Source: Raillietiella orientalis (taxonomy: Eukaryota). From it: a stretch of 64,000 nt of DNA. Positions 1-64,000 of the stretch are shown piece after piece; position 1 is the stretch's first letter; every line of letters starts with the position of its first letter. The notes under the pieces were generated by a model. It saw nothing but the letters and a program-made list of their open reading frames with translations, searched no databases and had not been told where the DNA came from. The stretch is taken from positions 1,612,001 to 1,676,000 of the forward strand of contig JAYWIR010000016.1 of NCBI GenBank assembly GCA_036172245.1. The letters are read 5' to 3'. The translations under genes and the position numbers were made by a program.

Positions 1-65
1 CTCCCAAATGCAGTGGACCGGTGAGGTCCAGGAATCTCTGGCAGCTCTGAGTGAGGGAAGAGCAC
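1..65 (-). CDS. stan: flamingo coding exon 14, partial (LamG1)
   Basis: RCSSLTQSCQRFLDLTGPLHLG after acceptor ctccacag; continues off-window. Confidence 0.9.
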   Translation of the reverse strand, partial: MLFPHSELPEIPGPHRSTAFG

Positions 66-3000
66 CTGTGGAGGGATGAAAAAAAAGAAAATGAAGAATC
101 CTCTTATGTCGAAGAATGGATGAGAGGGAAAAAAAAAAGTCTTCTCAACCTCGGTTCTAGAACGTGCTCCGTGCGGTTGATGCAAGAGAAATCGTCGGTG
201 AACCTGTCAAAGTGCGGCGGCAGGCTGACGCAGTCGTCCACGCTCAGGACCGCTACCTTTGAAAGCATGGCGTTCTTGCGGTTAACGGTCAGAGAGCCCT
301 CCTTACTCTATTCAGGTAATTCACCGACACGGTGTGCCACTGACCGTCGCTAACGCCACCGAGGGGACTGACGGTCACCTGATCGGTGGAAGACCCCAGG
401 GAGAAGGAAAACCGTATGCCCCTGTCGACTATCTCCAGGGCGACGAAGTCGTGTCTCTGGTTGTAGCGCCCGTTGTAGAGCAGGAGGCCGTTACTCCCCC
501 TGGTGGCGAACCTGGAGGAAGAACCCATGCAGACTGGAGGGAAGAGGGGAACGGGTCTCTTCACCTGAGCGACAAATGAAACCTGTTCCTCTTGTGCATC
601 CCTTCCAGCATGAGGAAGGAACCGTTCGCGAAGTTCCTCGCCTTGAGCTCGCAGAACTCGGTGGAAAATTCCAGCATGGTGCAGTTTTCGCAGATGATGG
701 CGCTGCCGGAGGGGGATGAGCACAGGGCGTCCGCCTTGCACAACCCTTCGTGGCACTGGTACACGGGCGTCTCGCAGGTTTCCCCTGGGGGCATAGTCAG
801 ACCGCTTGGATCGAACCTCCATGCTCCGCGAACCGGTAAATCCCGCGGGGCAAACGCACGTGAATCCCCTTTCCTTCCTCCTGCAGAGACCATGGTTCTG
901 GCAGGGGCTGGAGTAGCACAGGTTGATCTCGGCGTCGCACTCGTAGTATTCCTTCATCCCTGGAATGAGATCCGCCCTCTTGCCCGTGGAGCTTTTCCTT
1001 CCAGGCACCTGTAAACCCTTCGGGGCACTGGCATGAGAAGGTGTTCACCGGGTAGATGGGGCGGAACAGGATGTAGTCGGTGTTCACGAACGCACCCGCC
1101 CTCCCGAACTTCAGGACAGAGTGGCACTCCTCAAAGTTCAGGCATGGTTCTTGGACGCAGAGGTCGTCGTCGAAAGGCAGCACCTTCGGTGTGCGCGTCA
1201 GGCAAGCGCCAACCACCACCACCCTCCGCGGGAGCTCACCTCCACGGAAGCCAGGCGTCCCAGAGCGTGCCGGTTCAGGTACAGCTTTTCCTGGAGTCGG
1301 CGCGGGTCGTGGAACAAATCACGGGATCCGCTGGGAAGCTTGACGGAGAAACTCACGTTCAGGATGCTTTCCTCCACGTCGTGATCATCCTGGAAGCAGA
1401 GATGCCGAAGATCACTCATCGCTCAGGGAGAGAGGTGCGACGGCATCCTGTACGAACACCCCGGCTCCGTTCGCCTGGCGGTTCACGAAACTCTTTGATG
1501 CTGTCCATGAGACTCGAGGGTGCGTGTTAGCTCTTCAATTTAGGGGGTACCCCGGGGAGAGGCCACCCTATGAATCCAAGAAGGGCTCCGGAGAAAGGAG
1601 TCCGTTCCTCTGGCGCCTGAGAAAGAACCCCGGAGGCAACCTCTTCCTTATTCTCTCCGGCCCCTCCAGAGGGAGCTGCGAAAAGAACCTAGAAAGGTTC
1701 CGCTCCTGGAATTTCTTCTCCGGAAGGAACAAACATGGAAATGCTCCCTGTTTCCTCCTCTGAAGAGAACCCCGAAGGGACGCTTCCAAACTTTCTCTGA
1801 AGATGGAATATTTCCTCAGGAAGGACTCTGAAAGGTTTCCAATTCGGGAAAGGGGGGAAACGAAAGCTATCGATCCTCGAATTTCCTTCAGCTTCGTTGC
1901 AGAAAATGGAACCAGTCAGGGGTGCGCCCTGAAGAAGAGCCACTGTGCTTCGAAACCTTGTCGTAATGGAGGGGAGTGCATCGGAGGCTGGGACACCTAT
2001 TTGTGCGACTGTCCATTTGGGTGGGGGAGCGAGGACTGCTCCCAAACTGAGGGAAGAGTTTCGCGTAGTTCTTGTGTATGTGCGCGCACTCTCTGAGAGC
2101 TTTTCTTCGAAGGGAGCAGAGAGCTTCTTCACACTTTGGAGAGGCAGCTCCATGGTATGGCTCCATTTTCACAAGCGGAGGAGAACCGGGAACCCCGAAA
2201 GGGACGTGCTCCTTGATTTCTGGAAGGACCGCGGTGGGTCGCCTCCCAATCCCGCAACGGGGCATCCAGGTTTTCGGCCTTCGCCATTGCCGCACCCGAA
2301 TGCAGGACAACCAGCGTCATCATGCGGAAGGGTATTGAAACCCACGACGCACCCGTTTCTCTGACGTCGGCCCTTGACGAGTTTTCCAGCCCGCAACGCT
2401 TGGTTACGCGCGGAGGCTGCAGTCGCAAGACTTATTGAAAGCCTCTTCGACCCCGACGGAGGTTCAGTCTCTCGAGGATTCTAGGTGACCAAGGGGTCAC
2501 CGATGAGAGAGGGAGGTTCAGCGGTCGCGCACCGAAACGAGCTCGATCCTGAGGCAGAAAGCTGCATCCCTCGTAACCTAAGTGACGGATGAAAGGACAT
2601 TTTCCCTTCTTCAGTGAGTTCGGCGCTGGGTGACGCTTGCGTGGCGAGAAGGTCGCTGAGCCTGGCAGCGCGCGCACCCAGAAATCCGTTGAACATCGCG
2701 CTGTGGAGCCGAAGTTCTGACCCGTTGAAGAGTTTGCGGCAGGCGACTACCACCAGAGGAGCTGCCGACTTCAAGAAAGCACATTCTTAAACTCTTGCAA
2801 GCTCCGAAGAGTTCAAGAAAGTTCCCGGGCGGACGCTGCTACGGATGCTGTGCGCAGATGGTGCTCATTCTCGAGGATGCTGTTCACGAGCTCAAGAGGA
2901 ACTATGGTTACGGCACCGCGCGACGCAGGAACACAGGGCTGCGGCTGATCTCGTCGAGAACCGCTTCCCGGAAAGCGTTCGTTGCCGAAAGAAGGGGTTT

Positions 3001-6000
3001 TCCGCCTCTGACCCTGATCTCAGGGTCCTGAGAACGATTCTGAAAAAGGTGAACATTCCAAGAACGCAGCAAGTCGACGGGCAGTCCGACGTCGAACACA
3101 GCGCTGGGCATACCGGGCAGGACGCCTTCCGAACAACTGAGCACGGAGCCGCGCACTCGAGTGCACGGAAGACCACCCACCGCCAGCCTTCCGATCCGGT
3201 GGCGCTGCAGCCCAAGCGATCCGGTTCGGAGCAGTCGTAAGAAGCCGCCATGCTGAACGATGGGCCGTGGCTCCGAAAAAAAGTGAACTCGTTCGACGAG
3301 TCCCTCTCTTGGACAGGGAACATTCCTACTCTTCCATACCCCTCAAGAAACCAGCTCTTCGCCAACAACAAAAAAGCCCGAGAGGTTCGAGAAGGCGGTG
3401 GATGCTGTTGAGAATCTCTCCTCCTTTCATTTCTTTATGCGGTCTCGAATCTTTGGAACAGAACTGCCTCGTCAGGGGTCTCCCTTAAGAGGGTCAACCA
3501 TTCCCCTCAAGATGATCTTCAGTTCAGTGCTCTGCAAGCGGAAACGCTCTTTGAGAGGCCGGAGGTTTGTGGGAGATTCTTGTCCGGAACTCCCGCTACA
3601 GAAATCCACTGCCAACTTGCTGTCTTCGGGGACGAGGTGCTTGCAGACGACAAAGCCATATGACCGAATGAGGTTTTTTCCTCTTTCTTTTCTTGCAAAT
3701 GAGTTTCGGAGTCGGTAAGGAAAGGCGTTGCAGCAGTGAGGAACAAGGCTGTTCCTCCGCATACCGTAGACTTGCCAGCTCGTACAGCTAACGTGTAAAT
3801 CCGGCTCACGGCTTGAGTAGCAGCGGTGCATGCCTGCTGTTCGAACACGGAACTCATCTCGTGCCCAGCGCGGTGGTCATTGGACTAACCACGAAGACGG
3901 CCATGCATTGCTATTCCTCGAACCATTCTTGCGGGCGCCTTTCCGGATGAATGACGCGTTTTCCATCGGCGTTGTCCAATTCTTAGCCACAGGCTGTAGA
4001 GGATTCCCTCCGCGCGGTTAAGCAAGCATCGAAATGGCCATCGAAGGCATGTGATAGATACTTTGATAACCGCTGTTATCGTGGCAGCGGTCGATTTCGG
4101 TGGGATCAAGCAAAAAATGGAGAAAACCTTCACCTGCACATTGAAAATGATGACATCATCCTTCGGAACATTGATGACAGCAGCTAGGCCTTCCATGAAA
4201 TAGAAGAAGAGAGGTGACAGGAACTCTTGCTCGTTGATTTCATGTAGTCTTAACGTGATCGAATTAAATAGCATGTCTTCGGTCACTAGATGCACCCACA
4301 GGGTCAGTTCTGCAGCGACTTCATTGAGACCATCTAGAAGAGAAAAGAAAAAGCCGTCTCAGGCAATGGACGGGACGGGAAAGCATGGCTTCTTTAAGTG
4401 ATTCCTGCCAGCCCTAGCAAAACATGAAAAGAAGAACCGACGGACGAAAGAAATAATCTCTTTAGATCCATTCAGATGGGCGCGCAAAGATTTCTTCGCC
4501 CTCGTCCGACACTCGTGGACGCTGTCCGATCGGACCGTTCCAGGGGAGAGAGTGACGCGTGTTCCCGCGATCGATTCGGGAAGCAGCGCGCAGCAGCGGC
4601 GAGTGATTCCTCTCCATCACCTCTCCAGCGGCGAGTGATTGCCAAAAAGGCACGATTGCGCGCGCCAGCCTCGGACGGAAAAAATCACGAAGGCCAAACA
4701 TTCAAATCGTTTCCGAATGGCCTCTTCCCGAATTACTCGGACGAGAGCACACCGTTGCTGAGCAGAAAGGAACCTTGGAAGCACAAAGAGGTTCTCCAGA
4801 GCGTTTTCAGATGGAAATCGCCCGGGAACGCCGAGCGAGAGGGCAAGACCATAAATTTGGCAGAGTAGGCAGGAACTGGATCCGGAGCGCACGGGCTAGG
4901 TTCGAGGGGGGAGGAGACGTTCGGTAATTAAAATCCGTATGATGGGAGTCGGATAGGAGGCAGCTTCGTCTAAGGCCGGCCCGAAGGCGCTAGGGCCGCG
5001 AATGGCATGCCATCCTTGGGCGGGAGAAAGGTATGCAGAAGAATTTTCTTTCTTCCTTTCATCCGTTTCCACCTTTTTTGTTTTGGTCCTGCCATTTCTC
5101 GGTTGTTTTTGCAAGGACGACGACCGCGGATCAACGAAGCGGTCAGCTCGCGCTCGTGCGCGCTTCCGTGGCTTCGGCGCACCTACGAGGGCCGCCTCGT
5201 TTTCCGGCCCCCCGGCTTGCCAGCTGTCGCGGTGGGGGACGGCTGGAAATCAAGGGATTCGCCTTCCGTGGCCACGAACGAAGAACACGCGTGGGGGTCT
5301 CTGCGAAGATTCCGACAATCCTTCCTTCCTTCCATGTTCTCCTAAGCGTTATCCTCAAACTGCGGTGTCCAGTCATCTTCAGCTGCCCATCGGGTACGAT
5401 GAGCAGCGGGCAATCTCCCAATCACTTGGCTTCTATCGCAAAGTTCTTCTGCCTTTCGTTTAGAGCGCATGAATGCAGTTGGTGAAAGGAAACAGGAAAA
5501 AGGAAGCTGAAAAGAAGACATGAGTGAATAGCAGGATGAATGTGTGATCGAAGGCTTACGGATATGTGATGCTTCGAGCCATTTCGAAATCGGGAAATGA
5601 GGGACCTTTTAAGTCTCCAGGACGCACACGAGCGCGCGCGCGCGCACGCAAAAATCAAAGAAAGCTGATGAAGGCTTTGTAATTAACATGTTTTGCAGTC
5701 GGTCAGCAAATAAATACATTAAAAAAAACTGAGTCTCCTCAAAGTAGGATCATCACGGGGGAGAGGAAAAAATAAAAATAAAAACTGAATGGGGCATCGT
5801 TACGAAGTTTTCGGCTTCCGTAGAGAAGACGCTCTTCAGCCAAGCAGCAAGAGAGAAAGAACAGAACAGCGTCCTGCACGGACAGCGTGCGGTGCAAACA
5901 ACGGCTAGCCGGAAAGCGAAACCAAAATCCTGCAGACCTTTTTATTGATTTATTTTTTTTTGGTCAGCCTGTTTTTCCTTTTTTTTGGAGTCCACAAAAG

Positions 6001-9000
6001 CTAGCTTGTTCCTTGGTTTCGGAATTTTCCGGAAGGCATAGCAGCAGCGACACAGTCGAAAGCTGCTACCAATCGGAGACCTGCCGTCCGCTTTTGTGGC
6101 AGAAAGGCCGTGAATCTCCTTCACCCACGCACACGCCAGATGGGGACCTCACGAAGCGATCTTCTCCTGGTCGCAAACGTCCAAGATGAGGTGGACATTC
6201 GGACCCGCCGCATGCGAACGCGCGGTCTCATTTGCGGAATGGCGCCGCCGCGTGGGGCAATCCCCGAGGGAACGAAACGGCGAGCGATGTCCCCGAGCAA
6301 TCCTGCCCGTGGCCGGGGTTCGCGCGATGCACGTCGAAGGTTCTTCTCTCTCCATCCCACCCGAAGTGACGACGGACGTGTGAAGCGAGGCGCAAGGCCC
6401 GCATCTTGGAATTTGGCCTCGGGCGAGGGCGCCGAGCGATCGCCGGCAAATACGCTGGCGAGCGAGCTGATGCCAGGAGAGGACGAGCATCAGGCCCTGA
6501 GCGTCCGGTCCGTGACGTCACCCCCGGCATTTTCGATTCGACCGAAGGCGGTTTACGTTCTCGCGAAGGGTTCCTTTCTCCAGGCGGGGACCCCGAAGTG
6601 GAGAGAGGTCGCAGGACGTGGGGCTGATCTCCCCTGTTCCGTGCAAGGGCGGCTGCAGACGAACCCCGACCTCTCGGATAGGAAGGGTGCTCAGTTCAGG
6701 GGAATGCCTGCAGAGCTCCCCGGATCGAACGCTCGTTACGAGTCCCTACCCACCCTATAGACCGTCTTCATTTCCGCGAGCCGAAGCGCCCGCGTTCCCT
6801 TCCGTCTCCTCCTTCCTTCCGTGTGGAGAGGGGGGAGCGTCCTACCTGAAACGGCGACCTCCATCAGCGCCCGCATCGGAACGTTGGTGTTGAGCCTGGG
6901 GGACAGGCGGATGTCCCCGGTGGTGGCGTCCACGCTGATCAGGTTGGCCTTGTTCCCGGCGACCACTCTGTACTCGAGCTGGGCAAGAAGTTCATGTCCC
7001 GGCTCTTCCTTAGCCCGCGGGGGGCGGCCTACCTGGTCTGAGACGTCGGCGTCCGCTGCGGGCACCTTGCCCACGGGGCCCGTAGGAAAGTGGTTGCGGA
7101 AGTTGTTGAAGATCACGTGGAAGGAGGACAGTGTGGGGGCGTTGTCGTTGACGTCGGTCACACGTATCTCCGCAGGGACGTCCGTCCTCAAGGGAGGGCT
7201 TGACGCCCTCACCACCACGCGGAAGAGCGTCTTCCCGGACTCGTAATCCAGGTCCACCCGCGTCCTCAGCTCGGCCCCGCGCTCCCGGGGGACCAGGTCG
7301 ACACTGTCCGCGTCGGGGCCACCCACGATGGCGTACTCGACGACGGCGTTGGGACCCTCATCCGGGTCGAAGGCCTCGATGGTGCGGATGAGCGTGCCTA
7401 CAGGGGAGTTCTCCGGGACGGATAGGTCGAGGAGGGCCGATCCGAAGGTCGGCGGGCAGTCGTTGACGTCCTCCACGCTCACAGAGAGGGGGACCTCCGC
7501 CCGTAGCTCCGGGTGTCCGGAGTCCGAGGCCGCCGCCAGGAGCTCGTACCGCGCCACGTTCTCCCGGTCCAGGACCCTCTGAGTGCGAACGACCCCGGAG
7601 GTGGGGTCCACAGCGAAGGATCCGTTCCCGTCCCGAGGCAGGGAGTAGTGCACCCTGCCGTTCAGGCCCTGGTCGGGGTCTGTGGCGCGCACCCGTAAGA
7701 CGCTGGTGCCCGCGGGTAGGTTCTCCGCCACGGACCCCCGGTAAGCGTCCTGGGAGAAGGTCGGGGGGTTGTCGTTGACGTCCAGGACTAGGATCTCCAC
7801 GTCGGTCGTGTCGGATAGGCGCGGCGTGCCGCCGTCGTGCGCGGTCACAGTCAGCACGAAGCCTCCTGCGCGCTCTCGGTCCAGCGTCCTGGTCGTCCGG
7901 ATGGCTCCCGTGGACGGGTCCACCGCGAACTCCGCAGGGGAGTCCCCAGACAGCGAATACGTCACCCGGGCGTTTTCCCCGTGGTCCGCGTCCCTAGCGA
8001 CCACCACCAGGACCGTCGACCCAACGGGGACGTCCTCGGGCACGCTGGCGCTGTAGGGTGCCATCTCGAAGCTGGGCGCGTGCGTGTTCGCGTCCGACAC
8101 GTTCACGCGCACGGCGCACGTGTCCGAACGCCCCCCGCCGTCGGTCACCGTGACGGTCAGCACGAACGACTGGTCCACCTCGAACTCCAGCGGCTGGGCC
8201 AGGCTCAGGATGCCTTCCCCGTTCTGGGACGTCAGGGAGAACTTGCCTCTGTCGTTGCCGGCCGTGATGGAGTAGGAAAGGCGGGGATCCAGGTCCGCGT
8301 CCGTGGCAACCACCGTGACGACGGGAGTTCCTGCAAAGAAGAGAGACGAATGAGGGGATGAAAGAAATTTCAACCAGTCCGATCCGGGACGCCCATCATC
8401 CCATGGTGAAGGAGGGGACCCTGCCATCCCCCTTACCAGTTCCAATCAGATCCCACTTTCCCAAAAGGCTCGGGGTGCTCCGCCCCCTAGGCGCTGTGTC
8501 CTCTCTCCCTTTTTCCCAAGGACATTGCTTTCCCTCTTGCATTCCTCCATGCTTCGCTGCATCCCTTTTCTTTCCCAGATTCTCTCTGCCTTGTCTTTTC
8601 ACCGATAGCCCCCAGGCAGGGTCCCTAGACCTTTCCGCATTCTCTTCCACCCTGTCCCGAGAGGATGGTACAGGCAGCGAGAGCCCTCTCTTCCAAGTCA
8701 GTGCGCTCGTCTCCTCCTCGTTCGATGCCTCACTGGCGAAGCTGGTCATCCCGTCCCGGAAACTCTCAAAAAGTTTCATCACCCCCCTCCTCCTCCAAGA
8801 GCCCCCGGAAAGGAGCGAAGAACACCTCTCCTGCACCTTCTCTTCTTCTTCCCTCCTCACCTTCGCTCCTGTTCCAGTCGCCCTTCGGTAAGCGAGCGGT
8901 CCCTTCGCCCTTGGCGCAGCAGTGAGCCGCTGTTTTTCCGCAAGGCGCTTGGCGCGGATTCACCACCCTCCGGCCTTGTAGTTGGCGCCGCTGAGTCATT

Positions 9001-12000
9001 TCCGTTTGCCTCCTGAGTCCGCAGTTAAGCACGGTCCCCCCCTCTCGCCCTCCTCGGAAGAACAGCTGCCCTACGTGTGTCATCGCTCTTCATGCTGGGA
9101 GGGAGCCAGCGGGCGTCGCTCAATCCGCGAGGTCGCACACTCACCACCTTTGTGCGCGTTCAGAGGACTGTGCGGCACCTCCGTTTCGGGGCTGCGCGAC
9201 GGCCACCCCTCACTGAGCGGAGAATTCGCTCGGTGAAAGAGAAGGAAGCCCACAGGGAGATTCCACCTTCCCTCGCTTGAACATCCCTCCTCTGCCCTCC
9301 CTCCCCCATCAAGTCCTCTCGGGCAGATGTCCCACAGAGTCCATGCTCGATGGCGTCAAAAATGATCTCCTTCCGGAGCGTGCAGTGGGATGGGAAAGGG
9401 TGTGCACAGGAGCGGCCCTTCTTAGATTCCCTCCATGTACCTGGGTTCGTGTCCTCTGAAACGCTGACCTCGTAGACTTTGGACTGGAACACGGGGTCAT
9501 TGTCATTCTGGTCCTGGACACGTATGAAAAGATCAGCACTGGAATCCAAGGGCGGCTGGCCGTTGTCCCGCGCGTTCACCTGGGGAGATGAGCGCCCCGT
9601 TCCCATCAGCGGGCAGTGCCTAGCAGCGTACCTATCCCAAACCCCGCAAAAGATGTCCCGAGAAGAAGAGGGGGGAGGATTTGACAGAGGGGGCAGGAGA
9701 GGGAAGGGAAAGGAGAGAGTACGCGCGCCAACCTTGTACTGGTAGAAGTCCCTCTCTTCCCTGTCCAGCTCTCCGGAGGTGGTGATCCAGCCCGTCACGG
9801 AGTCCACGGCGAAGGGTCCATCGGGGGAGACCGGGGACAGGGAGTAGCGGACCTCCCCGTTCGGGCCGTCATCTGCGTCGTACGCCTGGATGCGGATCAA
9901 GCTGTAGCCCACGGGCGTGTTTTCGGCGACCGTCTCTTGGAAGAGGGGAGTGTAGAACCGCGGGGCATTGTCGTTTGCGTCCAGGACCTGCACCAGCAGC
10001 TGGGTCGTGTTGGAGCGGCTGGGGCTTCCTCCGTCTGGAACGCGAGGGAAGGGATGGGAGAGGGTGGGTCCCTGGTGGGAAACTCTCACCTTGCGTCCTC
10101 ACGACGAGGCGGTGGCTGCGGACCTGCTCGTAGTCGAGAGGCTGGAGAATAAAGACGTTCCCGGTTAGCGGGTCGATGGAGAAGAGGTTGTGGTTGTTGC
10201 CTCCGATGATGGAATACCTCAGCTCGGCGTTCTCGTCCTCGTCCGCATCCGTTGCCCTGGGAGAAGGCGGAGCTCAGAGAAGGGAAGGAGCAGGAAGAGC
10301 ACGTCGGACCATCTTCGGGAACGGAGGGAAGATCGGTGGCTCCACCTTTCTTCCTCCGACTCCCCCCTCCCTCATGTTCCATCCGCCGCCCGGCCCCGGC
10401 GTCTTTCGTGACGTTTCGTGGGTGCAGGAGGAGACCCTGCGTTTCTCCAATGTGCCTTCCCGCACCCAAGGAGGACTATCAAAACTCCCGCTCGTAGTGT
10501 CCCTGCCCCTCTGGGACGGCCGATCCTCCCAGGCACCTTAGGACAGCATCCCCTTTCCCCTGCAGTCGGAGGATCGGGGGGACGGTTCGCTGCCGTCCTC
10601 GAGATGGCCGCGAGCTTTCGGTCTGGAGGAATCCCTCGATCGCACCAAGGAGCATCGTGACTCCCTTGGCTGCTGCATCTCGTGGTTTCTTGGCGCAGGA
10701 GTCCGTTGTTCCGCGAAGAGTGCAGACCCCAGGGGAAGCCAGACCGCGAAGCAGGCTCCATTCGGATTGCGAGAGGCGAACTGCAGGTGGCAGGGAAGCT
10801 GTCCTCCCACAGCTTCTCATCCCTGAGCCTCCCGAAGGGATGGTTCATCTGTCTTGTCAGCGCCTACGAACGCATCCCCTCCTCCCTCCTCCCCTCGCCT
10901 CTCATCATGTTCCTTGCATTTTCGTTTCAGCTCCACCGCTCTCACTAGAAACTACGGGACAGGGAACCCATCTTCCTCCCTCCTCCCCATCCCGTTTGCC
11001 ACCTATTGGAAGCGGCCTTCCTGAAGACGGATGCGCTCCTTCCAGGGCTTTCTCTTCTGCAAACGCTGCTTGAAGTGGCCGGTGCCTCCTCTCTTCTTAA
11101 GCATGTCGTCTCTCCTATCACCGGCAGCTCGTTCTGCTCTCCCTCCGCCACCGCATGCGGCAGCGCCACAGGGGTTGCCAAAGCACCGGTCCTCCCGAAG
11201 CAGCAAGCTGCGACGCGCCTCTATTACCTGGACTGCCCTCCCCCTTCTCCCGGCGTTCCCCTCCTCCCCTTCTTGACGTGGCAGGTGAAGCGGGATAATA
11301 CGCGTCCCGAAGAATTGCCTCTTCATGCTCGACTACCCTTCTCGTTTGACGGCTCAGCGCCTCTGGCATGCGCCTGCGCATCCTTCAGGATACTGGGGTG
11401 ATTTCGCAGAGAAACCTGCAGGTCGCGAAGCCACCTCGACAAGAGAAAAATGGCGGCTACTCTTCATGAAGTGGTCCACGCGAAGCCAGTTGCCTTATGG
11501 CTGCTCTTGGCGATCACCTCTTTCTTTGTTGCTGCCCCTCCCCATCTCTCCCTTCGTTGTGCGACGGTGTTCCTGTGACGGTGGCTTCCACGCAACGTCT
11601 GCGATCTGTCTTCAGGGTCCCTAGCCCAAGGGGATGGTTGGTCTGACTTCCTGGCTCCCGCAGCAGCAGACTACGAGACCGAAGCCGTCAGACCTGAGGG
11701 TCCATTTCTCCGCCTCCAGGGACCCATGCTCCCGCGTTTGTTTCCTCCCCGCCTTCTTCCTTTTGCAGCTTCCGGAGCTGGATTCCCTCGCTCGACAAAG
11801 AGTCCTCTTTCTCACGTTCGATTTTCTCTGCTTCTTCCAGCCCTCTTCCGCATCAGAGAGGAAGAAGGGAAGGTGGGTGGAACCCTGCACTCCCATCTGT
11901 TTGGCAGGAGCAGTGGCTCTTCTCATCCTCAGCAACCAGGCGGGGGAACGAGGAATTCCTCCCGAACAGATAACCAACCCGAGTCTCCACCATGGCAACG

Positions 12001-14571
12001 AGAGCTTTCCAAAAACTGATTCTTCACGAGGAAGAGTGTCATTGCTCCAGCAAGCGGATCCTCCCCCCTTCCCATCCACCTACTCCTGCGAAACACGTCC
12101 CTGTCTTTTGTGGTCCCTGCGGCCGCTCTGCCACCGTTCACCGAGGGGTATGTATGCAAAGCCGGGAACCATGGCATTGCGATGGCTGCCTCTGACGCTG
12201 GGAGGAGCCTCTTCTTTAGAGGAGAGGGAGCACCTTCGTCGCTTGCACGTTCCCCCTTCCCGTTCCTTTTCCCGTCCCGGAATCTCTGTCAAACCGGGAT
12301 GCGAGCGAGCAGCAGGGAATCTTTGGGAGTTTCGCGGGGGTTCGAAGTCGGCGACAAACAAACCAGGAAGGAAAAAGATGAACTGCGTGACGGGGGCGAA
12401 CGGGAGTGGAGCAAGGGAAGCCGGCGGATCTCGGAGATCAAGAACCGGAGTTAGAAGAACGGAGGAAGTGAGCAGGCAGAGGGGAAAGGGAAGAAGAGTG
12501 AGGGCTGCCGACGCTTCTTGGGCACTAAGAGAGAAGCAGCGTTAGGGACTCCGGACGGCGACCTCGAAGATCTGGACGATCGATGCTCTTCCCCCTTGCT
12601 CACTCTTTCCCACTCCCCTCTCTTCGGCTGCAGCGCGTCCTCCTCCTCTAGCAACTCGGGATTCCCATCTGCATCCTTCAAAGAATCGGTGGTCTCTCCC
12701 TTTTACCCCCTCACCCCCCATCTTGGAAGGTCCCCGGGATTTTTCTCCAACTCGCGCCGAAGGCCTCGACCAGCTCCAGGGGAAGCAAAGAGGGGCGTTT
12801 CCTCGCCGCCGAAGAAATTCGCGGCAGCGTGAAACATGTCGGGGATCTTGGGTTCGGGACCAAAGAGGAAGAAGATCTTCCTCTGGACCACGTCGTGCAC
12901 ACGGCAAGCGCATGCAAGGCGGGTCGGGATCCCATCACCCAGCTTCCTCCCCATCACCTGGGGAGGAAGCTGAAGCTGTCCACGAAACCACCACTGGTGC
13001 CGCGAGCGGTCGCTCGAGGTAAGGGATGGGGAGCGCGGCCGAGACACTTCGTCCGTTTCCGCGGCGACCGGGAAGCGCACCGGGAGTTCCTCTCACCTGA
13101 TGCTGGCGATCACCTCATTCGGTAAGAGGCTCCCGTTCTCTGGCACCTCCACAGTGTACGCTCTTTCGGTGAACTGGGGGTAGTTGTCGTTGTCGTCGAG
13201 CACGGTGACGGTGAGCGTGACCGTCGAGGACCTGCGGTGGACGGGGGAGGCCTCGTCAGTTGCCTGCAGCACCAGATCGTATTGGCTGATCTTCTCCCTG
13301 TCCAGGGGGGAGCGCAAGCTGATGATCCCCTTGTCGGGGTCCATGTGAAAGGTCTCCTTCGTGGCCACGGGGCTGACGATGCTGTACTTGATCTGGGAAT
13401 TCGAGCCGGCGTCCAGGTCCGTCGCCCGCACGGCGATGATGGCGGTCCCTATGGAAACGGACTCCCTCACGGAGGTCCTATAGGACGCCTGCTCGAACAT
13501 AGGGGTATGGTCATTGACGTCCTCGATCCTGATCTGCAGGGTCGTGGTCGCCGACTGGGGAGGCGTCGAGCTGTCCACCGCTATGATGCGGAAGTAGTGC
13601 ATGTCCATGAACTCCCTGTCCGGCACCCCCGTCGTCACGACGATCCCCGAGTTGGGGTCGATGGAAAACAGGCTCTGGGACCTCGCATCCAGGATGGCTT
13701 CCATGTGGTACTCCAGGGGAAGGGTTCTGGCGTGGTCAGCGGTGACGGCGGTGACGATGTAGCCCTTCTCCTGCTCCTCCAGGACCGAAGCGGTGTAGAT
13801 AGTCCTGTTGAAGCAGAGGGATTTCTCCTCCCTCCGTCTCCGCAAAGATTTCGCGCCTCCAACTGCCTCTTCCGGGGCCAGGAGAAACCGGAATTCTGTG
13901 CTCTCTCTGCTCCTGGCAGAGCCCCGGCACTTCAGGTCGACCGAGGCGAGGAGTGTTTCTTCCCGCGCCCCACCCCCGAGGCACCTGCGGTCCGCCGAAG
14001 CCACTAGGTCGCCTCTGGCGTTGCTGAAGCCCAGCCCGTCGCCTGCCTCGGAGGGGAGGTTCCGCGCGCATGTCCGGAGGAGCACGGAAGGCCAGAACTC
14101 TTCCGCGCGGAGGATCACCTGACCGCGGCGGAAACACTCCCGCTGCCGCCCCCACCCGAGGCGGACGACCACGGTCAGCATGCTCTCTCCGGGATGGACG
14201 TGAGCAGGAGGCTTCGGAGAAGCACAGGAGCTGCCCGACACGGAGAGCCGGAAGGACACAGAGCTCACCCCGAGGGCTGTGTGGTTCGCTGATCGGTTCT
14301 CCCCCCTGGTGACGTAGACGTTGAGCACTCGGGGGGTGCACCCCAGGTTCTTCAGGCAGATGGTGCCATTCGTCGTTGAGGTTTCTAGGACCTCACCGCC
14401 GTGGGGGGTATCCTCAAGCGCGACGCTGTAGAATTCCCCTCCTTCGACACTGGCGTCCAGAGGGAAGCATCCCGGGTTGCGGTCGGGAGCCGTGAGTAGC
14501 AGAGCTCCGATCCTCTGCAGCACGAAGAGCACGGTCGTCAGTCCCGCGAGGGCGGAGGAGGAGGCCATCAT
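1..14571 (-). CDS. stan: Flamingo/Starry night (CELSR-family) cadherin adhesion GPCR, spliced 5' part (14 exons in window, 3' end off-window)
   Basis: Joined exons 14571-13097, 10256-10090, 10034-9733, 9579-9441, 8330-7033, 6978-6846, 4333-4134, 1389-1240, 1183-1009, 959-834, 784-565, 511-307, 256-150, 65-1 give one open frame with all GT-AG introns in matching phase. Domains: 9 cadherin repeats (DxNDxxPxF motifs), Flamingo box (LVTEDMLFNSITLRL), VLPFDDDLCVQEPCLNFEEC EGF, LamG (GLLLYNGRYNQRHDFVALEI; FLDLTGPLHLG). This order is diagnostic of Flamingo/Celsr. Confidence 0.96.
150..256 (-). CDS. stan: flamingo coding exon 13 (LamG1)
   Basis: VAVLSVDDCVSLPPHFDRFTDDFSCINRTEHVLEP; acceptor tttcaaag, donor GAG|GTTGAG. 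Confidence 0.88.
307..511 (-). CDS. stan: flamingo coding exon 12 (LamG1)
   Basis: RFATRGSNGLLLYNGRYNQRHDFVALEI...GVSDGQWHTVSVNYLNR; acceptor ttcctccag, donor AGA|GTAAGG. Confidence 0.93.
565..784 (-). CDS. stan: flamingo coding exon 11 (EGF-like 3, start of LamG1)
   Basis: GETCETPVYQCHEGLC...FCELKARNFANGSFLMLEGMHKRNRFHLSL; acceptor cccccag, donor CAG|GTGAAG. Confidence 0.9.
834..959 (-). CDS. stan: flamingo coding exon 10 (EGF-like 2)
   Basis: GMKEYYECDAEINLCYSSPCQNHGLCRRKERGFTCVCPAGFT; acceptor cattccag, donor CCG|GTTCGC. Confidence 0.92.
1009..1183 (-). CDS. stan: flamingo coding exon 9 (EGF-like 1)
   Basis: VLPFDDDLCVQEPCLNFEECHSVLKF...FRPIYPVNTFSCQCPEGFT; donor CAG|GTGCCT. Confidence 0.93.
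1240..1389 (-). CDS. stan: flamingo coding exon 8 (Flamingo box)
   Basis: DDHDVEESILNVSFSVK...LQEKLYLNRHALGRLASVE; acceptor gcttccag, donor GAG|GTGAGC. Confidence 0.92.
1455..2430 (-). mobile_element. tRNA-derived SINE copy in intron 7, interrupted by the 1801-2089 insertion
   Basis: Reverse complement aligns by eye with the SINE copies at 21.3, 25.1, 34.2 and 51.5-52.5 kb (head cgtcgtgggtttc..., body gaagagaaccccgaagg, tail ccaggcgaacgg). Confidence 0.75.
1892..2046 (+). pseudogene. Inverted pseudo-exon: copy of a Flamingo LamG1-end/EGF exon
   Basis: Reads FVAENGTSQGCALKKSHCASKPCRNGGECIGGWDTYLCDCPFGWGSEDCSQ, the motif that follows LamG1 in Flamingo/Celsr proteins. Preceded by acceptor tttccttcag; followed by CTGAGG where a GTGAGG donor would be expected. 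Opposite strand to the gene. Confidence 0.8.
2600..3900 (-). mobile_element. Possible heavily decayed LINE (APE-like) remnant in intron 7
   Basis: Weak APE-like motifs LLLAKSWF and VLGMF in broken frames; boundaries approximate. Confidence 0.3.
4134..4333 (-). CDS. stan: flamingo coding exon 7 (end of cadherin 9, Flamingo box)
   Basis: DGLNEVAAELTLWVHLVTEDMLFNSITLRLHEINEQEFLSPL...IIFNVQ; acceptor ttctcttctag, donor CAG|GTGAAG. Confidence 0.93.
6150..6750 (+). mobile_element. Decayed CR1/Jockey-like RT N-terminal remnant in intron 6
   Basis: SFLQAGTPKWREV followed by ISPVPCKGG resembles the SL..G..P..WK.A.V.PI.K.G RT motif, with frameshifts. Confidence 0.4.
6846..6978 (-). CDS. stan: flamingo coding exon 6 (cadherin repeat 9)
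   Basis: LEYRVVAGNKANLISVDATTGDIRLSPRLNTNVPMRALMEVAVS; acceptor cttgcccag, donor CAG|GTAGGA. Confidence 0.9.
7033..8330 (-). CDS. stan: flamingo coding exon 5 (cadherin repeats 5-9)
   Basis: Inside ORF 6736..8445; GTPVVTVVATDAD...FHVIFNNFRNHFPTGPVGKVPAADADVSDQ; acceptor ctctctctttgcag-like tract (tctttgcag), donor CAG|GTAGGC. Confidence 0.95.
9441..9579 (-). CDS. stan: flamingo coding exon 4 (cadherin repeats 4-5)
   Basis: VNARDNGQPPLDSSADLFIRVQDQNDNDPVFQSKVYEVSVSEDTNP; acceptor ctccccag, donor G|GTACAT. Confidence 0.92.
9733..10034 (-). CDS. stan: flamingo coding exon 3 (cadherin repeats 3-4)
   Basis: DGGSPSRSNTTQLLVQVLDANDNAPRF...LDREERDFYQYK; acceptor gttccag, donor AAG|GTTGGC. Confidence 0.92.
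10090..10256 (-). CDS. stan: flamingo coding exon 2 (cadherin repeat 3)
   Basis: ATDADEDENAELRYSIIGGNNHNLFSIDPLTGNVFILQPLDYEQVRSHRLVVRTQ; acceptor ttctcccag, donor G|GTGAGA. Confidence 0.93.
13097..14571 (-). CDS. stan: flamingo coding exon 1: signal/prodomain, cadherin repeats 1-2, start of 3
   Basis: ORF 13093..14571; hydrophobic N-terminus, RRRR motif, cadherin motifs DVNDHTPMF and DDNDNYPQF; donor AG|GTGAGA after 13097; candidate acceptor ctccttccacaccag ending at 14589. Exact start codon is uncertain. Confidence 0.9.
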
Positions 14572-17099
14572 TCCACGACGTCGCCGGACTGGTGTGGAAG
14601 GAGCCTTCGCTTTCTGCCTATGTCATCAGTGAGCGGCAAGACAAAGGCACTCCTGGTGGCAAAATGGAAAAAGAAAAAAAAAACTTTGGGGAGAAGGAAG
14701 GAAGCTGCACGCGTTTCAGGGGCACCGGTCAGTGGCGCAGGGGGCATCGGGCTATCTGGATTTCTTGAAGTTGGGATGTCCCGAAACTCCAAAGACGCGT
14801 GGCGCCGCCGGGATCGAGGCGCCGTGCCGGCAAGAGAGTCTCGGAGCAGACCTGCTCGGAGGATGGACCCAAGAGCAATACCCCCCCCCCCTTCCTCAGG
14901 ACCGGATGAACGCTTTCTTTCATCCACTTTTTGGCCCTCTCTTTCCCCTCCTTCTCCGCCCCTGCGGGAAAGAGAAAAGCCAAAAGAGAAGGTCCGCTTT
15001 TAGGAAGGGAAAGGAAGGGAGGAAACCTGACTGGTCGCCCCACGAGAGGGTCATGAGACGCTGCACCTCTGCTGCTGACCGGAAGGTCCATCCCGGGAGG
15101 TCACCTGACTCGCCCGCTCTCTCCCCGTGGAATGCAAAGTTCTGAGGCGTTGCCGAGTTCCCTTGACGAGACGCCATCGGCCCTTCCTGGACACGGTCAA
15201 AGGCGGAGAGGAACGCGGTCAAAACAGGAGAGCTCGCGGGTCCGGAGGAGGAGGAAGGGGGGAAGGAGGTGACGCTTTCCAGGCGTCGAAGGGAAACGGA
15301 AGGCCGCAGATCCCCTGGAAGACCCTCGTTTCCATGCGAAGGATGCCGTTAGGGTGCAGAAGAATTTCTCTCCTTTCCCCATTTCTCCTACGGAGGAGTT
15401 TCCTGCAGAAAGCGAACCGTTGACAGACTCTGTGTGGTGACCTCCGTTTCGAAATGGTATTGGAAGGAGGAGATGAGTCGCGGGGATCCGCAGGTGGCGC
15501 TGCTGCCTTGCGGGGCTCCTCGAATCCTCAACGTCCAGCGACGAGCCCAACTCGGCTATCGCGTGGACTCAGGGCCGAGGGGTACTTCAGGGCGAAGAAG
15601 AGGGTGAGGGGAAGGAAAGGGACTTCGCTTTTCCGTGAGTGAGCTCCCTTCCCCTTGTCGAGAGCGGAGCAGGGAGGCTGGAATTCTCCCCTGGGATTCT
15701 CCCCCTCTCCCTGGGTCCTTTTCTCCGCGTCCTTCCTGATTCCGCTGTCCCTGCCTCACGGGAATACAGCCTACCCTCCGCTCTCGCAAGCGGGCTGACC
15801 TTCAAAAGAAGAGGTACAAGGGTACTGGACTCCCTGCTTTCCGGTTGCATGATTCAGCTGCAGGAACAGGCAAGCGGCTCTCCCTTCCCCTTCTTCCCCC
15901 CGGAAGATGGAAAAATCAGAACGCTTCTGAGGGAAAGAGGGATGCCCAGGAGGATGACATCCCCTCTGGTATAGCCAGAGGAAGAAGACGATCAGTGATC
16001 TCCCGAGGGGAGCTCCGCTGTTGCCTTGGAAACTCCTTTCGTGGTGTGAGGGCGAAGCAGCACACTCTTCTCCGGTAGTCTTTTCGAATTTAGCCTTCAC
16101 GGAATGTCTCCACCGGGAACAGAGGAATCCTCCTGCCTGATTCCGCACTCCTTCCTTCCTCCCCTCCTCATTCCTTCTGCGTCCATGCCCTCCATCCTTC
16201 CCGTAGTGAGGAAGGAAGCTGCCCGCGGATTGCCGCAAGACAGGCGGCGAGGAGAGGACAAGCCCGAGGGCAAAGAGGGGCGAGCACCCTATTACACAGA
16301 ATAAGGGGGAGAAGGAAAGGAAGTTACGGGTCGGCAAGGAGTGTGGTGGCATGGCCGAGGCAAAATAGGAATCCTGGAGGCGGAAGAGCTGCCTCTATGA
16401 CGATCGACAGACAATGGGATGGGATGAGCGCGCATTTTGCAGATTCCCAAACCTCCGCCCCCACTTCCAAATGTCCTCACTCACGGAGGAAGAGGCGGAG
16501 AGCAGGTGGAACGCGAGCCCCTTCGGGAAGAGTGATGAGCCCCATTCCTCGCAAGCATACGCTCTCATGGAGGAGCAGAGGAAGGTAACCTCCACTTGTT
16601 CGCGACCATGGCAACGCCAATAAAGCGTTATGGAGAAGAACGCTTCTCTCGCCTACTTTCCATCTCCCCAAGTCACGAAAAGACAGTATTTTCCAGGTAT
16701 CCCTGGAAAAGGCTCCCCTCCCCTTTCCAAGGATACAAGGAACCCCTCCTTGTTAAGGGTTCCCTAGGGAACGGCGAAAGGGATGGAAACACAGGGAGAT
16801 GAGGTCACGCCATCGTCTGAATTCCTACTCTCCCCTCTTCCCTCTGCTTCTTTCCCTACATGTCTGATTCTTCTTGAAGCTCCAGACCCCCTCCCCTAAG
16901 CGGCTCCTAAAGGAGATGGTTGCCGTTGCTAGGGGAAACTACCAGTGCTCTCTTTCTTTCTTCGAGGAAAGACGTGATCCCTCTCACTCTGAAGACCCCT
17001 TTTCCTCAAAGAAGGCTCAAGACAGTAGGGAAGTGTGGGGAGAGATCTTCCGGCAAATCATTGGGAGCCCAAATCTCTCCCACTTTGAGGGGAGCAGGG

Positions 17100-17800
17100 A
17101 ACAAGGGAGAAGATGAAATATCTTCGGGTTTCATAAACATGCCAGCCTTTCCAGGACGAGTGAGCTCGACTGCAAGTAATGAGACGCCATGGAAGGGGAG
17201 AGGGAGCAAGGAGCACCGACTGGCCATCGCAGCTCTTCTGCGGGAGCTTCCATGACAGCTGGGCTCCCACACCCTATCTACTCGTGCAGCTGTGGAGTGA
17301 GCACCCCTCGTCAGCTTGGCCTCACGGGGGAGGAAACCAAAATCAGCTCCCGTTCCTTGTTTCTTCTTCAGTTTCTTCCAGGACACTTCCATCCGGGATG
17401 CCTACCCATGGGGCAGAGAAAGGGAGGGGGGCGAACCCGGAAGCAAGAGAATGCCAGATGAGTGGATCGCCCCGAGTCTTTTTTCTCCTTCTTCCTCATT
17501 CACAGCCAACCCATCCCGAGTGCTATGGTCACCCGGAAGCGACCGAAGAGTCGCCCGCTGAATGGATGGCACCACGGGAACGACCCACGCCTGGTGTCGT
17601 TCATGAAAACGGTGCCGACTCCATGGCCACCACCAGACAGAGTTCCGGAGCAGTCGAGGGGAGCGCTGACGAACAGCCTGATTCTTTCCTCCCTGAAGAG
17701 GTCTTCCTCACGCACGAACTGCGGGGTGGCCGTCGACCAGGACGGCTGCGCACTACAGAATCCGGGAGCGACAGCTAGGGGTGCTAGGAGAAGGGGAGGC
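17100..17800 (+). mobile_element. Decayed Tx1/L1-like 3' (zf-RVT) remnant
   Basis: GCLP...ECQMSGS/PESFFSFF resembles the LP..C..C...ES..H zinc finger seen in better copies in this window. Confidence 0.35.
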
Positions 17801-18499
17801 AAGAGGGATCCGCTCGGGTTCCTGGCTCCTGGAGAGGGCCGCCTTTAATCCCTCAGGACGGGGTGGATAGCCAACTGTAGAGGGTGGGAATGAGCCGCAA
17901 TTGATCCCCACAATGAGGAGATAGCGCAAACATCAGTGCCATAAAGAGGAGCCCCCGTTTCTCCCCCCACCCCCCATGTGTGCTTTTCAGCTCGCATCTG
18001 CACGCGTTCCTCTGTGCATGCAGGTCTCATACGTTCAGTTCCATGTGTGCATGTGATCTTCCATGCACAGTTGGCATGCGTGCAGAACGAGCACGCGTGC
18101 TCGTGGGTTCCTTGGACACCTGCGTGTGCACGGCTTTCCTGCGCTCACGTGCACGCAGGTGCACCTGGCACCTGCGTGCACATCTCCGCTTGAAAGCGAG
18201 AGGGGTCAAGGAGGGGTCGCGCCGTTTTCTATGGATGCTGGACTCTTCCCGGTAGGAGTGCGAAAGAGCTCTTGAGAAAGGGAATAAGATAGCTTCATAA
18301 AGCGCCTTTTGCTGCAAGATCGAGGGGAGTCTGCGGCAAGGGTCGGATGCCGTCCGCAGCCGTCCCCATTTCCGGATCGCTCACCCATCGCGGAGCCGAC
18401 GGCCTTGCTCCTCCCTTCGGGACAGGAAAGGCAAAGACGAAGCTTGCCTACAGAGATCTCTCGAAGCGGGAATAGGACTTCCAGAAGAGCCCCCGGGAT

Positions 18500-20400
18500 T
18501 CCTTTTGTTGGATGGCAACGAAAAAAGGAAAGAAAGAAGGAGGAGGGAGAGACAAAGGAAGAGAGGGGGGAGAGGAAGGACCGGAGCGCACACAAAGACG
18601 CACGCGTTCACACGCACAAAAGCATCGCCGCGCTGCCGAAAGTCGCCCAAAGTCGACCGACCGCGACGAAGAGTCCGTCGGCGAGCTCGCAGGAAGGGGT
18701 GCGCCGGCTTCCCTCGTCATGGTAACCGCCGTGCGGGTCTCGGGGTCGCCGGAGCAAAGCGTCAGTCGCTCGGGGGAGCGCGCGCGCCCCGTAGTCGCAC
18801 TCCGGGGAGGGCGAAATCGGGGCGAGCCCTCCTTTCTTCTCCCTTCCAATCATCCGGTCCATCCCTCACGCTCGGACGCGTCGCCTCGGATGCCGATCGA
18901 TTCCGTCCGCGCGTCGCGGCAGAGCGGAAAGCGCGGGGGGAAAGTCCTACCTGCAGCTGGATTTTTCCTCGGGAAGCACCGGGATCCCTCTTCACGGGGG
19001 GGGAGGCGAACTGAGGAGGAACCAGCAGATCAACACACGTTCCGAATGCGTCCATGCGGGATGGGGGGCGGGGAGCAGAAAATGCAACGGGGACGAATCT
19101 CCCATGCTCCTACCTTGCCGCGTCTCCGCTCGCGAAACTGGCACTCGCTTGTCTCTCACTCTTGGCCCGTCTCCGCCTCGGGCTGCATCTCGACGCTCGC
19201 CTCAGGGGGTGCCGCCGCGGATCACGGGACCTGGCGCACGGACGGGAAGGGGCGGAGAGCGGCGGCGGGCTCGCTCAAAACCCGCCGTCGCACAGTCGGT
19301 TGGAAAAAACCTGTTGCGCCGCTTCGAACAACGGTGACTGGGATGCTGCGGCGGCAGCAGCAGCAGCAGCAGCAGCGGCGGCGGCGGCGGCGGGGACCCG
19401 TCTTGCTGCAGGCGGCATGTGACCAGCCGCCTCGGCGCGGCACCTCCTCGAAAGGGAAAACGGGCGGAAGGATTGTCACGTACGCCCGATCGATTTGATT
19501 GCCTGATTTCTCCGCGTTCAGGTAGGTGCGCTGCGGTAGTTGCGTGGAACAAAGGGGACGTGACGTGATGCGTTGCCGCCGGCGCGGAAAGCGCGGAGCG
19601 GCGATCCGCTGGTCACAGGGCAAATAAAAATCAAAGCAACACGGAAATGAAAAAACAAAACAAAACAAAACGCAGCGCGAGAAACGGAGGGGAAATGGTG
19701 GAGGGACAGGAAGGACGCTCGAACAGATTGGGGAATCTGAGAAGGACCGCTTTTCCGCCGGTGCTCCCGTCTCCAAGGTGACGGAAGTCAAGTTCGCGTT
19801 TCCCACTCCTTCGGATGAACGGACGGCGGCAGCAGAGAGGCGGGGGGAGGGGGAAGGATAAAATAAAATCTCCGGAGATCAAGAAGGGCGAGGCTGGAAA
19901 AAAGGCCGGTGGCGAATTTTCGACTGTGCGCCCGTGGAGACCCGGTTGTGAATCCGCCGTGGACACGTGGACGGGAGCAACAGATGGATCTTTTTCCCTT
20001 GCCTGTTTTGGGGAAGAGGGGGCGGGCAGTGCTCGCTCCCGAGCTCTCGGAGGGAGAGGCGTTCTCAGTCGGGGGGGAGGGAAGGGGCGGGAACAACCCG
20101 AGGCGGGATTCGCCCCCGCGCATGCGCGCGCGAGCGCCTCCGAACGCGTCGAACCGTCCGGTCAGCCGCGCCCATCACCGAAGCCGCTGAAGCCAACGGG
20201 CATACGCACGCGCAGCGGCGTGCATTCGCGGGCGCGCTCGCTCGCTCAGAGGGGCGCAAGAAGGGCGCCTGGTTGCCTCCGGAGGGCTCAGTCTCGGAGA
20301 AGGGGCGACCCCTACCTGAAGGCGCGTCCGTGTGCAGCTGGGCTCTCGGGACAGCTCGCTTCCCTCTGCACCGCCAGGAGTGACCGCTAGTTAAGCATTC
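18500..20400 (-). promoter_or_regulatory. CpG-dense putative promoter / non-coding first exon(s) of flamingo
   Basis: Very CG-rich stretch with no TE motifs that I could see, 4-6 kb upstream of the ATG; minus-strand donors CAG|GTAGGA (junction 18951/18950) and CAG|GTAGGG (20316/20315); acceptor 17 nt upstream of the ATG. Confidence 0.5.
19345..19392. repeat. Compound trinucleotide repeat GCT(GCG)2(GCA)7(GCG)6
   Basis: Read directly from the sequence. Confidence 0.95.
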
Positions 20401-21319
20401 CTGCTCTTTTTCCCCCTTTTTCCCGGAATCAGAGGAAGAGGAGGAGCACGACGCTTCCGGATATTTGCTTTTCCTCCCTCGGCGGAGGGGTCCACGTGGA
20501 CATGCGCCTCGGGTGACACAGCGACGTGGACTCCCTCAGAAAGCGAAGCGAATGGCAAAAATGGACGAACGGTTCCGGGGAGACGGGAGGCGGTCACCCC
20601 ACTCGCGTCGAAGTGAACGGACTTCTGTGTACAGTACATGTTTCTGACCGTACCGATAACCTCCAAACAACTGTCCACTGCAGAGGGAAACACTTCACAT
20701 CATGAAGGAACGTAAGAAAAGAAAAGCTCTGAGATGATGATGCACTGGCGCACAAAAGTCTTGTACGTGTCCTGCATATACAAACATTTATAAATAAATA
20801 CACGTGTACACGTTCTTTTTTTTTGCTTGCGTGGATGATTGAATTTCAGGTCACGGACGACCTTTCGTTTCTTCTATTCCGGTTTTTACAGCCGGGCCCC
20901 CCCTTCCCCCCTCAACAAAAAAAGACACCACGGTGACGAAAAGCTGCTCAGTGTTTCTCTGCTCATGGACCTACGGGGAGCAGCCACCGCGTCTTCCTCC
21001 GCTGCGTCGCGTGGAAGCGTCCACATGGCGGACACAGGAACGTGAACCTCCTAACGATGCGGGTCGCGATTCCGGGTTCTTGGCGCTTTCGTACAGAAGA
21101 GTGCGCGGGCTCAAGAAGAACACAGCCTTGCAGTGGCCACCTCGGGGGTGTGCCAGAAGAGACGAGCTCTGGTGACACCAGCTGTAACGAGAGATCCCTA
21201 ATTCCCAGCTAGTTAATGGGGGGTGGCGCGAGGGACGTGAGACGGCAAGCTGGCGCGTATGTCGCCGATTCTTAAACGCGGCTCGTGGGCCCCATGCGGT
21301 CCACTGCGCCAAAAAGGCT

Positions 21320-21880
21320 GCCTCAATTCGACGGCAGAGTGGCTGTGGTCTCCGCGTGTGGCACCAAAAGCCGCAGGTTCGATCCCCGCAAGGAGGATGG
21401 AAGTCAGAGAAAGGGGGGCGCGTTGTGGGTTTCGAGTCTCTCTCTTCCTTCAGGATGACGCTGGTTGGCCTGTAGGTTTCGGGTGCAGCACTGGTGGAAG
21501 CAGCCGGAAACCGAATGCCCCAGTTGGCTGTCGAGATTGGAAGTTGATCTTCCGGGGTCCTTCTAGGACACCAATGGAGTCAGTTCTCTCCGGGGTTCCC
21601 TTTGGTTGGGAAAATGGAGTCGTCGCCCTCTTCAGGGGAGGGGACCCTCCATCGAGTACCATGGAGATCGTGGATCGATGCCTCTTCAGAGTGTAAGAAG
21701 CGCGCTGCTTCATTTCTGGAGCATCCTCCAGAGGAATTAGGAAGATTCCTTTCCGGGTTCTCTGCAGAGGAGTAAAAACAGGGAGCGGTTCCCTTGCGGG
21801 TTCCCGCCGAAGAGGGAATTCCAGGAGCGGATCCTTTCTGGATTCAATTAGGAGAAGAAATGAGGAGTGACGCCCGGTGA
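21320..21880 (+). mobile_element. tRNA(His)-like SINE, 3' truncated
   Basis: A-box-like CGGCAGAGTGG (21332-21342), ccgcgtgtggc anticodon-arm-like segment, B-box GGTTCGATCC (21376-21385), shared body. Confidence 0.75.
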
Positions 21881-22649
21881 GCAAGAAGTCCGGCTGCCCC
21901 TCTGTACTGACCTCTGCTAAAAAATGCTGGATGAAAAGGGAAGCTTCTGGAAAATCCCAAAGCAGCCCAAATAGACATGCTGCTGCTCCGGGACGCTGTG
22001 ATTTCGAGGCCGCTCAGACAGGATGCATGAGTCACCGCTCGCTCTGTTTGGACTTCCTTGCTTGCGACCACTCTTTCCAGAAGGACGGAGGAGCAGTGAA
22101 AACAGCTGGGGAGAAGCAGACTTCCAGGAGGCTGCTCTTTTCGCTGTTCCGTTGCCGGGTTGTCTCCTTGGCAGCCAGGAAAGAACTCCATTCTTTTCGA
22201 CTTGCTCCATTCGCGGTACCCTGCCGCGCACGTGTCATCATCGCAGGACACGTCCCGGTGCAGGGGGTCCTTTCAAGGTCGCTGCAGATCTCGGAGCGAG
22301 CTCCCTCCTCATGTGCTTAATCCATGTTGCGGTCAGTTTGCTCGAGGCAAAATGAGAGGACAAACAAAGATCTAAACGAAGGACGGCCTCATCTGAAATC
22401 GCTCTTGTTCTTGCTTTTCCATAGGGAACCAGGAGTTCGTCTCCTGGGCTTTGGCAACGCGACTTTCCTCCACTGTAGCACGGCATCATCCTGGGATGAG
22501 ACGCGAAGGTGCAGCGCGCTCGCTTCTGTCGCTCGTTCCTCAGGGAGGAGCGGTTACCAGTGATGTGAGCTGACGCCACCATCGAGGACCCTCACTGCGC
22601 TGATTGTAGCAGGCGTTGCTCCATGCGAGAGCCCTGTTTCCAGTGCGCC

Positions 22650-23594
22650 TGCTGGGGTTAGCGCCTGCGGCGGGAGGGCAGTAGGTCGCCGGTGTGAGCC
22701 GCTACGTCGGGCGTGTCATTGAGCTGGACGGGAGACGGGCCGGAGACCGTGCCGGCGCGCGTTCGGCACCCGGTTCGAAGAGCACCAGCTGAAGGGGCAC
22801 CGGTGTCAGGCCGTCTCCCCGTCCGACCCCTCTCCTGACTTTGATTCCCTCGGTGAGCAGGCCGCTGGAAAAGATCGACGGCGATTTCGGTCGATGGCCT
22901 TCTGCAGATCGGCTGCGAGCTCAGCCAGCGCTGGCTCTTCTCGGGTGAAATCCCACTTGAACCCTCCGCGCGCCGTTCGCGATCTTCTTAGAAGCGGCCG
23001 TAGCTTCTTCCTCCTGCAGCCTGAACCAGGTATGGACTCAGAGCTTCACGGGACGGCATAGGTCTGTTCCCGGCGGATTTCTCCAGCTGCCCTATTCTCA
23101 CGCCCTTGGAGAGCAGATTGATGTCGAAGTTTGCGATCGTGACGGGGTGTCAGTTGCTCAGGTAGCGCGGGTCTCCCTGTTTTGGCGAGAGTCGTGCCCC
23201 GGTCGATCGGAAGGAGGCAGGTACTTTTGGTCCGTCTCCTGGATCAGCAGCGCCAATTCATGAACCATGGAGACCAGTCCTGCCGCAATGAGCTTTCAAG
23301 ACTCCGAGGGTAGTGCGGCCGCACCCGGGTCAGCTTTGCTTTTGTGTCAGCTACCGTCGCGTTGATCGTGAAAGGTTCCAGAAGCCTTATGCTCGGACAT
23401 CCAGCTCGTGGTCGCCTCGAGCAGCTCCGTAGTGCAGTTCCGATTGGGAGGCGTCCTGGCCAACCGGACGGAGTCGCATTGTCTTGCCACGGTTTCAGGA
23501 GTCCGTTGGGGCATGGGGAAAGATCCACGGGACGAGCGAGGCGGGGGTCGCCTGTGTGCAGCGAGACAGGAACGCTCTTCTGTTGTTGCAGGAG
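22650..23594 (-). repeat. Left arm of ~945-bp inverted repeat (decayed Tx1/L1-like RT core)
   Basis: Reverse complement of 29323-30268 with about 4 substitutions and 1 indel by eye. Confidence 0.95.
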
Positions 23595-23599
23595 GTGTC

Positions 23600-24950
23600 C
23601 AGCAGCCCATATCCCCTGTTCTATGAGAACGCCATCTTGAGGGTTTCCGACCAGATGAAGCGGTGGCAGGCAATGCAAGAGAAGCTAGAAGAGTGCATCT
23701 GAGGAACTGGCTGGGAGCTGATGTAGATGAGAGGTACTAAGGCGCCTTCTGTGCTGCAGGGGGGAAGTGAAAGACATTTTCTGCGAGGAATCGATCCAAC
23801 TACACGCGCTCTCACATCCAAAAATGAGGAACAAAGGACAGGCGACGCCCACGGAGGCTACATGTAGAAAGCGGAGAAAGACGAAGCAGAAGCTGCGCAG
23901 GAAGAAGCCAACAAGCCGAAAGGTGAACATATCTCTTCATGGACCAACGGAGTAGAGACGATTCGAAGTCCCCAAAGTTCTTAGTCGGCTTTCCTTGGTC
24001 CAGCATCTCTGAAATAACCAGACTTGATGGATTTTCCTAAAAATAGGAGCTCGAAGAATTCCTCTATTTTTTTTTCTTCGTTGAGAGACGGAGAATTCAT
24101 CTGTGGAACAGAGGAAAGAAGAAAAGATCTTGCCCAATCAGAGTCTTTCCATTCCACCCTCCCTGTCTTCCCATCTTCCCACAGCGCCGTTGGGATAAGT
24201 CTCCGCCTTGCTGCTCTTCAAAGACTCGTTTAATCACGTGAGTGCAACCGCTCAGACACTCGGTCGAGAGAGGAAGATGGAAAGAGAATGTCGTAACGAG
24301 TCTTCATCGGGTTGCAATCCTGGGCGAGCAACCTCGAACGGGTTTTCCACACCTCACAGAGTCAGCGCATATCACTTTGGGGGGGGGGGGGGGGGAGGTC
24401 TTCATCTTCGGGGATAAAGTCGGCTGAACCACCATCATCAGCATCATCTCAGATAAACTGCTGCTCACGTCCATCTTCTGATGCGGTTCATTAATCTCGA
24501 GAGATCGCACGCGGCCACACTTCCCTTAACAAGGGTGCGGCAATCCGTCGGTAATTTTCTGGAGGAGCTACTGGAAGAGCTTCCTCATCAGCAGCAGGAG
24601 CCTCCTTCTCAGTAAGCAGCCAGGCATCCCGACCTCGTGGCGATTGTGATTTAAGGCTCTTCCACGTGACTGACAGGGGACGGAAGGCCGCACCAGGAGC
24701 AACTTCCTTGCTCTTCTGCCCCGGTTGAGTGTTTCCGAAAGGGGTTTTCCGAAACTCTCAACGGGAACAGATCCATGCAGAACCGCATGCTCCTTTTGCT
24801 GAAGGTCAGGCGGTGGGATGAGACGATACGGGGAGATGTCCACCGGATCGGGTGGCCAAGAGTGAATTTCTCTTGCTGACTGGGAAGTGACACGATCCCG
24901 AAATTCAGGCAGTGTCGCCTAACGGAGCAGCCGCATAGTGTTTGAAAAAA
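23600..24950 (-). mobile_element. Decayed Tx1/L1-like RT remnant
   Basis: Degenerate D..KAFD.V.H-like (PDLQQKEHAVLHG) and DADD segments in broken frames. Confidence 0.4.
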
Positions 24951-25084
24951 AAAAAAAAAAAAACGTTCCAGATGGTACAAGAGTCCGCTGCATCTGTGGA
25001 GAACGGAAAGTTCCTGGCACCAGCCTGTTTTGCTGAGCCATCCCACGTGGTTCAGAGGGAATAAACTTGTCTGCATAGCTCATA

Positions 25085-25815
25085 GTCCGTGCTGGCGGTC
25101 GTGCAGCTGTGGTCCTCGCGAGAGGCACCTTGCGTCGCAGGTTCGAATCCCCAGGTGGAGGATTGACGCCGGGAAATGGGTGCTCATCGTGGGTTTCGAG
25201 TTTCCCCCTCCACCTGAAGGACGACACTAATTGGTCTGCTCAGGAGCGGCGCTGTTGAAAACCGGATGCCCCCTTGATTGTCCTGGACTGGTAGCTGACT
25301 ATTCAGGGTCCTTACAGAACATCAAGGAGCATAGGCTGCCCTTCAGTTGTGAAAATAGGCCCTCCATCGCGTACCACGGAGGTGGTTGATACCCATTCCC
25401 GGGGATTGCATCTCCAGAGTGTAAGAAGCGCTTTATTCCCTTCGGGAGTGTCCCTTAGAGAAAATAGGAAGCGTCCCTTCAGGTTTCTCTTCAGAGGAGC
25501 AAAAACAAGGAACGGTTCCCTTGCGGGTTCCCTCCGGCGAAGAAATGAGGAGCGGCCCCCTCCGGGGGTCCCTCCGGAGAGAATAAGGGAGAGGTTTTCT
25601 TCGGGGTTCCCTTCCAAGAGTAAGAGGAAAGAACTCCTTCCTCCAGAGGCTCTTCCTGGATTCACCCCTTCGGGGTCACCTCCCTATCTTGAAGAGCATC
25701 CTCGAGGTACGTGGACAGCGTTGAAGAATTTAGTGAATCCCCCCTAGGGAGGCGAACGGTTCCCCAGCACTTGGCGACCAAGAAAAAGAAAAACTGAAAA
25801 AAAGAAAAAAAAAGC
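25085..25815 (+). mobile_element. tRNA-derived SINE, near full length with A-rich tail
   Basis: B-box GGTTCGAATCCC (25140-25151), shared body, 3' end ggcgaacggttccccagcacttggcgacc followed by an A-rich tail. Confidence 0.8.
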
Positions 25816-25869
25816 TGAAAGGAAAGCAGCGAGAAACAGAGGGACCACCTTCCTCCTTTGTCAGAGACC

Positions 25870-26900
25870 AGATCTTTTCCTTAGTGCTTGGAAAAAAGTT
25901 GGAAATCGCACCCGTTCTGCTTCATTTTTCCTTGCTTTTGCAAAGGGATGGAAGGGATGGAATCTGCTGCAGGCGCCTTGGCAACCTACCTTTGGTTCAC
26001 AATCGGCTAAAAGGATTGTTTCGGGAAGATCCGGCAGACAAGATGCTGTCAAGTTCCGGTCTGGAAAGAAGATTCGTTGAAAGAGTCTGCTTTCCGGCGA
26101 GCAACCCATCTGGCTGCCCCGAACAGACCCAGTGAAGCAAGTTCGACCCAAACCTGATACCGCCACCTTGTGGGAATCTTGATACTCGACCATACCGATT
26201 GCTGTGGAAACGGTCCTCCACCCTGTTCCCCTAACGAGATTAGGAAGGGAGGCCACACGAAGCTCGGCGGCAGCTCGGCGGCAAGGGAGGTGACACAACT
26301 ATCCCAGCTTCCGAGGAGCTTCCTTCGGACAACGCAGCAGGTGATTCGAAAGGAACTGCAAGGACAAAAAAGACGAATGGACGGCATCCAATTTCAAGTG
26401 GACGAAATGCGAAGTAGCGATTCCCTCCCAAGGATGTTGATTAGTAGCAGCCGACCATTGGAAACTAAAAATCGAACCAAAGTTGAGGAATCTACGGAAC
26501 TAAAATCTATGGGTTATTAATACTGAAATCCACTGAAGTGCTATTCGTGTAGGTATTAATTAAATGACGTTTGTTAATGGCAACGATGTATCTCCGGTTT
26601 TGGGACATCAACGGCAGAATCAACAGCGTTATCATCATTGATAGATGGAAAAGGTGGTGATGAAAAGTAGCCGCTGAACTGAGAGCTGCAGCCATCTGCG
26701 AGCAGGAGAGTGCACTCTTTTAGTGAAAAGAGCTGGCAGCCATGTTGTTGACAGCAGCGTTTGGTAATACCGAAATGTGGAAAAAGTGAAAGACACATGT
26801 GAAAGCTGGAAAGCAGGAAGAGATGCTGAAAGGACGGAGCCAATGAAATCCGCCGCTTTGTGGGGATTCGAGGAGACGTTTGGTAGGTCACAGGTGGCGC
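25870..26900 (+). mobile_element. Decayed CR1/Jockey-like RT
   Basis: WTASNFKWTKCEV (W...FN..KC.V) and ELKSMGY (KDLG-like) in the expected order, with stops. Confidence 0.5.
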
Positions 26901-27099
26901 GAGCAAAGATACGGACCCCACCCCCCGACACCTGTGGGAAAAAAGGAGCCTGGAAGACGTCACACGCTGATGAGAGCTCAGTGATCAATCAGAAGTGCTG
27001 AGATCCCTGTCGATTGGTTCGGGCTTGAGGAAGGGAAAAGAAAAAGAATTTTCCTTTCTTCATTTGTTTGCCTATCGGGATGCGGGATAAGATCCTTGA

Positions 27100-28300
27100 G
27101 AATAAGGGACGATTATTGCAGAGAGATATTTTCCAACTTCTGCACGAAAGTCCTCGAAGCGAAAACGATCACGAAGCGCGCGCCATCCTCTTCCTTGCTG
27201 GCTTCTCAGATTCCTCACGGGAATGAGGGCGTGGGGATATGGGTAGACTCGTACAAGCACAGAGTTCTCAACGGCAACCTCAACGGTCCTCAGCAGAATC
27301 TTGGATGCTGCCGCCTAGACGTCCCGGAAGTCAACAGCAGGATTGCGTGCAGCCAGCCGGATCTCCTCCGAAGTCTGCCATGTTCCAGAGTCAGCCTGCT
27401 AGTCGCATCAGGACAGGTCACAGCAGTTTGATGGACTGCCGCGTTCGGAAAACAGCACAATGCGGCGGGTACTCAGGCGTGGGAGCTGCTCCCCCGTTGT
27501 TCGTTCGACTAGTGCACCATCGAGTCCGAGGGACCTTCCGTTCGGGATCAGAGATTTTCGCCATCTGGTCAAGTCTGCTCTCGCTTGAGTTTTGTGGCTT
27601 CCCGTTTAGAACAGCGGAGGACCACAGGCTGTGTCAGTCTTCTTCTGGAGGCTTCACTTCAGTCTGTACCCTGCTGTTTCGAAGGATTTCTAGCCTGCGC
27701 GTCCAAGAAACATCCCCACTCTGTTGGACGATGCTATCTTCTTTCGATCAGTCCCTGATTGAAAATCCTAGGGACCAGAAAAGACCCAATTCGTGCGTCA
27801 GGGCTATACAGGAGCTCCAGCCACTTCCTTCCTTCATTTATCCCATTCTGCATGGCTCGAGGCAACCGAAGGGAGCTGGGAAGGACGTCCTGCCTGCCTC
27901 AACGTCATCCCCGTTACGGAGATCGCTTACCCCAAACAAGATCGTGGCTCCAGATGACGTCAACTTTGGGATGAGGCGCTGCCTCACATATGCTGCACTG
28001 CCGTTTCCGGCATGTTCTCCGGTACACTCAGAGATACGATGCCCTTGATTAGGCGCGGCAATCGAAGGGAGCTGGGAAGAGCAAGAAGCTCATCTCCGGA
28101 GTGGACTCTCGTTTCCGGACAAATCCGGTGCTGCGCAAGGCAAGAGAGAAGAATTCGTCATTTTAAGCAGCGCTGTTTCGTGTACGTTCTGAGAATTCGC
28201 CGTTGCAATTTGACCGAAATCTCCTGCTAAAACGCACAACATGTCCTCAACGTCACGAGCTCAACTGCCCCAAACAACCTTTTTCGACGTCTGCAAAGCC
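27100..28300 (+). mobile_element. Decayed LINE ORF1/APE remnant
   Basis: VQET, GLYRSS (YRPP-like) and DDVNF (GDFN-like) in APE order. Confidence 0.4.
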
Positions 28301-28359
28301 CTGAACTGCAATTCGAACCCGTTTTAATCTTTCTTCCCCTCCACTCTAGGAAGGTTCCT

Positions 28360-29250
28360 TAAGGATGATTATCACCCGGTTAGGCAGGTGCATTTCTTGC
28401 TTAGAGTAATAAAAATACATGTTGTGGTAAAACCAACGGTTCTACCACGCGCAATGAAATTGCCGAGGGCCGGTACGCAGACCGGCGGGGCCTCCGTTTC
28501 GGCAGCGAAGAAGGGAAAACAAAAAAGATAAACAAAGAAAACGGGAGAAGGGGAATTTATGCTCAGAGAAGAGGGGGAATCGAGGAAGGGATCACGGTAG
28601 GCTGCCAGGCGTGCTCAGCATCCTGTTTGAGATGTAGGCAAGTTCTGTCCGGATAGTGAGCAGGTGGCACCTTCTGGAGGTGGTCCTCAAGAAGATTTGT
28701 TTCCAGTGGAGGGCGTCCTTGCCATTCTGGATTCTTCTTCCCACGTTCCAGGGTTCCACGATTCCGCGGACGCAGCAGAGGGACGCGGCTGGCGGCAGAA
28801 CGGCACCGAGCGCCAAGAGGCGTCTGAAAATGTTCCTGAGGCCGCCCACCGAGATTCCTAGGATCGTCGCGAGGCGATATCAAAGGGAACGGAGGGCAGC
28901 ACAGTCAGCAGGTGCGAGTTGATTTCCTCCTTCCCGCAACTGTCCCACCGAGCACCCTCGCTCTCCGTGTCCAATGATGAAGACGTGCTTTGCATGGGAT
29001 TCCCCCATGCAACACCGGAAACGCCAACTCCTGCCACTTGAGGAAGAAGATGCCACTGTTCCAGAACTCTGGGGCCCTCCTTCACCTTTTCCGGGGGAAT
29101 GTCGAGCAGCTCCCCCCAGCGTAGAAGTCCTTGGGGTGGAACACTCGGGGTCGCAGCGTCTGTCACTTAACGAGTTATCCATGCACTCAGGAGTTCCTTT
29201 TTTGCAGCAGAACATCTCCTATCTTGCAGGAATGACGATGTTCCTTTTTT
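28360..29250 (-). mobile_element. Tx1/L1-like LINE 3' end (zf-RVT region and 3' UTR)
   Basis: Homologous to 56340-57190 and other copies; CG.EE..SHL motif; ends ccgggtgataatcatcc. Confidence 0.75.
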
Positions 29251-29322
29251 CTTTTAGGAAGAACAGCACTGGGGCAAGGGGGTAAGCGAAGCCAACAGCA
29301 TCTTTTGCGGGTTGCCGAGGAT

Positions 29323-30268
29323 CTCCTGCAACAACCGAAGAGCGTTCCTGTCTCGCTGCACACAGGCGACCCCCGCCTCGCTCGTCCCGTGGATCTTTCC
29401 CCATGCCCCAACGGACTCCTGAAACCGTGGCAAGACAATGCGACTCCGTCCGGTTGGCCAGGACGCCTCCCAATCGGAACTGCACTACGGAGCTGCTCGA
29501 GGCGACCACGAGCTGGATGTCCGAGCATAAGGCTTCTGGAACCTTTCACGATCAACGCGACGGTAGCTGACACAAAAGCAAAGCTGACCCGGGTGCGGCC
29601 GCACTACCCTCGGAGTCTTGAAAGCTCATTGCGGCAGGACTGGTCTCCATGGTTCATGAATTGGCGCTGCTGATCCAGGAGACGGACCAAAAGTACCTGC
29701 CTCCTTCCGATCGACCGGGGCACGACTCTCGCCAAAACAGGGAGACCCGCGCTACCTGAGCAACTGACACCCCGTCACGATCGCAAACTTCGACATCAAT
29801 CTGCTCTCCAAGGGCGTGAGAATAGGGCAGCTGGAGAAATCCGCCGGGAACAGACCTATGCCGTCCCGTGAAGCTCTGAGTCCATACCTGGTTCAGGCTG
29901 CAGGAGGAAGAAGCTACGGCCGCTTCTAAGAAGATCGCGAACGGCGCGCGGAGGGTTCAAGTGGGATTTCACCCGAGAAGAGCCAGCGCTGGCTGAGCTC
30001 GCAGCCGATCTGCAGAAGGCCATCGACCGAAATCGCCGTCGATCTTTTCCAGCGGCCTGCTCACCGAAGGAATCAAAGTCAGGAGAGGGGTCGGACGGGG
30101 AGACGGCCTGACACCGGTGCCCCTTCAGCTGGTGCTCTTCGAACCCGGTGCCGAACGCGCGCCGGCACGGTCTCCGGCCCGTCTCCCGTCCAGCTCAATG
30201 ACACGCCCCGACGTAGCGGCTCACACCGGCGACCTGCTGCCCTCCCGCCGCAGGCGCTAACCCCAGCA
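29323..30268 (+). repeat. Right arm of ~945-bp inverted repeat (decayed Tx1/L1-like RT core)
   Basis: Encodes SPKQGDPRYLSN*HPVTIANFDINLLSK, EQTYAVP, DLQKAIDR, GDGLTPVPLQLVLFEP, AHTGDLL = degenerate non-LTR RT domains; reverse complement of 22650-23594. Confidence 0.95.
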
Positions 30269-31229
30269 AGAGCACTCGATACCGTCCTTCGAGTTCAGTT
30301 GTAGGGGTGCCGGCGTGCCGGCAGAAGTCGAAAACCGTGGCTTTGGGCTCAGAGATGGACGCTGACTGTCTCCCACGAGAGTTTTTGTGGGGGTGGGTCT
30401 CTAACTTACCTGGGAGCATCCATGGGTTCGCTCTCCCCTAGGGAAAAGTCGACCTGCTGACACGGACAGAAACCCTTTCGCGATAGCGAACTGCTGCGCC
30501 CCGAGAGGGCAGCAGCGTCGACCATTTCTGTCGCGCCCCTTTTCCGGTCCCTTCCTTTTCTGTATGGTGCCGGAGGCTGTTGGTTGCTCCTTCAGGTCTC
30601 CAGCATCTGTTGCAGGAAGCCCAGTGAGGCCTCGACAGGTCTGGGGTGCTACTGAAAGACTCGATCTCCCCCTTGCCAAGGGGGAGTCCTGAACTTACTC
30701 TCCGCCCAACGGATGCAAGCGCCGGCATCATTCAGATGGTTAGTCCTCTCTGCAAGTCTGTGGAGCACTCTACGGTGTCTCCCCTCGCGAATCACCCTAA
30801 AGAATGCAGGAAACTGCGAAGAGTCAGCATCCATTCTCTCACGCAGTCGCAAACGAGGGTGAAGTCTAGGGCACTCCCGCTTCTCCCGATCGCGTCGCTG
30901 ACGGAGGAGCCCGAGTGGTCATCCTGCCGAAGGGCATTGAGCAGGAGTGCTTGGCTGCAGAGATCACTGGAAACGCGACTACTAGTGGAGAGTTCAAACC
31001 TCCCGAACAGCAGCCCCAACAGTCATCCGAGGAGACTCTCCCTTGCAGGGATACCCATCTGCGTCATCCCTCTACCCAGATCTCATGGTGCGACCACAGA
31101 GTGAAGCGGACGATGAAGTAATGGAAGACGCGCGTCCATTGCGTCATCGTTGGAATCAGGGAGAAGAGGATCCTTCTGCGGCGAGGGAGGAGACCTCGCG
31201 TATCTCTAGGGTTACCAATTCCGAAATAA

Positions 31230-31800
31230 ATAAGCGAAAGGAAATAAGCAAAAACAAATTTGCTTTTGAAAATTACAGGAGGAGGGGTATGGGAAGGAAT
31301 CACAGTAATTTCCCTGGAATCCTCTGCGTTCTGTCCAGGATGCTGGCAGGTCATCCTGTGGTCCTTGGGAGAGAGGACACGATCGGGATGGCGTTCCTGT
31401 TGGCCGAAACCCTTTAAGCATAGTTTCCTCGTGCACGCGATCTCGCGGATGCGCCACAGGACCGCAATCCGCCAGGCGGCAGGAGACATTGCGCTTCTCA
31501 CGGAGAGGTCAGGTCGGTCTTCGGAGTTGTTCGCTATGAGTGCGAGTTCCGTGGAGAAACGCCCCCATACACTCCGGAGGGCAGCACACTTAGATAATAC
31601 CTGAGGGAACTTTTCCACTCCACTGCAGCAGGCACAGCTAGGAGCCACGCTTTCCCTTTGGTCCAGTTGTGTCGGCATGCCCGGGAGCCTCGACGGCGGC
31701 AGTCGATTTCCGGAAGGCACTCGACTGCGCAAACTAGGAGCTCCTTTCTGGAGCTCCTGGTTTACGAACCCTGTCGCAACATCAATGCTTTCATCGGCGC
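31230..31800 (-). mobile_element. Tx1/L1-like zf-RVT 3' fragment
   Basis: ORF 31064..31732: LP...PSCACCSGVEKFPQVLSKCAALRSVWGRF. Confidence 0.7.
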
Positions 31801-31859
31801 GATGCGCTAATGAAGGTCAATTTCCACGGTCGGCGCACGTGCAGCGTGCCAGTGCGGGG

Positions 31860-32750
31860 GTGGTTCAGGTAGGGTGACAGCTTGTGTCCTACGCTGTTCA
31901 GCGTCTTCCTCGAGATGATGACAAACGCGTGCAGGAAAACTTTTGTGACTTTGCCATCGTCCTGATTCTGTACTCCAGACGTGGCACCATATGCGATGAC
32001 CTCCTTCTCCTGCTACTAGTGTCCGTCCCCGGCGACGTTGCTCAAGGAATTCATCTCGGGAGCGTACATGAGCGTGAACAGGACATGAACAGGGCAATCG
32101 GACTGGATCCTCTTGGGAATCCCCCTATGCAACACCATGAAAATACCTTGGTATATCCTCAGGAGACCTCTGCCCTGCCGAGGATTTTCTGGTTGCCACC
32201 GGAAGCAAAAGTGGCGCTGGCACCTTTTCCTAATGACAAGTTTCCCTTGTCGGAGTGGGTCTCCATTTGGAACGTCTTTTTTGACCCCCTTCTTTTTGTT
32301 TCACTCCCACCATACGGGGCAAGGCTCAAGAGGAACGACCTCATGAGCAAAGCGCTGTGAGGCATCACAAGACCAAAAGACCTGGTCGGACCATAAAGTG
32401 ATGAAGAACTGACATCCTCACGTTAAAGAAAATGAAGGTACAGCTCCAGTTTAGTATGATGACCCTGACCTTTTTCCACCTGCAAACAACAACGCTTGAA
32501 GGTGGAAGACAGTGGGGGCGTGGACCAGCATCATGCGCACCGAAGCAGAGTTGATACGTTCTATCCACGACCTGGGAGCAGTCTCCCTGGAGGAGGGTGG
32601 AAACGAACTGGAAGACGTGGACGCGAGCCACTACCACCTATCTAGCCGCAGAGCTGTTCTCCCTACGGCAGAAAAACGACAGTTGCCAGCTGGCAGGATG
32701 GGTGATGTCGTGCACCGTAGCCGGAGCAACGAAATTGGTGAGTGCAGCTG
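31860..32750 (+). mobile_element. Decayed Tx1/L1-like RT C-terminal half
   Basis: LFSVFLE, frameshifted YADDL (catatgcgatgacctc), KYLG, KFPLSEWVSIWNVFFDPLLF. Confidence 0.6.
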
Positions 32751-32829
32751 GAAGACGGGAGAGTCGGCTGACGCGACGACACACAGCGCTTGCACTAAAA
32801 ATGGCTCATTTGGGCTACTTTGGACTTGG

Positions 32830-34100
32830 AACTCGGTTGCGCCAGGGCATCTATTTATATGTATATTATAAACATACAAGCCAGTGGCAGGACGCTTGGT
32901 CCAGCCGCGTTACAAATGGGGACCTGCCGAGAACCGACATTCAGGCCGGCGAGGTTCGCGTCGGCAACAGAGGGGTAGGGGAGACAAACGAAAAAAATAA
33001 AATAAATAAAAAACATACAGTCAGAAAAAAGGGGGGTTCGGGAAGGGATCACTGTGCGCTGGTGGGTATCCTCTGCATCCTTGCCAGGATGCCGGCAAGT
33101 TCCTTTTTCAGGATGGGGCCATCTTAAGGCTATCCCCATGAAGAGCACGGCAAAACAGATAGCATCCCTATCGTCTTGGCCTCTGGAGCTGCTCCGTGGA
33201 GCCACGATCCTGCTGCGTGGGCAACAAGGTGCTGATGGGTATGCGGCCGGAGTGAGGGCGTCGCGCAGGAAGAGACGCTTCAGAACGTCTCTGGGGTTGC
33301 CCTCGAGGATCCGCAGGGACACGGAGAAGGATTCCCACAAGGGATGGAGGGCAACACGATCTACAAGCAGATGCGGGAAGGACTCTCTTTTTTCGCACCT
33401 ATTGTAGTTCCGGGATTAACTCCCTCGAGTCCCATGATGCCGGCGGACGTTGCACGGGAGGCCCAATACAACAGGATTGCCGACTCCTGAGACTTTGGAG
33501 GGAGGGTTGCACTGTCAAGACGCTGGGGGCCACTTCACCTCCTCCGGAGAAATTTGTGGCAGCTCTCCCAAGAGTAACAGTCCTTTAGGTCAGACATCGT
33601 CAGCTTCCAAGTTGCCCACGCACTCAGTTGGGCATCATATCTGGACATTCCTCCGTCGAAGCTTGAGATTCACTCCTTTTGCTTGGGTAGCTCTGTGCTG
33701 TCTCTCTGGCGGTCGAACGAAGAGGACTTGCTTTCCGTAAAACCAGAGGCAGCATAGCTGGACGAGGAAGCGGCGCCCCTCAGAAGTGCCCCGAGAACGA
33801 ATTAGTGGGAACGACACCCCCTCATCTGCTTTTGCACTGTGGTTCCCTTCGGAAAACCATGGAAACTCCTTGCGGCTATCCTACTTTGCTCTGGGGACGT
33901 GTCGAGAAGCTGCTGCGGCGCTGCCTCACGAGTGACGGGGTTTCTCCTGCCGCACCTGTCGCGATCCCGTGTTGTGTCAGGAGCATTCCACGCAAGAAGC
34001 GCATCATCAGGACCCGGAAGCTGAACGCCTTGCCTCATCGATGAAGCATCTGGAGGATTGTCGTTTTCTGCAACCAGTGAAGGAGGATGCCGAATGCATC
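32830..34100 (-). mobile_element. Tx1/L1-like 3' end with UTR
   Basis: Homologous to 50650-51400 (LFLRDALTPAA...QDDRDAICFAVLFM...WPH) with the same UTR. Confidence 0.75.
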
Positions 34101-34159
34101 TCAGGCAGACTGCGGAGACCGTGGCGGGTGTAAGCTGCAATCCCTTCTCACTCTTCGTG

Positions 34160-34655
34160 CCCGCATTGGTGGCTGCGTGGCTGAGTTCTCAGCGCGTGGT
34201 GCCAGGCGCTGAGGGATCGAATCTCCACGTGGAGGACTGACGCCAATGAAATGGGGTGCATCGAGTTTCCCTCGACGGACGACGCCAGTTGATCCGTAGA
34301 CTTTGCGTGAGGCACCGATGAGAGCAGCCGAAAACTGGATGCCCCCGTTGACTGGCAGGGATCGGAAGATGACCATCCGGGGTCCTTCCAGGAATCAAAA
34401 GTGGGTTCCTTTGGAGTTCCCTTCCAAGCGTGCGAGGAACGGATTCCTTCCTCCAGAGCCTTCCTGGGTTCATGGGGCGGTCCCTTCCCGGAACATCCCC
34501 TAACTTGAAAGGTTGCCACATGACATGTACCCTCGACGGACGTGGGCGGTGCTGAAGAACTTCGTGAGCCCCCAGGCGAACGGTTCTTCAGTACTCAACG
34601 GACCAAAAAAAAAGGAAAAAACACCCGGAAAAACAAACAAACAAAAAAAAAGCAG
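34160..34655 (+). mobile_element. tRNA-derived SINE with internal deletion and A-rich tail
   Basis: A-box TGGCTGCGTGG, degenerate B-box GGATCGAATC, shared 3' end caggcgaacggttcttcagtactc and A-rich tail. Confidence 0.78.
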
Positions 34656-35329
34656 GAAGGAAAACAGTGAAAACAGAAAAGAACCCCAAAAGCTTCCTAT
34701 CATCTTTATTACCTATTGTATTTCCTTCCTTCCCTGTCCTCTTATGTGGCCGGCTGGAGTCAGTGGCTCAATCCTCCTTCATAAACTCGGAAAGCCTCGC
34801 CAAATGCATGCCCTGTTTTGTTGGTTTCCTGCGAGAGGACAAAGGCCCGGCGTCACTCGGGTAACGATTTGGTCGCCGCGAGTTGCATCGTTCAGGTCAG
34901 CGTGACAGTCGCAAACGCCGAGTCCTGACCCTACTGCCGGGAGGGCAGGGGGCTGTCCATGAACACTGGATGGATCTCGACGTCTTCCAAGGAGATTCTG
35001 AGAATATCCGCTTCGCAGAGAAGTCCTTTGGGGTGGACAGAGGGGAAGGTGTGTGCGTGTGAGTGGAAGCTGAGAAGGAGGAGAGGAGGAAGCAGGAAAG
35101 GGGTGTGTGTGAAAGCGGGGAAACGGGAAAGGAGCGAGGGGGGGGGGAAGCGTTGGAAAGCTGACGAGGCGTCAAGTTTCCGACGCTTTCACCCTACCCT
35201 TCTTTTGTGTCTACATTCCAATGCTTCTCTTCTTCCTTTGGAGACCCCGCAGGTGACCTTCCATCTTTCCTGCTGCCCACTGTTCCTGCTCTCCTGTGGG
35301 GAGGACAGCGCTGCGGCATGTGGATATGC

Positions 35330-35780
35330 CCAAGCATTTCCGGAGGAAAGGGGGTTTTTCACGATCTTCCGGAACGAGGAACGAGCTCGCCTGGAGAATC
35401 GCGCGCACTGTGTTTGACCTTGATCTGCTTCCTGGAGCCAGGTGTTACAGTTCTTAGGAGGCAAAAGATTCAGGCGTTTTCCTTCACCAAGGCAACCATC
35501 TACCGAATCTGGCCGTGCGCTTGGTGAGGAGGCATTCAGGGACGCACAGGTGGGTGGGAACCAGTGCTCGGCCTCTAGGGGCAGCCTTTGGAAACGGATC
35601 TGTCTCCCCACCCACTGCAGCGTCGGATAGTCAAGTCCTCCAACGCGACGCGAGGCCACTAAGTCTTTAAGATGGACGCGGGATGGATTTTCCCCCACAG
35701 GGCTTCACGTAGGAGACCGTCGGTTCACTTCCTGATTTCACTATGGTAGGGATAAACAAAATACAGGGGGAGAAGCGGAG
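35330..35780 (-). mobile_element. Tx1/L1-like post-RT fragment
   Basis: SRVHLKDLVASRRVGGLDYPTLQWVGRQIRFQRL matches SRVHLEDFSAPRRDRGLGLRTPQRIKRQFQFRRL at 55.9 kb (GGLG motif). Confidence 0.65.
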
Positions 35781-35799
35781 TGAACTATGATGCCGCGAC

Positions 35800-37700
35800 C
35801 TATTCAGTCCACCGACCATTCAGGAATGGCCTGGTCTCCGACCGAGCCTTTTGGAGACAGCCAGGCCAGCAAAAACTCCGAGGTACTTGAAGTTCCCGAA
35901 AGTGGAGGGGAGGAGATTTCCAAGAGGATCCCGTCTGCAATGTGTGGTTGAGGGACTCAAAACCACGCGTCTCCTGCACACGTGCTCGGCACCGCCACTG
36001 GCAGGCATTGTCCATGAAGGTCGTCTGCAAATTGAGCTGCCTGGGGAGAACAAATCTGTGATCGGATGCCCCTCCGACGCCCTGGAAGAGGAAGGGCGCT
36101 GGCGCAGGATGCTGTTCCATGTTGAGCAGGATATCCACCTGGTGGGGTGGCTTTCCGTGAGGGAAAGCCACACCTCCTTGAACCTTCAGGCGCTCAAACC
36201 GGAAGTAGCTTTCCTCTCCATACGCTCGCTCAGAATTGCCAGACCCCCCCCCCTTCCAGTCGCAATCCTGGTGTTCCTTTCCTCTAAACCCCACCTCACC
36301 TCTGGCAAGGAGAATGTCTTTCTGACGTCCAGGACGCGTGGTTTTCCTGATGGACGAGTCGTCTCGAAGATCTGGCGGGTGCTTTCCGTGAAGCCTGCTT
36401 TGCCCAGAGGTGTCTCCTGAGCGGAAAAAGCGGTTTGCCTTTGGACGGGGAACCGGAAGGTACCCCGTTTGTCCTCGGACAGTCCTCCGGTTCCAAGGCT
36501 GACCCCGCAGAAGGAGGAAGCACCGGCTCGAATCCATGAAAATGCAAAGTGAGTTCCTCTTCACACCTGAGGAACCACAGTCACATCGAATCACCAGTTC
36601 TCTTCCCCTGAGGGCACGAGATGCACTGAAGAATTCGGAATCCACTTGCCGATCCGTTTTCGAGGTGGCGGATGCTTCTGCAGGTCCTCTTTAAAACATT
36701 CCTTGCAGAGATGAAAGTAGAGAAAGGAAAGGACTCTTGGTGAACCGGTACTCTTAAAGATTTCTTCATTTCCACAATTTTCCCCATGTTTTTGTGGAGA
36801 AGAACAGGAAAGCCATTATCCCGAGATGCCAAGGGTCTCTCCAAACGCCCGAGAAGCAGAGCTGTGGCCTCCATTTCGAGCTGGGAGGCTGTTTTGATGG
36901 CGATACCTTCCATTCGCAACGAAAACGCGCTTCACCTCCGTCCTCTGGACAACTGGTTGGACGGCCTTCACGCTGTTGGCCGCTACCCACTCTGTATTTT
37001 CAGCATCCCTTCGAAACTCGTGTTCCCCAGTTTCCACCAGGATTGCCCTTTTTTTCCGGGTCCTTCCAGGAAGGATTACGTGAGTCTCCAAATACAGAGG
37101 TATTTGAACGGCTGAAGAAGCTTTCGACCCGGTGATTGCTTCTCCATGAAACCATCCCTATGATGGAGGAGGATTGCTCGCGGACCGATTCTTCCGTAGC
37201 ATCCGCGTGTCTGGAAGCCAGTGGGCCATTTCTCGGTATGAAAGAAGAGGAAATGAAGCGCGGCTCGTGAAGACTCATCGGAATTCACCATAGCTAAAGC
37301 CTTCAGGAATCCCGGAGGATTCCCTGCGGAAGTGAGGATCCCTTGCGGCAGCGGAAGAATCCGGTGGACGCAGTCAAGCACATGACTCGGCGCTCGATTC
37401 CATTTCATTGAAGTTTTTTTTCAATTGCAAGGATCTTGAAAAAGAGGGTACAGTGGAGGGAGGTGGAGAGGGTTTCGAACATCCTCCTTCTTCTTTAGCA
37501 CGCTCAATTGACGAGCTGAAGAGGAGAGAGGATTTCTCCCTTTCCATTGCTCCGAACGCACATTCTAGTGATATCGGATGCTTCGTTTCATCTCTTTTCC
37601 GCCGTGCTCTGATTGTTTCTTCGGAATCTTCGATTTCCTCAGCAACTGGCCGTCCTTCGGATCGCAGAGATCTCACAAGGAATGCTCCTGAGCTACTAAG
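35800..37700 (-). mobile_element. Decayed CR1/Jockey-like LINE 5' part (ORF1 and APE)
   Basis: QENH (QETH-like), GGGLAIL and GNFKY (GDFN-like) in order; ORF1-like charged region upstream. Confidence 0.5.
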
Positions 37701-39479
37701 GTCGCAAAATTTAAAATTTGGGGCGGGTACGGGAAAGGATCACAGTCTGCTGGGATCAGTCCTATGCATCTTTGGAGGATGCCGGCAAGGTCTTACCTCA
37801 TAGCCCCTCGTAGTAAACAAGGCTGGGGAATGTCTGAGTCAGAATTATTAGAATGGACCCAAAGAATCTTCACTAAAACCCAGTGGCGACCCACTAAGCT
37901 TCTAACCCAAATGCCGATCAGTATTCAGGGATCTCCCTGTAAGATGGGGTGCTGAAGAGCAATTTACCCTCTCAAATCCCGTCAGTCCAGTATACGGGCC
38001 AGAAAACACCAGGGTACGGGTGCGGGCGCTCCTTCGACGGCGACATGAATTGCCAAAGCTTCCGGCATTTGCTTTCCTCCTTTGGCCATGCGTGACCTAG
38101 GGTCGCCTCCGATACGCACAGGGAACAAGCCACGTCGAGCGCGGGTGTTTTTCTTCCCTACTCCATCCATGATGGTGGATGCTCATTCCCAAACGCGATC
38201 CCTCTGCCATCCACATATAGCAGGACTTGCGAATGTCAAATAGAGAGCTCCTTCATTTTGGCTTAGCGTGTGAGCACTTCCTGTTGGTTGCTATGGAGCT
38301 CTTCCAAGTCTCAGCCTCAGTGGGCTGAATTCTCGAATATGCAAACGAATGGAAATCTCGCGCCGATTTTTCTGCACAGCGATGGTCTCCACGCTGCTCG
38401 GCTGTTTTTTGTCACCAAGGAACGACGCATGCAGATAACAACGGCGATGATTCCATTTGTTTCCGCGTTGAATTGCCTCGGCTGTGCTTCCGCCGTCGCG
38501 ACGCGAGAGCGTCATGGCAACGCGGTTCGATCAGAGGTGTCCTTCCGCTGCCCATATCTCCCCTAACAATTTGCTCGACTCGCCATTCTGGTGACTACCC
38601 TCGTTCAACTCCGCCGAAGGGAAGTTTGCGCGCTCTCCTGCGCCCCCTCGTGCCGTTTGCTACACCCGCGACGTTGCCTCGAAGAGGGGCTGGACGGTGT
38701 CTCCTCCGGGAGTTTCGGACGGTTGGGTTCAGGGAAAACCCGGTCACAGGTTAACCGTCTTTCGCGAGGGGCGAGTGGGCTGTTGGTAGCCTGCGTGATT
38801 TTCCCAGGGCGGGGAGAGCGAAGCGCGCGTGGATGTGGGTTGCTCTCGTGCTCGCAGCGATGACCACAGGGGCCGTGCGAGCGGGAACGCCTCTTCCGCT
38901 TTGCTGCTGCGAACACGCCGGCTGCTCCGCTTCGGCTGCCCGGTCGGACGTTCCTCCTCCCCCCTCGTCCTCCCTCAGCTTCTTCATTCGGGAGGAGGCC
39001 TTCCTTCCGGGACTCCAGGACTGCGAGTAGTATGTTTGGCTGAGAGACGGTGCAGAAAGCAGAAGCATGTGGGGAAGAGTCACACGCGGGCTTTCCTCAT
39101 CGGAGCAACATCTTCCTTGTGTGGTTGATTCACCCCTCCTGAAGGAAAACGACTCTGCCTTTACACGTCTAACGTCTGTGTGAGCTCACGCGGCCGCGTG
39201 CGACTCACGTGTGCACACGTGCATGCATTTGAAACGCCTCTTTCCTTTCTTCCCGCTTCATACGTGCCGTCAGTCGTTGCTGCTGAGGCTTCCCCTGGTA
39301 GAGGGAGGTCGCCTCCTGCCAAAGAGGCAGTTATCCTTTGGATCCAGCAGGGATTCTCCTTGAGCCTGGCCTTGAGGATCGAAAGGGCCCTTGTGCCCAT
39401 AGTTTTTTCCTGCTCCGAAACCCTGGAAACCGCGGGCCGGATAAGGGTTTGTACCCGGTCGCGCTTGGACGCTGATTTA

Positions 39480-39810
39480 AAAAAATAAACCTCAAATCAA
39501 AGGAGCAGCGTCTCCTAAATACTCGAGATGCCAGAAAAAAAAAAAAAGTTCATTGAGGATGACAACCGGCTAGCAGGCTGGTTTCTAAGGCAGTAGAGAA
39601 AGGAAAGAGGGAACAATAAACAAATAAATAAAAATCAGGAGGGTAAGGACGGAAGATCTTTGGGTTCAATCGTTCCTTCCTTCCCAAAAGCAGCTGTGGA
39701 TGGCAGCGACCTCTCCGATGGCCTCATTTTGCAGGTGAGGCCACCTTGCAGCCGTCCCCATCGAGGCGGCTGCCATGCTGGTGGCCTCCCTTCGCTACGA
39801 ACGAGACGCC
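39480..39810 (-). mobile_element. Tx1/L1-like 3' end, second subfamily
   Basis: Similar to 48430-48700 and to the reverse complement of 54940-55150 (gcagccgtcc...ggcggctgc). Confidence 0.55.
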
Positions 39811-39879
39811 AACACATGGCCGGCTGTCACCATGGCGCGAATATAACAGATCGTTGCGACCACGGAGCCCGACGTTATC

Positions 39880-41245
39880 GTTTGTTTTCCTTTTGTTGGA
39901 ATTTTGTTTCATCCTCTTCCCCCTGATGGACCACGCCGGCTTCCCCCCTTTTTTCCTAATGTGACAATTGGAATCGGTGAGCCTTTTGGCCCCATCGATT
40001 CCTGCAAGAGGAATAAACGCCCCGGCGCACCCGGGTGTGAAATCACGCAGCCGCCTCCCATCTTGCGACTTCCCCCTCCGGTGCGTCGCTGCTCTGGTGA
40101 GAGCGACCACGTGGATCCGCTGCCGCCCTGCGAACACTCCGGTCTGGCGGCAGGAGAAAGTGAGGACGTGGGCCCAGCTCGCCCGTGCCCCGGCGGAAGT
40201 TACCCGCTGCCGAGAGTTTCAGAAGAACAGCGGAAGAACACTGGAGGCGGTGGGTAGTGAGCTGACCATGTTGGCCTACCCACCAGCCACCCCCTTCGCC
40301 GCAGCGGTGTCCTCCGCTGTCGAGGCACATGGCACTTGCCTACCGGCGGGCGAAGTGGGAAGGAGGTTTCCTGAGAGATCTCGACCCGCAGGAAGCCTAT
40401 CGGTGGCTGCACACCGCGTGAGCTGGCTGACTCGGCAACAGCAACAACCGTCTCCAAAGGACTGGAACGTTGGGGCGAACTCTTCGCCATTCGGCCCGAA
40501 GAGTTGAAAGTTCCCCCCCGTGTTTACGGACAGGAATCTGCCTCCCCTCAAGTGGGGGCAATCATCGCGCTGATGATACTGCAGTGGAGCCTTCCGTGCA
40601 ATGCCCATCGGCACCACTGGACGAGGGGAAGCGCATGCCGAACTGTGCCAGGTGTGGAGAGAAGGAGTCCTTCCCCCACCTCCTAGTGCGATGCGTCGCT
40701 TTCCGGGAACCGTGGGAACGTTTCTCCACGTCCCTTCCGCACCCCTTGGACGATCTCAGAGAGTCTCTGACACCCCTCTCCGTGCGGGACGCCATGACGC
40801 CCGCAGCCGCAATCGCAGCGCTGTGCTGCGTTCGCGGTGCCGTCGTGGCGAAGTGCGACGCCGAGGGAGACCAGAGAGACGGGGGGGGGGGGCTGTCCTG
40901 CACGCCATCCGCTTCCTGCAGATCGCTTTGGCGTGGCTCCACCTGAACAGGGAGAAGGAGGAGGTCGCCGACATCCTTCAACGGATGCAGTGGCCTCACC
41001 CACCACGAAATGGGATCCCTCCCCTCCCCCCCAACGAATCTTTTTTTTTGTTAGTTTTTATTGTTTGTTTCTTTTTTTCGCTTTCTATTTTTGCTTTATC
41101 CCTCTTCCCATTCGTGGAAGTGATGGACCTCGCTGGCTTCCCCTTAGTTTTAGCGTAATAATTGGAATCGGTGAGCCTTTTGGCTTCAGTGATCCCTCTA
41201 GGAGAGAAATAAACTCCCCGGCGCACCCGGGTGCGAAATCACGGC
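39880..41245 (+). mobile_element. Tx1/L1-like 3' UTR fragment followed by a zf-RVT and 3' UTR copy
   Basis: PNCARCGEKESFPHLLVRCVAFREPWERF; UTR repeated at 39900-40050 and 41090-41245. Confidence 0.75.
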
Positions 41246-42799
41246 GCCCGCCTTGCGTGAAGGAGCCGCCGCAGAACGTCCGCAACAGGGGGGTCCTGAG
41301 GTCGACGGAGCGCCGAAGGCCGTCGCCGCCACACGTCCTCCAGGGCCCTGCAGTCCAACGGGAGGTGCTGGAACGGTTCGGGGAGGCAGCTCTCCCGGAA
41401 CCGGGTGCCTGCTCTGAAAGCCCTGCATCAAAAGCCCCAGTGCGGAGACAGCACAACATTCCGTTTCCAGCGGGGCAGGAACGCAAGGGTATCCGCACGC
41501 AGGGAAGGGACGGCGAATCCTTTGAAGCCGCACCGAGCAAGTCGCTTCACCGAAGGGGTCCCTTCGTCCGGGAACGACGAGTAAAGCCCTCCGTCAACGC
41601 GCTCGTCTTGCAGTCGTCGGGGAGCCTCTCGACGCCCGCAATGTTGCAGGAGAACTCCCACCCCGCCGGCTGTCTGCCTGCCGTCGTTGTTTGTCCTGAA
41701 GGGTAGACAGCTCTGCAGTGTATTGGCTATTCGGGGCCACTGCATCCAGTCCTGCAGAATATCTTCCAGCGGCTTGCATAGGAGTTTCCGCAGCGGACAA
41801 AGTTCCTCCGAACGCACTTCCATAGTGGCCACCCAGAACTGCAGTGCGTCCTGCCGGCAGGAATGAAGGAGAAGGAAGGGAAGAGGAATGGAGTTTCCTC
41901 GTCTCGCTCAATAGGTGGGATCTACGGCTAGGGCAAGAGCAAACGGTTCTTTCTGGAAAACCCCGCTGGGGCTTGGTCTGCCCTCTCTGAGGCGATGTTC
42001 TCACTTGAGCCGTCTGTTGCTCTCGACGCTCGGCGGTAGCCATTTTTCGGTTTCCTCTATGCCTCCACAGTCCAGTATCTGGCAACCAGCAGCGACACCC
42101 TCCTCCTCATTAATTATCAGATGTGCTGTGTGGGTCGAGTCCTGCCCATTCCCACGGACTCATTCACAGACTTCAGGTTTTCCCCGAACTGTCCTCCGTG
42201 GTCATTTCGACCACGCAGATCTATCCGGATCAGGTGAAAACGCAAAAAGCAGTTCAGGAAACTCTCGTCAGAGGCGCTGGGTCGGCGAGGCTTCTGACGT
42301 TCCCAGTTCAGCTCGTTTGCAGCTCGTGGCCGCTGGTGCGTGGCTGCCCGACGCAAAGCACAACCTGCCTTTGCCGGCGGGGTCGGAGGATGCCAGCAGG
42401 ACTGCTCGAAAAGCTCGCGCGTCGTTAGCTGAGGCACAGGCAAAGTGGATGGGATGCGCTTCCTGGCCGAACCGTTGCTTTTTGCGCCATCACCCCCTCC
42501 TCCCTCCGCAAGGCTCTCGGAAAATCCAAGGGACCGAAGACCGTGCATGTCGTGGTGCATCGTGTCAGCTGAGTGCACAGGAACGAGAAAAGCGCCTCCT
42601 CATGTTTGAGTTTCTTGTGCATTTCTTGGGTTGCAGCATTTGAAATTTCCCATGGACCTGGAGATCGGAAGATTTCGATCCGCGCCCATCCATTTGGGGA
42701 CTCATTCATCCAGTCCTGAACTCTTTTCTTCAAAAAGCAGAAGCAAAAAAAAAAAAAATTTCCAATAGACCATGGAATCCCAGTGACTTCTTTTTGTTT

Positions 42800-43900
42800 A
42801 GAATCCCTGAGATTTTTCATCTGATTAGGTGACCAGCTAGTGTCCTACGGCAGTAGGAACTGTCGTGTTCCAGAATGGACCCTCAGCTGATCATGAAACT
42901 GTTAATGCAGTGGCAACCTCAGATGCGAGGTTTCTTTATCCCAGTCCGGGAGCGTATTCAGACATCTCCGATGTTGCAATCTTTAGATGCTCCTATATTG
43001 GAAAATCTCAGAGGAATCCCGATTGCATCTGAGTATTCCAAAGCGATGCTCACCAAAAACAAAGAGCGAGAATGTTGAACTCACAGCAGCATCTTCATCC
43101 CTCTAAAGGAGAAGTGTGTTCCAGAAGGATGCACTGCCGCTGATCGGCTGCAAAGACATCATCGCAAACGACCGCCGATTCCAGGTCAGTGCGAGCTTTC
43201 GATCTCTCCTGGATGAGATTCGGAGCATTCTTATCAGCACCTTTCTTGGTCAAGTTTGAGCGTCCACAACAGGATTTTCATGACGTCCTTTCACCTGCAA
43301 GCAAGCAAGGAAAGGTCAGCTGTGTGCTGGAGTGGTTTGGTGATCCAACCAGCCTGGACACACTGAGGATGTTGTGCAGAGCTTCGTGGAGCCGCCGTAC
43401 CCTATCGAAAAATGACGTTCCACCGCAATCCCTGGGGGTCCATGGGGCACCTCTTGCTGGAAAGTGAACGTGTCCAGTTTCCTACAGAATGGAGGGAAGC
43501 CCGACTGCTCGGTCATCATGTCTCAGGGTTCGCCAGAGTTGACCTTCGAGATGGAACTATTGTCAGCGACGCCTCCTCGGAGAAGATCATTGGCTAGAAT
43601 GGCAGATTTGCTTCCATCGAACACGTTTTCCAGCAACGAAACTTGTTTCCTTCTCTTCTGGAACGAAGTCTGCCTTTCTTTGTTTGTCCCCAAGGTAACC
43701 GGCGAGTGAGTGTTTACCCAAAATGTAATTTTTGCTCAGCGATTTTGCCTTGCACACCCTCTATGTATTTGGAAAGGAGCTGCCCTCCTTCCTGCCATAG
43801 ATTCTCTCTATAGAGAAGGTCCAATGTATCCTCTGAGCAGGCACGGAGACCTCTAGTTTCTGTTCACACGAGGGGCTTTGCAATCGATGCTGCTTTGCAA
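42800..43900 (+). mobile_element. Decayed CR1/Jockey-like RT C-terminus
   Basis: LDTLRMLCR...FVEP resembles L..LY..LVRP.LEY; many stops. Confidence 0.4.
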
Positions 43901-44599
43901 TCGATGCTGGTGTCGTGGAAATCGAGGAAAAAGAAATTTTCCTTCCATCGGGTTTCGTTTTTGTAGTCCAGCCCCGTAAAAAGTTCTTCCGCGACTGCGG
44001 TCATTGCTTCAAACGAGGAAGCAGTGATCTCTAGAAAGAGAATCTGATTCTGAAACAGTTCCAATTGGAAGCAGAAGATGAGATTTTGTTAACTAAGCAG
44101 AAGATGTGGGTCCATCCGGAAAAGTAAGAGCAACAGCATGTTTACGTAAGAACATGTGGAGGGAGAGAGAAACTGCAACGTTCGGTTTGAAGTCTCTAGA
44201 TGACTCTAGCAGTGCTGAAATGAGAAATGAGCTGTAACCTCAGGGCATGCAATATAGTTTGATCTTCTGATCACAGATGGCACTTTCTCGAGATCCGTAT
44301 GATCCACCTTCTGCTTCCGCCGGAAAACCGCTGTCCCGAAAACAAAGCTGGAAGCAAAGCAGCGGAGTGGCAGCTTCCTTCGTATATTTCCTGATGGCTG
44401 CAGCAGGAAGCCTCGATCCTAGTATCAAGGAGCGGAGAAGGGGGAAGACATTGGTCGAGAGCTCACGCTGCTGGATAGTCCGTTGAGGAATCTCAATCGA
44501 GATAACAATCCCGAAGGAAGGGACACGCGAGACGCACATCGTCCTCTGAAGTCCCATTCGAGGAGTTTCTGAGGCAGCAATAGTGTGGGAGCCCATCCC

Positions 44600-47000
44600 G
44601 CCTCTCGAGAAGTGGGGGAGGGACGTTGCAGGGAATGCACCTGTTGTTCGCTAAGTAGGTAGCGACTCCCGTTCCTGAGCGTCGGTGTGTAGGGAGTCCA
44701 CTTTCCCGTTGCACCTTCTCGTATCCAAGGAAGGAGGGGGAAATCGAGAAAGAAAGAAAGAAAAAAAAAAGGATGCGGAAGGGAGTTTCCAGAAGTCGCC
44801 CGCTCCCGCCCTGGTTTCCCGGTTTTCAGAAGTAGAGGCACCTGTCCCTCCACGCGGGAACCGTCTCATTCCAGCATCTCCGAGGAAGGAATCGGGTGCA
44901 TCGGTGTAGGGGGTAGAGTGTGCGTGGGCAGCTGACACCGACGAAGAGCCGGCGTTGCGCCCAGAGGGCGACGGCAAGAGGGAATCGGGATGGCTATTCC
45001 CCAGCGCAGAGGTCTCTAGATCTCCGCCCACCGTTTCATCGCGAACGCTGCTCCCCCCACGGAGCACGTTCCTCCTACCCACCATACCCTCGACCCGCTG
45101 GCGAACCGCGATAGGGTCTGTTTTCCAGGAAACTTTCCTCGTCCCGTCCGCTCCGTTTGGGGGACTCTGCAGACGGGTTCAAAGAGTCGGGGATCAGCCC
45201 ACATCCATCGACCCATTTCTCCCCTTCCCTCTCGGGCCAGTTGCCGCGACCTGCCGCTGTCTTGACGTCCTCGGAGTTCCCCTTAGGATCGCTGTCCCCC
45301 CTCTCCCCTGCATTCGTTCCCCCCTTCCTGCTTCCATCTCGGATGAGCCGTGGCTCGCGTGGCGAGTGGAGATTTCCGCAAGGGCTCGCGAGATGCCGCC
45401 CTAGCCAGGGGTCCCCCGGGGAAATGGAATGAGCAACTGATCTTGGTTTCTGGAACAGGGACACGGGAACCCATTCCTGTCCGCGCACTTCATTAATTTT
45501 TAATTCAAAAACGGGATGCGGAGGAAACATCTGCATCTCGGCACACACATCCTGCTCTCGGCCACGCAAGAAGGGGGGGAAGGCAGCAGGTCGCAAGAGA
45601 AGAAAATGAATCATCGATCCGAGAGGGATCGAGTCCGGGATTTCAGCTTGGAGTATTTCGGGAAGCGGGCGGGTATCCTCTCGGAGAGAGAAAGCTGAGA
45701 CAATGGACGTGAATCTGGAGGAGGCAAGCGATGAGGAGAACGCCCCTCCGTAGATGGCTCTGCCTCCTGCGAGAACCGACCGCGTTTCGTCTGCGGGAGG
45801 GTCGGTTGTCACGAGTTCGGAGGAAGTCGGCCTCCCCTCCTCCCTCCATGCCGTTCCGAGTCCGCGCTCCTGCGTGGTGATGCTGCTACTACGGCTACGG
45901 GGATTTGCAGAAACTCTTTCGTCCCGGCGCCTCCATCCCTCCCAGGTCCCTCCACGTCCCAATGAGACTCAAGGGGGCTGGCGAAAGAGAATGCCGGTCT
46001 TCTCGGTAACCAAGACGGAATCTGCGCCCTGAGGCTTTAAAGAAGCTGGTCCGACGGCGATACATTCCTCAGCGACCCACTCCGAAGCTCTCTGGGGCTC
46101 CACTTTGGATCCAGCTGGAAGTCCGGCCGAAGATCCCCTTCCTTCAAGGCAACCCTGGAAGACTCCTGGGTTGACCTGTAAGACCTCGTAGACTCCTTCC
46201 CGGAAACCTGTCCATCCGTACGTGCAGTCGAGGTCGAAGGGGATCACGGTGGCACCGGTCCCGTTCCGTGGGACCAGTGGACGCTCAGGGAAGAAAGAAG
46301 GCGAGTGGACGGGAGGGAAAGGGGGAACCCAACTGAGGCCCCAAAGGGAACAAGCGCTCCCGGATGAAGGGGAACCCAGAAGGCGACCTCGAGAAAGAAG
46401 AGTAAGCTGGGAGCGTCCGGAAAGCTCCCGGTAGCCAAAGAGATGAATGTCACGACGAACATGTCTGCCCTTCACGAGCGGTGAAGGGGGAACAAAACGC
46501 AGGAAATTCTTTAGAGAGTCTTCGAGGGGTGGTACCAGCGTCGTGGTCACCGTCCATACGTGCGCGTGCGCAGATTGCTGCAGGGAGAGGCAGGAGAACC
46601 ATTAGGTATGCTGGTGGGGAGGAGAAGAGGAGCTCATCGGATTGTGGCGTGACCGACAAAACGGTGGTCTTGCTGGCGTCGTCAGCAAGCTGCGGTTGCA
46701 GCCTCTCACGGATTCTGGAAGTTTACGGTGGAGGAGACCTCTCCTTCGACCTTAACCCGGAGAACTTTTTTCCTGAAGCAAGCGAAGTCGTTCCAGGTCG
46801 CCCTCCTTCTGGGTGTCAAGGGCAAGGACATCGATCTCATGCTATCTTGCACCGTCGTGATCCCTTTGCCCTGAGTCGGTCACAATGCTCCGCTGCTTTC
46901 TAGAGTTTCCACCACCCTCACGAAGAAGCCGACGGAACGCCGGCCACGGGATCCGTGCTTCCCTTTAAAGAGTTCGGTTGGTCTCCCAGGAACGCTCCCC
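44600..47000 (-). mobile_element. Decayed Tx1/L1-like ORF1 and APE
   Basis: ORF1-like VTTTLVPP...GYRELSGR, then NEVRG, VPETK and GGDL in APE order. Confidence 0.4.
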
Positions 47001-47399
47001 TCTGTGGGAGGGTCTCAACTATCAGGAATCATGATCTATGCCGACAGGGAAGGTCATTCCCCCTTCCTTCGAATCCTCAGCTACCGACCCGCACTGAGGG
47101 GACCGAAACCCAAAGTCGAGGGCTTAGGACTTTGGTCTTTCGAGGTGAATCTCGGTATCTTTTGGCCGCCAGCCATCTCGAAGCCACTGTTCCAGTCCTC
47201 AACTCTAGCACCATCGACAAGTTTGGGAAAATCATCCCGGGAACCAAGGGATGCGTTTCCTTAGCTCCGGGATCGGTCATTCGGCATCCTCGCCAACCAC
47301 AAGCCAGGGATTCCCGGAAACTTCCTTCCCCTCCATCTCGGGTTCACGCATCAACCGAGTTTCTCCCAATGGCACCGCTCGCACGCTGATGGATCTGCG

Positions 47400-48400
47400 C
47401 GGCAGGCGGGGCTCTCGGCCAATGTGCCTCATTCGGCATGAGAGGGCATACCCTCTGGAGGGAAAGTCGATCTTTCTCTTCATCCGAAGGACAGTCATGC
47501 TGCTCCCTCAAGATCACGGAGCCAGAATTCTCCCTTTCCCCGCCTTTTTTCCCCTTATTTGGAAGGTTCTTGACCTGCGAAATGCCTGTTTCACCCTGTA
47601 ATCCCCAGAATCCCTTGCGCGCACCATCCTCCTCCTCGCACTGAATGCGAGGATGGTCTAGCTGGCAACGAGCGCTCCCTCTTGAACCCCAGGCAGCCTG
47701 CTGACAAAAGCGCAGCCAGAATTCCTGAAGGGTTGTTCGCGACAGAATTTCCATCTTTCCGGAAGATCAGAGCTTTTCAGGTGATTCAAATGGATTGTCA
47801 TGTGACCTTCTCTATCCGAGAGACGTGGAGGTCACCGATTCGAAGATCGCGACCCAGAAGGCGTGGCTCTCCTCTTTCACTAATACGGACACGCTAGCCT
47901 GTGCGCTTGGCGTGAGGCAGGCTGTCGACCACGATGTGTTTCACGATCCCTAAGGCACAGCAGAACACGCGATTGGTCTCACCACGAGCTTTATTAGGAA
48001 TCCATGGTGACGATCTTGGGATTTAGTTTGCTCTTTTTCAAATTCCCTCTTTGCCTGCTTCACGACTTGCAGGAGCGCTTTCCTTCGGCAGCCACTCGCT
48101 CCGAGAGCTCGTGGCCAGAAACCACTTCGCTTGGTATCGCTCCCTGACCCCAGTAAAAGAGATGAAGGAAGCAAATGCAGTTACCGGTGCGAAGTTTCGA
48201 CACTTTTCGCATCCAGGCGACCAAAAGAACGCGACATACCTTTTAGGAGCTCAAGGCCGTAATGTCGCACGCGCATGGGATTTCTCACCTGGTCCCGCCG
48301 GGGACGTTTTAGTTACAAAGAACAATCAAGCTGGGAATGCGTGTTCCCAAGGGAAAACAACAGGTTCAAGGGGAGGATCCGTCGACATGCAGGTCAGCGA
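47400..48400 (-). mobile_element. Decayed CR1/Jockey-like RT
   Basis: VKQAKREFEKE and DRHHGF (QHGF-like). Confidence 0.4.
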
Positions 48401-48429
48401 CTCTAAAAATCCGAAAGCGGTAGGAGACT

Positions 48430-49000
48430 TCAGCAAATAAATAAGAAAAAAAAAAGACCTGAGGTCAGGGGCAGGGGGCTTTGACATTGCTCGTTGCTTC
48501 TTCGAAAACCAGTAGTCCGGAGCGGATGGGAGTAACAGTAAATCAACAAATAAAGAGAAGGTGGGGACAAAGGTCTTTGGCTTCGGACGTTCCTTCGTCC
48601 TGGAACCAGCTCTGGATGTCAGCGATGTCCGTTCTGACTTCCTCCAGTTGAGGCCATCTAGCAGCCGTCCTCACGCAAGGAGGCGGCTGCTATATGGGTG
48701 ACCTCCCTTGGCTGCGCGGGTGCGCTGATGCCAGCCTCCAAACCGCAGCTCGTGGAGATCGCCGCAGTCCGGCAGTAGATGCGGTATCGATCCGACCGAC
48801 CCGCATCTGGAACGGACCGGGGAAGCAAAGTAAATCCTTCAGAGACGAGGTGCGAGAACTCCCTGGTAGCACCGGAAACCCTGGTGCAGAAGAGGGAGAA
48901 CAGCCTCCTTTCGGCTTAGCAGGAACGTGCAAGCGTCCGGGCACAGGGAGGGTGGGACCAAGAGTGCGTCGGAGAGCACACACACTCAGCACTTCGCTCC
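48430..49000 (-). mobile_element. Tx1/L1-like 3' end, second subfamily
   Basis: RWPQLEEVRTDIADIQ end motif, similar to other copies, then a T-rich UTR. Confidence 0.5.
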
Positions 49001-50479
49001 ACCGTCAAGGTCCCCTCTCCTGGAAACGAGTGGTGAGTGGTGTCTCACACGAGTTGGTCCCGAGGGAAACGCGTCAGGCACCGTCTGCCTTCCTCTCAAA
49101 GTGCTTTCCTAATCCCCCTGTGCGAGCCTCCTCTGGACAGCTTTCAGTCTGGAAGCTCGGAGAGGAGGCACCCAAAGGGAGGTCGATGCGGACGTCCATC
49201 GTGCACGCCCGCAGAGACAGCCGCGGACGCGGGCTCTCACGAGTGAACACGGGTCTCATGGACGTTGCTTTTGTTCCCGTTTTCTTACCTAGATGGATGC
49301 TCATGCAAAGAGGCGGAGGGCGCTTAACAAAGCAGAAGTGGCGCACACATCTTGCCACGTGGTCACCTCTCGAGAGGAAGCAGTGAGTCGCCGCTGGTGG
49401 TTTTTGCGCGCCCTCGGATCCCGCGCTCAAACCTTACGGATTCCATTTTCATTACTTGGTGTCCCTCGAAGTCCTGAGAACATTTAAAGATGTTCCTCTG
49501 CATCCCTGATGCGTCTTTAATGTCTTCTTGGAGACTAGTCTGAATCTCGGGATTTCTGATGAGGAGAGAACAGAAGGAATGTCTCCCTATGAGGCGGAAG
49601 TGTTTCATCCGCTCCAGATTATTGCTTCGTGCGTGATGTGGAAGAAGAGATTTCCTTCCAGATTCACAGCGGCTTCGCAGCAACCTCCTGCTAATCCCAG
49701 CCTCTTGTTTGAACCCATCGGCCTCTTGCCATGTTTCCACGCTTGAATGCTCGAAAGGTTTTCCAGGAGCACGGCTAGTGCTTTCATCAGGGTGGGTCCG
49801 CATGTGAGGGGGCGAGCAAAACGACGAATAGAGATCCATAACTGATGACCCCTAGTGCGATGGGTGAGGTGACCATGGTGATTCCAGTCCGACCGTCCTG
49901 AACACAATGTTTACGGTCACAGGAAGGTCACGTGCAAGCAACTGTAGGGAGACAAAAAACAAAGGCAACGAGGCCAACAGGGACTCCATCCTCGCCGTTA
50001 CTTCCTTTATGAGGTTCACGACGAGATGGATTCACCTATCGAGACGTCATGATCAATTTTGCCAGCATCTCTGAGAGAATGCAGAAGACTCCAGGGAACG
50101 AACCTTTTCTTGATGCCTTTTCTTGCTCTCCCCGCTTAGAAAAAGGAATTTTTTTTTGTTTTTTTTTTTAGTCTTTCCTCCCTACCCCGTCGTTGTTCAG
50201 GTGGCCCTCGCTGAGAAGTCTGCGGATTGGTAGGGACGCCTCCCGGACACTCAGGTATTCAGTGGGATCTCGCTTCCCACTCTAGATGGATGACTTTTGG
50301 GGTGTGACTGTTTCTGCGGAAAAGTCATTACTCAATAAACGGCGGCGGAGCCACCCGCTGCAGACAGGTAGACGCAGACACGTCATGATTGTCTGAGGTG
50401 TGGCACTCTTTCCTCGTCCAGCATGCCACAGCTCTTTTAAATGCAACTCTACCTACGCTCTTCTCCACTCTGTGGCCCT

Positions 50480-50650
50480 CACTGGAGGCCATGTGGCTAT
50501 GGGCCTCCGCACGTGGTATCAAACCCCTCTCGGGTTCGAATCTACAGGTGGAGGATCGACGCCGAGAAATGGGAGGTTGCCGTGGGTTTCGAGTTCCCTC
50601 TGCAGAATGATTCCAGATGCTCTATTCAGGTACCGCACTGGGTGACAGCT
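50480..50650 (+). mobile_element. SINE head (tRNA-like), truncated at a LINE fragment
   Basis: B-box GGTTCGAATC (50533-50542) followed by caggtggaggatcgacgccgagaaatggg...cgtgggtttcgagtt as in the 25.1-kb copy. Confidence 0.75.
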
Positions 50651-51400
50651 GGTCACGCCAGGGCGTTTATTTATAAAAAAATAAACACACACTCTCAGGA
50701 CGTTTGATCCTGCCACGTTACTTAAAACTACGAGAAGGAACCTGCCGGTAACCGACACGCAGACCAGCGGGATTCGCCTCGGCAGCACAGGGGAAGGGGA
50801 GACAAAGAAAAAGGAAAAAATAATGCAAGAAACATATAGTCAAAAAAATGGGATGGAGGGGGGAGTACGGGAAGGGATCACCATGTGCGGGAGGATGTCC
50901 TCTGCATCCTTGTAAGGATGCCGTCAAGTTCCTGTTTCAAGACTCAGATGGGGACATTTTGACGCTGCACTCATGAAGAGGACAACAAAACAGATGGCGT
51001 CCCTGTCGTCCTGGCCTCTGGAGTTGCTCCACGAGGCCACGGTGCCACCGCGTGGGAAGCAAAGTGCTGCTGGGGATGCGGCCGGCGTGAGGGCATTGCG
51101 CAGGAAGAGGCTTTCAAACGTCCCTCTGGCGTTGCCGCCGGGGGTTCCTAGGGTTGCGGCAAAGCGTTTCCAAAGGGAACTGAGGGCAACACAGTCCTCA
51201 AGGAAGTGTGAGAGGGATTCCTGCTGCCCACACCTTGCGCAGTTTGGGTCCACACGCGTTCGTGCTACTGCATGGGAGGCCCCAGTGCAGCAGCATCGCT
51301 GCCGACTCCTGCCACTTTAAGGGGAGGGGGGGGCACGGGTGCTCATGGGCACCGGGGCCACTGCAGGTCTTCCTCCGGAATACCAGTAGCACGCTCCAGA
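50650..51400 (-). mobile_element. Tx1/L1-like 3' end (zf-RVT and UTR)
   Basis: ORF 50924..51253 PNCARCGQQESLSHFLEDCVALSSLWKRF; UTR with AATAAA and GC-rich terminus. Confidence 0.8.
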
Positions 51401-51429
51401 ACAAAAGTCCATGATGGCGAACAATCGGG

Positions 51430-52480
51430 GTAGCAGCGTCGGTGGGTTGACCTGTCGTCCACCTGTTCAGTCCTCTTCCGGAGGTTTCCACAATAACCTA
51501 CCATCTGGTTCAGCACTGGTGGAAACCAGATGTCCCCGTGGACTAGACGGGATTGAAACTTTACCCTTCGGGGTTCTTCCAGGAATCAAGAATCCGGTTC
51601 CCCTCGGGGCTCCCTTCCGGTTGTGAAAATGGAGCCGCCACCATAGTTGATAGCCCCTCGGGGAGTTGCCTTTCCAGAGTGTCAAGAAGCGCGCTTCTCC
51701 CTTCGGGGAGCGCTCTCCAGAGAAACTGGGAAGCGTCCCTTCTAGAAGGTTCTCTTCAGGAGGAAGAACCAAGAAGCGGATCCTTTCCGGGAGGTTCCTC
51801 CGAAGAAGAAATGAGGAGTAGCCCCCTTTGGGGGGTCCTTTCGGAGACAATCAGTGCGAGGGTTCCCTTCAAGGTTCCCCTACCAAGCGTGAGAGGAACG
51901 GATTCCTACCTCTGGATCCCTTCCTGGATTCACAGTATGGTCCCACCGGGATACTTCCGGGAATCATGGATCCGGTTTCCTTCGAGGTCCCCTCCGGTTA
52001 TGAAAATGGAACTGTCCCTTTCGGAAGGAGACCTTTCATTTCGTATTATGGGGCTGGTTGGCACCTCCCTTGGGGTATCGCCTCTCCAGAGTGTTAGGAA
52101 ACGCGCTGCTCCTTTCGGGAGCACCTTCCAGAGAAATCCGGAAGAGTCACCACAGTGCTCTCTCCAGGAGAGAAGCGAACAAGGAACGGATCCTTTCTGA
52201 GTTCCCTTTGGAGAAGGTGGGAGTTGCCCCCTGCAGAGGACTCCTTCGGAGAGAATAGGAGAGAGGTTTCCTTCGGGGTTCTCTTCCAAGCGTAAGGAGA
52301 GCTGACTCCTTCCTCCATGGTCTTCCTGGATTCATAGGATGGCCCCCTCCCAGGGTACCCCCTAACTTGAAGAGTTACTACACGCACCCTTAGAGTGCGT
52401 GAATAGCGTTGAAGAATCCCTCCTAAGGGAGACGACCGGTTTTTCAGCACTTGGAGAGCCAAACAAAAGAAAAGAAAGGA
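51430..52480 (+). mobile_element. SINE body with internal tandem duplication and A-rich tail
   Basis: Body segment occurs twice (from ~51571 and ~51948); 3' end cggtttttcagcacttggagagcc then A-rich. Confidence 0.75.
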
Positions 52481-52899
52481 AACCCGAAAAGGAAAAGAAA
52501 GAACTGGAAGGGAAGAGGCGGAAAAGGAACCCAAGGGACTTCCATCATCCCGGCAAGGTGGGAAGTGACTCGCTGCATAGCAGCAAAAAACAAACTTCTG
52601 GGGGCGGCGGGTGACTCGGGAAGCCACGGACGCTGCGACCCCGAGTGGCCCACCCCACGGACTTGCGCACTGGGGAGAGCTGCTCGTCATCCCTCCGGAG
52701 GAGGTGAAGTGGTCCCCAGCGTGCTGGAACAGTGGTGTCCAGTCCCGGAAATGGCAGGAGTTGGCGTTGCTGTTGTTGCATGGGGGGATCCCGTGCAAGA
52801 CGCGCCTTCAGGTTCACCACGGCCTGATTGGCGAAAGACGTCGTTCGGACCTAATTCGCTAAATACGGCACCGTCCAAGCGCTGTGGACTAAGCCCAGT

Positions 52900-55290
52900 C
52901 CCTTCGAAGGCTTCGAGGGGGTCACGGATCACGGTCTGTGCAGATGGTGGGCTTCCCCACGGACTGCAGGTCGATGACGAGTTCATTGGACTCATCATCA
53001 ACCTATGGTATGTGGGGAAACCCAAATACTGAGGACACCTCAAAGGGAGGTGCCCCCATATCGGCTGCTTGCAGCGCGAAAACGAAGGGCACACACAAGA
53101 TGTGCCCCGAAAAGAGCCCCCGCGACGCGCCCGCTAAAAGCGGAAAAAGCGCGCAGTTAATGGGAGGGGAGGGGGACGTGGGAAAACCGGAAATGAAGTC
53201 GTTGCCTACCATGCAGGCCTCGGCCTCAGAACCCACCAAAGAGACAGGCGAAGAGCCTGGCTGAACGATCGCGAGGAACAGGAAAGGCAAGGCAACGATA
53301 ACCATAAAGAAAGTCGCAGAACGCGGCAATGAAACGGTGGGCAGCCATTTCAAAGAGTGCACTAAGAGCACCAAACGCGTTTCGCGGTCGAGCCTGTACC
53401 GTCGCTGACCTGGCCAACGCCGAACTTCCCCCCCCCTGTTGCGCAAACAGTCGCCGAGAAGAGCGAACGGCGGAGCTGGCGACCACGTCGGTTCAGCCAG
53501 TCAAGACTGAAAAGGTCTTGAGGCGTCCTCTGGAAAGGGTCTGAAATCTCCAGGCTCCGACCAGGAAGCCAAAAGCTCGTCCTCCGTCGCTGCACTTCGT
53601 CGGAAGGCCGGCTGGAAGTCGAAGACTTCTCTCCGGCGCGACTCCCCTGGTGAAGGGGGGAGGGCCGGCCTCCGAAAGCGAGACGTCCATGAGCTCGGGA
53701 ACGCGAGACTCCTCACAGTAGAGTCCCGGGCTCCAAAACCTACGGAAGGCACCCCACAGGTGTTCTTGGGCCCCAGTATCCCTGAAAGCTCCCCTCCCGC
53801 TCAGGAGACGGGCACTCCATCGCCAGTTTCGCAGGAGCAAATCCCGAGCTCGCCTCTCGCCGCCGGCGAGCAGCCGGCCTGTTGAAAAGTTCAACGAGCT
53901 GCGCGACGGCTACAAGAAACAGGACGTAGACACCACCTTGCGAGACTTCGACCTGTTGCTGTTGTAGGAGATCCACGTGATCCCCGCACAGGGAGCCCAG
54001 GAAATCGAAAGGATCGTTGGCGGTAGGCTACTCTGGCGTTGCAGTTCCAATTGCTCCTGCGGAGTGGTCTTCCTGCTGAAGCCGGCCATCGACAACGCCC
54101 TTTCCGGCGTACACTTTCGACGAAGAAGGTCGAGTTGGACAGCTTGTGGTCCGATTCGATCGACCTCTTCATCACAAACGTGTTCGCGCCCAGGGGCAAT
54201 GGGGCTAACTTAGAATGGACAACGTTCTTAGTGGGCTTGAAGCACGGCTGGTCGAAGCAGGCGTGCGGAGAGCACACCTGACAGCGGATGACTTCAACGT
54301 CCGCCTGCTGTGCACCGAATGGAAGTGCCAATCTGGTCAACACACACCTCGCCGCAACGCTGTCTGCCCTCAGGGCAAGAGATGACAGTTGCCTACCGAA
54401 GAGGTGGGAGTTCTTAATCCTGAGCCATCGCAGGAAAAAAAAAACTTTGGTTACTGGAAGACACGCAACTTGGCGGATGCTGCTACTCCGGGTGCTATGG
54501 CAACGGAACTCCTTCGGTGGAGCGAAATTTCGAATGCTGTCTTTGAAACACTTGTGGTCCATCCCCACTGTTTGGACACTTCGGTGTTCCCTCTCTCTTG
54601 CAAACAGGACGTGCTGCTCTTCATCCATTGGGGATTTCAGTGCAACGAGCGACGGAACCCAGTTTCCTCAGGGATTGCATCCCCGAACTATGCCAGGTGC
54701 TTGTCGGCGGAGTCGATCCTGACGCACGTGCTCCTGGACTTCGGTGCCCTCCAGGAACTGTGGCGGAGGCTGGCAATAGCGCTCCTGCACTGAGAGGACG
54801 CTGTCCGAGATGTGCTGTGACTGTTCTTCGCTCCGGGAGGACTCTCGATGAGCGTGGCGATCGTCACCATGGGTTGCATCCGTGCCGTCGTCACAGCCGT
54901 CCTGTGCTCGAGACAACCACGCAGTGAAGAGAGGTCACCAGGTTGGCAGCCGCTTACATGAGGACGGCTGCAAGGTGGAGGTCGCGGAGGCGGAAGGAGA
55001 GACAAAGGAGGAAATCTCCGGCATCCATCTCCGGTTGACGGACAGTTAAGAAGGACGGACCTGGGTGACCCTTGACCACCCTCACCCTTTATTTATTTAT
55101 TTTTTTCATTCATGTCCGCTCCGCAACTTTCCCGGTGTTTTTGTTTTATCTCAGTGCCTCTAGAAGCGAACTCAAAGATCCCTGTCTTACCCCACCGCGT
55201 TTCTTTTTTTTTGTTTGGGGGGAGAGGGGGGGAGCATCTGGACGACCTATCTGTTCTCCTGCTGTCTCTACGCGCTAACAAATATTTGTT
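52900..55290 (+). mobile_element. Decayed, internally deleted Tx1/L1-like LINE (ORF1 zinc knuckle, APE, zf-RVT, UTR)
   Basis: YVGKP...GHLKGRCP knuckle; DFDLLLL*EIH, GVVFLL, ITNVFAP, DDFN APE motifs; joined directly to ARCLSAESILTHVLL zf-RVT. Confidence 0.75.
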
Positions 55291-57190
55291 TCAGCTACCA
55301 GCAAGTACATGGAGTGCCCGTTCAGTGCGGCATAAGGCAAGAAGACAGCCTGACCCCCCTGCTCTTCAGCATCTACTTGGAGTTGGTGCTAAGAGCAGAC
55401 AAGGAGACTCTGGTAACCCTGTAGAGCTCGTTTCCGGAAACGCTTGCCGTGTCGGCCTATGTGGATGGTCTCCTGCTGCTGCTTCCCATGTCCACCTCGG
55501 CGTGTGCACTCGAGGGCTTCGAGTTGTCAAGCTACGGGACGGGCTTGGTGGCAAATGGAGCAAAATAGTCCGTAGTTCCAGTTCATCGTCCGTTGGTGGG
55601 ACTGCGTCTGCTTGGGGAACCCCACAGACGAATACTTCAAGAATCTTCCGTTTGGAGACTTATGCGTAACAGAAGCCTGGTCCCGTCATCTCCAAAAGGT
55701 AGACATGGAGCTCGGCCCGTTCCAAAACGACAGGTTTTGCTTGCCGGAACGGGCCGTGGAGAGGCACTCGTTTGCGACTCCACTCCTCCGCCCCCTGCTT
55801 TTTATTTGCTCTGTCCCTCCTGACATCAAGCGAAGAACCGGGGACTTCCTGAGAAAAACCCTGTGGACCACAGGGAGCTCCAGAGTTCATCTCGAAGACT
55901 TCAGCGCTCCGCGTAGGGATCGTGGACTGGGCCTCCGTACGCCGCAGAGGATAAAGCGTCAGTTCCAATTCAGAAGACTAGCCTTCGCGGCGAGATTATG
56001 GACCATGCCCTGGTGCGCACCAGCACGGCTCCTCGCGAAGAACACAACCGGCTGCAAGGGACTCACGTTCCTCCCCGCCGGGGATACCAACTTCGCCAGC
56101 TGGTTGCTCTGGTGGAGGAGAACACCTGGATCTTCTGCCTCTCCGCGAGCTGCACTTCCCGGCTTCTGGAGTCGATCTTCGCTCGGAGGAAGATCCACGG
56201 TGCGAGCGAGGCGGGGCACGCCTGCCTGCGACGAGGCATCAACGCTCGCAAGTCGCTGGAAGAGATCGTCCTCAACCCGCTCAAGATGCGGTGGACCTCG
56301 TCTGCTCCACTTGCCCCAGTGCTGCTTACCCTAGGGGACGCAAGGGGCAGCGTAATCCCGGCAAGGTGGGAAGTGACTTGCTGCATAGCAGCAAAGAAGA
56401 AATTATTGGGGTCGTGAACAACTCGACGCTGCGACCCCGAGTGTTCCACCCCAAGGACTTCTACGCTGGGGGGAGCTGCTCGACATTCCCCCGGAAAAGG
56501 TGAAGGAGGGCCCCAGAGTTCTGGAACAGTGGCACCTTCTTCCTCAAGTGGCAGGAGTTGGTGTTTCTGGTGTTGCATGGGGGAATCCCATGCAAAGCAC
56601 ATCTTCATCATTGGACACGGAGAGCGAGGGTGCTCGGTGGGACAGTTGCGGGAAGGAGGAAATCAACTCGCACCTGCTGACTGTGCTGCCCTCCGTTCCC
56701 TTTGATATCGCCTCGCGACCATCCTAGGAATCGCGATGGGCGGCCCCAGGGACATTTTCAGATGCCTCTTGGCGCTCGGTGCCGTTCTGCCGCCAGCCAC
56801 GTCCTTCTCTGTTCTCCGGTGTCTTCGTGGGATGGCGGTGGCCTGGGATGCCAGAAGACAAGGTCGAAATGGGAGGGACGCCATCCACTGGGGGCGGATC
56901 TTCCTGGGGACCGCTTCGAGAAGGCCCCACCTGTGCGAGACACGGGCGGAACTTGCTGGCATCGTGAGCAGGGTGTTGGCAAGTTCCCTCCCCTATTTTG
57001 TGTGTATATGTGTTTTTCTTGCTTTTGTTTTTCCTTCCCCCACGCTGCTGATGCGGACCGCACCAGTCTGCGTGCCGTTCTTCGGCAGATGCATTGCACG
57101 TGGTAGAACCCAGGGCTCCACCACACCAATGTATTTCTATTGCTTTACGTAAGAAGTGCTCCGGCATAGCCGGGTGATAATCATCCCTTT
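55290..57190 (+). mobile_element. Decayed 5'-truncated Tx1/L1-like LINE (RT domain 4 to 3' UTR)
   Basis: GIRQEDSLTPLLFSIYLE, AYVD, LW..G..RV.L..P..RGLG, zf-RVT and 3' terminus ccggcatagccgggtgataatc. Confidence 0.8.
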
Positions 57191-57699
57191 GCTGTGATCA
57201 CCTTTGCTGTTTATCCCTTAGTGAGCGCCATTTTGCTTTCAAGCTCTTCACGCGAATGGGAAGGTAGGTTTTCGGAGAGCCAACCTCGATGGGACGTTGA
57301 CGAGATTCGGAATGCCGTTGCCTCGCGGATGAAGGATGCTTTCACACAGCCTTGCACGACGCGCCATCTGTCGCCACCATCTCCCCAGAGACCTCACATT
57401 CCGTTGGGGTCACAGTTCACGAGACTGCAGGCTTTTTCGGAGCGATGCCTGCGAAGCCGTCACCACCCAAACGGCCGAGGCACCAGATGCGCTCATCACG
57501 CTGTTCCCTGCAGACATGGCAGATGGGCACGTGCCGCACTTGCGTCTTCGAACTCCTCCTCGGAAAAGTAGGTGCAAGAAGGACCCCTGTGCCCCGCCTC
57601 TGTAGTATAGGGGGATGATGTCAGCAACCGCCGAGTTTCACTGGAAATAAATGGCAAATTTGTCTTCCGGTGGAGCAGCGCGCTGCTCCGTCGAGAGGC

Positions 57700-59250
57700 A
57701 GTCTGTTACTTCGTTTGCACTTTGATTTTCCCTGCAGAAGGAAAGTTCCACCACTGGTCCACACCTGGATTTCCTGGATCCCTTCCTCCTCCCGGATTCA
57801 GATCAAGGGGCGTTCTGCTCTCGAAAGAGCTCGTCTGTTTGGAGGAACATGGCAGGAACCTGAGAGGCCAGCAACCTTCAAAGAAGAGCCGAAGTTGCGA
57901 TGTCGACCAGAAGAAAGAATCTGGGGCCTTGAGCAAAGGGATGGTCCAGTGCCACTTCCATCTTTCCTTATCCCGACGCAGATACCCGCATTTCTGGCTT
58001 CTTCTATTCACGCCTACCGTTTTCAGCAGCAGCCTCGAAATGGGGAAACTCCCGGGAGTTCTCGAAGTCCAGCGTTCCCACAGACCTTCCCCTCTCTGCT
58101 ACACAGGAGGCCTCCAGATTTCTCGTGCTGGGCCATCTGGCGGCTGCGCCTCTGGGACACGTGGCTTGCAGCTTCCCGTTTGCCCGGAATCTCCAGTGCA
58201 GAGGAGCGCCTAAAGATCAGGACATCCTTCCTCTCTTTTGCGGATGAGAGAGCTGGATGGGGCTTGCAGGAATTCATCCGGAAGTCGGACGGGAAGGGAG
58301 GGACTCAGTAAGCCGACCTCACCCGAGGTCCTGCAGTCAGAGGCCGAGCACCCAGTAACTCTGGAAATCAAACAGATCCAGTCAGCAGAGACGCCCTCCA
58401 GGACAGCAGGAAGAAGACGCCCGAAAGGAAGATCTACCGACCAGCCATTGCCAAGAGGCACGTCCATCTGCCTGATTGTTTCCCCGAGGCTTCCGTTGCC
58501 TATCGATCCAGCGCAGGGGTCAACGACGCTCTTCCTCCTCCTTTCCCTGATTCTCCTCCTCATGCCGGGAGGGGGTACACCTGCAAGGGGAGGGAAATGA
58601 TGAGACTTTGGACTGCGGGAAGTGGGGAGGGAGGAGGGGGCTGCAGGAATGAAGTAGGAAACAGGAGTAGGGAAGAAGGGGAGGCAACCTTCAGAGAACG
58701 GCGCCCAGGGGAGGAAACCTCCACCCCATTGCACGCTGCCCTTTGCAAGGGAATCGCGCGCGCTTTCCCACGATAGGTCCACTTGGCGGCAGTAAGAACC
58801 GCTATCGGAAGCGGCGTGCTTCCCAAACAAGGAAGGGGGGGGGGAGTGAGAGCAAGAAGTCTTCTTTTCCTGACTTCTTCCATACTCCTCTTCCCGATTT
58901 CAGGAAGGAGGGAAGTTGAAGGAGGGAAAGAATGGGAAGAGCGGGGAGGAAGGAGAAAGAAACTGTTGGGATTGTGGAGGCCTACCAGCGCGCTCCAGAA
59001 AGATCTCCAGAGAAGCCGTTGGGAAGAAACTCCCGAAGGCCCAAGATGAGAGAGGAAGAGGGAGTCTAGGAGCTAGGGAGATCCCGGAATCGTTCTCTCG
59101 TAACCCCATCTTCTCCTCAGGGGTCGCTCAAGCGAGGGAGCGGGCAAAGAGAGTCCTCCCTTCCCGGAACGGAGCGATACCATCTTGTCCGGAATTTCCC
59201 AAGGAGAACCCCCCGTGCGGCCGCAGGCAGCTCGGGGCGACCGGGATCGC
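57700..59250 (-). mobile_element. Decayed Tx1/L1-like ORF1 and APE
   Basis: TYRGK (YRGQ-like) in ORF1 and LDLFDFQSY (DI..LQETH-like) in APE. Confidence 0.4.
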
Positions 59251-59908
59251 CCTAGGGTGAAAGGCCTGCACCCGTGATCCTCTGCTTCCCGTCCGCTCCG
59301 GGACGCACTCGCTCCTGGAGCTCCGCCGCCTCGATGCCGGAGCAGCGGAGTCCGGGAGGAAACGGACGCTGCCGCGCGATCTCTCTGGAAAAGGGAGGGA
59401 GGAGCAATCGCGTGAAGGCCGAAGGGAGGGGTTTGCAGGACGAGCGTAAGGGAGCGAGGGAAGGCGTCCCTCGTCCCGTCTGAAGTGCGTCCCGAGACCT
59501 CGACTCCCGGAAGGATTCATTCTCGGAGGATCGCGTGAGCTGGCAATCGTGCACGCCGTCAGAAGCAGTGAGGGACTTTTCGGCAATAGCCATGCCTGGA
59601 GAACGTCCTGCTTTCCCAGACGGGACTGCAGACCAAGGGATCCCTCCGAGCAATTTCTTCCCCCCCTCCTCCATTCTCTTCCTTCGTGCGAACTCGAACC
59701 TTCGACGGAAAGCGCAAGCAGACAAGGAATAGCGAGGAGCCCTTCCTTCCTCTTTTCTGCTGCTGCCTTCTGGGATGGCCCGCGCCAGGAATGCTGCGGT
59801 TGCCTTCGCCGCCTGTTTCATCAAAGGCTGCACAAGCAGAAGGCGACGGATGTGTTCAGCACGTGATCCACCCATTCGTCTTCTTAGGCGGCAAAATGAA
59901 GATCCTCC

Positions 59909-60916
59909 TCCAGTCTCCCTCGCCGGCGTAACAAGGGAAGAGGGAACCTCCCCTCCTCGGAAGGAGCATCTTTTAATAATCCTGCACGCCATCTAGGTAG
60001 CATTCAGGATTTTCCGTCTGGTCCTTTCCCATCCACACTCACGTTCGTGTTCCCTCCTCCGGGATGGATGTCCGAGTGCTACGCAAGAGCATGCCCTCCT
60101 CTTTTGATCTTCATCGCTTCTCATCAATCACGCTGTCCGAAATCATAGGTTCCCTCGCGACACGCCACCCTGAGGGCTTTCCTCGACCCGAGTCGTTTGC
60201 AACCTCCGGCCTGCAGACGGAAGGATCAGCTGCATCCGTTGCATCTCGGTTGGAGGACCTGCGTCAGCTTGAACTTTTCAGCAGTTCCATGGCTCCGGAG
60301 GTTCTTGAGTGCTTCTTGAGTCGTGCGGGTCTGCTGGTGGGCTCGCCTTCGAGAGTGATTCTTGCTCGGATTCTGCCCGTCATTAACCGGGACAGCAAGC
60401 AAGAATCTTGGCGCACAGACACAGAGCAAACACGCCCGGTCCATAGCGCATGGGGAAAATACTAGCCGTGAAAAGGCCACCATCTCATCGAAGCTCCCGG
60501 ATTTACGGATAGACCGGGAACTTCCACCGATCTTTTCGCTTCCCTTCCCGCGATGGAGACGGAGGCGAGGAGCCACAAGAGTCCTCCTTCCCGTGCGCTG
60601 CCGGCGGAGAGAAGCGCGGAAATCACTCTCGATTCGGGTCGAGGAAAGCCCTCAGGGTGGCGTGTCGCGAGGGAACCTATGATTTCGGACAGCGTGATTG
60701 AGGAGAAGCGATGAAGATCAAAAGAGGAGGGCATGCTCTTGCGTAGCACTCGGACATCCATCCCGGAGGAGGGAACACGAACGTGAGTGTGGATGGGAAA
60801 GGACTAGACGGAAAATCCTGAATGCTACCTAGATGGCGTGCAGGATTATTAAAAGATGCTCCGTCCGAGGAGGGGAGGTTCCCTCTTCCCTTGTTACGCC
60901 GGCGAGGGAGACTGGA
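59909..60916. repeat. 287-bp inverted repeat (59909-60195 / 60630-60916) with 434-bp spacer
   Basis: Arms are reverse complements with 4 mismatches by eye; ORF track shows the same peptides on both strands (60064+ and 60761-). Confidence 0.95.
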
Positions 60917-61998
60917 TGCGCATCGACGTGGTGGCGCGCCAGACATGATCTCCGGCTCAGCCAAGCCGTTGGTCGACAGGAACGATCTTTGCTCTGTGAG
61001 CCTCTAAGAAAGGGGGATGAGAAGTCCCGGTTCCCATCTCGGAGCGACAATCCTCGAGGTTTCCCCGTCCGTTTCTTGCATCCTTTTTTGATTTCCTGCT
61101 TCAACTCAAGCGCGGATGCCGCCACAGTAGGCGGGGAAGAACGCGGGGGACAACTTCGCGAAAAGCGGGAAGAGTTGCCCTTCTGGAACGCCTCCGCCGG
61201 CGTTCCCGCTCTTGCTGCGCAAGATTTTGGCATGGCTCGAAGCCGGGTGGCAGTTTTATCTTTCAGCGGCGCGCCGGTCGAAAACCATTGCGAGAATCCG
61301 CCGTGCATTATCTTCTACCGAGGACAAAAAGAAAGACAGAACCCTCTCTTCCAATCGAGCCTCCCATCTTCTCAGGGTTGGTTTTCCTTGTTCTCCTGAT
61401 GAGGTGCGCTCTGGCATCGGGCAAACTTTGATGTTCGCACAGATGCAGCAAGAAATATGCGCCGCTTCTGTTCCGTTCCTGGAAACTGAAATATTTAGCG
61501 CTGGGTACTCAATTCCGTTCTTGGCACCCTCCCTGCATCTCTGCAGCGTGCTGTGGTAACAATGAATATTTAAAAAACCGGGAGAATGCATGGCATAAGG
61601 ACTTCCTCTTGGAGGGCATTATTTATTGCAAGAGGTTCCTCCGAATCCAGAATCCCGGTTGCGCAGTGTTACCGTGTAGCGAACTTCCCCTTGCAGACGA
61701 CGACATTCCGCCGGAGCAATCCATTCTTTCGTCGGCGCTTGTCAACATGCGTCGAATTGTTTTGCAATGGCTGCTCACGTTTTATTTATATTCCTAGCAA
61801 TTAACCCGTCTCGCATTCGCGGAGTCGCACACACCGGCCTGCTGGGAGGACCGGCTCTCGTCTCCATGGAAGCCGCCCCAAGATCCCGCTGCTGTCGCCC
61901 CCCATAATTCACGCGGTGAGCCGCGTGGATCACGTGGATCACTGTGCTTGTGCGAGGATGATCAACCAGACGCTCCCGCCGATCCCTCGTGGCGCAGA

Positions 61999-62061
61999 GG
62001 ATTCCTCGAAAAATTCCCCGATCGCGCGCCAGGCACGATCGGGGAATTTTTCGAGGAATCC
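61999..62061. repeat. Perfect 26-bp stem, 11-nt loop hairpin
   Basis: ggattcctcgaaaaattccccgatcg-cgcgccaggca-cgatcggggaatttttcgaggaatcc. Confidence 0.97.
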
Positions 62062-63664
62062 GCCTCCCGAGGGGCGGACCAACGCCGGGAAACCACAGGA
62101 ACGGCTGGGCAGTGGGTGCCGTCTCCGGAGTGCGGTTTCCCGGCCACCTCTGTTGCCTCCTCGCCACCGGAGCCGCGGGAATTCCCCCAGAACGTCCCAC
62201 TGCATGCAGAGGGCCTCGCATGCACCTTGCGAGCATCCCAGCCACGCTGTGCGGAACGCAGTAAGGCCTGAGGGGGGATGCAGGCACATCTCTTGGCATT
62301 CACGGTCAGAGTGTGATTCATGCACCATCTTGGATCGACACAAGGTGACCACTTGTGGCGGAGTCTGACATTAACGAGCTCGTGCTCAGATTCGCTCTAA
62401 TTCTTCGCCACAGCTTCTTTTCACCTTGGATTTTCAAAAAGTGCACTGCGGAGATCTCTGCATCCAAAGTTCTGCATCGGTAGTTCCATCGCCTCGTGGC
62501 TGACTACCATCATTGGTCGCAGCCTGGACTCTATCCCGGGATCTACCAGTCAGGGATCACTGACTCCTCAACGGACGGACGGGCGAGCCGGCGGAGAAGC
62601 GCCGAGGCGGGCGCAGTCTGTGACCTTTCGGGGACCTCGTCGCTCAGGAGGATGGCCAGCCTCGAATCCTCGCTTCCGACGTCGGAGCGTTGGTCGTCGT
62701 GCTAGGAAGCAGATCTCAACGGTTACTTAGAAACCGCTGAGAAGTCAGCGTTGCGTCGTAGCAGATAGGCTTCTATGGTGACAAGGATTAGTCCGTTCAA
62801 TCCCTTCTTGATCCGGGCTACCGTTCCGGCGTGCCCTTTATGTGACGAGATCCGAGTTGCTACTCCGGTGGTTAAGGATATACTTGAGGGACTCTCTAGG
62901 AAGCAAGCGACCGGGTCGGCGCTCAAGTGACGGGTGATCGGAAAAGCTCATCCATCACTTTCGGCGGATGGCGGCGAACTCTGCCGTTCTTCCGTGCCCT
63001 GTTCCCGGATACGACTTATCGTCTTCAACGTCCTCTTTACTCGTCATTCCATGATAGCGGTAGACGATGAGTCACCGCATTCCCGTGTGGCAACGCAAAA
63101 GTGTCGGCAGAGACGAAAATCGTAGCCGGGGAAACCAGGTCACGAACCGCTTCCTGTCGGGGACGTGCGAGCTGCGTTTTCAGACGTCATAGTGAGCGTC
63201 TTCAAAGACCCCTTTGGGCTTGAAGATCCCTGTCGATGTATTCCTTCCATCCGCAGCAGCTCATCAAGGAGTAGGAGCTCCACACCTGAGCGTTTGAATT
63301 TCTCTATCCTTCCCAGGAATTCTTCCGCGCCAGCGCGCCGAGAAAAACCTCGCTGGAAAGCCGCTCTAGGGATTCGTCTGGGGATATTGGGATTCCGCTA
63401 ACGCGCGTTTTGTCTGTATCAGCGTAAGCAGTCGCGCTCCCGTGTCTCCGTCTGCGCTCTTCCACTAATGACAGCATCCGCCCGCGGAGCTTTGGGAAGA
63501 GGGAAAGGGTGGCAAGCAGTCGATAATTCCGGAATGGCTCGTTCATCGAGGCGGCAACTCAGGGTCGCCTTAGGTTTTCCGGCAGACCTTGTGGTCATCT
63601 TGGCAGCCACGCAAAGACGCCGACGGCCTCGTTCGTCTGGTCCGAACGCTGTGGTGCATCCGAA

Positions 63665-64000
63665 CGCGCACCAGGGTGCGCTGGGGCGTTTATTTCATAG
63701 AAAAAAATAAATATTTACAATCCCTTCGGTTGGACCTTTGGTCCAACCACGTTCTTTTCAGAGCAAACCTGCCGCGTTATCGGTGCGCAGACCGGCGAGG
63801 TTTTCTACGGCAGCAGAGGGAAGGGGGCAAACAAAAAGAACAAAAAGAAACAAAATGAAAATAAATAAACAAATTTGGTAAAAAGATTACGTTCTGTTGG
63901 AGGCGGTCCTCGGCATCCCCTGCAGGATGCCGCAAGCTCTTGCTGAATGGCGTTTCCCAAGTGGGGTCATCTTGTAGCCACCCTCATGGAGCGGACGGCG
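63665..64000 (-). mobile_element. Tx1/L1-like 3' UTR end (continues off-window)
   Basis: Same UTR as the 32.8 and 50.7 kb copies (acctgccg...gcagaccggcg; aataaacgcccc). Confidence 0.75.

Follow-up and report, generated by a model that had tools for sequence, protein, structure and literature searches.

The host gene and the insert-bearing intron

The left end of the window (the whole 64,000-nt stretch of DNA that was analysed) carries the exons of a gene that, judged by its similarity to relatives, is a stan orthologue. These exons run in order on the minus strand from 14.3 kb down to position 2. One intron of the gene contains a copy of an interspersed repeat, and this copy is interrupted by a 289-nt insert which holds, on the plus strand, a copy of a Flamingo/stan exon with non-coding-looking sequence on either side. 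The features of this region are as follows.

2..70, minus strand, last host stan exon in the window, translation ...SCQRFLDLTGPLHLG (tblastn with tick stan P0220, residues 1488-1510, 65% identity; frame translation)
1237..1440, minus strand, host stan exon downstream of the insert-bearing intron, starting at about 1440 (tblastn with P0220, residues 1169-1231; P0131 and P0186 at 1395-1237)
1467..1793, unstranded, left part of the host repeat copy (BLASTN of 1400-1800 with 6 other matches in the window; 4-5 copies and many X1 contigs aligned)
1794..1800, unstranded, left target copy TCTCTGA (aligned with the single TCTCTG(G/A) word of other repeat copies)
1801..1891, plus strand, 5' flank of the insert, non-coding-looking, 45% G+C, acceptor-like tttccttcag at its end (read from the letters, and composition)
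1892..2046, plus strand, exon copy, LamG1 tail and EGF domain of Flamingo/stan, 155 nt with 51 whole codons at 1893-2045 (translation, Pfam, CELSR1, and 17 relatives)
2047..2089, plus strand, 3' flank of the insert, starting with CTGAGG where a donor GTGAGG is expected (read from the letters)
2090..2096, unstranded, right target copy TCTCTGA (same alignments as the left copy, with window copies and X1 contigs)
2097..2368, unstranded, right part of the host repeat copy (BLASTN of 2090-2500 with 4 other matches in the window, reaching up to query position 279; alignment)
4134..4343, minus strand, host stan exon upstream of the insert-bearing intron (tblastn with P0220, residues 1116-1185, 47% identity)

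The original prediction described an antisense copy within intron 7 of the gene. The antisense placement agrees with our results, host exons on the minus strand lying on both sides of a copy on the plus strand, and the insert falls within the intron between the exons at 4343-4134 and about 1440-1237. The number 7 was not confirmed, as the count of upstream exons is uncertain.

The host coding sequence can be followed down to position 2, which corresponds to residue 1510 of tick stan, and the copy corresponds to residues 1544-1602; the gap from the last host exon (70-2) to the start of the copied segment is 33 codons. With the host sequence at residue 1510 when it reaches the edge and the beginning of the copy at residue 1544, the true exon should lie close beyond the left edge of the window, on the strand opposite to the copy. 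The parent would be this nearby exon of the host gene itself, at the place where the source exon had also been predicted to lie. Searches with the 51-aa peptide of the copy gave one candidate and no matches among proteins of 91-2000 aa, and no candidates among proteins of 28-90 aa. Scans of metagenome contigs with degenerate codons for the two halves of the peptide yielded no matches for either half. The 569-aa host cadherin exon, when compared with proteins of 997-2845 aa, matched only other cadherins, at identities of 41% or less.

Borders of the insert and the repeat that received it

The insert occupies 1801-2089, and the word TCTCTGA stands on either side of it at 1794-1800 and 2090-2096. 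It starts with AGATGGAATA... and ends with ...GTGTATGTGCGCGCAC, and the target reads AAACTT/TCTCTGA/GAGC. A 7-base direct match at the same spacing occurs at 6 of 63,697 window positions, which puts the chance of such a match at approximately 1e-4 per position. The word CTCTGAAGA is also present inside the repeat at 1758-1766. If TCTCTGA should turn out to be present in the flank of the parent as well, the 7-mer would represent junction microhomology and not a target duplication.

In the alignment, four of the window's five further repeat copies (51480-51960, 21380-21860, 25440-25770, and 52060-52400, all on the reverse strand) cover the junction. All four lack the insert and carry the TCTCTG word once each; the fifth copy (34310-34600) is deleted at the junction point. 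A screen of sequencing runs for this stretch turned up one public DNA run (X1), with a small share of words, and no RNA run. Contigs from X1 were placed on positions 1-4000 of the window. Three of these contigs, which represent other copies of the repeat, skip from 1776/1787 to 2108-2111 with 13-27 letters between. The four window copies and three contigs that cross the junction uninterrupted bear out the earlier claim that the insert, with its 7-bp direct repeat, is wedged in register into a repeat. The X1 contigs stack on the repeat at a summed depth of ca. 18-34 as compared to ca. 2 on the only single-copy contig, which spans 116-366 (251 nt) with no differences from the window. They leave 1877-2010 uncovered, and both the insert junctions and the parent exon lie outside their reach.

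The receiving repeat had been called a SINE. It is indeed short, interspersed, and multicopy, with at least 5 copies or fragments in 64 kb. The part of the label that found no support is a tRNA, 7SL, or 5S head with a Pol III promoter: the window had no Rfam match at the gathering score, Rfam matches to tRNA, 7SL, and 5S at E values up to 1 were absent from 1400-2500 and 21300-21900, and ARAGORN called no tRNA in the insert-bearing copy. In another copy of the repeat, ARAGORN reported one 97-nt tRNA-Leu-like stretch (21598-21694), without Rfam support.

There is no second copy of the insert in the window, the only full-length BLASTN match being the query itself; the other matches in the window were all of 30 nt or less, with E values of at least 0.66. 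The 5' flank weakly resembles sub-motifs of the repeat in short stretches, such as 1804-1825 against 1707-1728 (82%). Among 19 inverted pairs of at least 7 nt within 1700-2200, none pairs the two insert ends. Reading of the sequence at the insert revealed no poly(A) tail, poly(A) signal, TTTT/A-like target, or A- or T-rich target, and no tandem repeats were found in 1-6000.

Identity of the copied segment

Within the insert, the acceptor-like tttccttcag ends at 1891, the 155-nt segment that follows is open, and CTGAGG is found at 2047-2052 where a donor GT is expected. The acceptor, open segment, and dead donor were thus all read at the places given for them in the original prediction. The parent exon would be expected to carry GT where the copy reads CTGAGG.

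The open segment at 1892-2046 translates as FVAENGTSQGC...SEDCSQ and has an EGF match in Pfam (E = 3e-5). Residues 1-51 of the copy aligned over their whole length, in a single stretch, with residues 1398-1448 of CELSR1 (8vy2_A; 47.7 bits), and in every other chain listed the best stretch began at copy residue 7 or later. In the frame of this CELSR1 chain, the host LamG1 exon corresponds to 1230-1299 and LamG2 starts near 1480. The copied segment accordingly belongs between LamG1 and LamG2, in line with the claim that the motif follows LamG1 in Flamingo/Celsr, and it matched the homologous site in 15 of 17 stan/Celsr relatives with 40-53% identity.

Of 18 columns at least 80% conserved among the 15 orthologue rows, 16 are kept in the copy, including all seven cysteines. 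The difference at each of the two remaining columns is also present in a real orthologue, and the NGT..GC, NGG.C, and W motifs and the conserved cysteines are intact. When the window was compared with the 17 stan/Celsr proteins, plus-strand matches made up 17 of 392 HSPs and fell exclusively in the insert, between 1830 and 2081. The likeness to orthologues ends at both ends of the exon and, on the 3' side, stops after ...DCSQ. At third codon positions the copy has a G+C content of 0.61; of five host exons compared with it, four have 0.79-0.87 and one has 0.50.

A reading of the 5' flank as decayed coding sequence was tried and rejected. It came from a likeness between in-frame ERFPIRE and the E.FPV motif of the orthologues, and tblastn carried 4 of 17 orthologue alignments back to 1830, but the profile gave no support: when a 35-position profile of the LamG1 tail was run against the 1,781 window ORFs of at least 20 aa, the ORF at 1764-2093 was not among the matches listed (to E values of ca. 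50).

Origin and possible consequences of the insert

Based on these features, we consider it about an even chance that the insert is a young, local, and inverted templated insertion of the host's own exon, made through a template switch and without function. The source would be genomic DNA holding one host stan exon (the LamG1 tail and the EGF domain between LamG1 and LamG2), copied along with ca. 91 nt of the upstream intron and ca. 43 nt of the downstream intron. The copy would have landed in reverse, ca. 2 kb or farther upstream, in an intron that comes earlier in the gene, where an interspersed repeat older than the insert received it. The copying route was most likely a local template switch in replication or break repair, either of the FoSTeS/MMBIR type or in the form of synthesis-dependent repair at a staggered break. 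After copying 289 nt off the nearby opposite strand, the growing end would have returned to a point 7 nt behind the one it had left, so that TCTCTGA came to stand on both sides. Template switching typically gives a close and inverted source. The lack of a poly(A) tail, of an A- or T-rich target, and of terminal inverted repeats weighs against the routes that retroelements and DNA transposons ordinarily take. A clean 7-base duplication without other scars is also the signature of an endonuclease's staggered cut, as made by retroelements and transposases, and this observation speaks against a template switch. The copy appears to be young, as its conserved residues show no visible decay, a gauge that spans 18 columns. 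Since it is on the other strand, it would stay outside stan splicing, and it is probably neutral, a harmless copying accident.

The retained intron flanks had been taken as a sign of a DNA-level event and not of a retrocopy. The flanks do not establish this, because a reverse transcript of unspliced pre-mRNA keeps them equally, and insertions of reverse-transcribed fragments of unspliced pre-mRNA with their intron flanks form a known class in humans (PMC5110952). There, class 1 templated sequence insertions, which are LINE-mediated and include intronic fragments, have a duplication of at least 5 bp as their defining junction feature, together with a TTTT/A target and a poly(A) tract that follows a poly(A) signal, and class 2 insertions (break patches) have no target duplication and show microdeletion or microhomology at their junctions (PMC5110952). 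A comparable origin seems unlikely to us here. A fragment of unspliced stan pre-mRNA would have been reverse-transcribed and the product would have entered the same locus, either through the enzyme of a non-LTR retroelement working in trans where a nick was staggered or as cDNA that patched a break. Such an origin would account for ends in intron-like sequence with the exon in the middle, as in a nascent transcript, and the missing poly(A) tail would be tolerable to the many arthropod non-LTR elements that work without one. The duplication also fits the class 1 junctions (at least 5 bp; PMC5110952). However, two of the three class 1 features fail, as the insert has no poly(A) tract or polyadenylation signal and no TTTT/A-like target, and class 2 events come without a duplication. 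Furthermore, no reverse-transcriptase ORF was seen among the 101 window ORFs of at least 150 aa, and it would take cis use of the nascent transcript to make a landing a few kb from the source more than a coincidence. A processed retrocopy was rejected, the insert having the equivalent of one exon only, non-coding-looking flanks, and no poly(A) tail. A cut-and-paste transposon or MITE carrying a gene fragment was likewise rejected, there being no terminal inverted repeats and a single copy in the window.

It is distinctly improbable that the piece came from elsewhere than the host's downstream exon, namely from a stan paralogue, an older pseudo-copy, or a mobile element with a captured exon. 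The lower third-position G+C content of the copy compared with four of the five host exons, the local-repeat-like motifs in the 5' flank, and the absence of a parent exon from the window are in keeping with such a source, but the copy corresponds precisely to the part of the host gene that is still missing where the window ends, and its intact conserved residues would not be expected of an old pseudo-copy. In addition, the window has neither a second copy nor terminal inverted repeats, and to our knowledge arthropods generally have one stan gene. We give hardly any credence to an artefact of assembly or sequencing (a chimeric read, for example) or to a cut-and-paste event that removed the exon from its proper place. 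The gap in X1 cover at 1877-2010 and the fact that no junction-crossing reads of the organism were seen would suit an artefact, but artefacts do not make a precise 7-base target duplication in a repeat that is otherwise in register, and a cut-and-paste loss of the exon would take a conserved, disulfide-bonded segment from stan.

The idea that the insert is a working RNA element concerns what the copy does. Within stan pre-mRNA, the inverted copy would form a duplex of up to 289 nt that covers the real exon together with its two splice sites. It could serve as an editing-site complementary sequence, give rise to siRNAs, drive back-splicing of the EGF/LamG1 exons that it encloses with its parent, or act as a brake on inclusion of the 155-nt exon. 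It would then be a newborn self-targeting element that loops out at least 7 EGF/LamG1 exons and tunes stan via skipping (155 nt, hence frameshifting), hyper-editing, siRNA, or circular RNA. Judged from the sequence, we regard this as very unlikely. The geometry agrees with it, the copy being antisense to its presumed parent within the same transcription unit, and the undecayed appearance of the copy would lead one to expect extensive pairing if the parent is the exon proposed above. Long intramolecular duplexes are known substrates of ADAR and Dicer and promote circular RNAs. However, the intact appearance is equally expected from a recent neutral event, and strong self-silencing or frameshifting skipping would be costly in an essential polarity gene such as stan.

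If the insert is, as is likely, a local templated copy, it offers a clean and datable case of a small templated insertion that moved exon sequence within a gene, and may be a marker for population or species comparisons. It also calls for caution in gene prediction, since a program could take the open reading frame, which scores as EGF but lies on the wrong strand, for an exon. If the pairing were true, the locus would be a natural experiment on the effects of a long-range duplex on splicing, editing, and small RNAs at the birth of the element. It would then give a snapshot of intronic editing-complementary sequences or hairpin-RNA regulators arising from their own targets, with the pre-mRNA of an essential planar-polarity receptor as the host.

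Editing-complementary sequences, Drosophila hairpin-RNA loci, and inverted-repeat circRNAs resemble the insert in that an inverted transcribed copy is able to fold onto its parent, within a transcript or between transcripts. Inverted duplication of the target is regarded as the origin of hpRNA loci and of plant MIR genes. Unlike in the hairpin-RNA and editing systems, at least 7 exons would separate the arms here, and one of the two would itself be an essential gene's exon. Pack-MULEs, Helitrons, and transduplications share with the insert a displaced exon with bits of intron and a short flanking direct repeat, whereas the insert lacks terminal inverted repeats or element ends and is single in the window.

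The insert would be another case of templated insertion, a kind already known. It resembles the human ones (PMC5110952) in being short, templated from elsewhere, able to hold intron sequence, and flanked by a class 1-like duplication of at least 5 bp. It differs from human class 1 in having no poly(A) tract or signal and no TTTT/A target, from human class 2 in having a 7-base duplication, and from both in its arthropod-like protostome host and in a source that is probably a few kb off and not distant. Compared with FoSTeS/MMBIR events, its clean 7-base duplication is tidier than that of many of them; it is like them in its short 289-nt piece, a presumed nearby source on the opposite strand, ends free of a tail or transposon termini, and a small duplication.

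The stan-type gene around the insert

The Pfam scan covered 102 ORFs, namely 101 of at least 150 aa and the ORF of the 289-bp insert (1801-2089), and seven of them had matches. The LamG exon at 307-522 (- strand) gave 659 matches at E ≤ 1e-3 in a representative library of 1.84 billion proteins, and 17 long proteins, taken from the 150 listed of these 659, were compared with the window by tblastn. Among these 17 relatives, which include Culex stan and a Lingula CELSR2-like protein, the highest summed score belonged to P0220, a protein named stan from the tick Ornithodoros turicata, and the host exons were collinear with it on the - strand.

Features of the host gene and other Pfam matches in the window
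13096-14622, 9163-10098 and 6739-8445, - strand: cadherin repeats, including a CELSR2-type ninth cadherin (Pfam)
800-1318, - strand: EGF (Pfam)
292-1044, - strand: EGF and laminin G (Pfam)
1764-2093, + strand: EGF in the ORF of the insert (Pfam)
58312-58773: weak, sub-threshold DUF5555 (Pfam, 18.2 bits; cut-off, 25)
8331-6853, - strand: host segment, P0220 residues 640-1116
4343-4134, - strand: host exon, P0220 residues 1116-1185
1440-1237 and 1234-995, - strand: host segments, P0220 residues 1169-1293
960-298, - strand: several small host exons, the last ending at 307 with a GTAAGG donor, P0220 residues 1289-1457
70-2, - strand: last host exon seen, running past the left window edge, P0220 residues 1488-1510

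An extra small exon at ~295-176 is suggested by the tblastn alignment of another stan/Celsr relative (P0186) together with frame translation. From this exon order, the intron bounded by 4134 and ~1440 contains the insert, which is oriented antisense to the gene. The predicted antisense placement in an intron of a flamingo-type gene thus agrees with host exons that are all on the - strand and an insert exon on the + strand. The + strand received only 17 of the 392 tblastn HSPs of the 17 proteins (one for each protein and one additional), and every one of them fell at 1830-2081.

In the alignment of 9436-10044 (- strand) with tick stan, the cadherin ORF shows a 51-residue in-frame stretch with no counterpart in the tick protein. 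This stretch is probably a short intron without an in-frame stop; on this reading, ORF 9163-10098 would comprise more than one exon. None of the 392 HSPs lay beyond 15 kb, and ORFs of at least 150 aa in 15000-64000 had no Pfam family at threshold, the DUF5555 match being the sole one. The ~49 kb upstream of the first cadherin exon are repeat-rich and apparently non-coding.

Identity of the copied exon and expected position of its parent

Inner layout and borders of the insert, from reading the sequence
1794-1800 and 2090-2096: TCTCTGA direct repeats, with 289 bases between them
ending at 1891, + strand: acceptor-like tttccttcag
1892-2046, + strand: open segment of 155 nt, whose 51 whole codons (1893-2045) translate as FVAENGTSQGCALKKSHCASKPCRNGGECIGGWDTYLCDCPFGWGSEDCSQ
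directly after 2046, + strand: CTGAGG where a donor would be expected to start

The open frame of the insert is the ORF 1764-2093, which closes at the TGA of the right-hand TCTCTGA. When the peptide was compared with all PDB chains, residues 1398-1448 of CELSR1 (8vy2_A) matched its positions 1-51 in one stretch (47.7 bits), and this was the only chain among the matches listed whose best stretch covered 1-51; Notch and Delta outscored it only via summed EGF repeats, their best stretches beginning at residue 7 at the earliest. Since the host LamG1 exon aligned to 8vy2_A 1230-1299 and a weak second match placed LamG2 from 1481, the peptide corresponds to the LamG1 tail and the inter-LamG EGF. Fifteen of the 17 relatives aligned with it at this site, over 45-52 residues at 40-53% identity; in the remaining two, only another EGF was matched. 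The CELSR1 alignment and these 15 relatives bear out the original prediction that the motif is the EGF exon following LamG1 in Flamingo/Celsr.

Eighteen columns were conserved at 80% agreement or more among the 15 orthologue rows, and the copy retains 16 of them, including all cysteines. The two deviations (E for T in NGG-T-C, and S for G before the last cysteine) each also occur in one real orthologue, and thus no decay of the copy is visible. Random change would be expected to strike several of the 18 columns after a few per cent divergence, which is a reasoned argument and not a measured date.

In the tblastn alignment to tick stan, the host coding sequence is cut off by the window edge at residue 1510, and the copy starts at residue 1544. 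About 33 codons are therefore missing between them, which should place the true exon left of position 1, just past the edge as had been proposed. Because the copy carries one base before its first whole codon, after the acceptor-like AG, at least one intron should fall within this gap. The parent would thus be inverted relative to the copy and ~2 kb or more away from it, within one transcription unit. The identity of the exon, its orientation and the expected place of the parent are all supported.

Translated in the frame of the copied exon, the 5' flank 1830-1892 (+ strand) reads ...ERFPIRERGETKAIDPRISFS, and tblastn carried four of the 17 orthologue alignments across it, at the LamG1-tail motif E.FPV. 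A coding role as LamG1 tail was rejected, as a 35-position profile of the segment lent it no support among the matches listed; the likeness to the motif is probably due to chance.

The interrupted repeat

BLASTN of the flanks within the window gave six other matches for 1400-1800 and four for 2090-2500. In a MAFFT alignment, four of five other copies of the repeat span the junction uninterrupted with TCTCTG once each, and the fifth is deleted there. X1, a public DNA sequencing run examined as Logan contigs, was the sole public run with words common to the window, in a small share. When its contigs were aligned to 1-4000 at 80% likeness, 67 were placed, 65 of them only in part; nearly all landed on the repeat, coverage being too low for single-copy sequence elsewhere in 1-4000. 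A contig of 251 nt matched 116-366 with 0 differences, indicating that X1 comes from this organism or a very close one. Three contigs skip from 1776/1787 to 2108-2111 with 13, 23 and 27 letters between (e.g. GAATTTCTCTGGAGGGCGCTTCC), and the window sequence minus one TCTCTGA is consistent with this form. They provide independent support for the claim that the insert breaks a repeat and is bounded by this 7-mer, which is probably a duplicated target. In this eukaryotic window of ~56% G+C, a 7-base direct match at this spacing occurs by chance at 6 of 63,697 positions. The insert is real and beyond chance; no second copy of it was found within the window.

The label SINE for the repeat was not upheld. 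Rfam found no tRNA, 7SL or 5S-like head in it, and the sole ARAGORN call, which lies in a different copy (21598-21694, + strand) and is a tRNA-Leu(CAG)-like stretch of 97 nt, had no Rfam tRNA match at E up to 1.

Possible effect on stan RNA and route of origin

Long intramolecular duplexes are known to undergo editing and dicing and can promote back-splicing or exon skipping. Given the geometry, the real exon and both its splice sites could form such a duplex with the intronic copy, and the EGF and LamG1 exons would be looped out. Nevertheless, it is very improbable that the copy acts on stan RNA, as a recent neutral event would give the same intact look and self-silencing of a conserved polarity gene would be costly. 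On the host sense strand (-), the insert carries, within 1997-2052 and 1929-1942, acceptor-like sites (ctcttccctcag and ggctcttcttcag, the former being the reverse complement of the predicted 'dead donor' CTGAGG) and donor-like sites (atag/gtgtcc and acaag/gtttcg); exonisation of pieces of the antisense copy into stan is thus conceivable.

Any route of origin has to explain a 289-nt piece with non-coding-looking ends, inverted, from a presumably nearby source, with a precise 7-base duplication. The route we prefer is a switch to a local template during replication or repair, which would have re-entered 7 nt behind the point where it left. Its chief competitor is that a fragment of unspliced pre-mRNA was reverse-transcribed and then inserted. 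The original prediction held that intron flanks exclude a retrocopy; this stands for processed retrocopies and fails for unspliced or intronic templates, since human templated sequence insertions include intronic fragments, according to the part of PMC5110952 drawn on here. No poly(A), A/T-rich target or terminal inverted repeats were seen at the insert. The 7-mer may instead be microhomology if the parent flank carries TCTCTGA, a reading lent some plausibility by CTCTGAAGA within the repeat itself at 1758-1766 and by repeat-like motifs in the 5' flank of the insert (1804-1825 against 1707-1728, 82%).

With the template switch still favoured, the insert is probably a small templated insertion or inverted micro-duplication of a known class, tidy and ordinary. 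As the same part of PMC5110952 describes the human insertions, class 1 combines target duplications of ≥5 bp with poly(A) tracts and TTTT/A targets, and class 2 is without duplications. The insert shares a duplication of at least 5 bp with class 1 but has neither its poly(A) tract nor its TTTT/A target, and unlike class 2 it carries a 7-base duplication; on that description, it is a clean fit to neither class.
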